A stretch of DNA of 43,605 nucleotides from an uncultured Thermoplasmata archaeon. Lineage in GTDB: Archaea > Thermoplasmatota > Thermoplasmata > GCA-020350865. Numbering within the stretch: the stretch's first letter is position 1; each line of letters starts with the position of its first letter. Shown piece by piece: positions 1 to 43,605 of the stretch. The stretch spans positions 1 to 43,605 of the forward strand of contig CBDVCK010000001.1 in NCBI GenBank assembly GCA_965372465.1, given 5' to 3'. The notes under the pieces are model-generated. The model was not told the origin of the DNA. It did no database searches and saw only the letters and a list, made by a program, of their open reading frames with translations. Position numbers and translations under genes: made by a program.

Positions 1-360
1 CTGATACTCCCTTCCCGATTCCATAAATTCCTTCAATGCCTTTCCCTGGTTACACATCATGTCAATCCATTTCAATGATGAATTTTCTATGAAATCCTGG
101 ATATTCAAATCCTGAATATAGGTGTACAGGTTGGCACATATGGTAAGTGATGTGGGATTTATCTTGGGATGCTCTCCGAAATCCTCGATGTCGACCTTTA
201 ATAACTTACTTCCCTTTTTATATTCGGAGCATTTTTTTACACCCATTACCCTTGTAGGAAAATTTGTGGGCATTTCTGCATAGCACTCGTATTCCACTCC
301 AAGACCTATGTTATTATTTCCAAGGGATCTTGAAAATTCGCAAGTTCTACAAATAGACAT
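1..360 (-). CDS. Hypothetical protein; the N-terminal 120 codons lie in the window and the 3' end runs off the left edge
   Basis: Minus-strand ATG at 358-360. I checked all 120 codons down to position 1 by hand and found no stop (no tta/cta/tca triplets in that phase on the + strand). It is absent from the supplied track, presumably because no stop lies inside the window. The translation begins MSICRTCEFSRSLGNNNIGLGVEYECYAEMPTNFPTRVMGVKKCSEYKKG. No family recognised. An AT-rich TATA-like element (rc of about 411-425) lies upstream. Confidence 0.4.
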   Translation of the reverse strand, partial: MSICRTCEFSRSLGNNNIGLGVEYECYAEMPTNFPTRVMGVKKCSEYKKGSKLLKVDIEDFGEHPKINPTSLTICANLYTYIQDLNIQDFIENSSLKWIDMMCNQGKALKEFMESGREYQ

Positions 361-512
361 TACCTTAAAAATTCCCATCCAGTCTTTATTAATCTTTTGA
401 AGTAATTATCAAATTTTTATAAATAAAGAATATTTAACAATGGATCATCTGACCTTTGATATTCATATCCTTTGTTATAGACAGAGCTATGCATCGCATA
501 AATATTTGATTA

Positions 513-1262
513 TCACAATCCGGTTCCCTGCTCCAGGAAGTACTCAGCGTAATTCATTCCCCGTTTTGCAATCATGGAATTTGGTTTCAATTCCATGGCT
601 CTTTCAAAGTATCTTTTGGCACCGTTGTAATCATCAAGGCTCTCCATTGCAGTACCCCTTCGTGCAAATGCATCAGGGTTTGTTGGATCAAGCTCGCAAG
701 CCTTATCAAGACATTCCATTGCCCTGGCAACCTCTCCCAGATTTAAGAGTGCAATACCGTATTTGAACCACAACTTGGAATCATCATCTTGAGTCTCTAG
801 TTTCCTCTCCAGTTTTTCAACTTCACTGCGTGCCTTATCTATCCTCTTTAAAACCTTTTCATGTGCCGGTTGTGCAAGCTCATGGTCCGGAACCAATTCC
901 AGTGCTTTTGAATAGTATTCCAAAGCCTTCACCTTGTTGCCGTAAAAATCCTGGACCCTCCCTTTAAACTCCCAATCATTGGCTTCGGAAAGATCAATCT
1001 GTCTTTGATAGTGACTGGATTTTTCCTCATCCCCAAGCTCGGTTGCAATGGAAATAAGCCTTTCGTAAACCTTCTTTGAGTCCACAGGCCTCCAGAAGTA
1101 TTCCTCGATTTCTGCCACCTTTTTGTGAATTTGTGTAAATTTCTCTTTTGCTTCCCCCAAATCGGATATGTTTACAGTATCCATGGCCTGAAATAAAGCC
1201 TCGATATTCCTCTTCATACTATCCGATACATCCAATTCTGCGAGTTTTTGTATTTCGTTCAT
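513..1262 (-). CDS. TPR repeat protein
   Basis: 249-aa ORF with an ATG start. It has tetratricopeptide-like helical repeats, e.g. KALEYYSKALELVPDHELA and AMECLDKACELDPTNPDAFARRGTAMESLDDYNGAKRYFERAMELKPN. The overlapping + strand ORF 440-766 is an antisense shadow. Confidence 0.8.
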   Translation of the reverse strand: MNEIQKLAELDVSDSMKRNIEALFQAMDTVNISDLGEAKEKFTQIHKKVAEIEEYFWRPVDSKKVYERLISIATELGDEEKSSHYQRQIDLSEANDWEFKGRVQDFYGNKVKALEYYSKALELVPDHELAQPAHEKVLKRIDKARSEVEKLERKLETQDDDSKLWFKYGIALLNLGEVARAMECLDKACELDPTNPDAFARRGTAMESLDDYNGAKRYFERAMELKPNSMIAKRGMNYAEYFLEQGTGL

Positions 1263-1453
1263 GAGCTCTACAATGCCTTTTTAGAATTAAAAGTTAGCCC
1301 TGCGGACATCTTTGATGTTTAATTCGGTTTTTGGGATTTTTTAACGAGCAAAGAAAGGACCCAATAAGGTTCAGGAGGGTTCGTCAATACCTCCTCATCA
1401 TTTGCTTCGGCAAACATTTAATACCAATCATGATATATGCTGTTTTGTAATAT

Positions 1454-2245
1454 TTGGATAGGGGGAAATTGCAAGTGACTGAGTTTAAAAATATACAATA
1501 TACAAAGGATGAACATGTCGCAACAATCACTCTTAACCGGCCACCTCTGAATGTTCTCAATATTGAGATGATGAGGGAGATCAACAGCGTAGTTGAAGAG
1601 CTGCAGGATGAATCCAAGCTGAAGGTCGTGATTTTTAAAGCAGAAGGAAATGCTTTCTCTGCAGGTGTTGATGTGGCTGATCATACCGGTAGGAAAGCCG
1701 AGGAGATGATTCACATTTTCCACGAAATCTTCTTTAACATGACGAAAATCCAAGCACCCATTATTGCCCTGGTAAACGGTGCGGCTTTAGGTGGAGGATG
1801 TGAACTTGCTGTGTTCTGCGACATGGTTTTAGCCTCGGATAGGTCCAAGTTCGGGCAGCCCGAAATCAAAGTGGGAGTGTTTCCACCAATCGCCGCCGTG
1901 ATATTTCCCTGGTTTACCAACTTCAAGAAATCAATGGAATTACTTTTGACCGGAGACACCATCGATGCCAATGAGGCAAAGAACCTTGGTCTTATCAATG
2001 CTGTTTTTCCCGCCGAGAGTTTCGAAAGTGATGCAAAGAACTTTATCGAAAAGATAACCGCGAACAGCTCGGTTGTTCTGCAGCTGACAAAAAGGGCAAT
2101 GGATGAGGCGTACGGTGAAGATTATCATACCGGTGTTTCCAAGGTGGAGAATATCTATCTGAACAAACTTATGAACACCCACGATGCCAACGAAGGATTG
2201 AAGGCATTTTTAGAGAAAAGAAAACCGGAATGGAAGAACGAATGA
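1454..2245 (+). CDS. Enoyl-CoA hydratase/isomerase (crotonase) family protein
   Basis: Crotonase hallmarks: ITLNRPPLNVLN, FSAGVDV, and the oxyanion-hole segment ALVNGAALGGGCELAVFCD. The track start at 1454 is TTG. An in-frame GTG at 1475, preceded by GGGGG at 1461-1465, is an equally plausible start. Confidence 0.9.
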   Translation: MDRGKLQVTEFKNIQYTKDEHVATITLNRPPLNVLNIEMMREINSVVEELQDESKLKVVIFKAEGNAFSAGVDVADHTGRKAEEMIHIFHEIFFNMTKIQAPIIALVNGAALGGGCELAVFCDMVLASDRSKFGQPEIKVGVFPPIAAVIFPWFTNFKKSMELLLTGDTIDANEAKNLGLINAVFPAESFESDAKNFIEKITANSSVVLQLTKRAMDEAYGEDYHTGVSKVENIYLNKLMNTHDANEGLKAFLEKRKPEWKNE

Positions 2246-2258
2246 AGGTGGGGATAGA

Positions 2259-3002
2259 ATGGAGTTGGAAGGTCATGTTGCCATTGTTACAGGAGGAAGC
2301 CTGGGTATAGGTTCTGCAATCGCTCTTGCCCTGGCAAAGGAAGGCGCCGATATTGCACTTAATTACAGAAAGCATGATGCAGAAGCTAATACTATTGTTG
2401 AGCAGATAAAGGGGATGGGAAGAAAGGGGATGGCAATACAGGCGGATGTCTCAAAGACAGAGGATGCCAGGAACATGGTAAAGAGGGTCAAGGAGGAATT
2501 TGGAAGACTGGACATACTTGTGTGCAACGCCGGAATCAACATGGACAGTGTGATTTGGAAGATGTCTGAGGAGCAGTGGGATACTGTAATTTCAGTCAAC
2601 CTGAAAGGGTATTTCAACTATGCAAAAGCAGTTGCTCCGATTTTTAAAGAGCAAAAGCATGGTAAGATCGTAAACATAACCTCGATAAACGGTCTGCGCG
2701 GAAAATTCGGGCAGTCCAATTACTCTGCAAGCAAAGGCGGAATTATAGCCTTGACAAAAACTCTTGCCAAGGAACTTGGGAGGTATAATGTCAATGCAAA
2801 TGCAGTGGCTCCGGGTATGATAGGAACCGAGATGATGCTCAAGCTCCCCGAGGAATGGAAGCAAAAGGCTGTAAATGAAACCGTTCTTGGAAGGATCGGA
2901 ACACCAGAGGATGTGGCAAATGTTGTCGCTTTCCTGTGCACAGATAGGGCCAGGCATATCACTGGTGAGGTCATCAAGGTGGACGGCGGGCAGTACATCT
3001 AA
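2259..3002 (+). CDS. Short-chain dehydrogenase/reductase, 3-oxoacyl reductase (FabG-like)
   Basis: Contains the TGGSLGIGSAIA Rossmann motif, NAG, and the catalytic YSASKGG (YxxxK). The ATG is preceded by AAGGTGGGG. It starts 13 nt after the crotonase stop. Confidence 0.9.
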   Translation: MELEGHVAIVTGGSLGIGSAIALALAKEGADIALNYRKHDAEANTIVEQIKGMGRKGMAIQADVSKTEDARNMVKRVKEEFGRLDILVCNAGINMDSVIWKMSEEQWDTVISVNLKGYFNYAKAVAPIFKEQKHGKIVNITSINGLRGKFGQSNYSASKGGIIALTKTLAKELGRYNVNANAVAPGMIGTEMMLKLPEEWKQKAVNETVLGRIGTPEDVANVVAFLCTDRARHITGEVIKVDGGQYI

Positions 3003-3015
3003 AAAGGTGATTGTT

Positions 3016-4164
3016 ATGAAAATCGGAGTTGTGGGCATAGGCCATGGAATGTTTGGAAAGAGAAACGATGCAACTGTTCAGGAGCTTGCATTCGAGCCAT
3101 TTTCCGAGGCTATGTTGGACTGCGGTATCTCGCAGAATGAAATCGATTCTGTTATCGTTGGCTCTTCTCCTGAGTATCACAAACAGCGCTCCCTACCAGG
3201 TGTTGTTGCCGAATACATTGGCATGAACCCCAAACCTACCTTCTTAACCGAAGCTGCCTGTGCCTCTGGCTCAGCTGCACTATATTCAGCATACGGATTT
3301 ATCAAGGCAGGTATGTTCGATGTTGTTGCCGTAATCGGCGTGCAGAAGATGATGGAGCTTTCCACACCCGAGATTTTGGCACTCATGGGAAGGGTAGGAG
3401 ATGTGCAGTGGGAATCAAACTTCGGAACCACGTTTCCCGGATATTATGCCATGTATGCAAGACGGCACATGCACGAGTTTGGAACCACAGAGGAGCAGAT
3501 GGCCCAGGTTGCGATAAAGAATCATTTTTATGGCACCAAGAATCCAAAGGCCAGATTTCGAAAAGAGGTGAGCATGGAGAAGATCATGTCCTCGGCAATG
3601 GTGGCATCACCTTTGAAGATGTACGACTGCTGCGCAAATGCGGACGGTGCAGCCTGTCTCATCATAGCCAATGAGAATATGGCAAAGAAACTATCAGACA
3701 CTCCTGTCTGGCTTGAAGGTGTGGGAAGTGCAACTGCTCCATTTTCGGTTTTGAATCGGGCTTCCATTTCCACGATTCCAAGTGCAGTTGAGGCGGGAAG
3801 GCAGGCCTACAAAATGGCAGGTGTGGGTCCTTCGGACATCCATGTTGCAGATGTTCACGACTGCTTTACAATTGCAGAGATCATGGCCTACGAGGATTTG
3901 GGATTCTGTGAAAAAGGTGGAGGAGGAAAGTTCATAGAGGATAAGCAGACCTACATCGGTGGAAAGATCCCGGTCAATGTGGACGGCGGCCTGAAATCAA
4001 AGGGCCATCCAGTGGGTGCCACCGGAACTTCAATGGCAGTGGAGGCAGTGAAACAGCTTCGCGGTGATGCAGGGGAGAGGCAGGTTGCAGGAGCAGAAGT
4101 CGCGCTGACCCACAATGTGGGTGGTATAGGGCAGTACTGCTTTGTGAACATATACAAGAGGTGA
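3016..4164 (+). CDS. Thiolase-like acetyl-CoA C-acyltransferase (archaeal/SCP-x type)
   Basis: Contains the TEAACASGSAAL active-site Cys segment, HDCFT, and GHPVGATG near the C-terminus. The track ORF begins at 2875 inside the SDR gene in another frame. I place the start at ATG 3016 (MKIGVVGIGHG), 5 nt after a GGTGA site. Confidence 0.9.
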   Translation: MKIGVVGIGHGMFGKRNDATVQELAFEPFSEAMLDCGISQNEIDSVIVGSSPEYHKQRSLPGVVAEYIGMNPKPTFLTEAACASGSAALYSAYGFIKAGMFDVVAVIGVQKMMELSTPEILALMGRVGDVQWESNFGTTFPGYYAMYARRHMHEFGTTEEQMAQVAIKNHFYGTKNPKARFRKEVSMEKIMSSAMVASPLKMYDCCANADGAACLIIANENMAKKLSDTPVWLEGVGSATAPFSVLNRASISTIPSAVEAGRQAYKMAGVGPSDIHVADVHDCFTIAEIMAYEDLGFCEKGGGGKFIEDKQTYIGGKIPVNVDGGLKSKGHPVGATGTSMAVEAVKQLRGDAGERQVAGAEVALTHNVGGIGQYCFVNIYKR

Positions 4165-4168
4165 TAAG

Positions 4169-4576
4169 ATGGGTTTTGAAAGATTCGGCAAGGTTTCATT
4201 TGCTCCTTTTACAAAGGTCTCCAAGTTCGTGGATTTTCTGGATGAGGGAAAGATAAAGGGAACTATTTGCAGCAAATGCGGAACGTTTCATTTTCCTCCA
4301 AGAGGAGATTGTGTATCATGCCCATCTTCCAAGGTCGATTGGAAGGAGATCTCAGGCAACTGCAAACTTGTGACCTATACTACAATTCATGCTGCTCCTT
4401 TGGGATTCGAGGATGACAAACCGTATACCCTTGCCATGGTGGATCTGGAGGAAGGAGGAAGGGCCATGGGGTGGACAGAGGGATTGTCTGAGGAGGAGCT
4501 GAATATCGGGATGGCTCTGAAGCTCGAGATTAAAAAGCTGCCTAATGAAAGGTTTACTTTTGTTTTGAAGGCGTGA
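4169..4576 (+). CDS. DUF35 family Zn-ribbon/OB-fold protein (thiolase partner)
   Basis: Contains CSKC-x10-CVSC followed by an OB-fold-like C-terminal half. GAGGTGA precedes the ATG. The gene starts 4 nt after the thiolase stop. A DUF35 gene next to a thiolase gene is the canonical archaeal arrangement. Confidence 0.85.
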   Translation: MGFERFGKVSFAPFTKVSKFVDFLDEGKIKGTICSKCGTFHFPPRGDCVSCPSSKVDWKEISGNCKLVTYTTIHAAPLGFEDDKPYTLAMVDLEEGGRAMGWTEGLSEEELNIGMALKLEIKKLPNERFTFVLKA

Positions 4577-4578
4577 GG

Positions 4579-7479
4579 TTAATTCATCATTCCCGAGGTT
4601 TTGCAATTGGGGCACGTAACATGCCTAGGACTCCCTGTTCTTACTACTGAAAATCGATAAAAGCAGTTGGGGCAGGATATCGGGATTGTTTGCTGTAAGG
4701 GTTGACTTTGATTCACGAGTTGTTGTTGAGGTTGGGATTGAGCTAGAACCTGCGGTTGTGGCACAACGGTTTGAGAAGTTGTTTTCTTCTTTTTTGCTAT
4801 TGCCATGACTACAATAACCACAGCTAAAATAACAGCCAATAATACAGCTAGAATAAGATACATTATCTGAAATTCTTCCTCCTCTGCTTTAGGTTTTCCA
4901 ATGGTCGTGAAACCAAGTTCATATTTATCTTCGAGGTCCTTACCTGCCATGTCATTCGCTTGAGTACCAATCGAGATTTTATAAAAAGTATCATATTCAA
5001 GGGGTTCTGTGAACGTGATTGTCAAGGTCTTGTTGTCGTTGCTCCAGGATAATGAATACTCAGTGTACGGATCAATTGAAAGTGCGGATTCAACGGATTC
5101 TGTATCCATGGGTTCGCTGAACTCAATTTCGATTTCCGAGTTTAATGAAACATCTTCCGCATAATTATCCATGGAGGATGATTTTATGGTTGGAGATGAG
5201 GTATCTATATTAAAGACAAACCAAATTTTATTTACATTGCCTGCAAGATCCACAGCTTTTATTGTAATAACATATTCCCCTTCATCCCAACCTGCAGCAT
5301 TAATATAATAGGGTTCTGTGAAAGTTATGAACGAACCTACGTTAATCGAATAGCTAACGGTTTCCAAATTATTATCCGATATGTCAAAATCAAGATTGAA
5401 AGATTCTATAAGCATTGATTCATTATCGGGTGAGGTCAGTATGATTTCAGGTGCAATAGAGTCTTTGGTAAATACGTATAATTCTTCATTGGAATTACCA
5501 GCTTGATCACGGGCATGGACAAGAAGAGTATTTCCTCCTTCTGGCCAACTGCTTCCATCAATAATATAAGGATCCGAAAGTAGTATTTGATTTTGGGAAT
5601 TAAGTGAATATAAAACCTCATCCAGGTTCGTATCTGAAATCGTTAATTCTATTTCCGGGGAGGAACCAATGTATGAACCTTCCACAGGTGAAACAAGAGC
5701 AATTGCCGGGGGCACAGTATCCACATAAAAGTGATACACAGCTGTTTTGACATTGTCGGATGTATCTTTTGCCTGAACCTCAACTTCATAATCCCCATCG
5801 TTCCAATTTCCGGTATCTATATCATAGGGGGAATTAAGAATCTGGTTAGCCCCACTATTTATTGAATAAGTGACTTCATCCAAATTCAGATCAGAAACAG
5901 ATAGGTTTATTTTGGTCCCAATATCGATGAAAGAGTTATTTGAGGGTGAGATGAGCTCAATTGCAGGGGGTGTGGTGTCAACTCCCCAGGGTTCCATCAA
6001 GGGATAATTATCAAAGGTATCAATTTCAATTGCATAAGGGGAATCACCTATACCATCACCTCCTGAGATGTCCTGGTTAGCACCGTTTTTCTTATCCGCA
6101 CCCGAATAATCATCCCAGTAATTTCCACCTGATGGATAGCCGTTGTCCCATTGGTTTCCGGAAATAGTATCATCATATGCTTGGTATGCATTGCTTATGA
6201 TATTGTTGTGATAAATCAAGTTATTGTAGGAATCGGTTATGTTGAATCCCCAATTATTGTCGATTAAAGTGTTTCTTGTATTCACATTATTATCTGAATT
6301 GAAAATGAAAATTCCGGCACCACTCCAATGAGATGCGATGTAGTTATTATTGATAATGTTCCCATTGGAAAATCCAAGCATTATACCAATTATACCATCA
6401 GAGAGAGTATTATCACTTATAATATTCCCATTAGAAGCCAAAAGGTCGATGCCAACCCAATTGTCCAAAGCATAGTTATCTGAAATATTATTCTCATTAG
6501 AATAACTTAACCATAAACTATAATCGTTATTCCAGAAAGTATTACTTGAAAATGTATTATTGTCAGAATAAAAAAGATATATCCCATACTGTTCAGTTGA
6601 GGATATGTTATTGGAAGTGATTAGATTTTTATTTGAGAATCCCAAAAGAATACCTATATAACTATCGGAAATTTGCTGGTTCTCTACATTAACATTGGTA
6701 CAGTTGGCAAGAATCACCTGCCCAGCTCCTGATGGAACTGTTCCTGCAGTTTGGTTCTTCCAATAATAAACAGGCTTTCCATTAATGGTATTTGATGTAT
6801 CAATATCGTGAGTGTTCCAGTGTTCAACAAAAATACCACTGAGTACAAAACCAGTATCTGTCATTGTGTTATCGGATATGATGCTATATATTGAAAAATC
6901 AAGGCTTATGCCATCATATTGGGTGGAAATGATATTACCCGAAATGGTAATATTACCTGAATGACTGATATCGATACCTTCAAAATCATCAACAATATTA
7001 TTTGTGATTATACTATTGTTTGAATAATAGATATAAATTGCATCTCTGTTGTCAGTAAAAAAATTGCCAGAGATCGTGGCATTGTGAGCATTGTTTACCT
7101 CAATCCCAGCATCCCGTGGATTCCCATTTGGCCCGCTGTCGATAACCGAAAATCCACTCACATTCACCCAATTTGCAGATATATGAACAACATCTCCGAC
7201 TCCCTGACCATCGATTGTTGTAGTATCCCTATCCTCTCCTGTAAGATTGATGGTCTTATCCACAATCACATGCTCGTAGTACGTCCCGCTGTAAACATAT
7301 ACCGTATCTCCTTCATTTGCTGCATTTATTGCCATAGTTATCGTAAAGAAATCCGCTCCTCCGCTGTCATCAACTGTAATTGTTGTTCCGCCAATAGTAG
7401 GTATGATTTCTATAATAATCATAATTGAACCAAATACTACCACAAGACAAAGCCAAGGTGCAGCTATCCTCCTATACAT
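4579..7479 (-). CDS. Membrane-anchored surface protein: right-handed beta-helix (PbH1/NosD-CASH type), Ig-like repeats, a C-terminal TM helix and a cytoplasmic zinc-ribbon tail
   Basis: 966 aa. Order of elements: an N-terminal hydrophobic signal/anchor; many N/I/S/G-rich beta-helix turns (e.g. ISGNFFTDNRDAIYIYYSNNSIITNNIV); three 86-aa repeats; an SbsA/Big_5-like domain (EIEFSEPMDTESVESALSIDP); the TM helix MYLILAVLLAVILAVVIVVMAIA; a Q/P-rich linker; and a terminal CPNC-x16-CPNC. NxS/T sequons are numerous. Confidence 0.85.
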   Translation of the reverse strand: MYRRIAAPWLCLVVVFGSIMIIIEIIPTIGGTTITVDDSGGADFFTITMAINAANEGDTVYVYSGTYYEHVIVDKTINLTGEDRDTTTIDGQGVGDVVHISANWVNVSGFSVIDSGPNGNPRDAGIEVNNAHNATISGNFFTDNRDAIYIYYSNNSIITNNIVDDFEGIDISHSGNITISGNIISTQYDGISLDFSIYSIISDNTMTDTGFVLSGIFVEHWNTHDIDTSNTINGKPVYYWKNQTAGTVPSGAGQVILANCTNVNVENQQISDSYIGILLGFSNKNLITSNNISSTEQYGIYLFYSDNNTFSSNTFWNNDYSLWLSYSNENNISDNYALDNWVGIDLLASNGNIISDNTLSDGIIGIMLGFSNGNIINNNYIASHWSGAGIFIFNSDNNVNTRNTLIDNNWGFNITDSYNNLIYHNNIISNAYQAYDDTISGNQWDNGYPSGGNYWDDYSGADKKNGANQDISGGDGIGDSPYAIEIDTFDNYPLMEPWGVDTTPPAIELISPSNNSFIDIGTKINLSVSDLNLDEVTYSINSGANQILNSPYDIDTGNWNDGDYEVEVQAKDTSDNVKTAVYHFYVDTVPPAIALVSPVEGSYIGSSPEIELTISDTNLDEVLYSLNSQNQILLSDPYIIDGSSWPEGGNTLLVHARDQAGNSNEELYVFTKDSIAPEIILTSPDNESMLIESFNLDFDISDNNLETVSYSINVGSFITFTEPYYINAAGWDEGEYVITIKAVDLAGNVNKIWFVFNIDTSSPTIKSSSMDNYAEDVSLNSEIEIEFSEPMDTESVESALSIDPYTEYSLSWSNDNKTLTITFTEPLEYDTFYKISIGTQANDMAGKDLEDKYELGFTTIGKPKAEEEEFQIMYLILAVLLAVILAVVIVVMAIAKKKKTTSQTVVPQPQVLAQSQPQQQLVNQSQPLQQTIPISCPNCFYRFSVVRTGSPRHVTCPNCKTSGMMN
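5210..5982 (-). repeat. Three tandem coding repeats of about 258 nt (86-aa Ig-like module)
   Basis: The repeat units begin at VDTTPPAIELISP (about 5982), VDTVPPAIALVSP (about 5724) and KDSIAPEIILTSP (about 5469), and end at IDTSSPTI (about 5210). The same module occurs in gene 13917-22220. Confidence 0.75.
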
Positions 7480-7533
7480 TAAAGAAGTTAACGGGCTAGC
7501 CAGATAAATACCTTGCGATTTACTATTAAATGT

Positions 7534-8247
7534 TCATTCCAGCATCTCAACAAGGAGCTCCGACATATCCAGAACCCTTATCTTCGAGTTAATCCTCTCC
7601 GCAGCTTCCCTGAGCTGGTGAGTACAGAACGGACAGGCGGAAGTCAATACCTCAGCCCCTGTATCTTCTGCTTCCTTCAATCTTTCATCTGCCATTTGAT
7701 CAGATAACTGGGGAAATCCTGCTCGCACTCCCCCACCTGCACCGCAGCATCTTGCATTATTTCTGTTTCTTACCATCTCAACAAGTTCCAGGCCGGGGAT
7801 GTTCCTCAAGATGTCCCTTGGAACATCGTACATACCGGAGTGCCTCCCCAAATGACAGGGATCATGATACGTGACCTTCATCTTGGTTTCCGGGAATTTC
7901 AAGGACCCTTTATCAATAAGCTCCATAAACAGCTCCAACACATGCTTTACCTCAAAATCCAAAGGGCCAGTCATCTTCTCGTAGTCGTATTTCAAGGTCT
8001 TAAAACAGCCCGCGCAGGAGGTTACAACCACATCTGCTCCGCTCTTTTGGATGGCATCCACATTGTGCTCCATCATTTCCTTTCCCAAATCAACATTGCC
8101 GGTTCTCAACATGACAGAGCCGCAGCACCATTCATCGGAACCTAAAAGTTCGAATTCCACCCCAGCCTTTTTCAGCAATTCTATAGTACTTCTTGCAATT
8201 TCATTGGCACGATAGGTTGCCATGCAGCCAGGGAAGTAGAGGATCAT
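7534..8247 (-). CDS. CCG-domain (Fe-S) oxidoreductase subunit, GlcF C-terminal half / HdrB / LutA-like
   Basis: Two cysteine-rich CCG-type modules: FPGCMATY...WCCGS...TSCAGC and HDPCHLGR...RCCGAGGG...SACPFC. The start overlaps the upstream gene's stop by 4 nt (ATGA at 8244-8247). Confidence 0.85.
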   Translation of the reverse strand: MILYFPGCMATYRANEIARSTIELLKKAGVEFELLGSDEWCCGSVMLRTGNVDLGKEMMEHNVDAIQKSGADVVVTSCAGCFKTLKYDYEKMTGPLDFEVKHVLELFMELIDKGSLKFPETKMKVTYHDPCHLGRHSGMYDVPRDILRNIPGLELVEMVRNRNNARCCGAGGGVRAGFPQLSDQMADERLKEAEDTGAEVLTSACPFCTHQLREAAERINSKIRVLDMSELLVEMLE

Positions 8248-10088
8248 CTACCCCCCTCCTTGGCCAATTTTGCTAGTTCTTTTCTTGCGGAATCATCCTC
8301 TCCAAATGGATTGTGGAATTCCTTTATGTTATCCGCAATCTTCTTGTGGCTTTCATGTTCGAAACCCTGCTCAACCAGGTATGCTCTTATGCTTTCCACG
8401 ATATCAGGGACCTTTATCTGGGAGGGACAGGTGATTGTGCAGTTCATACAGGTGGTGCACTGGTAGAGTTTTTCGGCAAGTTCCTTTGAAGGCTCAAGCT
8501 TGCCTGTCATGAGATTGTAGGCCAAGATGACCTTGCCTCTTGCATTTGTGGATTCCAGGGAAGTTTGACCAAATACAGGGCAGCCAACCCTGCAGAAACC
8601 GCATTTCACGCAGATGAGGATTTCATTGTCTACGAAATCTCCAAAGCTTTTCAGTTTCCCGGTCTTTTCCAGAAGGTCCTGGTAAGCAAAGAAATCGAAG
8701 ATATCAGTATCTTCCCCGTCAAGTGATAATTTCCCTGGATTAAGTATATCATTGGGATCAAGGGCTTTTTTAATTTTTCTCATGACCTCAAGACCCGGCC
8801 CGTGCTCCTTTTCCAGAAACGGTGCCCTTGCCCTTCCTACACCGTGCTCGGCAGTAACTGTTCCACTGTATCTCATGGGTATGGCTATGAGCTCGTCGGC
8901 AACCTTCTTTACCTTGCCCCATCCATCCTTGTCCCTTACATCCAGGATGAATGTGGTATGGAGATTGCCGTCACCGATATGGCCGAACGATGCAATGGTT
9001 ATGTCATTATCCTTTGAGATTTTCTCTGCCTCCAAAATCGCTGCCGGAATCTTGGAAATCGGTATCCCGAAGTCCTCTGCTATGGGGATAAGTCTATATC
9101 CTTCCCGATAGCGAGAGAGAGCCGAAACAAGACCTGATCTCACCTTCCAAATTTCTGCTCTTTCATTTGGCTCATCTGACCATCGAAGGTCCTTTCCATT
9201 ATGACTCTTGCAGATCTCCAATATCTTGTTGATATGGCGCTCCACTCCCTCCTTGTTTCCATCCACCTCCATCATCAGCATGCCTTTGATGCCTTTTAAA
9301 TCAAGATTCATGGATTCTGAAACGACGTCGATGCTGATATTATCCAGAATTTCACAGGCCGAGAGAGGAATGCCTGTTGAGAATATCTCCCCGATTGCAT
9401 TTCCTGCATCTTCTATACTTCCAAAGGAAGCAACTGTGAAGGCAATATACTCGGGTACTGGAACTATCCTGAAGGTGATTTCGGTGATTATACCAAGGGT
9501 GCCTTCGGCACTTACAAAAAGGTGGGTCAGATCGTAACCCGAAGAGGTTTTCGGGGCTTTGGTCCCGGTTCTTATTATTTTTCCGTCTGCCAAAACAACC
9601 TCCAAGCCGAGAACATAATCCTTCGTGGTTCCGTATTTTATTGCTCTAACACCACTGGCATTTGTTGATACCATTCCACCCACTGTGCATATAGAAGAGC
9701 TGCCTGGATCAGGCGGAAAGAAGTAATCAGGTGCAAGGGCTTTGTTCAGGTTCTGGCAAATCACACCTGGCTCCACAACTATGTATCTATCCTCGGGTTT
9801 GAACTCCTTTATTTGATTCATCTTCCCCATATCCATCACGATACCGCCTTTTACAGGCAGAACAGCCCCTGTTACACTTGTTCCGGAGCCCCTTGCAGTG
9901 ACAGGAATTTTTTCTTCGTTTGCCAAGGCCAGTATTTTTGACACTTCCTGTGTTGAACTGGGAAAAACAATCACATCGGGTTTTCCCTCGTGAACCGACA
10001 TATCCCTTGAATAGCAAATCAACTCAATATCGTCCGAGACAACGTTCTGGGTGCCTACTATCTCCTCAAGATGCTTTATGTAATCCAA
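8244..10088 (-). CDS. FAD-linked oxidase (GlcD / D-lactate dehydrogenase-like) fused to a C-terminal 2x[4Fe-4S] ferredoxin domain
   Basis: The N-terminal part is an FAD_binding_4-like region (VVFPSSTQEVSKILALANEEKIPVTARGSGTS). The C-terminus has CVKCGFCRVGCP and CTTCMNCTITCP. The start is TTG at 10088 with GGGGAGGT 8 nt upstream. Confidence 0.85.
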   Translation of the reverse strand: MDYIKHLEEIVGTQNVVSDDIELICYSRDMSVHEGKPDVIVFPSSTQEVSKILALANEEKIPVTARGSGTSVTGAVLPVKGGIVMDMGKMNQIKEFKPEDRYIVVEPGVICQNLNKALAPDYFFPPDPGSSSICTVGGMVSTNASGVRAIKYGTTKDYVLGLEVVLADGKIIRTGTKAPKTSSGYDLTHLFVSAEGTLGIITEITFRIVPVPEYIAFTVASFGSIEDAGNAIGEIFSTGIPLSACEILDNISIDVVSESMNLDLKGIKGMLMMEVDGNKEGVERHINKILEICKSHNGKDLRWSDEPNERAEIWKVRSGLVSALSRYREGYRLIPIAEDFGIPISKIPAAILEAEKISKDNDITIASFGHIGDGNLHTTFILDVRDKDGWGKVKKVADELIAIPMRYSGTVTAEHGVGRARAPFLEKEHGPGLEVMRKIKKALDPNDILNPGKLSLDGEDTDIFDFFAYQDLLEKTGKLKSFGDFVDNEILICVKCGFCRVGCPVFGQTSLESTNARGKVILAYNLMTGKLEPSKELAEKLYQCTTCMNCTITCPSQIKVPDIVESIRAYLVEQGFEHESHKKIADNIKEFHNPFGEDDSARKELAKLAKEGGR

Positions 10089-10221
10089 GAGAATACCTCC
10101 CCGATCTACGCTAAAAGCATAAGATTTTATCAGTATTTATTGTTTCGGGGAGGGGAAGATTTGCAGATAACAATAAGATAAAATTTATAACCTACTTCCT
10201 CTATCCTTTGGCGGTGATCAT

Positions 10222-10806
10222 ATGGAAAATCAATCTTCTTCCGAAAATGTGCCAAAAAGTGTAGATACACCAGAGCAAACTCCGCCTTCTGATTATACAC
10301 CACCTGCGGATTATAATCCACCACCTTCGGACTATCAAATCGGAATTAAACAACAACCTGCAAATATGCCTCCTTCGGGCGGTTATCCACCAGCCGGACC
10401 TGGCTATCCCCAGGCAGGATTTAGTCCTGAAAGATTCTTTACTTCGGATAGACTCCCCAAACTTATTATATATGGAATAATTCTAATGTATCTAGGGGCT
10501 ATCATTATCGTTGCAGTTACTACTCCTGGACCGCCAAATTCCTTTGCCGAGAAATACGACGGTGACAATGACGGTAATATGGATTCAGATGAACGCAACG
10601 ATTATAACCAGGACAGGGAAACCTATGATACCGTACGGGACATAGGGGTAATAGTGGGCAAAATTATCTTCAATATTGGCATGTTGATCATTCTTCTTGT
10701 CCTATTGGCAGGCGGTTTTATAAATAGACATCTTGATAAACACATACGCCTTGCAATGATACTTTCCGCAGGACTTATAATCGCTTGGTCAGGTTTAATG
10801 ACCTGA
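10222..10806 (+). CDS. Hypothetical membrane protein with a Pro/Tyr-rich N-terminus and an EF-hand-like loop
   Basis: ATG with GGTGA 4 nt upstream. The N-terminus has three PP(S/A)DY-type repeats. There are about three hydrophobic helices. The loop DGDNDGNMDSDE (10558-10593) fits DxDxDGxIxxxE. Confidence 0.7.
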   Translation: MENQSSSENVPKSVDTPEQTPPSDYTPPADYNPPPSDYQIGIKQQPANMPPSGGYPPAGPGYPQAGFSPERFFTSDRLPKLIIYGIILMYLGAIIIVAVTTPGPPNSFAEKYDGDNDGNMDSDERNDYNQDRETYDTVRDIGVIVGKIIFNIGMLIILLVLLAGGFINRHLDKHIRLAMILSAGLIIAWSGLMT

Positions 10807-10827
10807 TGGCAACTGAAGTTTAAAAAA

Positions 10828-11679
10828 CTAGTCTTTCAAAGCCTTTGCCGCCTCTTTGGCAACAGAAACAACACTTGTTTCATTCTCTATTGTGTCAGTG
10901 GAGATCACATTATCACATACCTTCTGAAGCTTTGGGAGCGCGTTTTTTGCGAAAAGACCATGCGTACAGGCAGCATACACCTCAGATGCTCCTTGGGATT
11001 TTAACTGCTCTGTTGCCTTTACGATTGTGCCCCCTGTGGCTATGATATCGTCCACTATGACCACCTTTTTACCCGAAACCGAGAGGTTTTTTGTTTTCAT
11101 CTCCACTGTTTCGCCGTCAATGCGTGTTTTTTCAAGGTAGTCCCAGTTGCAGCCAACCACATCCGCAACCAACTTGGCCAGATCAGTTGCACCTTTATCA
11201 GGGGCAATGATGATATCAGGTGATAGATATTTAAGATACGCACCGATTTGGGGCATGCCAGAGATGTTTTTTGCTGGTATATCGAACCAGTTTATGATGC
11301 TTTCTTCGTGTATGTCCACAGTGATTATTGAATCTGAGGAAAGCTGCAGGTGTTTTGCTATTGTCCTTGCACTGATGGGTTCACCGGGATTGAATTTCTT
11401 GTCCTGCCTTGCGTAACCAAAGTAGGGAATAATCGTAACAAGCTTCTTTACATCAAACTCCCTAATTGCGTCCTGGAGCAGAAAGAGTTCGATTATCTTT
11501 TCATCAGGATAGGCGGTTTGAACCAGAATTACATCCTCGCCATCCAGGTTATCATGGATTCGCACATAGCCTTCGTCATCCGGAAAGCGTCTTGATTCTA
11601 CCTTGGCAAGGCTTACTCCCAGCTCCACAGAAAGTGTTTTTGACAAGGAATTTGAAGCAGAACCTGAAACAACTATCAT
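10828..11679 (-). CDS. prs: Ribose-phosphate pyrophosphokinase (PRPP synthetase)
   Basis: Contains the PRPP-binding loop VVIVDDIIATGGTIVKA, YFGYARQDKK, and an archaeal-size length of 283 aa. GGTGA lies upstream of the ATG. Confidence 0.92.
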   Translation of the reverse strand: MIVVSGSASNSLSKTLSVELGVSLAKVESRRFPDDEGYVRIHDNLDGEDVILVQTAYPDEKIIELFLLQDAIREFDVKKLVTIIPYFGYARQDKKFNPGEPISARTIAKHLQLSSDSIITVDIHEESIINWFDIPAKNISGMPQIGAYLKYLSPDIIIAPDKGATDLAKLVADVVGCNWDYLEKTRIDGETVEMKTKNLSVSGKKVVIVDDIIATGGTIVKATEQLKSQGASEVYAACTHGLFAKNALPKLQKVCDNVISTDTIENETSVVSVAKEAAKALKD

Positions 11680-11798
11680 TCCATCACCCGAAGGGGGAAT
11701 AGCGATTTGTCAGTTTTATACTTTCGATTAAGTTAGAAAAACAAAAAAAAATATAGAAGAATGATAAAAAACCCAAGGGAATTCTTATTCATTCTTTT

Positions 11799-12044
11799 TT
11801 AAAATCTTCGTGGGGGTCTGCGCTTTCTATAGCAATCCTGGCAATAAACAGGTCTGGTGCCATCCGGTTTAAACGGTACCTGGGCTTCTTGTCCACAATC
11901 TGCGCATGTTACGGTATGCATTTCTCTTGGAGGTCGGTTGTATCCACCACCGCCTCCTCCTCTTCTTTCTCTATACATTTTTATACTATCCATTTTTTCA
12001 TCGAGTTCTCTTCCGAAAACCCGGTATGTTACAGAATTATGCAT
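11799..12044 (-). CDS. Small CxxC-x17-CxxC zinc-ribbon protein with a Gly run and a basic tail
   Basis: Contains CADC-x17-CQDC, RRGGGGGGYNRPPR and a C-terminal KRRPPRRF. A TATA-like tattaaata (rc of about 12050-12058) sits only about 6-14 nt upstream of ATG 12044, so the real start may be the internal ATG at 11993 (MDSIKMY, 64 aa). Confidence 0.65.
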   Translation of the reverse strand: MHNSVTYRVFGRELDEKMDSIKMYRERRGGGGGGYNRPPREMHTVTCADCGQEAQVPFKPDGTRPVYCQDCYRKRRPPRRF

Positions 12045-12169
12045 GTACTATTTAATACTATTGACAATGGATATTGGCTTACATTGGTGGGTGCCGGTTT
12101 TCTATTAGAAATCCAAACCACTACCTTAATAAACCAAAAGGCTATTTACAGCAGCATTCGGTGAAAAAA

Positions 12170-13780
12170 ATGGAGATGGGGATCGTTTATACCATCATAG
12201 TAATTCTTGCCTACATATTGATTTTAGTCGCACTTAAATTAAAAGGAGTTTTCAAGAAGGAGACGTTCTCTTTGTGGGGCCCTTTTCTAATGTGGCGGAC
12301 AGAGAAGGGTAAGAAACTCATTGAGAGGTTGGCCCAAAAAAAAAGGCTCTGGCAGGTATATGGCAGCATCTCCATTGGAATCTGTGTTTTTACAATGATA
12401 TTGATGATGTTCTTTTTAATCTGGGCTGCAACCCTTGTTCCTTCCATACCAAAGGATCGAGCACCCTCGCCTGAACTCATGATAGGTATTCCTGGTGTAA
12501 ACCCGATCATCCCCGTCTGGTACGGCATCATTGCACTGGCAGTGGCCATTGTGGTTCACGAGTTTGCACATGGTATATTGACACGTGTTGCGAATTTAAC
12601 TGTCAAATCTCTTGGTATAATCGCATGTATCATTCCAATTGGAGCCTTTGTTGAGCCGGATGAAGAGGAATTGAAGACAACAACCAAGAAGAAGAGAATG
12701 AGATTGTTTGCAGTGGGGCCTGCGACAAACATCCTCTTTGCCATCCTTTGCGCAGTGCTGTTCTCATGGGTGTTCATGGCTTCCGTGTCACCTGTTTCCG
12801 ACGGTGTTCTCCTGGGGGGTGCATTAAGGGACAGCCCGGGATACGATTCAGGTATGAACAGGATGTGGATGGAAATTACTGAGATAAACGGCACCCAGAT
12901 AACAACAAATGATGATTTCCAGAATGTGTCTGCACCGGAGCCTCTTCAAAATATAACTGTCACGTACCTCTACAGAGGGAAATTCAACACTGTTGATGTG
13001 ATCTCGGGTGTGGTTGTTATCCATGTCTCTGAGGACTATCCCGCTGATTTAGCAGGTATAAAAGAGGGTATGATATTTTCTGAGGTAAACGGAACCCAAA
13101 TAAGAAACGACAAGGATTTCAGAGATGCCATGAAACTGACGTGGGCGGATCAATACATCAACATGTCCCTGTATGAATACAATGAAACTATTTCATCATA
13201 TATCTTGTTTCACACCAACGCAACCTTGGAAGACAAGTACGAGTATTACGATAAATACTATCCCTCATATATGAACGATGAAGAATTCAAAAACAAGGGT
13301 TTTTTAGGTGTATCACACAGCTACCTCGGTCTTGAGGTTGGAGGTAATCCCAAAGTATTATCTGACAGACTATCCCGTCCTTTTTCAGATGTGGATTCCA
13401 TGGATGAAGGTATGTTCAACCTTGCAACCTATATCCTGTTACCTTTTCAAAGGATATCACCGTTCCCGGAAGCTATGACGGAACTTTATGAAGTTAACGG
13501 ACCGCTTTCGGTTCTGCCCCCTGAAATATTTTGGCCCCTTGCCAACATCTTCTATTGGCTCTTCTGGTTGAACATCATGGTTGGAATGACCAACGCTCTT
13601 CCTGCGGTTCCCTTGGATGGAGGACATATATTCAGGGATGGCCTAGATGGGATAATCACCAAAGTCAGAAAACGGCTTTCCGATAAGGACAGGGAGAGGT
13701 ATGTGAACACCATATCCTTTTTGTTAGCCTTAACAGTTCTTTTCTTGTTTATTTGGCAGCTCCTTGGCCCCAGGATTTGA
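12170..13780 (+). CDS. M50 family site-2 protease with PDZ-like insertions
   Basis: Contains HEFAHG (HExxH) in a TM helix, the NALPAVPLDGGH (LDG) motif near the C-terminus, and two PDZ-like segments (ITEINGTQITTNDDF and FSEVNGTQIRNDKDF). The track ORF starts at 12074. I place the start at ATG 12170 (MEMGIVYTIIVILAYIL). Confidence 0.88.
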   Translation: MEMGIVYTIIVILAYILILVALKLKGVFKKETFSLWGPFLMWRTEKGKKLIERLAQKKRLWQVYGSISIGICVFTMILMMFFLIWAATLVPSIPKDRAPSPELMIGIPGVNPIIPVWYGIIALAVAIVVHEFAHGILTRVANLTVKSLGIIACIIPIGAFVEPDEEELKTTTKKKRMRLFAVGPATNILFAILCAVLFSWVFMASVSPVSDGVLLGGALRDSPGYDSGMNRMWMEITEINGTQITTNDDFQNVSAPEPLQNITVTYLYRGKFNTVDVISGVVVIHVSEDYPADLAGIKEGMIFSEVNGTQIRNDKDFRDAMKLTWADQYINMSLYEYNETISSYILFHTNATLEDKYEYYDKYYPSYMNDEEFKNKGFLGVSHSYLGLEVGGNPKVLSDRLSRPFSDVDSMDEGMFNLATYILLPFQRISPFPEAMTELYEVNGPLSVLPPEIFWPLANIFYWLFWLNIMVGMTNALPAVPLDGGHIFRDGLDGIITKVRKRLSDKDRERYVNTISFLLALTVLFLFIWQLLGPRI

Positions 13781-13865
13781 TGAGATTCTTTTCATAATGG
13801 CATTAAAACATGCCCGCAGCCAGTAAAAAGCTATAAATACCCAATATATATATGAAAGATTATTA

Positions 13866-13873
13866 TTTAAATA
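13866..13873 (+). promoter_or_regulatory. TATA box candidate for the subtilase gene
   Basis: tttaaata lies about 47 nt upstream of ATG 13917. GGGGG at 13903-13907 lies 9 nt before that ATG and could serve as the ribosome-binding site. Confidence 0.45.
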
Positions 13874-13916
13874 GGTATTATCATTCCTTTGATTGTGGCA
13901 CTGGGGGATATATGAC

Positions 13917-16900
13917 ATGGTAAAAAGAGCATTTAAAGCTCTGATAAGTTTGACGATACTGGGTATCTTACTGTTCTCCTCATATGAGATGGTAGCGTTG
14001 AGTTTTTTAGATATTGATTTTGACGAACCACAAGAATCGGAGGTAGAGAAGGAATCTCAGGCCCCCTTGGATCCTTCTCCCATCACCTACAAAATCCGGG
14101 ATGATAAAGATTCGAATCCCCAGCAATCAAATGTTTTTCCATTGGGTGAATTTTACCCTGAAACAGAAGAGGGTGATTTATCTTACCTGAAGATCGAGCC
14201 CGAACTGCTTTATGGATTAAAGAGTGCAGATACGATGGAGGTTGTGATTACAGCAACTGACATGGCAGAAGTGCGGGAACTTCTAGGCTTCGAAAATCAG
14301 AACAATGAACTTCCAAAGAAGAAATACGAAGGACGACTCGATACAGCTGTACTTGAAGTGGAAAGCTATATGATTCCGAAGATCGCTTCCTTGAAGAGTG
14401 TGGTGAGTATACAGATATATACCCTTCCCAAACCTCCGCAATTCCCTGAGGAAACGGGTTTCGATTCAGGCTCCGAGCCAATGATGTGGAATGCTGTAAA
14501 ATATCATGGAGCAGATGAGGCCTGGACCCAGGGTTACAATGGCTCCGGTGTAAAAGTTGCTGTATTGGACACAGGTGTTGATTTCGGGCATCCTGATCTC
14601 AATGGGACCCAGGCCAGGGATGAGAATCCATCATCTCCGTATTTGGGCTGGCCTTTGGCTTTTGATTCAAGATCCATGAACAGCTTTCTTTCCTCAGGTG
14701 GTCAGGGTTTTACAGGATCAGGGGGGGAGGACAACTGGTTTTCAGATACAAGTTCCACTGATACCGATGGCGATGCAAATGATATTCTTGATTCCACAGG
14801 ATACAACGTAAGCGGAATCGTAAGCCAGAGCGGGGTATACCATTACGGTCTGCATCCAGATACGAGATTAAGGATTATTCATGGAAACTATGTTGCGGTC
14901 CTTGTCGTGGACGAAAATTCTCCTGGAGTATATGATACAGTCTATGTGGATTTGGACGACGACGATAATTTTACTGATGAAAAACCGTGCAGAAAAGGCG
15001 ACGAGGTATCATCCCATGATACAGGAGCTGACGGTATTCCGGATAGGTCTGGGGGGATGATATATTTTATTGCCGACGGTGTAAACCCTGTTCCATATTC
15101 TGATGTCATTGCAGCAGAAAATGGTTATTCATTACCTATACCAACTTCTGGTGACCTTGTAGCATTCATGATTAACGACCCAACAGAAGCAGCTGGAAAC
15201 CACGGAACACTGTGCGCCTCTGCAATTGCAGGGCAGGGTATCATCGGAGGAGGCAGGGTAAAAGGAACGGCTCCTAAAGCCGAAATCATAGCAGTAGGAA
15301 ATATTTACCAGGGAGGAAACAGCTTCGATAACTATTATTTCGCGGTAGAGGGTTATGACGGCATCCCAGGCACAGGAGACGAAGCACAGATATTAAGCTG
15401 CAGTTTCGGTGATTCAGAGGTAGTGCGGGGTGGATGGGACTTTACCTCAAGGTTCGTTGATAACCTGACAACCTACTATGCTCCCAATGTTACCTTCTCT
15501 GTGGCCAGTGGAAATGGCGGTTATGGTTACGGAACCGTGGCCTCACCAGGTTCCTCCATGGGTGTGATAACCGTTGGCGCTGCACTAAATAAACGCGAAA
15601 CCGAGGTCATGTACTGGTCGAACCGAGGACCAAACGCCGTGGGTCAGTTGGATCCTGATATTGTTTCTGTGGGAGTTGATGCATACGGTGACACGCCTCT
15701 TAATCAGGGGAATAATGGTAACAATGCATACAGGACATGGAGCGGGACAAGCCTGGCAACACCAGTTACCGCAGGTATTATCGCTCTTATCTATGATGCA
15801 TATTTTCAATCACATGGTGAGTATCCAACATCAGAGCTTGCCAGAGAGATAATAATGTCCACAGCCGACAATCTGAACTATGATCCCCTTGTTCAAGGTG
15901 CAGGTTTTTCAAATGCCACAAGAGCTACAAAGGTTGCCAACAACATCTCAGGGTTGCTACTATCCCCATCCTTCTGGACCGCAGGAGGTTATAGGGGAGT
16001 GGATTACGATGCCTTTGCGCACATCATGTTCCCGGGTGAGAGTGACAACATAACATTCTCGGTTTCAAATGCGGATCAGAACAATGCAGTGGATGTGTAT
16101 ATCTCTGATTATATACTTTCGAGAACCAATACGCACACAGTGGCAATAGAGGCAAATAAATCCAATGAGGATGGTTCCAGTAATCGCCCTGATTTTCTGA
16201 TTCCCTTATATGATTCAAAGAACAACATCTCCCATATTCCAAACGATACAGCACTTCTTAAAGTGAGTGGTTTCATGCCCTATGATGAGTTTGATCCCGA
16301 TATGAACTATTTCAAAAATAACGACTTTTCCATCACGATTTACAATTGGAAGGATAATAACGGCAATGGAAGTTACTGGAACGATACCAATGGTGATGGT
16401 ATATCCCAGACCGGGGAGATCGAATGGTCCGAGTTATCAGGGGGGGTAATTTGCTCATCCTCGATTTCAGCAACCACGGAAGAGGCCAGGATGCATGACC
16501 CACTGGATAGGGTTGATGATGGAATTATAGTTGGTGTGTTTCATGCCCCGCAAAGCGGAGCTCCGGAGATATCCCATATTTATATTCAATCCCAATGCTA
16601 CAACAGAACAGACTGGGATTGGCTTTCTGCGAACTCATCATATCTAGATGTTGATGCTGATGGAACATCAACATTCAATGCTTCCCTGACTGTTCCCCCA
16701 AACACTCCAATAGGCCTTTACGAAGGCATAATAGCAATCAACGATACTAGGAACGAAACCGCCTTGCCAGTGATTGTGAACGTTGCAGGAGACTCCCCCC
16801 AGTTCAATTTCGGGGGAAACACCATGTCAACCCAATTGTATGCCAACGATCAGGTATTTGGCGCCTTTCGATGGGGTTGGAGATATGAAGGTGGAGATTG

Positions 16901-19900
16901 GAGGTTCTACTTCATCGACATTCCGGATTCATATTCGGTTACTCCGGGAACGAAACTTATCGCGGATGTTAAATGGGATAATTACCCAACAGACATAGAT
17001 GTCTTCATTCTTGGCCAATCCTCTGATTCATTTTCCTCAGGGATGCCAGGTAGATTCGGACCCTATACACTTGGTATCAACGGAGCAAGCACCGACGAGT
17101 ACTGGTTCAACGGAATATTCAGATTCGGAACCTCAACAGGGGGAACCCAGGAGATAATATCAGCTGATCTCGGACAGGGGCTCAATGAAATAATATTACA
17201 TAATGTACTGTACGCTGGAGAGTCCTTTTCCGAGAATGCTACCGGTACACTGGGAACAGTCAATGTTACGCCCTATCCCTGGGATTTGGGATTTATTGAA
17301 GATTTCGCAAATCTAACTGCGACACAGCAATTTTCTGTTCTTTCAAGCTTCAACCTTTCAGGAATCAATGTAGAAGCCTTCGGTGTGTATCCTTCTATGG
17401 AATATCCCGACCAACTCGTCTACCAGAACGACCCAAACGACGAGACCACAGCAAACTGGTCCAAGGAATTCGATGTTTCAAATGCAGATTACATAAAAGT
17501 CAACATAGGAAGCGATGTGAGCATGGATATCGATCTCTTTCTTTTAAGAGATATAAACACCAACGGTGTTCCAAATTGGGTATCCGAGGAAGTGGCCTCC
17601 TCCACCTCTCCAAATGAGAATGAGGAAATAATTCTCAACGCTCCTCCTGATGGTAAATACTGGGTTTTTGTCCATGGCTGGAGTGTACCAGTTGATCCTT
17701 CCATTTTTGACTGCACAATCGAAGTTGTCCATGGAAATGATATAACGGTTACTGATGTACCTTCCGGTAGTATTACAGGAGGGTTACCCGCATATTTCAA
17801 TGCCTCTTGCTCCTTACCACCGATCGGGGGGAAATACAGAGGTGTTGTTACAATCGGCCTTGATGATCTATCCGATTCCATAAGTGTGCCTTTCTTAGCT
17901 GAAGTGGAAAGTGAAATCCCAATAATCTGGAACCTTCTACCAATCAATGGCTCATGGATAAATGATACCCAACCCACTATAAGCGCTCAATACAATGATT
18001 CCGGCTCTGGTGTTGATGTTTCACGGGTGTTCATCTATCTAGATGGTGTTAATCATACTACAAATGCAACGATTACAGTGAACTCAATTATCCTTATCCC
18101 TCCATTTCCTCTAACTGAAGGCAACCATACAATAGATTTGATAGTTACTGATATGTTCAGCAACCAGAATTCCACATCATGGCAGTTTTTGGTGGAGGGC
18201 GGAGGACCTGTTATTTATAATCAACAGCCAGGCAATAATACATGGGTCAATTTTGCTCAACCCGTAATCGGTGCCCAGTACTATGACCTGGGTTCCGGGA
18301 TCAATACTTCTTCTGTGTATCTCATAATTGATTGGATTAACTGGACAGCTTTTTCAACCATCACCTCCAGCTCTATTTCGTTCAATCCCGGATGGCAAAT
18401 GGCAGAAGGCGATCATAATGTATCAGTTTCTGTTGCTGATAATTGGGGATATCAGAACTTCTCCTTCTGGGAATTTTACATCGATACAGTACAACCAACA
18501 ATATCCCTGAATTCCCCAGCGAATAATTCGATTATTGCCCCGGGCCCTATTTTGAATTTCTCAATTTTGGATTTAAATCTGATTGGAGTCAATTTCTCTA
18601 TAAACAGTGGTAGTGATATCCCTCTCTCTGCTCCATACGATCTTTCCACATCAGGGTGGCCGGATGGAGATTACACTATCCAAATAAATGCAGTTGATAT
18701 TGCACAAAATTCCAATTTCTCCTGGTTTTTCTTCAACATTGATACAACCAAACCCCAAATCCTTTTGAATTCACCGGGGAATAATTCAATCGTTCAAAGC
18801 GGAACCATTTTGGACTTTGATATAATGGATCCAAACCTAGTGGAGACCAATTATTCAATCAATGGTGGGTCAGAGAATCCGTTTTTTACACCCTTTGATA
18901 TCCCCACGGCAGCATGGTTGGATGGAGATTATATAATCCAAATAAATGCAGTGGATACGGTGGGCTATTCCAATTCGGCCTGGTATTTCTTTACCATAGA
19001 TTCCACAGAGCCAGTCATCATTTTTAACGCTCCTGATAACAATACAATCATTCCTGGAGGAACCATTTTGGATTTTACCATTTCTGATCCTAATCTGTTA
19101 CAGGCCAATTTTTCACTCAATGGTGGATCCGCTGTTTCCTTTTCTTCTCCCTATAATCTATCCACATCAGGCTGGTTTGATGGGGATTACACAATCCAAA
19201 TCAATGCAATTGATATGGCAGGAAATTCTAAATCTTCATGGTTTTTCTTTACCCTTGATTCCACCAGGCCAGTCATCATTTTGAATGCTCCTTTGAACAA
19301 TTCTTTTATTCAAAGCGGGACGATTCTTGACTTTACCATTGTGGATACAGACCTTATCGAGAGCAACTACTCTATCAACGGTGGATTTGTTGCCTCCTTC
19401 TCTTCTCCTTTTAACATCGACACAACCGGATGGCTGGATGGCGATTACACAGTTCAGATCAATGCAAATGATTCGGTTGGCAATTCAAATTCTTCCTGGT
19501 TTTTCTTTACCATAGATTCCCTGAGGCCAGTCATCTCGAATTTACAGCCATCAAATGGAACAATGATCAATTCCTCTCAACCCACAATAGGTGCTCAGTA
19601 TGATGATTCGGGCTCGGGCATAGATACCTCATATGTGTTTGTTTATGTTGATGGAGTGAACCAAACAGTGAATGCCACGGTAAATCCTGATTCATTCAGC
19701 TTCATACCATCATCCTCAATATCGGAAGGGAACCACAGTGTATATTTGATAGTAACGGATCTTGCTGGGAATCAAAATTCAATAACCTGGCAGTTTATTG
19801 TGGACAGCACAAACCCCATTGCAGAGGCCGGGGAAAACATTACAGTTTTTGAGGATGAAATCATAGTTTTCGATGCAAGTGCAAGTTCGGATGAAAACGA

Positions 19901-22220
19901 AGTTTTCAACTATACATGGGATTTTGACGATGGAACTTTTGGCTATGGAGAAAGTCCATCCCATAACTACACTAAATCCGGAACATATAATGTTACACTT
20001 ACTGTATGGGATTTCGCAAATAACAAAGCGACAGATTCAATAACGGTCTTTGTGAACAATGCTCTACCCATTGCAGAGGCAGGTATCGATCAGATCGTGG
20101 ATGAGGGCGATATGGTATTTTTTGACGGTGGTGATTCATATGATTCTCCTTCTGATAAATCGAACTTGATATACACCTGGTACTTTGATGGAGGTATCGT
20201 GCTTACCGGTAGGACGGTAAGCCATGTATTTTTGGACGACGGCATATATATGGTTACATTGACGGTTGAGGATGACAACAGTGAAATTGACTCCGATACC
20301 CTGAATGTTACAGTCAATAATGTTGCACCACATGCGAATATCGGAGGACCGTATTCGGGTGAGGAAGGAAGTCCCGTTGGGTTCTTAGGTTCGGCAGTCG
20401 ATCCCGGTAATGACACATTCACCTATGAATGGGACTTTGATGAATCGGATGGTATAACATATTCGGATTTCACAGGGCAGAATCCATTGCAGACCTGGCC
20501 TGATGATTTCACTGGCACCATATATTTACGGGTAACTGATGATGATGGTGGTGTGGGTATCAATTCCACAACCGTAACCATCAACAATGTCGCCCCGGTA
20601 GCCAATGCCAGCGGTCCCTATTTTGGGAATGAGGGCATGCTAGTAAACCTCTTGGGCTCGGCTGTGGACCCGGGCACCGATATCCTAACCTATGAATGGG
20701 ACCTGGACAATGATGGACAATATGATGATTTCACAGGTGAGAATCCAGAATGGTCATGGCCTGACAATGGTGTGTATACAATAGGGTTGAAAGTTACAGA
20801 TGACGACGGTGGTGAGGGTACAAATACAACAACAGTAACAATCTATAACCTGGCACCAACAGTTTTTACAGATGAGGTATACTATGGTGATGAAGGTTCC
20901 GTTTTCAGCTTCACAGGTAACGTCACCGACTCTGGTATATCAGACACCTTTTCATATCTGTGGGATTTCGGAGATGGGCAAACAAGCACGCAAGAGTTCC
21001 CGACCCATGTTTACAATGATGATGGAGTTTACACAGTCACTCTAACTATAACGGATGATGACGGGGGTGTCGGAGCTAATTCGACAATGGCCATAGTTTA
21101 CAATACTCCCCCAACAATTGAGGAATTTGACGGTAATATCACAATTGTAGAAGATGTGCCTTTCATACTTGTAATAAATGCCTCAGATGCTACAGGTGAT
21201 GAGATAACTTTCGAGGATGACTCGCAATTGTTTGATATCGGTAGCAATAGTGGTAGAATCCAATTCACCCCAACCAACAACGATATCGGGATATACGCAG
21301 TTACAATTACTGTCCGCGATGATGATGGAGGTACCACCACCCTAATTCTGTTAATTGAGGTTCTGAATGCAAATGACCCTCCGGTGCTCGAAGAAATCGG
21401 TGATCAGACTGCAACAGAGGATTCCCAATATACCTACACTGTTTTGGCAAATGATGTGGATATTCTTGACACTTTAACATTCTCTGATGATTCGTCGCTT
21501 TTTGATATCGACCATGATACCGGTGTGATCTCCTTTACTCCGGTAAACGAACAAGTGGGAGTGTATCTGGTTACCATCACGGTGACAGATTCTGAAGGCG
21601 CCCAAGATTCCGAAGAGGTTACATTTTCTGTTATTAATACAAACGATGCCCCTGTTTTAAACAGCATCCCCAATCAAGAAGCCGTGGTGGGTGAAAGATT
21701 CAACCTAAGAGTGACTGCAATTGATTTGGATAATGACCTGCTATCATTTTCTGATGATTCGGAATTATTCATTACTTTTCCATCCACAGGCAATATTTCG
21801 TTTATACCGAGAAAAAATGATGTTGGCATTTACACGATAAACATAACAGTATCTGACGGGCACGGCGGGCGAAACTCGCAAACAATGACCCTGGAAATCG
21901 TGGATGCCCCTGAATCGGATGAAAGTCCCGAATGGCTTTCATTACTGTACCCTTTCATACTGATAATGGTGGTTGCCATTATTCTTCTATTGATATTGTT
22001 GATGTACTTAAAAAGAAAAAGAGAAGATGAGGGACAACATGAACCTCCACCCCCACCTGATGATACTCTTCTTGAATCACAACATGGACCTCCACCCCCG
22101 CCTGACGATAATCCTCTTGAACCCAGAGAACCACCATTATCCCAAGAAACAATACAACCTCAAGAGCAAAATGAGGTTCCACCTCCACCTCCTCCGCCAC
22201 CACCAGACATAATAGAATAA
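13917..22220 (+). CDS. Giant membrane-anchored S8 subtilisin-like serine protease with Ig-like, PKD and cadherin-like (He_PIG-type) modules, a C-terminal TM helix and a polyproline tail
   Basis: Catalytic triad motifs: VAVLDTGVD (Asp codon 14568-14570), HGTLCASAIAG (His 15201-15203) and SGTSLATPVTAG (Ser 15750-15752). Downstream modules: a CopC/Big-like module x3; an 86-aa repeat x4; PKD-like units (e.g. YTWDFDDGTFGYGESPSHNYTKSGTYNVTLTVWD), about 6 copies; and NDAP/NDPP-led cadherin-like units x3. The TM helix is LLYPFILIMVVAIILLLILLMYL. The tail has PPPPP, PPPPP and P9 tracts. The track start 13893 is TTG. I prefer ATG 13917 (MVKRAFKALISLTILGILLF signal/anchor). Confidence 0.9.
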   Translation: MVKRAFKALISLTILGILLFSSYEMVALSFLDIDFDEPQESEVEKESQAPLDPSPITYKIRDDKDSNPQQSNVFPLGEFYPETEEGDLSYLKIEPELLYGLKSADTMEVVITATDMAEVRELLGFENQNNELPKKKYEGRLDTAVLEVESYMIPKIASLKSVVSIQIYTLPKPPQFPEETGFDSGSEPMMWNAVKYHGADEAWTQGYNGSGVKVAVLDTGVDFGHPDLNGTQARDENPSSPYLGWPLAFDSRSMNSFLSSGGQGFTGSGGEDNWFSDTSSTDTDGDANDILDSTGYNVSGIVSQSGVYHYGLHPDTRLRIIHGNYVAVLVVDENSPGVYDTVYVDLDDDDNFTDEKPCRKGDEVSSHDTGADGIPDRSGGMIYFIADGVNPVPYSDVIAAENGYSLPIPTSGDLVAFMINDPTEAAGNHGTLCASAIAGQGIIGGGRVKGTAPKAEIIAVGNIYQGGNSFDNYYFAVEGYDGIPGTGDEAQILSCSFGDSEVVRGGWDFTSRFVDNLTTYYAPNVTFSVASGNGGYGYGTVASPGSSMGVITVGAALNKRETEVMYWSNRGPNAVGQLDPDIVSVGVDAYGDTPLNQGNNGNNAYRTWSGTSLATPVTAGIIALIYDAYFQSHGEYPTSELAREIIMSTADNLNYDPLVQGAGFSNATRATKVANNISGLLLSPSFWTAGGYRGVDYDAFAHIMFPGESDNITFSVSNADQNNAVDVYISDYILSRTNTHTVAIEANKSNEDGSSNRPDFLIPLYDSKNNISHIPNDTALLKVSGFMPYDEFDPDMNYFKNNDFSITIYNWKDNNGNGSYWNDTNGDGISQTGEIEWSELSGGVICSSSISATTEEARMHDPLDRVDDGIIVGVFHAPQSGAPEISHIYIQSQCYNRTDWDWLSANSSYLDVDADGTSTFNASLTVPPNTPIGLYEGIIAINDTRNETALPVIVNVAGDSPQFNFGGNTMSTQLYANDQVFGAFRWGWRYEGGDWRFYFIDIPDSYSVTPGTKLIADVKWDNYPTDIDVFILGQSSDSFSSGMPGRFGPYTLGINGASTDEYWFNGIFRFGTSTGGTQEIISADLGQGLNEIILHNVLYAGESFSENATGTLGTVNVTPYPWDLGFIEDFANLTATQQFSVLSSFNLSGINVEAFGVYPSMEYPDQLVYQNDPNDETTANWSKEFDVSNADYIKVNIGSDVSMDIDLFLLRDINTNGVPNWVSEEVASSTSPNENEEIILNAPPDGKYWVFVHGWSVPVDPSIFDCTIEVVHGNDITVTDVPSGSITGGLPAYFNASCSLPPIGGKYRGVVTIGLDDLSDSISVPFLAEVESEIPIIWNLLPINGSWINDTQPTISAQYNDSGSGVDVSRVFIYLDGVNHTTNATITVNSIILIPPFPLTEGNHTIDLIVTDMFSNQNSTSWQFLVEGGGPVIYNQQPGNNTWVNFAQPVIGAQYYDLGSGINTSSVYLIIDWINWTAFSTITSSSISFNPGWQMAEGDHNVSVSVADNWGYQNFSFWEFYIDTVQPTISLNSPANNSIIAPGPILNFSILDLNLIGVNFSINSGSDIPLSAPYDLSTSGWPDGDYTIQINAVDIAQNSNFSWFFFNIDTTKPQILLNSPGNNSIVQSGTILDFDIMDPNLVETNYSINGGSENPFFTPFDIPTAAWLDGDYIIQINAVDTVGYSNSAWYFFTIDSTEPVIIFNAPDNNTIIPGGTILDFTISDPNLLQANFSLNGGSAVSFSSPYNLSTSGWFDGDYTIQINAIDMAGNSKSSWFFFTLDSTRPVIILNAPLNNSFIQSGTILDFTIVDTDLIESNYSINGGFVASFSSPFNIDTTGWLDGDYTVQINANDSVGNSNSSWFFFTIDSLRPVISNLQPSNGTMINSSQPTIGAQYDDSGSGIDTSYVFVYVDGVNQTVNATVNPDSFSFIPSSSISEGNHSVYLIVTDLAGNQNSITWQFIVDSTNPIAEAGENITVFEDEIIVFDASASSDENEVFNYTWDFDDGTFGYGESPSHNYTKSGTYNVTLTVWDFANNKATDSITVFVNNALPIAEAGIDQIVDEGDMVFFDGGDSYDSPSDKSNLIYTWYFDGGIVLTGRTVSHVFLDDGIYMVTLTVEDDNSEIDSDTLNVTVNNVAPHANIGGPYSGEEGSPVGFLGSAVDPGNDTFTYEWDFDESDGITYSDFTGQNPLQTWPDDFTGTIYLRVTDDDGGVGINSTTVTINNVAPVANASGPYFGNEGMLVNLLGSAVDPGTDILTYEWDLDNDGQYDDFTGENPEWSWPDNGVYTIGLKVTDDDGGEGTNTTTVTIYNLAPTVFTDEVYYGDEGSVFSFTGNVTDSGISDTFSYLWDFGDGQTSTQEFPTHVYNDDGVYTVTLTITDDDGGVGANSTMAIVYNTPPTIEEFDGNITIVEDVPFILVINASDATGDEITFEDDSQLFDIGSNSGRIQFTPTNNDIGIYAVTITVRDDDGGTTTLILLIEVLNANDPPVLEEIGDQTATEDSQYTYTVLANDVDILDTLTFSDDSSLFDIDHDTGVISFTPVNEQVGVYLVTITVTDSEGAQDSEEVTFSVINTNDAPVLNSIPNQEAVVGERFNLRVTAIDLDNDLLSFSDDSELFITFPSTGNISFIPRKNDVGIYTINITVSDGHGGRNSQTMTLEIVDAPESDESPEWLSLLYPFILIMVVAIILLLILLMYLKRKREDEGQHEPPPPPDDTLLESQHGPPPPPDDNPLEPREPPLSQETIQPQEQNEVPPPPPPPPPDIIE
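18481..19512 (+). repeat. Four tandem coding repeats with an exact 258-nt period (86-aa Ig-like module)
   Basis: Units start at 18481 (IDTVQPTISLNSP), 18739 (IDTTKPQILLNSP), 18997 (IDSTEPVIIFNAP) and 19255 (LDSTRPVIILNAP). The next module begins at 19513. DNA-level similarity is visible, e.g. ggagattacactatccaaataaatgcagttgat versus ggagattatataatccaaataaatgcagtggat. Confidence 0.85.
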
Positions 22221-22279
22221 CTTCATTCAAAAAGGCAAGTTTTAATTATAACAAAGGTAATTCAAAGGCAGGTGTAAAA

Positions 22280-22987
22280 ATGACTGAACTGCTTTATATG
22301 AAGGACATTGAAGGTAATTACATCAGAGAATTCGATGCAAAAATTGTAAAGAAAAAGGATAATTATGTCGTATTGGACAAAAGCGCGTTCTATCCCTTGG
22401 GTGGGGGACAGCCCTCGGATACAGGTATGCTCAAATGGGAAGGTGGCGAGAGCATGGTCACCGAGGTTCAGAAAAAAGGGATAATAAAACATATAGTCAA
22501 AGGCGATATTCCCGAGGGTGAAGTACACGGTATACTGGACTGGGATAAAAGATATGCCCACATGAAGATGCACACTGCACAGCATGTGATATCAGGCGTT
22601 GTTTATGACCTGTATAAGGCCAGGACCGTGGGAAACCAGATCCATGCAGATTATTCCAGGGTGGACTTCTATCCTATCAGTCTAACTGAAGATGACTTGA
22701 AAAAGATCGAGGATGCATCCAATGAAGTGATTCAGAGGAGCTCACCTGTAAAAATCTATAACGAGGAAAGAGATAGTCTTAAGAAAAGGACAGACCCTCT
22801 GCGCTCGAATCTTGATCTCATTCCATCATCCATTAAGAATCTACGAATCGTTGAGATTGAGGGATTTGATGTCTGCCCATGTGCAGGGACACATGTCAAA
22901 TCAACACAAGAGCTTGGAAAGTTAAAAATTACAAAAAAGGAGAACAAGGGAAAGGATAAGGAGAGAATCGTATATACTTTGATGTAA
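22280..22987 (+). CDS. alaX: Alanyl-tRNA editing protein AlaX (AlaX-M type)
   Basis: Contains the zinc-binding HTAQH (HxxxH) and CPCAGTH (CxxxH) motifs of the tRNA_SAD editing domain. Length is 235 aa. AGGTG lies upstream of the ATG. Confidence 0.88.
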   Translation: MTELLYMKDIEGNYIREFDAKIVKKKDNYVVLDKSAFYPLGGGQPSDTGMLKWEGGESMVTEVQKKGIIKHIVKGDIPEGEVHGILDWDKRYAHMKMHTAQHVISGVVYDLYKARTVGNQIHADYSRVDFYPISLTEDDLKKIEDASNEVIQRSSPVKIYNEERDSLKKRTDPLRSNLDLIPSSIKNLRIVEIEGFDVCPCAGTHVKSTQELGKLKITKKENKGKDKERIVYTLM

Positions 22988-23015
22988 AGGCTTCTTTTTC
23001 AGATCAAGTGATTTT

Positions 23016-24926
23016 ATGGGTATCGTAAGATTAGGTAAACTGGCGCTGAGATGGTGCAATGACTGCAACCTGCCGGTTCTTGAATCCAAAGCATGCGGTA
23101 TATGCCAGAATGAGACAGCTCAGGTAAAACTCACACCCCCTGGTGATGTGAGACCTGCATTTGATGTGGATCTTGCCCTCATCCGCGATACCCTTGATTC
23201 CCAATTCGGAGCAGGTTGCGGTGATATACTTATTCCCGAGGATAAAATCGTGATTTTGAACAAGGCCCCATCCCAGGACAGGATGGATGAAATCATTTTA
23301 GACGGTCGTGTTCTGGGGACACTGCGCTATGATATTGGTGAAGGATACAAGATCATTTTGAGAATGCATGCAGCACAGCAGATCGAATCAAATATATCGA
23401 GGAACTGGGTGATGGTGGATCCCGGAGCTGTCACCCCAATTGAAAAAGGTGCAAACGCACTTGCGGTTGGCGTTGTAAAGATATATCCGGATATTGCCAA
23501 GGGAAACGAGGTTGTGGTTCTGAGTGAGGATAAAAAGGCATTGGCAATTGGAAAGGCCAGTATGGACGGTGAAGATATCATCGGAAACAGAGGCGTTGCA
23601 ATTAAAACCAGATGGTACGGAAGGGAAGTTTACCAATCTTTACCTTCAGGCCAGACCTGGGATGATGCAATTTCAGCGAATTTATGGTTCTTTGAGAAAA
23701 AGGTGAGCAAGGCAATTAAATTCATCAAAAAGGTTTCAAGTGAGCAGGAAAACGAGGTCGTGGTTTCATTTTCCGGAGGAAAAGACAGCCTTGCAACTCT
23801 CCTTCTTGCCTTGGATGCCGGTCTCAAACCCAAGGTGCTGTATGTTGATACGGGCCTTGAGTTTGCTGAAACAAATACCCATGTTAACGAGGTAGCCCAG
23901 AAATACGGCCTGGAAGTTGTCAAGGGGGATGCCAAGGATGCATTCTGGGAGAACGTTGCGAATTTTGGACCGCCAGGCAAGGACTTCAGGTGGTGCTGCA
24001 AGACCTGCAAACTTGGTCCCACTGTTAAGCTAATCAAAAAACACTTTCCCAAAGGAGTCGTGTCTTTAATCGGTCAGAGGGCATATGAATCAGAGCAAAG
24101 GGCGAGAAAGGGTGCAATCTGGAGGAACCCGTGGGTTCCGGGTCAGCTCGGTGTGTCACCTATCCAGGACTGGACTGCCCTGCACATATGGCTCTATATT
24201 TTCGAAAAAGATGCTCCCTACAATGTCTGGTACGAGCGGGGGCTGGAGCGAATCGGATGCTGGCTCTGTCCTTCCTCAGATGTTGCTGATTTGGATGTGG
24301 TAAAAAAACATTATCCAGACTATGAAAGATGGGAGCGAATTTTAAAGGATTATGCAGAGAAAATGGGCTATTCAAAAGAATGGCGAAAGTTCGGATTGTG
24401 GAGGTGGAGAAAGCCTCCCAAAGGAGTGATGGATTATATTGATCAGAAGGGTATATCCTTGAAAGATGAAGAGGAAAAACCCCGAATTGAAAGTTCCGGA
24501 AAATTCGAATTCTTCTCTGCCGAAGGTTATCAACCCTGCGAGGGTGGAATGAGCATTGAAGGGGTATTCAGTAGAAGACTGGATATGAAAAGAGCAGCAA
24601 ACCTCCTGAACATCCTAAGTGAAGTTACCTATGACGATAAAACAGATTCATGCTCTTTTTCTGATGTGGATGTATTTGGCGAGGGGGGGATGGTGGTAAG
24701 AGGCAGGGATGAAAAAAAGACAAAAAAACTCATGAACAAGGTTAAGGACACGATAATACGAGCACATCTATGCATAGGATGCGGGATATGCACGGGAAGA
24801 TGCGATTCTGGTGCACTTGAAGTGGATGAGCAGGTGTGTGTGGATGAGGAGAAATGCATTCACTGCGAGGAGTGTCTGGGGCCTTGTCCGGTAATAGGTT
24901 ACGGGGATAGGGAGTTCGAATTTTAG
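23016..24926 (+). CDS. Zn-ribbon/PUA-like + PP-loop (PAPS reductase family) + 2x[4Fe-4S] ferredoxin multidomain protein
   Basis: Elements in order: an N-terminal CNDC-x9-CGIC; a PUA-like segment (WVMVDPGAVTPIEKGANALAVGVVKIYPDIAKGNEVVVLSEDKKALAIGKA); the PP-loop VVSFSGGKDS (about 23768-23790); and a C-terminal CIGCGICTGRC plus CIHCEECLGPCP. Confidence 0.8.
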   Translation: MGIVRLGKLALRWCNDCNLPVLESKACGICQNETAQVKLTPPGDVRPAFDVDLALIRDTLDSQFGAGCGDILIPEDKIVILNKAPSQDRMDEIILDGRVLGTLRYDIGEGYKIILRMHAAQQIESNISRNWVMVDPGAVTPIEKGANALAVGVVKIYPDIAKGNEVVVLSEDKKALAIGKASMDGEDIIGNRGVAIKTRWYGREVYQSLPSGQTWDDAISANLWFFEKKVSKAIKFIKKVSSEQENEVVVSFSGGKDSLATLLLALDAGLKPKVLYVDTGLEFAETNTHVNEVAQKYGLEVVKGDAKDAFWENVANFGPPGKDFRWCCKTCKLGPTVKLIKKHFPKGVVSLIGQRAYESEQRARKGAIWRNPWVPGQLGVSPIQDWTALHIWLYIFEKDAPYNVWYERGLERIGCWLCPSSDVADLDVVKKHYPDYERWERILKDYAEKMGYSKEWRKFGLWRWRKPPKGVMDYIDQKGISLKDEEEKPRIESSGKFEFFSAEGYQPCEGGMSIEGVFSRRLDMKRAANLLNILSEVTYDDKTDSCSFSDVDVFGEGGMVVRGRDEKKTKKLMNKVKDTIIRAHLCIGCGICTGRCDSGALEVDEQVCVDEEKCIHCEECLGPCPVIGYGDREFEF

Positions 24927-24967
24927 GCCGGTATTTGAGGGTTGTTATCCCGTTAATTCTTCCATAA

Positions 24968-27900
24968 TTAGGTACCCGCACTATAACCACAGTGAGGGCA
25001 TTGGATCGAAGTTGCAGATAATGGACTTTCAAATGAATTTTGGCACTGCGGGCATTTGAGAGTTTGCATTTCAATTGGAACTGCGGTTTCCGTGGTTTCT
25101 GTCACTTCTAAAGAAGCAACTTGTGCACCACTCTTTTTTCCTCCCCTACTCCCTACTGCTGCTAAAATGACGATAACCAATACAACAATTACAATCAATA
25201 CAATATATAAAATCCAATCTGTGGTCTCCTCTTCTCCTGCATCTCCTGATTTGGCCGGGTCCAGAGGGTATTTATCATCAATATCAAGGACTCCATCATC
25301 GTCGTCGTCTTCATCTACTTCAAGACCTGTGGTTGAATCATTTTCATCATATCCTACATTCCAATCATCAGGCTTGCCGTCGTCATCAGTATCTATACTT
25401 GCTGCAGGATCCAAAGGAAAATCATCTTCATCATCGTCGAATCCATCATCATCATCGTCATCATCCGCATTGTCACCGGTTCCATCCTCGTCAGTATCCC
25501 TCCATTCATCGGGATCTTCCGAAAAGGCATCAATATCATCCAAGTACCCGTCATTATCATCATCCGTATCTTCGGAATCAGGTATACCATCTCCATCCGA
25601 ATCAGAAAACACTTCCAGCGTGAAATCCGTTAAATCACTCCCGCCATTACCATCGGAAACCGATACCTCAACCCAGTAAGAGCCTATACCATTGCTGCCA
25701 GGCGTTCCCGAAAGAATACCTGAGGAGCTTTCAATGCTCAACCAGCTCGCATTTGTTTCCAAGTCCCAGCTCAGAATGTCATCTAAATCATTATCTGTGG
25801 CTTCATAATCAACACTGTATAAAACATTCTCATATGCCGAATCGATATCGTCGGTAACAATTACGGGGGCATTATTTTGACTCAAGACTATAATAGTGAA
25901 ATCTGTGAAGTCACTTCCACCATTTCCATCCGAAACCGAGACATTGACCCGGTAAGTGCCCACATCGAATTCATCAGGAGTTCCCGAAAGAACACCTGTG
26001 GAGCTATGGATACCCAACCAGCTTGCATTTGTATCCACATCCCAGCTCAATATATCCTGATCATCATCTGATGCTTCATAATCGATATTGTATAGCTCAT
26101 CCTCATTTGCAGTATTTACATTGCTGATTGTGATTATAGGAGCGTCATTTGTGTTTACAACAGTTAGCGTGAAGTTGGAAAAGTCAATTCCATTATTACC
26201 ATCCGAAACTGACACATTGACAGTCCAGGTTCCTACATCGCTGTTATTAGGAGTACCTGAGAGGTTACCTGAAACTGAATCGATAGAAAACCATGCATCT
26301 GCATCTGTCCATAAGCTCCATGTTAATGGATCTCCGTCAAGATCATCTGCATCATAATCGGTAGAATATTGTGAGTCCTCATAGGCTGTGGTGTTATCGG
26401 GTGTTGTGATGGTTGGTATATTGTTCGGGAGGCTTAGATTGTATATATATGCTGAGCCCTGCTCATCTTCACCACTGATATTATCCCGGTTAGCCCCTAT
26501 TATAAAAGTATCATAACTGATAGAAACAGAAAATCCAAAATAGTCCCCCGCCTCACCATCCGAGGCTGTTATCATATCAACCATACCCCAGTTGTTATTA
26601 CCACCCTGGTTACGGTAATAAATATACACCGAACCTTGATCTACATTTACATCGATATCATCCACACATGCACCAATAATTATCGTATCACGATTAATTG
26701 AAACGGAATTTCCAAAATAGTCCCCAAATTCACCATCTATTGGCGAGAGCTTGGCAACTACTCCCCAGTTATCTATACCCCCTTCATCACGTTCGAAAAT
26801 ATATGCAGAACCTATAAAATTATCTTGTTCCGATCCTACTATAAGTGTATCTTTACTAACCGAAACGGAATTTCCAAAATTATCAAGCTCTCCTCCATCA
26901 GATGCTGTAACCTTAATAACTAGACCCCAATTGTCTGATCCTCCTTGATTACGTTCAAAGATACATACAGAACCCTGATTTGTATTTATTCCGATATCAT
27001 CACAGTAAACTCCAACGGCAAGCGTATCATTACTTATGGAAACGGAATTACCCAATTGATCATTCCCTAAACCGTCCAAAATGGTTAGCTTTGTAACCTC
27101 GCCCCAATTATCTGGACCTCCTTGGTTGCGTTCATAGATATACGCAGAACCTTGATCGACCTGTCCACCGATATCATCACGAGGTGAACCAACCACTAAT
27201 GTATCACCATCAATGGAAACAGCGCTTCCGAAATAATCCTCGTTCAATCCGTCTGAAGCTAAAACTTTTACAATCTCACCCCAATTATTTGGTCCCCCTT
27301 GGTTGCGTTCAAAGATATACACTGCTCCTTGAGAATATGTCACTCCACTATCCTCATAAGATGCTCCAACAGCTATCGTATCCCCTGAAAAATAAACTGC
27401 CTCACCAAAGTGGTCTCCCGCTTCACCATCCGAGCTTGTTAGCTTAACAACCATCCCCCAATTGTCAAGACCTCCTTGATTGCGTTCGAAGATATAAGCT
27501 GAACCTTGATTATTGTTTGCACCAACATCATCAAAGCGCGCTCCAACGACAACAGTATCACCATTAATGGAAACAGACTGGCCGAAGTTGTCACCAGCAG
27601 CGCCGTCAGAGGCAGTGAGCTTTGCAATCTCAGTTGCTAAAAGAGGGTCTATTGTGAGGGGGTATACAGCATTAGTATCATTTACTGAGATTGTGATGCT
27701 ATCCGAAAATATACAAAGCGCGGACGGGATAATGTGCCCATATGCATCTGTAACTATTAACTTTCCATAATTAAGAACAATCCTTCCAGAATCATCCAGA
27801 AATGCAATGTTTTCCCCCTCGTTAATGGTCTTTGATGTGAGAGTGGTTTGAAGGTTCATCTCGAATAAAAGATTCCCGGTTGTTATGGGTTGCGGCGGTG

Positions 27901-28426
27901 CGTTTATCGTGAACCCGTGCTCAAGTCCTTTTTCGTCATTGACGTACCAGCCAGTCAGATCTTTATTGTACACAAATTCAATACTGTTTTCATTCACTAC
28001 AACTTCAGGATCATCATTTATGGGAACTATGTTTCCTCTGTAACCATAACCTGCAGGAGTAAGAAGCCAGGACCAGTCCTTTCCCGAACTCGGATTGACC
28101 AAAACCGCTCCATCATCATATGTAATTCCCCATTGATGCCGAGGATTCGAGGCCATATATCCTTGGGCAGTCTGACTCCAGGTGGGATAGTACCTAGATT
28201 CCTGTAGTCGAACCTGTATATCGTCCCATTCAATAGCGGAAAGACCTTCTGGAATCTCTGATATCGTATGTTCTTCATATTCGCTTAGGGCCTCACTTTC
28301 CGGGTCAATTTCTAGATTTGAACCTACATGGGATACCTCTAAAAGAACAATCGAAAAACAACCTATTATCATTGTCACTGATGTCACTAAAGCCATTAGC
28401 TTCGCATTACTCACCCTATTCCACAT
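24968..28426 (-). CDS. Integrin-alpha-like surface protein: seven FG-GAP repeats, three cadherin-like (He_PIG-type) modules, an Asp-rich calcium-binding repeat region, a TM helix and a cytoplasmic zinc-ribbon tail
   Basis: Seven units of the form (L/V/I)T(A/S)SDG..GD.FG.SVSI..DT..VG...D......QGSAYIFERNQGG..NWG lie at about 26440-27630. Three NxNDAP/NNAP-led modules lie at about 25620-26420. DxDxDG-type Asp runs (DSDGDGIPDSEDTDDDNDGY, DTDEDGTGDNADDDDDDDG, DTDDDGKPDD) lie at about 25255-25610. The TM helix is WILYIVLIVIVVLVIVILAAVG. The terminal motif is CPQC-x14-CPHC. I prefer the start at ATG 28426 (MWNRVSNAKLMALVTSV) with GGGGGA upstream, because the TATA-like element at about 28461-28480 is too close to ATG 28456. 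Confidence 0.85.
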   Translation of the reverse strand: MWNRVSNAKLMALVTSVTMIIGCFSIVLLEVSHVGSNLEIDPESEALSEYEEHTISEIPEGLSAIEWDDIQVRLQESRYYPTWSQTAQGYMASNPRHQWGITYDDGAVLVNPSSGKDWSWLLTPAGYGYRGNIVPINDDPEVVVNENSIEFVYNKDLTGWYVNDEKGLEHGFTINAPPQPITTGNLLFEMNLQTTLTSKTINEGENIAFLDDSGRIVLNYGKLIVTDAYGHIIPSALCIFSDSITISVNDTNAVYPLTIDPLLATEIAKLTASDGAAGDNFGQSVSINGDTVVVGARFDDVGANNNQGSAYIFERNQGGLDNWGMVVKLTSSDGEAGDHFGEAVYFSGDTIAVGASYEDSGVTYSQGAVYIFERNQGGPNNWGEIVKVLASDGLNEDYFGSAVSIDGDTLVVGSPRDDIGGQVDQGSAYIYERNQGGPDNWGEVTKLTILDGLGNDQLGNSVSISNDTLAVGVYCDDIGINTNQGSVCIFERNQGGSDNWGLVIKVTASDGGELDNFGNSVSVSKDTLIVGSEQDNFIGSAYIFERDEGGIDNWGVVAKLSPIDGEFGDYFGNSVSINRDTIIIGACVDDIDVNVDQGSVYIYYRNQGGNNNWGMVDMITASDGEAGDYFGFSVSISYDTFIIGANRDNISGEDEQGSAYIYNLSLPNNIPTITTPDNTTAYEDSQYSTDYDADDLDGDPLTWSLWTDADAWFSIDSVSGNLSGTPNNSDVGTWTVNVSVSDGNNGIDFSNFTLTVVNTNDAPIITISNVNTANEDELYNIDYEASDDDQDILSWDVDTNASWLGIHSSTGVLSGTPDEFDVGTYRVNVSVSDGNGGSDFTDFTIIVLSQNNAPVIVTDDIDSAYENVLYSVDYEATDNDLDDILSWDLETNASWLSIESSSGILSGTPGSNGIGSYWVEVSVSDGNGGSDLTDFTLEVFSDSDGDGIPDSEDTDDDNDGYLDDIDAFSEDPDEWRDTDEDGTGDNADDDDDDDGFDDDEDDFPLDPAASIDTDDDGKPDDWNVGYDENDSTTGLEVDEDDDDDGVLDIDDKYPLDPAKSGDAGEEETTDWILYIVLIVIVVLVIVILAAVGSRGGKKSGAQVASLEVTETTETAVPIEMQTLKCPQCQNSFESPLSATSIQCPHCGYSAGT

Positions 28427-28554
28427 TTGAATTCCCCCATTGAACTGTAAAAGCATACATTATTTATATAATTAAGTATAAAAAAGGGCCTTATTCCGTA
28501 ATCAGTCAATGGGACAGGGAGTTTGAGTTTTGATATATTGTATTTAATGTTCCA

Positions 28555-28986
28555 CTAAAAATGAGATAATGTAGTATCAGCTCTACATTCATCCAATCCC
28601 AACTCACTAACATCCTGAATGTATGCAAAGCTCTGGGGAGCCTTAAACTCGTCATTATTCTTTTTAGGATCAATTGGCGGGTCGAATCGTTCCACTTCTT
28701 CTACTTCGAATCCATATCCCTTTGATCTATCCCCAAAGTACGAGAAAAACCTTTCTTCTTCTATTCCTCCTTGTGCTCCGCATTTCTCCCATATTTCTTC
28801 TGGAGTACCCTTAATAACATTTCGAATCCGGAATTTCCCCACAATCATCTTCTCAGGATAAGAAGAATAGATAAAAACCTGATGAACCTGTTTAAGAGGG
28901 ATCTGTTTTCTGAATTCAAATCGTTTAAATCCGATTAGAATCTTTTCGGCATATTCGGGTTTTATAGACAGGATTATGTCAACCAT
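28555..28986 (-). CDS. ASCH domain (PUA-like fold) protein
   Basis: MVDIILSIKPEYAEKILIGFKRFEFRKQ...VFIYSSYPEKMIVGKFRIRNVI matches the ASCH N-terminal strand/helix pattern known from archaeal stand-alone ASCH proteins. I place the start at ATG 28986 (143 aa). It overlaps the upstream stop within ATGGTTGA (an 8-nt overlap at 28979-28986), implying translational coupling. Confidence 0.75.
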   Translation of the reverse strand: MVDIILSIKPEYAEKILIGFKRFEFRKQIPLKQVHQVFIYSSYPEKMIVGKFRIRNVIKGTPEEIWEKCGAQGGIEEERFFSYFGDRSKGYGFEVEEVERFDPPIDPKKNNDEFKAPQSFAYIQDVSELGLDECRADTTLSHF

Positions 28987-30442
28987 CCTTTGACTCCCTC
29001 CGAATATTCTGATAGGATATATCATCAATTGTTACTATACTTTGTGGCGGGTGTTTGAATACATTCAGCTTTCTGAGTTTTTCACTAGGAACATAAGAAG
29101 GAAGTTGTCCAATGTATCTAAACAATATTGCCAGGGCACCTCTTTCATATAAAATTTGTAATTCATCTGGTGAATAAACAGATCTTGGTCCAATAAAGGC
29201 AATAAGCTCATCAAGTGAAGAGGGGTGCCTCATTGTTGATTCAACTACGCCGATTCCAGTGATACCCTGTTTTTTCTTCGAACGGTAGAATAAAAGTATG
29301 TCCCCTGCATTTATCTTTGTAATTTTTGAATTACAAATATATGCTTTTTTTATTGTATTTTGTTCGATTACCATTTCCTTATATTCATCCAGTAGAGTTT
29401 GACGCAATGGAACATCTGGAAACAACCTATCGTGATATTCCGGTCTTATTGGAATCATGAATTTGTTGACATGATCTCCATCGTAGAAATTGGGAAAAAA
29501 TTTTTTACAATAATCGAGAGGACGCATTTCACCCAAAGATGCGGGTGCCATGAAATCTTTAGCATAAATTAATTCCCCTTCTGGGCTTTCATCGATTTGT
29601 ATAAACCCGAAATCTTCCAATAATATCCTTAAATATTCTTTCTTGGGATAAGTAGTTAAATATGTTGTTGATAGATTATTTTTTACACAGTATTTAAAAG
29701 TCATCTTCAGCAGTAATTCTCCAACCTTCAAACCTCTGACATTTTCTGATACTTTGAACGTGCAAATTTTAAGCACTTTTTCTTTAGATTCTCTAAATAT
29801 TTGTTTATCTTTTTCAGTATAAATCAATAATGCTCTTAACTCTCCACCTTCCCCCCGCCAACTCCAACACATTCTCCCTTCCTTTCCTTTGCTTACAAAC
29901 CAATCATCAAATCCAGGGTAATTTTCTCTAAGACTATCGAAAAAATCCGATTTAAGATCCAAATTATGAATGGGAATATTTTCTAAGAGAATATGCCCTG
30001 GAATATATCTTTCGAACTGTCTCTTCAAATATAATAAAGCCTGGGATACTGAAAGCACCCTATCCCCTATACCTAATTTTCCAGCTTTTCTATGAATCCC
30101 AAAATCCTCGGTAATAAGGAAGTTGGCTGCATTTTTAAAGATAGAATATAATATCTTGTTATCCACTTCATCCTGGGGTCTTGATACCCCTCCCACAGCT
30201 TCAGTAAAGGACCCATCAGGCTTGGCAGTATCTTCAAGAACAGGGTATTTCTCAAATTTTGACCTATGTATTTTTTTCCTCATCATATCTGTATCTCTAC
30301 TTAAATCCTCAAGAGACGCTGGATGAACCATAATTGTAATATGATGTTTTATGGCTAATGATAGGAGTTCTGCAACTTCAGATTCGATTATTTTATTAGA
30401 TTCGCTTTGAATAAAAACGTTTGTATCAATGAGGACCCGCAA
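28979..30442 (-). CDS. PIN nuclease + GNAT-like acetyltransferase + C-terminal PUA-like (ASCH/EVE-type) fusion protein
   Basis: 487 aa. TTG start at 30442 with AAGGTGG 5 nt upstream. The N-terminus MRVLIDTNVFI plus FLITEDFGIHRKA are PIN-type acidic motifs. The middle has FDSLRENYPGFDDWF and VRGLKVGELLLKMTFKYC, which resemble GNAT motif A. The C-terminus has KFMIPIRPEYHDRLF and INAGDILLFYRSKKKQGITGIGVVES, which resemble the ASCH/EVE core and the start of the neighbouring ASCH protein (SIKPEYAEKI). Confidence 0.7.
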   Translation of the reverse strand: MRVLIDTNVFIQSESNKIIESEVAELLSLAIKHHITIMVHPASLEDLSRDTDMMRKKIHRSKFEKYPVLEDTAKPDGSFTEAVGGVSRPQDEVDNKILYSIFKNAANFLITEDFGIHRKAGKLGIGDRVLSVSQALLYLKRQFERYIPGHILLENIPIHNLDLKSDFFDSLRENYPGFDDWFVSKGKEGRMCWSWRGEGGELRALLIYTEKDKQIFRESKEKVLKICTFKVSENVRGLKVGELLLKMTFKYCVKNNLSTTYLTTYPKKEYLRILLEDFGFIQIDESPEGELIYAKDFMAPASLGEMRPLDYCKKFFPNFYDGDHVNKFMIPIRPEYHDRLFPDVPLRQTLLDEYKEMVIEQNTIKKAYICNSKITKINAGDILLFYRSKKKQGITGIGVVESTMRHPSSLDELIAFIGPRSVYSPDELQILYERGALAILFRYIGQLPSYVPSEKLRKLNVFKHPPQSIVTIDDISYQNIRRESKDG

Positions 30443-30483
30443 TTTACCACCTTACATTCATTAAATCCTTTATAACAACAGGT

Positions 30484-30500
30484 TATATATATTTTTACAT
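30484..30500. promoter_or_regulatory. AT-rich TATA-like element in the divergent PIN-fusion / Fic intergenic region
   Basis: tatatatatttttacat lies about 50 nt upstream of the minus-strand TTG start at 30442. A second element, cttaaataaaa (30697-30707), lies about 25 nt upstream of the Fic GTG at 30728. Confidence 0.35.
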
Positions 30501-30727
30501 ACTTAAATCTAAAAGAGAGGGGGGAATGAAAGTATACTATCTTGGAATAAATATTGAAAAGAATGTTTTTCGGAATAATGACTGGAATGATTCTTAGTAT
30601 ACATATGAACAACGTGAAGTGTCTTATTATATGTCTTTAGGGAAGGACATAACCGATGCAATCCGTATGGGCACAAATCAAGTCGTTTTTCCAAAGTCTT
30701 AAATAAAATTGTGCCCATACACCGATT

Positions 30728-31669
30728 GTGAGCTATCTAGAAGTAATCGAGAGAAATGGAAAAGAGTACTACTATGTGACCAAGAATTTCCGTGTCGGTC
30801 CCAATAAATGGAAAAAGGTAAGAAAATATCTTGGAAGGGAAAAGCCCGATAAAAAAACCTTGGAATCAACGATTAAAGCACTTGAATTGGAAGCAAAGAA
30901 TCGTGGGATGTTTATTAAATCAAAATTCGCATACTTGGACGAAACGGATGCTGAGAAACTCGAGGATGTCCATAATGCCTTCAGGAAGTGGTTCGGAAAA
31001 CTTCGAATAGAAGATAGAGAGTCATACCAATCCGATTTTCTCATTCGATTCACATACAATACAAATGCAATAGAAGGCAATCGTCTGAGCCTGCGGGAAA
31101 CAGCAATGATTTTTAACGAGGGTATAATCCCAGAAGGTGCATCTATCAATGATTTCAATGAGGCATTAAACTCCCGAGACGTGTTCGGATACATTAAAGA
31201 ATACAAGGGGGAGCTGAACAAGCGCTTCCTTCTCAAGCTTCATAAGGAGGTGGCCAAAAATACAAAATGCCGGATCATTGGAGCTTACCGTGATTCCGAG
31301 GTGAGGATAAGCGGTTCGGACTGGGTTCCGCCTCCTGCAGAAGAACTGCCGGATAGGATGAAGAAGTTCTTTCAATGGTATAACAACCATAAAAACAGGT
31401 TGCATCCAGTAGAGCTCGGAGCTTTAGCGCATGTAAAGCTGGTTCAAATTCATCCATTTACAGATGGAAATGGTCGTGTTGCACGGGTTGTGATGAACTG
31501 GATACTTCTTAAGAAAGGTTATCCCATGTTTTATATTGAGACCAAAAAGAAAATCCATTACTATAATGCTTTGGAAGCTGAGGACAAGGATGAATTAAGT
31601 GTGTATATCAAGTACATTGCGAACACAATTATTAAGCAATTTACCTTCACAAGCAAGGATAAAAAATAG
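30728..31669 (+). CDS. Fic family protein (AMPylase-type) with an intramolecular inhibitory motif
   Basis: The Fic active-site motif HPFTDGNGRVARVVMNW (31451-31501) fits HxFx(D/E)GNGRxxR. The upstream motif TNAIEGN (31061-31081) fits the (S/T)xxxE(G/N) inhibitory helix. GTG start; no in-frame ATG lies nearby. Confidence 0.88.
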   Translation: MSYLEVIERNGKEYYYVTKNFRVGPNKWKKVRKYLGREKPDKKTLESTIKALELEAKNRGMFIKSKFAYLDETDAEKLEDVHNAFRKWFGKLRIEDRESYQSDFLIRFTYNTNAIEGNRLSLRETAMIFNEGIIPEGASINDFNEALNSRDVFGYIKEYKGELNKRFLLKLHKEVAKNTKCRIIGAYRDSEVRISGSDWVPPPAEELPDRMKKFFQWYNNHKNRLHPVELGALAHVKLVQIHPFTDGNGRVARVVMNWILLKKGYPMFYIETKKKIHYYNALEAEDKDELSVYIKYIANTIIKQFTFTSKDKK

Positions 31670-31930
31670 TTGATAAGGATGGCGAGGCGAATATCTGGAG
31701 GAATAATCCCTATCTAGATACATAAAGTGTTCATATATTATATTCACATTCTGAAAAAAGGATAATCGGGTCTTCTCTCTATACATTTCCCTAAAATATA
31801 TAAACTAAATCCCAATCCGCAAAATCAACACCACAAATCCTCTATATAAAAGATTGAATCTTAAATATATAGATATCGGAAACATTCATTTTCAACCGAT
31901 ACCGATATTGAAATTAACACCTCATAGTTA

Positions 31931-31955
31931 GAGAAAAAATAAAAAAGGAAAAAGA
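31931..31955 (-). terminator. Oligo-T terminator candidate after the MscS-like gene
   Basis: On the minus strand, the sequence directly after the stop codon (31963-31965) reads cctctttttccttttttattttttctc. Runs of T are the usual archaeal termination signal. Confidence 0.4.
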
Positions 31956-31962
31956 GGAGAGC

Positions 31963-33693
31963 TTAAATTGTCTCCTCGATTACCGACTTCGTTAGTTTTG
32001 AGTGGGGAATTCGTATTTTTCCTGTTGCGGTTCTCAAAACCATATGGTACCTTCCTATTTCATCAATGGTGCCCTCAAACCCCTCCACCTTGATCTTCTG
32101 GCCTACCTTCAGGGTCTTTTCGGTCTGGATGAAACCAATAAGGTTATGGAAGACATCCTTGGAGCCGTATGCAAAGCCCGCACCTAGGCCTATGAATACT
32201 GCTGCTGCAACTATTGCAAAGATTATATAGAGTATGGGCACCGCAACTCCCACCTGGGCCAGGGCCATGACAACTGCAAGGTAAATTATCAAGAACTGGG
32301 TCGCTTTTGAGATGACTTTTGGGAAAGGTAGGTCCACCTCTTCACTGTGCTCCAGTATTTTCTTCTCGACCCAGGTTGCAAACCAGAAGCCGATTATGAC
32401 AATGAGCAGCGCCAGGAGAAGGTTTGGAAGCCACAGGATCACGGTGTTAACCAATTCCGCAAGCATATTGAATGCACCTGTGGAGTTCAGGACGGCAAGT
32501 GATAACTGGATAAATACCAGCACCACAAACACCTTTAAAACCGCCCCGATAATCTTTCTGATAATTCCCTTTTTCTCCACCAATTCCTCCACGGGTGCAA
32601 TGAACTTGTCGAACTCGAATTCATCCAGAAGTTTCATGACAAATTTGACCACGTATTCAGCCACTATCAAGCCTATAACAAGGATTGCCATTGCAATCAA
32701 AACCAAAGGCATCACAAGAAGTATCGGGTTTATGAAGTCCGAGAAGATACTGATAGCGAGGATAGATAGGGCCAATTGAATGAAAATCAAGATAATGAAC
32801 ATCTTTAAAAACATGAAAACGAAATCAAACATTGAAAATCCGGATTTCTTTGTATTCTCGTCGAACTTCTTGAGATCCTCTTTAAAAGGACTCTTCTCAA
32901 TGAGATATTCCTTTGTTCGATTTATTGCAAGATCGGCAACGTAGAATCCAACCACAATAACAAGAATGGCTATGAGTATTCTGGGTATGAACAGGATTAT
33001 AGGGGCAAGTATTGTATTAAGCTGCTCGATTCCGGCATTTGCCAAGGCTATATCGATTATTATGAGGAATAAGAACCAGAAAAAGAAAATACCAAGCAAC
33101 TTCGCTAAATTATCGAATCCAAGAGCTTTAAGCGAATCTGTAAATCCTATTTTACCTGCGATCTTGTTGATACCGATACGGTCCAATGCTTTTGTGAAAA
33201 CCTTTGCACCTATCTTGGATATTAAATAACCCACAATTAAAATTATAATGAATATAGCGATTCCCACAGCAAGCTCTTTAAGATTCTCCCAAAATCCCAA
33301 AACCATGCTTTCAATGGTTTCCATTATCGTTGGAGGGGTCTCTGTTATAAAGTAGAAAATTTCGTCTACCGAGCCAAGTGATGCGTTTTGATAATCGCCT
33401 CTTATATGAATTGTGTAATTTTTATTTTCTAAGAGGTTTAGAGTAGGCTTCAAAGTGAGGGTCCTATCGTCATTGGACCAGATCTTTTCAACAAAGTAAG
33501 GATCAGGTGTAATATCCACATCTACAGTACCTATCTCCATGGTGTTATTGAATTCTATTATTATCCATCCGTCTACAGGAAAATCCTTTTCACCATTTTC
33601 GGGAGTGGACCTGAAAGCAGATACAGTCGCTGGCCCCAATAATAGGGCGATCAATGACACGATGCATATTATCGAGAATATTCTTGATTTCAT
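31963..33693 (-). CDS. Mechanosensitive-channel (MscS-like) family membrane protein with an N-terminal extracellular Ig-like (SbsA/Big_5-like) domain
   Basis: The C-terminus VGQKIKVEGFEGTIDEIGRYHMVLRTATGKIRIPHSKL matches the MscS beta-domain pattern. There are multiple repeated TM-helix pairs. The N-terminal signal peptide is MKSRIFSIICIVSLIALLLGPATVSA, followed by WIIIEFNNTMEIGTVDVDITPDP. I place the start at ATG 33693, with TATA-like catttatatcaatg about 35 nt upstream. The track start is 33771. Confidence 0.75.
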   Translation of the reverse strand: MKSRIFSIICIVSLIALLLGPATVSAFRSTPENGEKDFPVDGWIIIEFNNTMEIGTVDVDITPDPYFVEKIWSNDDRTLTLKPTLNLLENKNYTIHIRGDYQNASLGSVDEIFYFITETPPTIMETIESMVLGFWENLKELAVGIAIFIIILIVGYLISKIGAKVFTKALDRIGINKIAGKIGFTDSLKALGFDNLAKLLGIFFFWFLFLIIIDIALANAGIEQLNTILAPIILFIPRILIAILVIVVGFYVADLAINRTKEYLIEKSPFKEDLKKFDENTKKSGFSMFDFVFMFLKMFIILIFIQLALSILAISIFSDFINPILLVMPLVLIAMAILVIGLIVAEYVVKFVMKLLDEFEFDKFIAPVEELVEKKGIIRKIIGAVLKVFVVLVFIQLSLAVLNSTGAFNMLAELVNTVILWLPNLLLALLIVIIGFWFATWVEKKILEHSEEVDLPFPKVISKATQFLIIYLAVVMALAQVGVAVPILYIIFAIVAAAVFIGLGAGFAYGSKDVFHNLIGFIQTEKTLKVGQKIKVEGFEGTIDEIGRYHMVLRTATGKIRIPHSKLTKSVIEETI

Positions 33694-33821
33694 GTTATTC
33701 CCTTCGACTTTCCAATAAAACATTGATATAAATGATTTTCTTGCCGAAACGGCAAATCCTTTAAGTACCATTTCTCCGATTTGGCAAATTTACCGTCTAA
33801 GAATTGAAAGAATGGGATTTA

Positions 33822-34283
33822 TTACTCTAGGTATTTCACTGGAATGCCTTTTCTCTCTCCTATCTGGGCAACGGTATGAACTGTGAAGTTCTCCACAGGC
33901 ATCCCTTCTATGTTTTCCATGATAAAGGTTCTTTTGTGATGTGCATTCTTGAAGAAGGCCTTGATAAAAATTGCTGTGCCTGAAGAGAGCCTGAAAGTCT
34001 CGTACACCTCATCATACCCCTGCAATATCTTGATGCAGTTAACTATATTGGAAGGTTTTATATCAAAAAGAATGAAAGTCAAGATAGGATTGTCTGATTG
34101 CATGGGATTCACAACGGTTGTGTAACCCTGGATGAGATCCTCTTTTTCCATGAGCTCCATTCTGTACTTGACAGCGTTTCTCGAAATGTACAGCCTCTTT
34201 GCCATCTCGGTAAGAGTGATTCTGGCATCCTCCTGAAGATAGGAAAGTATCTTCCTGTCAATGACATCTAGATTCGGGCCCAT
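33822..34283 (-). CDS. Lrp/AsnC family transcriptional regulator
   Basis: The segment IDRKILSYLQEDARITLTEMAKRLYISRNAVKYRMELMEKEDLIQGY is a helix-turn-helix, followed by a RAM-like C-terminal half. Length is 153 aa. Confidence 0.88.
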   Translation of the reverse strand: MGPNLDVIDRKILSYLQEDARITLTEMAKRLYISRNAVKYRMELMEKEDLIQGYTTVVNPMQSDNPILTFILFDIKPSNIVNCIKILQGYDEVYETFRLSSGTAIFIKAFFKNAHHKRTFIMENIEGMPVENFTVHTVAQIGERKGIPVKYLE

Positions 34284-34334
34284 TGAAAACTAATATGGTA
34301 TTTTACCATAAAAACATACCGATTATCTTTATGC

Positions 34335-35018
34335 TCACCCAAAAAGAGCTTTATTTATCGCTCTCTGTGCCTTTCTAAGATGAAAGGAAAAGGCGCCGTG
34401 GGTGATCTTCATTTTCCTTGCAAGAGGGCGAAGATTTGCACGTCGTGGAATGTCAAAATATCCTTGCGAAACAGCCAATTTCATACACTCGTACTGTTTT
34501 TCCGTAAGCTCTGAAAGTAGGGTTCTTCCCTTGATATGATATTTTCTGATATTACTTATTTCGGTATCGATTCCCAAGCCTGAAAGCATGTCCACGAACT
34601 TTTTTATGTTCTTCCTTTTCCCCACCACCTGAAACTCTATTTCGCTTTCTTTGTAGACGATAGGAAATTCAAAGAAACAGTACAAGTCCGTATACAACAT
34701 TTCCATTATATCTGCATAGAAAGACATGTGCTCTCCCAAGGACATGTAAATACACGTGTTACCGACCCTGGAAAGTTCCGCTACATCCTTGAATAGGAAC
34801 CAACCCTTGTCTTTGCTCATCATCCTCCATTTCTCCAACATCTCGATCTTTGGCTCGCATTTCCATACTACCTCGGCAAGGACCATAAAAGACTTGCCGC
34901 TTGCAACAAGGGAATGGGTTACTGTCACCTTTTCCAGATATTCAAATGGATCCTTGTAAATCTGGCTGTAAATTCTCTCAGGATCGAATTTCATCTTTGC
35001 AATTGCCAGTTCCTGCAT
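34335..35018 (-). CDS. HTH_10 (Bat/DmsR-like) transcriptional regulator
   Basis: The C-terminal LTEKQYECMKLAVSQGYFDIPRRANLRPLARKMKITHGAFSFHLRKAQRAI is the HTH_10 signature. The N-terminal sensor-like domain is unassigned. Confidence 0.8.
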   Translation of the reverse strand: MQELAIAKMKFDPERIYSQIYKDPFEYLEKVTVTHSLVASGKSFMVLAEVVWKCEPKIEMLEKWRMMSKDKGWFLFKDVAELSRVGNTCIYMSLGEHMSFYADIMEMLYTDLYCFFEFPIVYKESEIEFQVVGKRKNIKKFVDMLSGLGIDTEISNIRKYHIKGRTLLSELTEKQYECMKLAVSQGYFDIPRRANLRPLARKMKITHGAFSFHLRKAQRAINKALFG

Positions 35019-35029
35019 GGAATCACAGA

Positions 35030-35045
35030 GGTATACATGTATACC
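35030..35045. promoter_or_regulatory. Perfect 16-bp palindrome ggtatacatgtatacc (candidate operator) in a divergent promoter
   Basis: Verified base by base. It is flanked by direct cacag pentamers (35024-35028 and 35045-49). It lies 12 nt upstream of the regulator's ATG (35018, minus strand) and immediately upstream of the TATA box at 35050-35058 for the + strand gene. Confidence 0.6.
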
Positions 35046-35049
35046 ACAG

Positions 35050-35058
35050 TATATATTA
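35050..35058 (+). promoter_or_regulatory. TATA box candidate; implies a leaderless or near-leaderless transcript for gene 35083-36183
   Basis: The centre of tatatatta is about 29 nt upstream of ATG 35083. No SD-like sequence lies between them. Confidence 0.5.
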
Positions 35059-35082
35059 GTTTTTAATGAAATTAATCAAACT

Positions 35083-36183
35083 ATGGTGGAAGATAGAAAG
35101 GAGATTGCAGTGGTGGGGGCAGGTATTGCAGGCCTTACATGCGCTTTTTCGCTTTCGAAAAATCATAAGGTAGATATCTTCGAATCATGTAAAAGAGACG
35201 GTAAGGCGCGTCCCCTTCAAATGGAAGGAGCAGTTCATTATCTGAAAAATATCCCGCATCTTAAACCAACCTACAAACTGACAAGGCTTATCTTTGCTTC
35301 TGAAAACAATTCATCGTATTTCGAGGGTAACATCGGATACCTCTACAAAGTAGGGGGAACTGATGGAGTTGATGCAAAATTCCGAAAGGAGGTTGAAAAA
35401 AAGATTACAATTCATCACTCAAAAAAAATCACCGACCTGGAACAATTATCGGATTATGATCTCATCGTGGCCGCCGATGGTTACAGATCCAAAATCGCAC
35501 TGATGGCAGATATGAGAGTTGAAAAACCTGAAAATGTAGGTATCGGGCTTGGCTTAACAGTAGAAGGAGAATTCGAATGCGGATTCGCTTATTTGCTTTT
35601 TGACAATTATTACGCGCCTGGAGGATATCTGTATCTGATGCCGATCTCAGGGAATGAAGCAAGCCTGGTTACGGCTTCAATCGGACTTGATCTCAATGTA
35701 AAGATACTGAGAAAAAGGTTGAGGGAATTTGCAGATGAAAAAGACCTGAAGATAATAAACGAATGGGCAGATATCGAGAAATGGTACAGGTTCAATTCCT
35801 ATCACAAGGATAATATCTATGTCATCGGAAGTGCAGCTTCCTTTACTGACAAGACCTATGGCTTCGGATTGAAGTATTCAATCGAATCTGCAAGAATGTG
35901 TGCCGAGGCCATACATACCGATAAGAATTATATAAAATTGCTTTCCCCCATTCTCAGGGAACTGCGGTTCTGGGAGAAGGTCGGAAATGTACTTCTGTAC
36001 ACCACAAACAAGGAGAAGGATACCTTTGTTAACTTTTCGAAAAATCCCATAGTAAGGAGAAGAATCGAGAATGGAAAATCATGTATTCCATGTTTCAACC
36101 TGTTGAGAGCGTATTATAGATTCAGTGGATGGGCCTCAAAAGGATTCCATCCTCACAAGAGTCCGGTTCCTTCTTCGAACTGA
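35083..36183 (+). CDS. FAD-dependent oxidoreductase, geranylgeranyl reductase-like family
   Basis: Contains the IAVVGAGIAGLTCAFSL dinucleotide-binding motif with a following acidic residue (DIFE), and LIVAADGYRSKIA (GD/ADG motif). I place the start at ATG 35083 (MVEDRKEIAVVGAG). The track start 35017 would overlap the divergent gene and the promoter. Confidence 0.7.
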   Translation: MVEDRKEIAVVGAGIAGLTCAFSLSKNHKVDIFESCKRDGKARPLQMEGAVHYLKNIPHLKPTYKLTRLIFASENNSSYFEGNIGYLYKVGGTDGVDAKFRKEVEKKITIHHSKKITDLEQLSDYDLIVAADGYRSKIALMADMRVEKPENVGIGLGLTVEGEFECGFAYLLFDNYYAPGGYLYLMPISGNEASLVTASIGLDLNVKILRKRLREFADEKDLKIINEWADIEKWYRFNSYHKDNIYVIGSAASFTDKTYGFGLKYSIESARMCAEAIHTDKNYIKLLSPILRELRFWEKVGNVLLYTTNKEKDTFVNFSKNPIVRRRIENGKSCIPCFNLLRAYYRFSGWASKGFHPHKSPVPSSN

Positions 36184-36233
36184 ATCTTTCATAGGAGTAA
36201 CTGGATTGATTCCTGGGATACGTGTGAACAAAC

Positions 36234-37508
36234 TCACATAGATTCCTTACCTCTTAAAAAAACACAGATGTCAGCCACATTTGTTCCTGTAGGTCCGGTC
36301 TTGATAAGCCCGCCGCAATCCCGAAAGAATGAATGGGAATCGTTGTTTTCCAAATATGTGTTGATATCATACCCTTTTGCCAAAGCAGCATCTAGTATCT
36401 TTCTATCACCTATCGCTCCAGCCGCATCGCTACTTCCATCAATTCCATCGGTTCCTATACAGGCCAGTATCCCGCCCTTCAATTCCTTAAGAGCTCCGAG
36501 AACGAACTCCTGGTTCCTGCCTCCTTTCCCACTGCCCTTTACATTAACAATAGTTTCTCCCCCACCCACTATAATTTCCCCAGGTATTTTCATTAAATCT
36601 CTTGCTGCATTTCGTGCCTCTCCCTTAAGATGATCCCCGAACCGGACCGCATCATAATCCAATGATAGCGCTTTCACTTGCATTGCTTTTACGGCCTTTG
36701 TGCTGTCTGCAATGATGTGGGTTGTGACATTTTGAAAATATTTATCCGGTATCGGACTGTATCTTTTTATCAAATGGAGCGCATTAGAATCAAGCCTGTC
36801 TTTCAGATTGTATTTCTCTATTACCTCCAAGGGCTTTACCGTGAACGGGTCCTTGGTTGTTGCACCGGAAGCTATGTCCTCAACGTTGTTTCCACATACA
36901 TCGGAAATGATTATATTGAGTATCCTTGCGGGATACGCAGCCTTTGCAAGACCCCCTCCTTTGTTTTGAGATAATGCCCTGCGAACCGAGTTGGTTTCGT
37001 GAATATCTGCTCCGGATCTCAATAGCAATTCGTATACTTCTCGAAGGGGTTCCAATCCGATTTCCTCATGGGGAACCTCGAACATTGAAGAACCACCTCC
37101 CGAGATAAGACAAATCAAAGTGTCCTCCTTCCCCAATTTACCTGCGGTTTCAATGAGCTTTCTTCCGCTTTTAAGGGACGACTCATCAGGTAAAGGATGC
37201 GCCCCAAAAGAAATATCCACCAAAGGTTCAACCTCTATGTTTACCTCCTTTTGTTGAGTTATTATATGTCCATGAATGATGTCACCACGATAGTTTTTGG
37301 AAAATGCATTGAACATCTCGAGTGAGGCTTTTCCCCACCCAATTACTGTTGCTCTTTTGGGTAGATGATTACTGAATTGTAGAAAAAATTCCTTCATTAC
37401 TTTCTCAGGTAAAACGGATTCAATTCCCGCCTCCAATATATCCAGAACATGCACTCTCCCCATCCCGGAACCCTCCAATAGCTCTTCACGATTCTGAAAA
37501 ATGCTCAT
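36234..37508 (-). CDS. Glycerate 2-kinase (DUF4147 + MOFRL family)
   Basis: GGGETIVNVKGSGKGGRNQEFVLG is the MOFRL-family signature. There is a 4-nt ATGA overlap with the upstream reductase gene (37505-37508). Confidence 0.85.
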   Translation of the reverse strand: MSIFQNREELLEGSGMGRVHVLDILEAGIESVLPEKVMKEFFLQFSNHLPKRATVIGWGKASLEMFNAFSKNYRGDIIHGHIITQQKEVNIEVEPLVDISFGAHPLPDESSLKSGRKLIETAGKLGKEDTLICLISGGGSSMFEVPHEEIGLEPLREVYELLLRSGADIHETNSVRRALSQNKGGGLAKAAYPARILNIIISDVCGNNVEDIASGATTKDPFTVKPLEVIEKYNLKDRLDSNALHLIKRYSPIPDKYFQNVTTHIIADSTKAVKAMQVKALSLDYDAVRFGDHLKGEARNAARDLMKIPGEIIVGGGETIVNVKGSGKGGRNQEFVLGALKELKGGILACIGTDGIDGSSDAAGAIGDRKILDAALAKGYDINTYLENNDSHSFFRDCGGLIKTGPTGTNVADICVFLRGKESM

Positions 37509-38479
37509 GTTCCAAATACCTCGGGATTTACCACATGCTGGGGTCTTTTTCCATTCAGTGCATCTATAACAGCCTGGGCTGCCATCTCTGCCATTTTTGA
37601 TCGGGTCTCGAAGCTGGCACTGCCCATATGAGGGGCAAGTACTACATTATCGAGTTCATAGAGCTTTGGACTGACATTGGTTGGCTCGCCCCAGAACGCA
37701 TCAAGCCCTGCTCCGCGGATCCTTTTTTCATTTAACACCTCGATCAGTGCAGGTTCATCAACAACCTCACCTCTTGCGGTATTTATTAAGATAGCTGTGG
37801 GCTTCATAAGGTTGAGCTCTTTCTTACCTATGAGGCCTTTTGTGGCGGGAGTGAGTGGAATGTGCAGTGATACAAAATCAGATTTCTTCAATAGTTCATC
37901 CAACTCAGCGTACTTTATACCCAGTTCCTGCTCCACTAGGGGTTTCCTATTGGTGGCATGATACAAAACCTCCATATCGAAACCCAAGGCACGTTTTGCG
38001 AAAAGCTTTCCGATTCTTCCAAGGCCTATTATACCCAGGGTCTTGCCGTGCACATCTGTACCAAGCATCAGCTTGGGAGCCCAGCCCAGAAATTTTCCTT
38101 CTCGCATGAATCTATCGCCTTCAGGAATGCGCCTTGCAGTTGATATTAAAAGTGCAAAAGCAAGATCTGCAGTGGTCTCTGATAACACTCCGGGTGTGTT
38201 GGTAACGATAATACCCTTTGACGTTGCAAAGTTCACATCGATATTGTTGTAGCCCACTGCATAGTTCGATATTATCCTGATATTGCTCCCTGCCTCAATT
38301 ATCTCCTTATCTATGGTATCGGTTAACAGACAAACAAGGGCATCAGCATCCGTAATACCTGAAATTATCTCCTCTTTTATGAGAACCCTGTCATGAGCAT
38401 TGACCTCTACTTCATATATTTCCTTTAACATCTCTATTCCAGGTGGCGGAAGAGAGCGAGTGACAAATACCTGTTTCAT
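37505..38479 (-). CDS. gyaR: Glyoxylate/hydroxypyruvate reductase (D-isomer-specific 2-hydroxyacid dehydrogenase)
   Basis: Contains the NAD-binding site GKTLGIIGLGRIGKLFAKRA, the catalytic region NTARGEVVDE, and PHMGSAS. The N-terminus MKQVFVTRSLPPPGIEML is typical of archaeal GyaR. Confidence 0.88.
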   Translation of the reverse strand: MKQVFVTRSLPPPGIEMLKEIYEVEVNAHDRVLIKEEIISGITDADALVCLLTDTIDKEIIEAGSNIRIISNYAVGYNNIDVNFATSKGIIVTNTPGVLSETTADLAFALLISTARRIPEGDRFMREGKFLGWAPKLMLGTDVHGKTLGIIGLGRIGKLFAKRALGFDMEVLYHATNRKPLVEQELGIKYAELDELLKKSDFVSLHIPLTPATKGLIGKKELNLMKPTAILINTARGEVVDEPALIEVLNEKRIRGAGLDAFWGEPTNVSPKLYELDNVVLAPHMGSASFETRSKMAEMAAQAVIDALNGKRPQHVVNPEVFGT

Positions 38480-38518
38480 AACAAACAGAATGCAAATTTG
38501 GGTTTTTTAAAGTTGTGT

Positions 38519-39445
38519 TTAAAACAGGAAGATTATGGATACTCCGATTACCGCAATTGCGGCCCCCAAAATCCCCTGCCAGTTGGTTTTCTCCTTATAT
38601 AGGAGCCAGACTGCAGGTATTATCATTACAGGTGTCAGGGCCATTAAGGTCATTGCGATTCCCACATCAGTGTAAGTCACAGCAACCATTGAGAACCATA
38701 CTCCCAAAAAGGGGCCCACGAAGGCTCCCCCTGAGGTGAGTTTGAGTGCACGCATATCTGAAAGAGCTGATTTGATCTCAGGTAGTTTTCCTGCTGCGGT
38801 AACACAGATCCAGACAAAAATCGCACCGATCACCATTCGAATCAATGTTGCAGATAAAGAATCCAGGGGAACCGAAGGGTCATCAGCCGCATTGATCATA
38901 CCGTACTTGGATATGACAAGACCTACACCCTGTCCCACTGCACCCACAACTCCAAGAAGGATGCCGTATGGGGTCCATTCCCTTTTTTTGATGCCATCTC
39001 CGTTTTTGTCCTTTCTTTCCACAATTACAATAATTATCCCGATAAGTGTGATTATAATACCGATAAATGACAGGAGCCTGAGTTCCTCATCAAGAACGAT
39101 ATAACCTGCCACAACCGAACAAACAGGGGCAAGGGACATGAGCAGAAGCGATTTTCTCGGTCCGATCTTTACAAAGGCTGCAAACAGTGCAAAATCACCT
39201 ATTCCCAGACCCACGATACCCGAGACTCCCATCCAGAACCACTGGGCCGAATTTGCAGCAGGGATCATGGTCCCAAGGAGGATGATATGTGTTACCACAA
39301 GAAGTGCCACGGCAACCACTATGCGTACGGCATTCACTCCCACGGCCCCAATGCGCTTTCCTGCCGTGGTGAAGAGAATGGAATTTGCAGTCCACAAAAT
39401 CGCAACGATTACAGCTGCAGTTTCCCCAAGAAGTGGTAGGTCCAT
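38519..39445 (-). CDS. EamA/DMT superfamily transporter
   Basis: 308 aa with about 10 hydrophobic helices arranged as two EamA-like halves. AAGGTG lies 7 nt upstream of the ATG. Confidence 0.8.
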   Translation of the reverse strand: MDLPLLGETAAVIVAILWTANSILFTTAGKRIGAVGVNAVRIVVAVALLVVTHIILLGTMIPAANSAQWFWMGVSGIVGLGIGDFALFAAFVKIGPRKSLLLMSLAPVCSVVAGYIVLDEELRLLSFIGIIITLIGIIIVIVERKDKNGDGIKKREWTPYGILLGVVGAVGQGVGLVISKYGMINAADDPSVPLDSLSATLIRMVIGAIFVWICVTAAGKLPEIKSALSDMRALKLTSGGAFVGPFLGVWFSMVAVTYTDVGIAMTLMALTPVMIIPAVWLLYKEKTNWQGILGAAIAVIGVSIIFLF

Positions 39446-39548
39446 AGGTGCACCTTGTATTGCAGAATATTATTTTGGTTGATACAGAAAAGGTGTATTG
39501 GATATTACTATAAAGATATTAATAGTACAGATATGAATTTGTACTAAC

Positions 39549-40670
39549 TTACCTCTTTGCAACCAGATCCGAAATCTCTTTCATAGTTGCATCTGTCTTG
39601 AATCCTGTGGGGGAAAAATGCGTCCTGCCTGCCAAAAATCCCTGTTTTTGTAATATGTCTATCATACCAACAATGGGAAAGGGTTGGGTCTTGGTCAAAC
39701 TGGATATCTCGTTGAGGTCATAGAAGAAAGGCGGCATGTCAATTTCCCCTCTCCACAGATCAATATACTTGCTCAGTCTCTTTTCCGTTCCCAGGTTCTC
39801 ATGGGCTTGGATGTTCGAAAGCAGGGATTTCTTATGCAAGTTACCTATCCAAAGCGGTCCACAGAATAGCTCATTCTCGATCTTTGCGGGTATATCATGT
39901 TCCACTCTACGTTCACCTGTATTTCGGTTATGAAGGATATATCCCAAATTCTTCAATACCTCGTCCGTGCGTCCTGCCCCTTTATCTACATCAAAATGGA
40001 TTCTGATGTAGTGATCTGCAAAGAATGTCAAAATAGGTGTCAGGGCGAGTTCGTGCCTTGCAGCGGACCTCACACAAAAACCTGCAAGAATTCTTGCCCC
40101 GAGCTCCTTGGAATAAACTGTCTTGATGGATCTAGCATCGTATCTTCTCAAGCATGCTTTTTTGGAAGCCGCGCACAAGGGTGCGGAGTCAGTTGCAGTC
40201 ACTGCAAGTACCCCGTTCTTTCTAAGGGACTGAAATGAGGCATCTATGAATTGTACAGGCGAGCCGAAGGGGTCTATGTCCACATAATCGAAATACTCTT
40301 GGGACAGCAGCGTGTTCATTTTCTTGTTCTCTATTACGCAGTTTTCGAGATTGTTTAACTTTAAATTCTTCTCAATTATTTCCACAGCTTTGGGATTGTG
40401 GTCGTTTATCACCACTGAAAAATCGCCTACAATTTCATTTGCCACCCTCACTCCCCTGGCACCGGTTGCAGCAAGGCCGTCCAAAAGGCGCGCCCTCCTC
40501 CCTTTGGTAAACTCTGAAAGCACAAGTATGGAGACATCTCGGGAAAGTTCCATAACCGGATTGAAAAAAACAGCGGTCTTGGATGTTGTGCCCGGTCCCT
40601 TCTTATGGGAAGTGGATGCTTTGGGAACCGTTAAATCTGTAGTGCCTTCTCTGATCTGAGTCAGCTTCAC
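39549..40670 (-). CDS. trm1: tRNA (guanine26-N2)-dimethyltransferase
   Basis: Contains FFNPVMELSRDVSILVL, LDGLAATGARGVRVANE and DIDPFGSP, which are Trm1 family motifs. Length is 373 aa. Confidence 0.9.
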   Translation of the reverse strand: MKLTQIREGTTDLTVPKASTSHKKGPGTTSKTAVFFNPVMELSRDVSILVLSEFTKGRRARLLDGLAATGARGVRVANEIVGDFSVVINDHNPKAVEIIEKNLKLNNLENCVIENKKMNTLLSQEYFDYVDIDPFGSPVQFIDASFQSLRKNGVLAVTATDSAPLCAASKKACLRRYDARSIKTVYSKELGARILAGFCVRSAARHELALTPILTFFADHYIRIHFDVDKGAGRTDEVLKNLGYILHNRNTGERRVEHDIPAKIENELFCGPLWIGNLHKKSLLSNIQAHENLGTEKRLSKYIDLWRGEIDMPPFFYDLNEISSLTKTQPFPIVGMIDILQKQGFLAGRTHFSPTGFKTDATMKEISDLVAKR

Positions 40671-41212
40671 AAAATATCGCCTTTCATCAACTTGATGATC
40701 TTATAAGGCAAAAGGTTTCTGTTAATCGGGGTTACCTCAAGGATTCTCACATCATCCCTTCGTCTGATATCCTGAAGTAAGGGATTGCGGGATTTCTTGT
40801 GAAGCGTGAGAATGAGGGGTTTGTCCTCCTCCAAAACCCGTTTTACAACTTCCACGAATCTTTCGCTTTCCACCTCCATCCTCCCGACTTCATCAATGAT
40901 TATGATATCACAGTTCTCATCTGCATCCTCTATGGCTTTAACACCTATGTTTTCCAGAACCTCAATGTTAACCTTGTACCTGCCCACGACAGTCTTTGAT
41001 TCATGATCCACATGCGCAAGTATATCCTTCTTCTTTGATATCCAGTCCATGACGTAAAATCCAACTCGCCTGTTGCTTTTCATTATAGGCTCAGTTATCA
41101 TCCCCCCAACCTTCTTATCCCCATCCTCCAGCATTTCGATAACTTTAATAAGAGCCTGGGTTTTTCCTGCGTTGGGGAGACCTGTAATACCTATTTTTAT
41201 GGTAACTCCCAT
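40667..41212 (-). CDS. THEP1-type nucleoside-triphosphatase (NTPase_1 family)
   Basis: Contains Walker A (GITGLPNAGKT) and Walker B (IIIDEVGRME). There is a 4-nt overlap with trm1. The start is either ATG 41212 (MGVTIKIGITG) or ATG 41254. Confidence 0.85.
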   Translation of the reverse strand: MGVTIKIGITGLPNAGKTQALIKVIEMLEDGDKKVGGMITEPIMKSNRRVGFYVMDWISKKKDILAHVDHESKTVVGRYKVNIEVLENIGVKAIEDADENCDIIIIDEVGRMEVESERFVEVVKRVLEEDKPLILTLHKKSRNPLLQDIRRRDDVRILEVTPINRNLLPYKIIKLMKGDIL

Positions 41213-41362
41213 AAATTCACCGAAGTTTAAGAACTGAAGGGGTATAGGTTTCATGCTTTAATAAGATTATCAAAAAATATGCCAAATTAGCCGGAATATC
41301 GCCAATTTTTTGGGTTTTCAGGGGGTTTATGGAATCTGGAAAATGAGTGTATCCTTGGGGAT

Positions 41363-41376
41363 TTTTATATAAAAAT
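41363..41376 (+). promoter_or_regulatory. TATA box candidate
   Basis: The centre of tttttatataaaaa is about 40 nt upstream of ATG 41409. Confidence 0.45.
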
Positions 41377-41408
41377 CCTTTTAAACCCGCACTGTATAGT
41401 TACATGTA

Positions 41409-41726
41409 ATGTCCTTTTCAAAGATACGAAGAAAGCGCAAATATGAGAAGAAAAAAAACAAGGTAAGAAGGAAGCTTTCCCTTCATCTGTTTTCGGTATC
41501 GGCAGCAGAGCAGAACGCTCCCACCCACAGGAAACTTCGGAAGAACGCAAGTCAGGAGAATATCGATGAATACCTTGAACACAGGATGCAGCTTCGTAAA
41601 AAATGGATTGACAAGTTCTTTGAATTCCATCCCGATATCCACCCGGAAATCAGAGAGGAAGTGAAGAAGGAAGCCTATGAGGATATGGAGGCTTTCAGAA
41701 AGAGTCTTTTGGCTAAGCTCGAATGA
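41409..41726 (+). CDS. Hypothetical small basic protein
   Basis: 105 aa with a K/R-rich N-terminus (IRRKRKYEKKKNKVRRK) and a helical acidic/basic C-terminus. A consensus TATA lies upstream. The opposite-strand ORF 41418-41783 has shadow-like composition. No family recognised. Confidence 0.55.
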   Translation: MSFSKIRRKRKYEKKKNKVRRKLSLHLFSVSAAEQNAPTHRKLRKNASQENIDEYLEHRMQLRKKWIDKFFEFHPDIHPEIREEVKKEAYEDMEAFRKSLLAKLE

Positions 41727-41875
41727 TTTTATTTTTAAGAAATTGAGTTGATCCGAGTCGGATTTATAATTAAAATTATTCAATAATATTTCGTCAATTA
41801 CTGATAAAAAAGAATCTGGTTTGTTTACCCAAACCTTTAAATCGAACTATTGGATTTAGGTAATGGGGGAGCGCA

Positions 41876-42091
41876 ATGGTGATGCCCACAAAGGTACTGG
41901 AAAACTCTATGAACAAGAAGATTTCACTTCTTTTGAAGGACTCGAGACTCCTTGAAGGGAAGCTCGTTGGATTTGATGATTATATGAACATGGTCCTGGA
42001 GGGGACGGAAGAGACCTACAACGATGAAGTGCGAAGACTAGGCACCATCATCATAAGAGGAAACAACGTGGTTAGTATCGCGCCTCAGTAG
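41876..42091 (+). CDS. Sm-like archaeal protein (LSm/SmAP)
   Basis: Sm1 motif ISLLLKDSRLLEGKLVGFDDYMNMVL and Sm2 motif LGTIIIRGNNVVSI. Length is 71 aa. The start could also be ATG 41882. Confidence 0.9.
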   Translation: MVMPTKVLENSMNKKISLLLKDSRLLEGKLVGFDDYMNMVLEGTEETYNDEVRRLGTIIIRGNNVVSIAPQ

Positions 42092-42100
42092 ATGGGGGAT

Positions 42101-42364
42101 TTAGATTTTATATCGTTTCATTGTCCTCTTCTTCTCCTTATCAACAAGCTCTTTTAGGTCTTTTTTGGTTAGCTTAAGTTCCTTGGCTCGTTTATCGAAG
42201 ATTTTAAAGGTAGCAATCAGTTCCTCGCTTTTCTTTATGATCACCATATCATCTAACTCTATGAATACCACATCTGTTCCTGGAATCAAACCCATGGCTT
42301 CTCTTATCTCAGCGGGTATCGTGACCTGACCTTTTGAGGTTATCTTGGATGTTCCTAGATACAA
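42101..42364 (-). CDS. AbrB/MazE/SpoVT family DNA-binding protein
   Basis: ITSKGQVTIPAEIREAMGLIPGTDVVF is the swapped-hairpin AbrB motif. TTG start with GGTGA 4-5 nt upstream. The tail is K/E-rich. Confidence 0.75.
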   Translation of the reverse strand: MYLGTSKITSKGQVTIPAEIREAMGLIPGTDVVFIELDDMVIIKKSEELIATFKIFDKRAKELKLTKKDLKELVDKEKKRTMKRYKI

Positions 42365-42541
42365 TTTATCACCGTAAGTAATGTATTACTTTCCTTACTT
42401 ATAACATTTCTGGTTTAAATATGGATATTCGAATATGACTACTATTAATGCATCATTTGTATTTTTAGAATATAAAAATGTAAATCGGGTAGACAAGGTA
42501 TATATATGACAAATTGCATAAGTTATTTACGGAGGGGCCAA

Positions 42542-43372
42542 GTGAAACAAACTACATCGAAGAGGATAGCGAGTCTACTGGTGTGTTTTTTATTAGTTCA
42601 GACTATATTTATGGGTTTAGACTTGATTTTCGAGGTTGTGCCGAGAGCCGGAGGAATAACGATCACGGTAGATGATAGTGGTGGGGCGGATTATTTAAGA
42701 ATTCAGGATGCTGTGGATAATGCGAGTGACGGGGATACGGTTTATGTTTATTCAGGGATTTATTATGAACATGTCCTAATGCATGGCAAAGAATATTTTA
42801 CATTGGAGGGGCAAAATAGAGATACAACGATAATTGATGGGAGCGGGACGGGTGTGGGAATACATTTCGAAACCTCTTATCACGGAGTTATTAAAAAATT
42901 TACTATCAGGAATGCTTTGGAAGGAATAATTATTCATGGTGAAAATTGCATAATTACTAATAATCGTATTCAAAATATGACCCTTGAGGGAATTGGAGTC
43001 CCATGGGTCTTTAACCTTGTATCCAATAATATTATTAATAATAGTATTGTAGGTATACATACTCTCGCAGCAAACACGCTCAAAGAGAATACAATAAATA
43101 ACTGTGATATTGGGATAGAAATCTTTGACAACGACAATTTTATCTATAACAATGTTATAAATGCTATTAGGGTTGGATTAAAGTTTGAAAGCCCTTATTA
43201 TACTCATAGCTATATAACTCAAAATAACACAGTAAATGGAGAGACCATTTATCATTTCTACGATATTCATGGGACACCTGGTAGCCCAATTATAATTGAC
43301 AATTTAGTGTTAGATAATTCTAATATCAGTAATATTGGGAAAATATCATTGGTTGATTGTAGTTACATTTAA
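42542..43372 (+). CDS. Secreted or anchored right-handed beta-helix protein, paralogue of gene 4579-7479, ending at an in-frame TAA
   Basis: GGITITVDDSGGADYLRIQDAVDNASDGDTVYVYSGIYYEHV resembles GGTTITVDDSGGADFFTITMAINAANEGDTVYVYSGTYYEHV in the 966-aa protein. I prefer GTG 42542 as the start, with GGAGGGG 4 nt upstream, because ATG 42506 sits inside the TATA-like tatatatatg element. Confidence 0.7.
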   Translation: MKQTTSKRIASLLVCFLLVQTIFMGLDLIFEVVPRAGGITITVDDSGGADYLRIQDAVDNASDGDTVYVYSGIYYEHVLMHGKEYFTLEGQNRDTTIIDGSGTGVGIHFETSYHGVIKKFTIRNALEGIIIHGENCIITNNRIQNMTLEGIGVPWVFNLVSNNIINNSIVGIHTLAANTLKENTINNCDIGIEIFDNDNFIYNNVINAIRVGLKFESPYYTHSYITQNNTVNGETIYHFYDIHGTPGSPIIIDNLVLDNSNISNIGKISLVDCSYI

Positions 43373-43605
43373 GTGAAAAATAATGTCCTTTCTAATAATT
43401 TTCCAGGTAGTGGCATCTTTGTTTATTCATCCCATAATATAACAATAGAAGGGAATTCCATCGATAATAACACAGGTTATATCTTTATATTTGATGGTGC
43501 TGGAGTTCAGATGTTTGGCTCAAACGATATCATGATTTCTAATAATACGATATTTAATAATGATGAGGGGATTTATTGTGGAATGGGGCGGGATGAATTA
43601 TTTAA
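43373..43605 (+). pseudogene. Same-frame continuation of the beta-helix ORF beyond the TAA at 43370-43372 (open to the window edge)
   Basis: Hand translation gives VKNNVLSNNFPGSGIFVYSSHNITIEGNSIDNNTGYIFIFDGAGVQMFGSNDIMISNNTIFNNDEGIYCGMGRDELF. These are the same PbH1-type turns, in the same frame as 42542-43372, with no stop before position 43605. Confidence 0.6.

Follow-up and report, generated by a model that had tools for sequence, protein, structure and literature searches.

The question raised by this locus was whether a gene for a PIN, GNAT-like and PUA-like fusion protein (gene A), followed on the same strand by a gene for a stand-alone ASCH protein (gene B), represents an undescribed system and what the pair may do in the cell. 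The window, i.e., the whole stretch of DNA analysed, comprised 43,605 nucleotides. All motifs reported in the preliminary description (MRVLIDTNVF, ITEDFGIHRKA, VRGLKVGELLLK, IPIRPEYHDRLF, and SIKPEYAEKIL) were found, and the coordinates of the features are collected in Table 1.

Table 1. Features of the A-B gene pair, with positions numbered from the first nucleotide of the window.
Feature	Position	Strand	Basis
Gene A: 487-aa PIN/GNAT-like/PUA-like (EVE/ASCH-type) fusion, PADLOC PDC-M11A	28979..30442	(-)	ORF, Pfam, PADLOC
Gene B: 143-aa stand-alone ASCH protein, GKER subgroup, PADLOC PDC-M11B	28555..28986	(-)	ORF, Pfam, PADLOC
A stop / B start overlap, 8 nt, ATGGTTGA	28979..28986	(-)	Sequence reading
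GGTGGT Shine-Dalgarno-like motif, 3 nt 5' of the TTG of A	30446..30451	(-)	Sequence reading; observation only
A/T-rich AAAAATATATATAA, candidate archaeal TATA-like box, 41-54 nt 5' of A start	30483..30496	(-)	Sequence reading
PIN domain of A, about residues 1-145	30008..30442	(-)	PIN_3 match, A1 alignment, AF2 model
GNAT-fold domain of A, about residues 150-300	29543..29995	(-)	Acetyltransf_1, Foldseek, conservation
C-terminal PUA-like domain of A, about residues 318-487	28982..29491	(-)	Foldseek, Pfam EVE, hhalign
ASCH octapeptide of B, GFKRFEFR (G19, K21, E24, R26)	28909..28932	(-)	Homologue alignment

The start codon of gene A was TTG, a choice backed by the GGTGGT motif and by the homologues, all of which start with MR[VI]LIDTN. 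Gene B opened with the ATG at 28986 (MVDIILSIKPEY...), and the TGA at 28981-28979 closed gene A (...SKDG-stop). The ORF listing offered a longer alternative for B, starting with TTG at 29028; the 143-aa form was favoured because homologues start at the position equivalent to the ATG. The overlap of stop and start was confirmed and the translational coupling proposed earlier was supported: the overlap was universal in the family, being present in 76 of 76 paired loci (23 nt in 70 of them, 10 or 1 nt in the rest), and the conserved family form placed the TAA stop of A within Ile-Lys codons of B. Having the same orientation and overlapping ends, A and B are co-transcribed and very likely translationally coupled. 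Upstream, the TATA-like candidate lay within the 285-nt divergent intergenic region between gene A and a Fic gene, and no small ORF was present 5' of A in the window, the next gene being the divergent Fic. A scan for bacterial sigma-70 promoters and terminators returned background level only.

The division of A into PIN, GNAT-like, and PUA-like domains, as previously proposed, was recovered concordantly by Pfam, by the AF2 model of the whole protein (mean pLDDT 88.4), and by Foldseek. Pfam PIN_3 matched residues 2-114 with an E-value of 1.6e-6, which exceeds the gathering score, and was detected in 18 of 40 members of the A family; the model showed alternating strands and helices in this region. 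In alignment A1 (40 sequences), D6, T7, N8, E14, D94, and D113 were invariant and D50 was conserved in at least 90%. The PIN acidic tetrad, which the preliminary description had singled out for checking, is conserved as D6, E14, D94, and D113; with this metal-binding set, A is a predicted nuclease. The PIN fold is typically that of an RNase. No DNA endonuclease domain of the HNH, PD-(D/E)xK, GIY-YIG, or PLD type was found in A with Pfam and Foldseek, and A differs from type IV restriction enzymes, which combine a PUA-like reader with a DNase, in that its fused nuclease is a PIN domain.

The call of a GNAT core held for the fold and failed for motif A. Pfam Acetyltransf_1 matched residues 167-280 (E 1.6e-4, exceeding the gathering score; 18 of 40 family members), and Foldseek related the middle domain to NatD, PaiA, Ard1, Naa50, and the GNAT toxin 7BYY, with a probability of 1.00 to NatD, PaiA, Ard1, and 7BYY. 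A fold search against BFVD returned viral GNATs, as generic GNAT matches only. Canonical motif A (Q/R-x-x-G-x-G/A), which forms the acetyl-CoA pyrophosphate loop, was not retained: the beta4-alpha3 loop read RGLKVGELLLK, and the family consensus was a degenerate G237-x-[KR]239-x-G241-E242, with G237 and E242 invariant in the alignment and K239 and G241 conserved in at least 90%. Matelska et al. (2017; PMC5499597) likewise described the motif as degenerate and the acetyltransferase activity as probably lost. Because of this degeneration, a "writer" activity of A is doubtful.

The C-terminal domain of A was said earlier to mirror the neighbouring ASCH protein, and this likeness was borne out. 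The best Foldseek matches were structures of ZmASCH (5GUQ/5Y6B; TM 0.77-0.81 on the target), and the EVE domain of THYN1 (5J3E) matched as well; Pfam EVE was detected on residues 374-411 marginally under the gathering score (E 2.2e-4) and in 17 of 40 family members. In hhalign, the domain and the B family aligned collinearly with the common motifs IxPEY, [IF]Y[SR]S, and PPQS, at weak scores (E 0.0016-0.006; for the profile-profile comparisons overall, probability 2-6% and E 0.002-0.03). The GxKxxExR octapeptide was missing, its place being taken by the GNTIKKAY region with an invariant Y368, and F385-Y386 and P-Q467-S were retained. The collinear motifs, together with the fact that the top structural match, ZmASCH, is a homologue of B itself, relate the domain to B and suggest that it is a divergent paralogue which lacks the hydrolytic octapeptide.

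Pfam ASCH matched B on residues 6-75 (E 2.5e-5) and was detected in 20 of 25 members of the B family; G19, K21, E24, and R26 of the octapeptide were invariant in 25 homologues. The single-sequence AF2 model of B was poor (pLDDT 52.7) and was set aside. B does not follow the GK[T/S]R octapeptide that defines the YqfB class (preprint 10.64898/2026.02.27.708502), having Glu at the third conserved position and 143 aa as compared to about 103-110 aa, and a YqfB structure was absent among the PDB sequence matches of the B family profile. The nearest solved and assayed relative was ZmASCH (ZMO0922; PDB 5GUQ, 5GUS, 5Y6B, and 5Y6C), matched by the profile over the full length of 5GUQ with an E-value of 4.4e-27. 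Both proteins carry the GKER octapeptide, and B retains the nucleic-acid-binding residues targeted by mutation in ZmASCH, its Y40, K46, and S119 corresponding to Y47, K53, and S128. ZmASCH itself matched PDC-M11B (E 3e-29), but the possibility that it belongs to the same operon type was rejected, its upstream 375-aa neighbour having neither a PADLOC match nor hhalign similarity to A. Two activities have been described for such proteins. In the preprint cited above, all 19 of 19 ASCH proteins assayed removed ac4C from tRNA, and Lys and Glu of the octapeptide were essential for this in the GKER type; by analogy, B could be an eraser of an acetyl mark acting through its intact G19-K21-E24-R26. 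For ZmASCH, a Mg-dependent ribonuclease activity on ssRNA has been reported in vitro (PMC5615036), and for this reason B might be a nuclease rather than a neutraliser.

The preliminary description had regarded the pair as undescribed, with no known system of this architecture. This proved not to be the case. A matched PADLOC PDC-M11A (PDLC04421) with an E-value of 2.6e-137, residues 1-481 falling on profile positions 1-481 of 486, and B matched PDC-M11B (PDLC04424) over its full length with 2.2e-45; as in PDC-M11, the two genes lie side by side in the same orientation. The PDC set comprises 145 phage-defence candidates picked because they are found inside BREX, DISARM, and type I RM systems (10.1101/2024.01.29.577857). 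The window pair, in contrast, is not embedded in any of these, and PDC-M11 also takes in variants of A without PIN. Matelska et al. (2017; PMC5499597) had already reported the same architecture as PIN-GNAT-PUA operons of the PIN_15/PIN_17 groups, and Bell, Wolf and Koonin (2020; PMC7641849) as (PIN)-GNAT-EVE + ASCH operons tied to type I RM, the latter authors stating that none of the modules had been characterised. According to these two papers, the combination was first noted by Iyer et al. (2013). The published operons have the identical domain order, likewise include a second PUA-like (ASCH) gene, and are spread over archaea and bacteria, and their type I R-M association and ASCH-HsdS fusion were reproduced by our neighbourhood survey; the window pair differs in having neither an AAA_17 ATPase nor an HTH-ASCH fusion. 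Judged by sequence, A and B together constitute an archaeal (Thermoplasmata-like) member of this already described (PIN)-GNAT-EVE + ASCH module, i.e., a candidate for experiments rather than a new architecture. No experimental study of PDC-M11 or PIN-GNAT-EVE, including any PIN-bearing member, and no published mechanism were found in the literature for this family, widespread as it is in archaea, bacteria, plasmids, and phages and inside R-M operons.

A was matched by 609 clusters at 50% identity (E <= 1e-30), nearly all over the full length, and full-length homologues were 37-69% identical. Distribution was patchy, with only 183 loci when one genome was taken for each of 185,579 species. The expected co-conservation of the two genes was confirmed: in 76 of 80 loci, B was located directly 3' of A and on its strand; of the remaining four, two were cut off by the end of the contig, one had a truncated A, and in one B was inverted. 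A thus almost never occurred without B, whereas B-like proteins do occur alone. About 30% of the loci were located inside type I R-M operons: HsdM or HsdR was present within 6 kb in 25 of the 80, with HsdR-(COG2865-like)-(PDC-S02)-A-B-HsdS-HsdM as the typical order, and B was fused to HsdS in five Methanosarcinaceae loci. Thirty-three plasmids carried homologues as well, as did phages, among them psiM100 and lambdoid phages. The lambdoid-phage pair, which has no PIN domain, lay between cI and kil, which is the rexAB position, a classic site of prophage defence genes.

We therefore favour, with a probability of roughly 0.6, the reading that the pair is a PDC-M11-type accessory, horizontally mobile cassette acting as a toxin-antitoxin or abortive-infection unit. 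It is supported by the identity with PDC-M11, the R-M embedding and the B-HsdS fusions, the plasmid and phage occurrence, the patchy distribution, and a dip in GC content of the cassette (0.34-0.37 vs. 0.40-0.45 in the flanks), which is set among housekeeping genes. A is almost never found apart from B, whereas the ZmASCH-type homologue of B stands without A; the removal of ac4C from tRNA by ASCH proteins supplies a possible enzymology for B. Two known systems may serve for comparison. In many family members an RNase-type effector is encoded between hsd genes, as is the case for PrrC/EcoprrI and other abortive-infection nucleases located within type I R-M, and the hydrolase-type site of the partner could undo a modification of nucleic acids, as in the writer-eraser toxin-antitoxin DarT/DarG. 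These are functional analogies only: the sequences are unrelated, and the window has no R-M.

According to the proposed mechanism, A would be the effector, with its PIN domain cleaving RNA upon activation. The non-catalytic PUA-like domain may read a modified, possibly N-acylated, base and in this way target or gate the nuclease, and the GNAT-like domain may install that acyl mark or merely bind acyl-CoA. B would hold A harmless by hydrolysing the mark, in analogy to ac4C-removing ASCH proteins, by competing for the ligand, or by binding A directly. In the R-M-embedded versions, B would additionally tie the module to the HsdS/HsdM complex.

No R-M, BREX, DISARM, or recognised defence system was found near the pair in the window, Fic being the only defence-type neighbour; this counts against a toxin-antitoxin or abortive-infection cassette. 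So does the synteny with the closest relative, L001, in which the pair occupies the same chromosomal locus, an indication that in this lineage it has been stably inherited by vertical descent and has not moved recently. The synteny is also consistent with a role in housekeeping RNA metabolism, in which a modification of tRNA or rRNA, ac4C for instance, would be maintained or turned over by the pair in the course of normal translation quality control. Archaea are rich in ac4C (preprint 10.64898/2026.02.27.708502), which ASCH proteins remove from tRNA, and the neighbours in the window include tRNA-related Trm1, an AlaX-like protein, and a PUA/TGT_C2-PAPS reductase fusion. Nevertheless, we consider this role highly improbable in view of the patchy distribution, the plasmids and phages, the R-M operons, and the GC dip; moreover, an enzyme of modification turnover would not be expected to carry a PIN nuclease whose active site is intact.

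A further explanation is a plain addiction toxin-antitoxin without virus defence, with the PIN domain, or the GNAT domain acting on aminoacyl-tRNA, as the toxin and B as a binding antitoxin; selfish stabilisation of mobile DNA would then be the only reason why the pair is met in R-M operons, plasmids, and prophages. The tight coupling of A and B, the megaplasmid and prophage occurrence, and the chromosomal position of the window pair, syntenic with its relative and away from defence genes, agree with it, and both PIN and GNAT are established toxin folds (also PMC7641849). The pair shares with VapBC and with TacAT/AtaRT/KacAT a PIN acidic site, a GNAT fold (match to 7BYY), and a tightly coupled bicistron. 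It departs from these type II systems in fusing PIN, GNAT, and PUA-like domains in one chain, in the degenerate GNAT motif A, and in the gene order: instead of the upstream antitoxin with RHH, AbrB, HTH, or PHD that characterises VapBC, the partner is a small downstream gene for an ASCH protein without an RHH, AbrB, or HTH domain. A toxin-first order and a partner without a DNA-binding antitoxin domain are atypical of classical type II toxin-antitoxins and weigh against the cassette that we favour as well. Also in favour of addiction, a relative without PIN in Escherichia phage PhiR47_2 (GenBank PV340567.1) is annotated as toxin GevT and antitoxin GevA; we found no paper behind this label in the literature on GevT/GevA and PhiR47, and the roles are those given by the depositor. 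GevA was 42% identical to B (E 8e-34) with the same GxKRFEFR motif; GevT (357 aa, encoded between cI and kil) aligned with residues 160-448 of A at 29% identity (E 1e-25). Both matched the PDC-M11 HMMs, and their genes overlapped by 23 nt, the length that prevails in archaeal loci and was also seen in ORFD/ORF5 of psiM100. Simple addiction is nonetheless unlikely, given that functional integration into R-M, rather than mere hitch-hiking, is indicated by the B-HsdS fusions and by the location on the same strand between hsdR and hsdS/hsdM, and that the lambdoid pair occupies the rexAB site.

There remains the chemistry of the GNAT-like domain. It may acetylate a base (e.g., N4 of cytosine in tRNA, other RNA, or DNA), with the PUA-like domain reading the mark, PIN processing the marked RNA or a guide RNA, and B removing the mark; such a pair would work as a DarT/DarG-like toxin-antitoxin or as an epigenetic self/non-self mark complementing type I R-M. 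The fusion of a GNAT fold to a PUA-like reader, constantly paired with an ASCH protein that keeps the K21/E24 dyad, is in line with this scheme, as is the tRNA ac4C deacetylation by GKER proteins. Strong conservation of the beta4-alpha3 loop argues for its functional importance, and the B-HsdS fusions suggest action on DNA beside the methyltransferase complex. Nucleic-acid acetylation was also the original proposal of Iyer et al. (2013) for these operons, as cited in PMC5499597 and PMC7641849, and the deacetylase activity now makes it directly testable. We nevertheless regard acetylation of bases by A as unlikely. Canonical motif A is absent, with the activity deemed probably lost (PMC5499597); no acetylated product is known for any family member; E242 is replaced by Q in phage GevT; and the deacetylase result comes from a preprint on ASCH proteins other than PDC-M11B in its operon context. 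A more far-reaching form, an enzymatic writer/eraser toxin-antitoxin in which the atypical GNAT domain would N-acylate bases (e.g., cytosine N4 in tRNA or DNA), the dead ASCH domain of A would read the mark and license PIN cleavage, and the live B would erase it, is quite improbable. If true, no immune chemistry based on acylated nucleobases would precede that of A-B, whose conceptual counterpart would be DarTG, and the R-M-embedded B-HsdS versions would supplement type I restriction with a guard layer or with an acyl-based mark of self and non-self.

Within the family, L001 and L002 (62-69% identity) group with the window copy in a small subclade, in which A does not have the C-terminal GGIDERFTVH tail and the overlap is 8-10 nt instead of 23 nt. 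Fic was rejected as a conserved third component, a Fic homologue being found near A in only two of 80 other loci. Single-linkage clustering had suggested "extra B" ORFs near A as ASCH paralogues; according to hmmsearch, these were mostly HsdS, linked only via ASCH-HsdS fusion ORFs, and a few were genuine GNAT-ASCH proteins.

The overlapping gene pair noticed in the preliminary description was borne out when the ORFs were read on the DNA, and every motif quoted there was present in the window. Gene A encodes a fusion of PIN, GNAT-like, and PUA-like domains, and gene B encodes an ASCH protein. The two genes share 8 nt at 28979–28986 (ATGGTTGA), where ATG is the start of B and TGA the stop of A (...SKDG). 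The TTG start of A is preceded by GGTGGT, and the N-terminus that it gives, MRVLIDTN, was common to all homologues in the alignment. An alternative upstream TTG start for B at 29028 had no support from homologues. The GC content of the cassette was 0.34–0.37 vs. 0.40–0.45 in the flanks.

Features of the window and of compared loci (L numbers denote loci in other genomes)
Feature	Position	Strand	Remarks
Gene A	28979-30442	(-)	487-aa ORF, TTG start
Gene B	28555-28986	(-)	143 aa, ATG start, N-terminus MVDIILSIKPEY...
Fic/DOC protein	30728-31669	(+)	HPFTDGNGR motif; Pfam Fic E 2.8e-23; divergent from A
TGT_C2, PUA, PAPS-reductase, 4Fe-4S fusion	23016-24926	(+)	636 aa
FG-GAP/He_PIG repeat surface protein	24968-28456	(-)	1162 aa; directly downstream of B, same strand
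ORF	13893-22220	(+)	2775 aa
Gene preceding ZmASCH	L081:4825-5952	(+)	375 aa; same strand, 48 nt upstream
ASCH-HsdS fusions	L012:7451-9424, L045:7445-9274, L046:7448-9451, L075:7454-9481, L079:7454-9499		Methanosarcinaceae
Extra PIN-less GNAT-PUA/ASCH proteins	L050:2348-4048, L067:7505-9202, L055:5676-6935, L035:4119-5867, L038:3942-5816	(-) for L035 and L038	
GevT toxin/GevA antitoxin (annotation)	L083:3061-4489		Escherichia phage PhiR47_2, PV340567.1
ORFD/ORF5	L084:3501-5346		Methanothermobacter prophage psiM100

A and B matched, each over the full length, PDC-M11A and PDC-M11B of PADLOC. The PDC systems, a set of 145 untested candidates, stem from genes that lie inside BREX, DISARM, and type I R-M systems (10.1101/2024.01.29.577857). 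PIN-GNAT-PUA proteins (PIN_15/PIN_17) with a second PUA/ASCH gene were described by Matelska et al. (2017; PMC5499597) and (PIN)-GNAT-EVE + ASCH operons by Bell, Wolf and Koonin (2020; PMC7641849), who noted association with type I R-M and an ASCH-HsdS fusion and reported no module as experimentally characterised. Credit in both papers goes to Iyer et al. (2013), whose proposal, as reported there, was nucleic-acid acetylation. The implication that the architecture was undescribed was wrong; the statement that no system with this architecture has been characterised holds for the literature searched, in which no experimental study of such a system was found. The pair in the window is a further archaeal example of a module known from computational description.

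The two-gene module A–B is real and well conserved. Its best-supported reading (confidence about 0.6) is that of an accessory, toxin-antitoxin-like defence module. A word-indexed search gave 813 relatives of A at E ≤ 1e-5, and an exhaustive search at E ≤ 1e-30 gave 609 clusters at 50% identity, nearly all of 480–515 aa and aligned end to end. Scanning one genome per species yielded 183 loci, and the neighbourhood counts refer to the best 80 of these. Archaea predominated in this set (Methanosarcinales and Methanoperedens, Methanomicrobia, Thermoplasmata, Asgard, DPANN, and Bathyarchaeia), accompanied by Chloroflexi, Syntrophia, and Omnitrophota. In 76 of the 80 loci, B came directly 3' of A in the same orientation; of the other four, two ran into a contig end, one had a truncated A, and one had an inverted B. 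The genes overlapped in every locus with both ends readable. In 70/76 loci (L003–L080; e.g., L024:7456-7482) the overlap was 23 nt long, with the ATG of B 20 nt before the stop of A; in this type, a GGTGG Shine-Dalgarno motif for B lies within the GGIDERF tail of A, and the conserved Ile-Lys codons of B form the TAA stop of A (...TCAATTAAACC). Conservation of such a dual-coding overlap between domains of life is unusual. Together with L001 and L002, the window pair makes up a subclade (62–69% identity) in which the tail of A is shorter and the overlap measures 8–10 nt.

The crystallised ASCH protein of Zymomonas mobilis (ZmASCH) also matched PDC-M11B, and no A homologue was found next to its gene. 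Since B nearly always directly follows A and ZmASCH has no A neighbour, A depends on B, whereas B-like proteins can stand alone. Such an asymmetry would be expected of a pair in which the danger comes from A. The gene preceding ZmASCH had no Pfam or PADLOC match and did not resemble A; its product may be a partner of ZmASCH that has gone unrecognised.

The anatomy of the module had been read correctly. PIN_3 (residues 2–114 of A) and Acetyltransf_1 (167–280) were above the Pfam gathering score and EVE (374–411) just under it; within the family, 18/40, 18/40, and 17/40 members matched, respectively. The AlphaFold2 model of A, with a 40-sequence alignment as input, was confident (mean pLDDT 88.4). 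In Foldseek searches of the PDB, the central domain resembled many GNATs (NatD, PaiA, Ard1, Naa50, and the GNAT toxin 7BYY), and the C-terminal domain matched ZmASCH best (5GUQ, 5Y6B; TM 0.77–0.81 on target), with the THYN1 EVE domain as a further match. A BFVD fold search with A returned GNATs only. The PIN metal site is intact: D6, T7, N8, E14, D94, and D113 are invariant in the alignment, and conservation of D50 reaches at least 90%. Once released, the PIN domain would cleave RNA. The GNAT beta4-alpha3 loop was strongly conserved (G237-x-[KR]239-x-G241-E242), and the canonical Q/R-x-x-G-x-G/A motif was absent from it in the alignment. The same degenerate loop was seen by Matelska et al. (2017; PMC5499597), according to whom acetyltransferase activity is probably lost. 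The GNAT-like domain may write a base mark or sense acyl-CoA.

B was assigned to ASCH by Pfam, as were 20 of 25 homologues. The ASCH octapeptide GxKxxExR (G19, K21, E24, R26) was invariant in the 25 homologues, together with Y40, W66, P117-Q118-S119, and Y122. The B-family profile matched ZmASCH over the full length (E 4.4e-27), with Y40, K46, and S119 of B aligned to ZmASCH Y47, K53, and S128, mutants of which are affected in nucleic-acid binding and ssRNA cleavage (PMC5615036). According to a 2026 preprint (10.64898/2026.02.27.708502), all 19 ASCH proteins assayed strip N4-acetylcytidine from tRNA, a removal that requires both Lys and Glu in the GKER octapeptide. B differs from YqfB, which is of the GK[T/S]R type. 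The retained octapeptide, the ZmASCH homology, and the deacetylation preprint mark B, by sequence, as a 'live' ASCH, which could neutralise A via deacylation, ligand competition, or direct binding. A genuine base-acylation writer-reader-eraser system would draw on this ASCH chemistry and would also need a writer, for which the degenerate GNAT loop is unfavourable; we regard it as rather improbable, and immune chemistry based on an acyl-nucleobase writer and eraser as a still weaker prospect.

The C-terminal domain of A and B gave a weak (E 0.0016–0.03) collinear full-domain alignment in hhalign, with the common motifs IxPEY, [IF]Y[SR]S, and PPQS. This alignment and the fact that the top structural match of the domain is the B homologue ZmASCH support paralogy. 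GxKxxExR is absent from the A domain in the alignment with B, the equivalent region being GNTIKKAY with invariant Y368, so the domain looks like a non-hydrolytic reader, through which a modified base might target or gate the nuclease of A.

In the window, the pair is flanked by housekeeping genes (PRPP synthetase, AlaX-like protein, PUA/PAPS-reductase fusion, MscS, AsnC, and Trm1), and the PAPS-reductase fusion is probably a tRNA-modification enzyme. Such surroundings would suit housekeeping turnover of an RNA modification, a role we consider very unlikely; together with the divergent Fic gene, A–B forms a small low-GC islet amid these genes. The Fic gene, matching PADLOC PDC-S04 (E 1e-34) and SoFic (E 2e-31), is the sole defence-type neighbour in the window. 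As a conserved partner of A it was rejected, a homologue being near A in only 2/80 other loci (L029, L076). In the closest relative (L001), a PAPS-reductase fusion with 70% identity also adjoins the pair, so the position of A–B on the chromosome is shared within this Thermoplasmata lineage. The surface protein encoded next to B combines an Asp-rich region of extreme acidity with a transmembrane helix and a Cys-rich tail at the C-terminus.

HsdM or HsdR lay within 6 kb in 25/80 loci, usually in the one-strand order HsdR-(COG2865-like)-(PDC-S02 PD-(D/E)xK)-A-B-HsdS-HsdM. In five Methanosarcinaceae loci, B was joined to the N-terminus of HsdS (609–681 aa), directly after the PIN-GNAT-EVE gene; these fusions widen the single Methanohalophilus case of Bell et al. 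(2020). B was fused to a further GNAT-PUA protein in two loci. Extra PIN-less GNAT-PUA/ASCH proteins occurred as fusions with B or as products of genes beside A–B; therefore, some loci hold two GNAT and three PUA-like domains.

By tblastn, the family was present on 33 plasmids, for the most part megaplasmids of rhizobia and plasmids of haloarchaea. Such carriage and the dependence on B would fit a purely selfish addiction module, which fits the R-M linkage less well; it seems unlikely. For a toxin-antitoxin-like defence module, we counted as established the co-transcription with overlap, the intact PIN site, the GNAT fold, the apparent dead-ASCH reader in A, the (by sequence) live ASCH in B, the dependence of A on B, and the occurrence in R-M, plasmid, and phage contexts.

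In lambdoid phages of E. coli, the interval from cI to kil, which is the rexAB position, holds a PIN-less pair. This GevT/GevA pair matched PDC-M11A/B (E 2e-133 and 7e-52), with 29% identity of GevT to A and 42% of GevA to B; no paper describing it was found in the literature search. In prophage psiM100, a full-length PIN-GNAT-EVE protein, ORFD (35% identity), is accompanied by the ASCH partner ORF5, annotated as similar to phage psiM2 ORF5. ORFD lies mostly within the annotated 'inserted fragment IFa', bounded by 125-bp repeats. The same 23-nt overlap was observed in GevT/GevA (L083:4112-4134) and in ORFD/ORF5 (L084:4957-4979).
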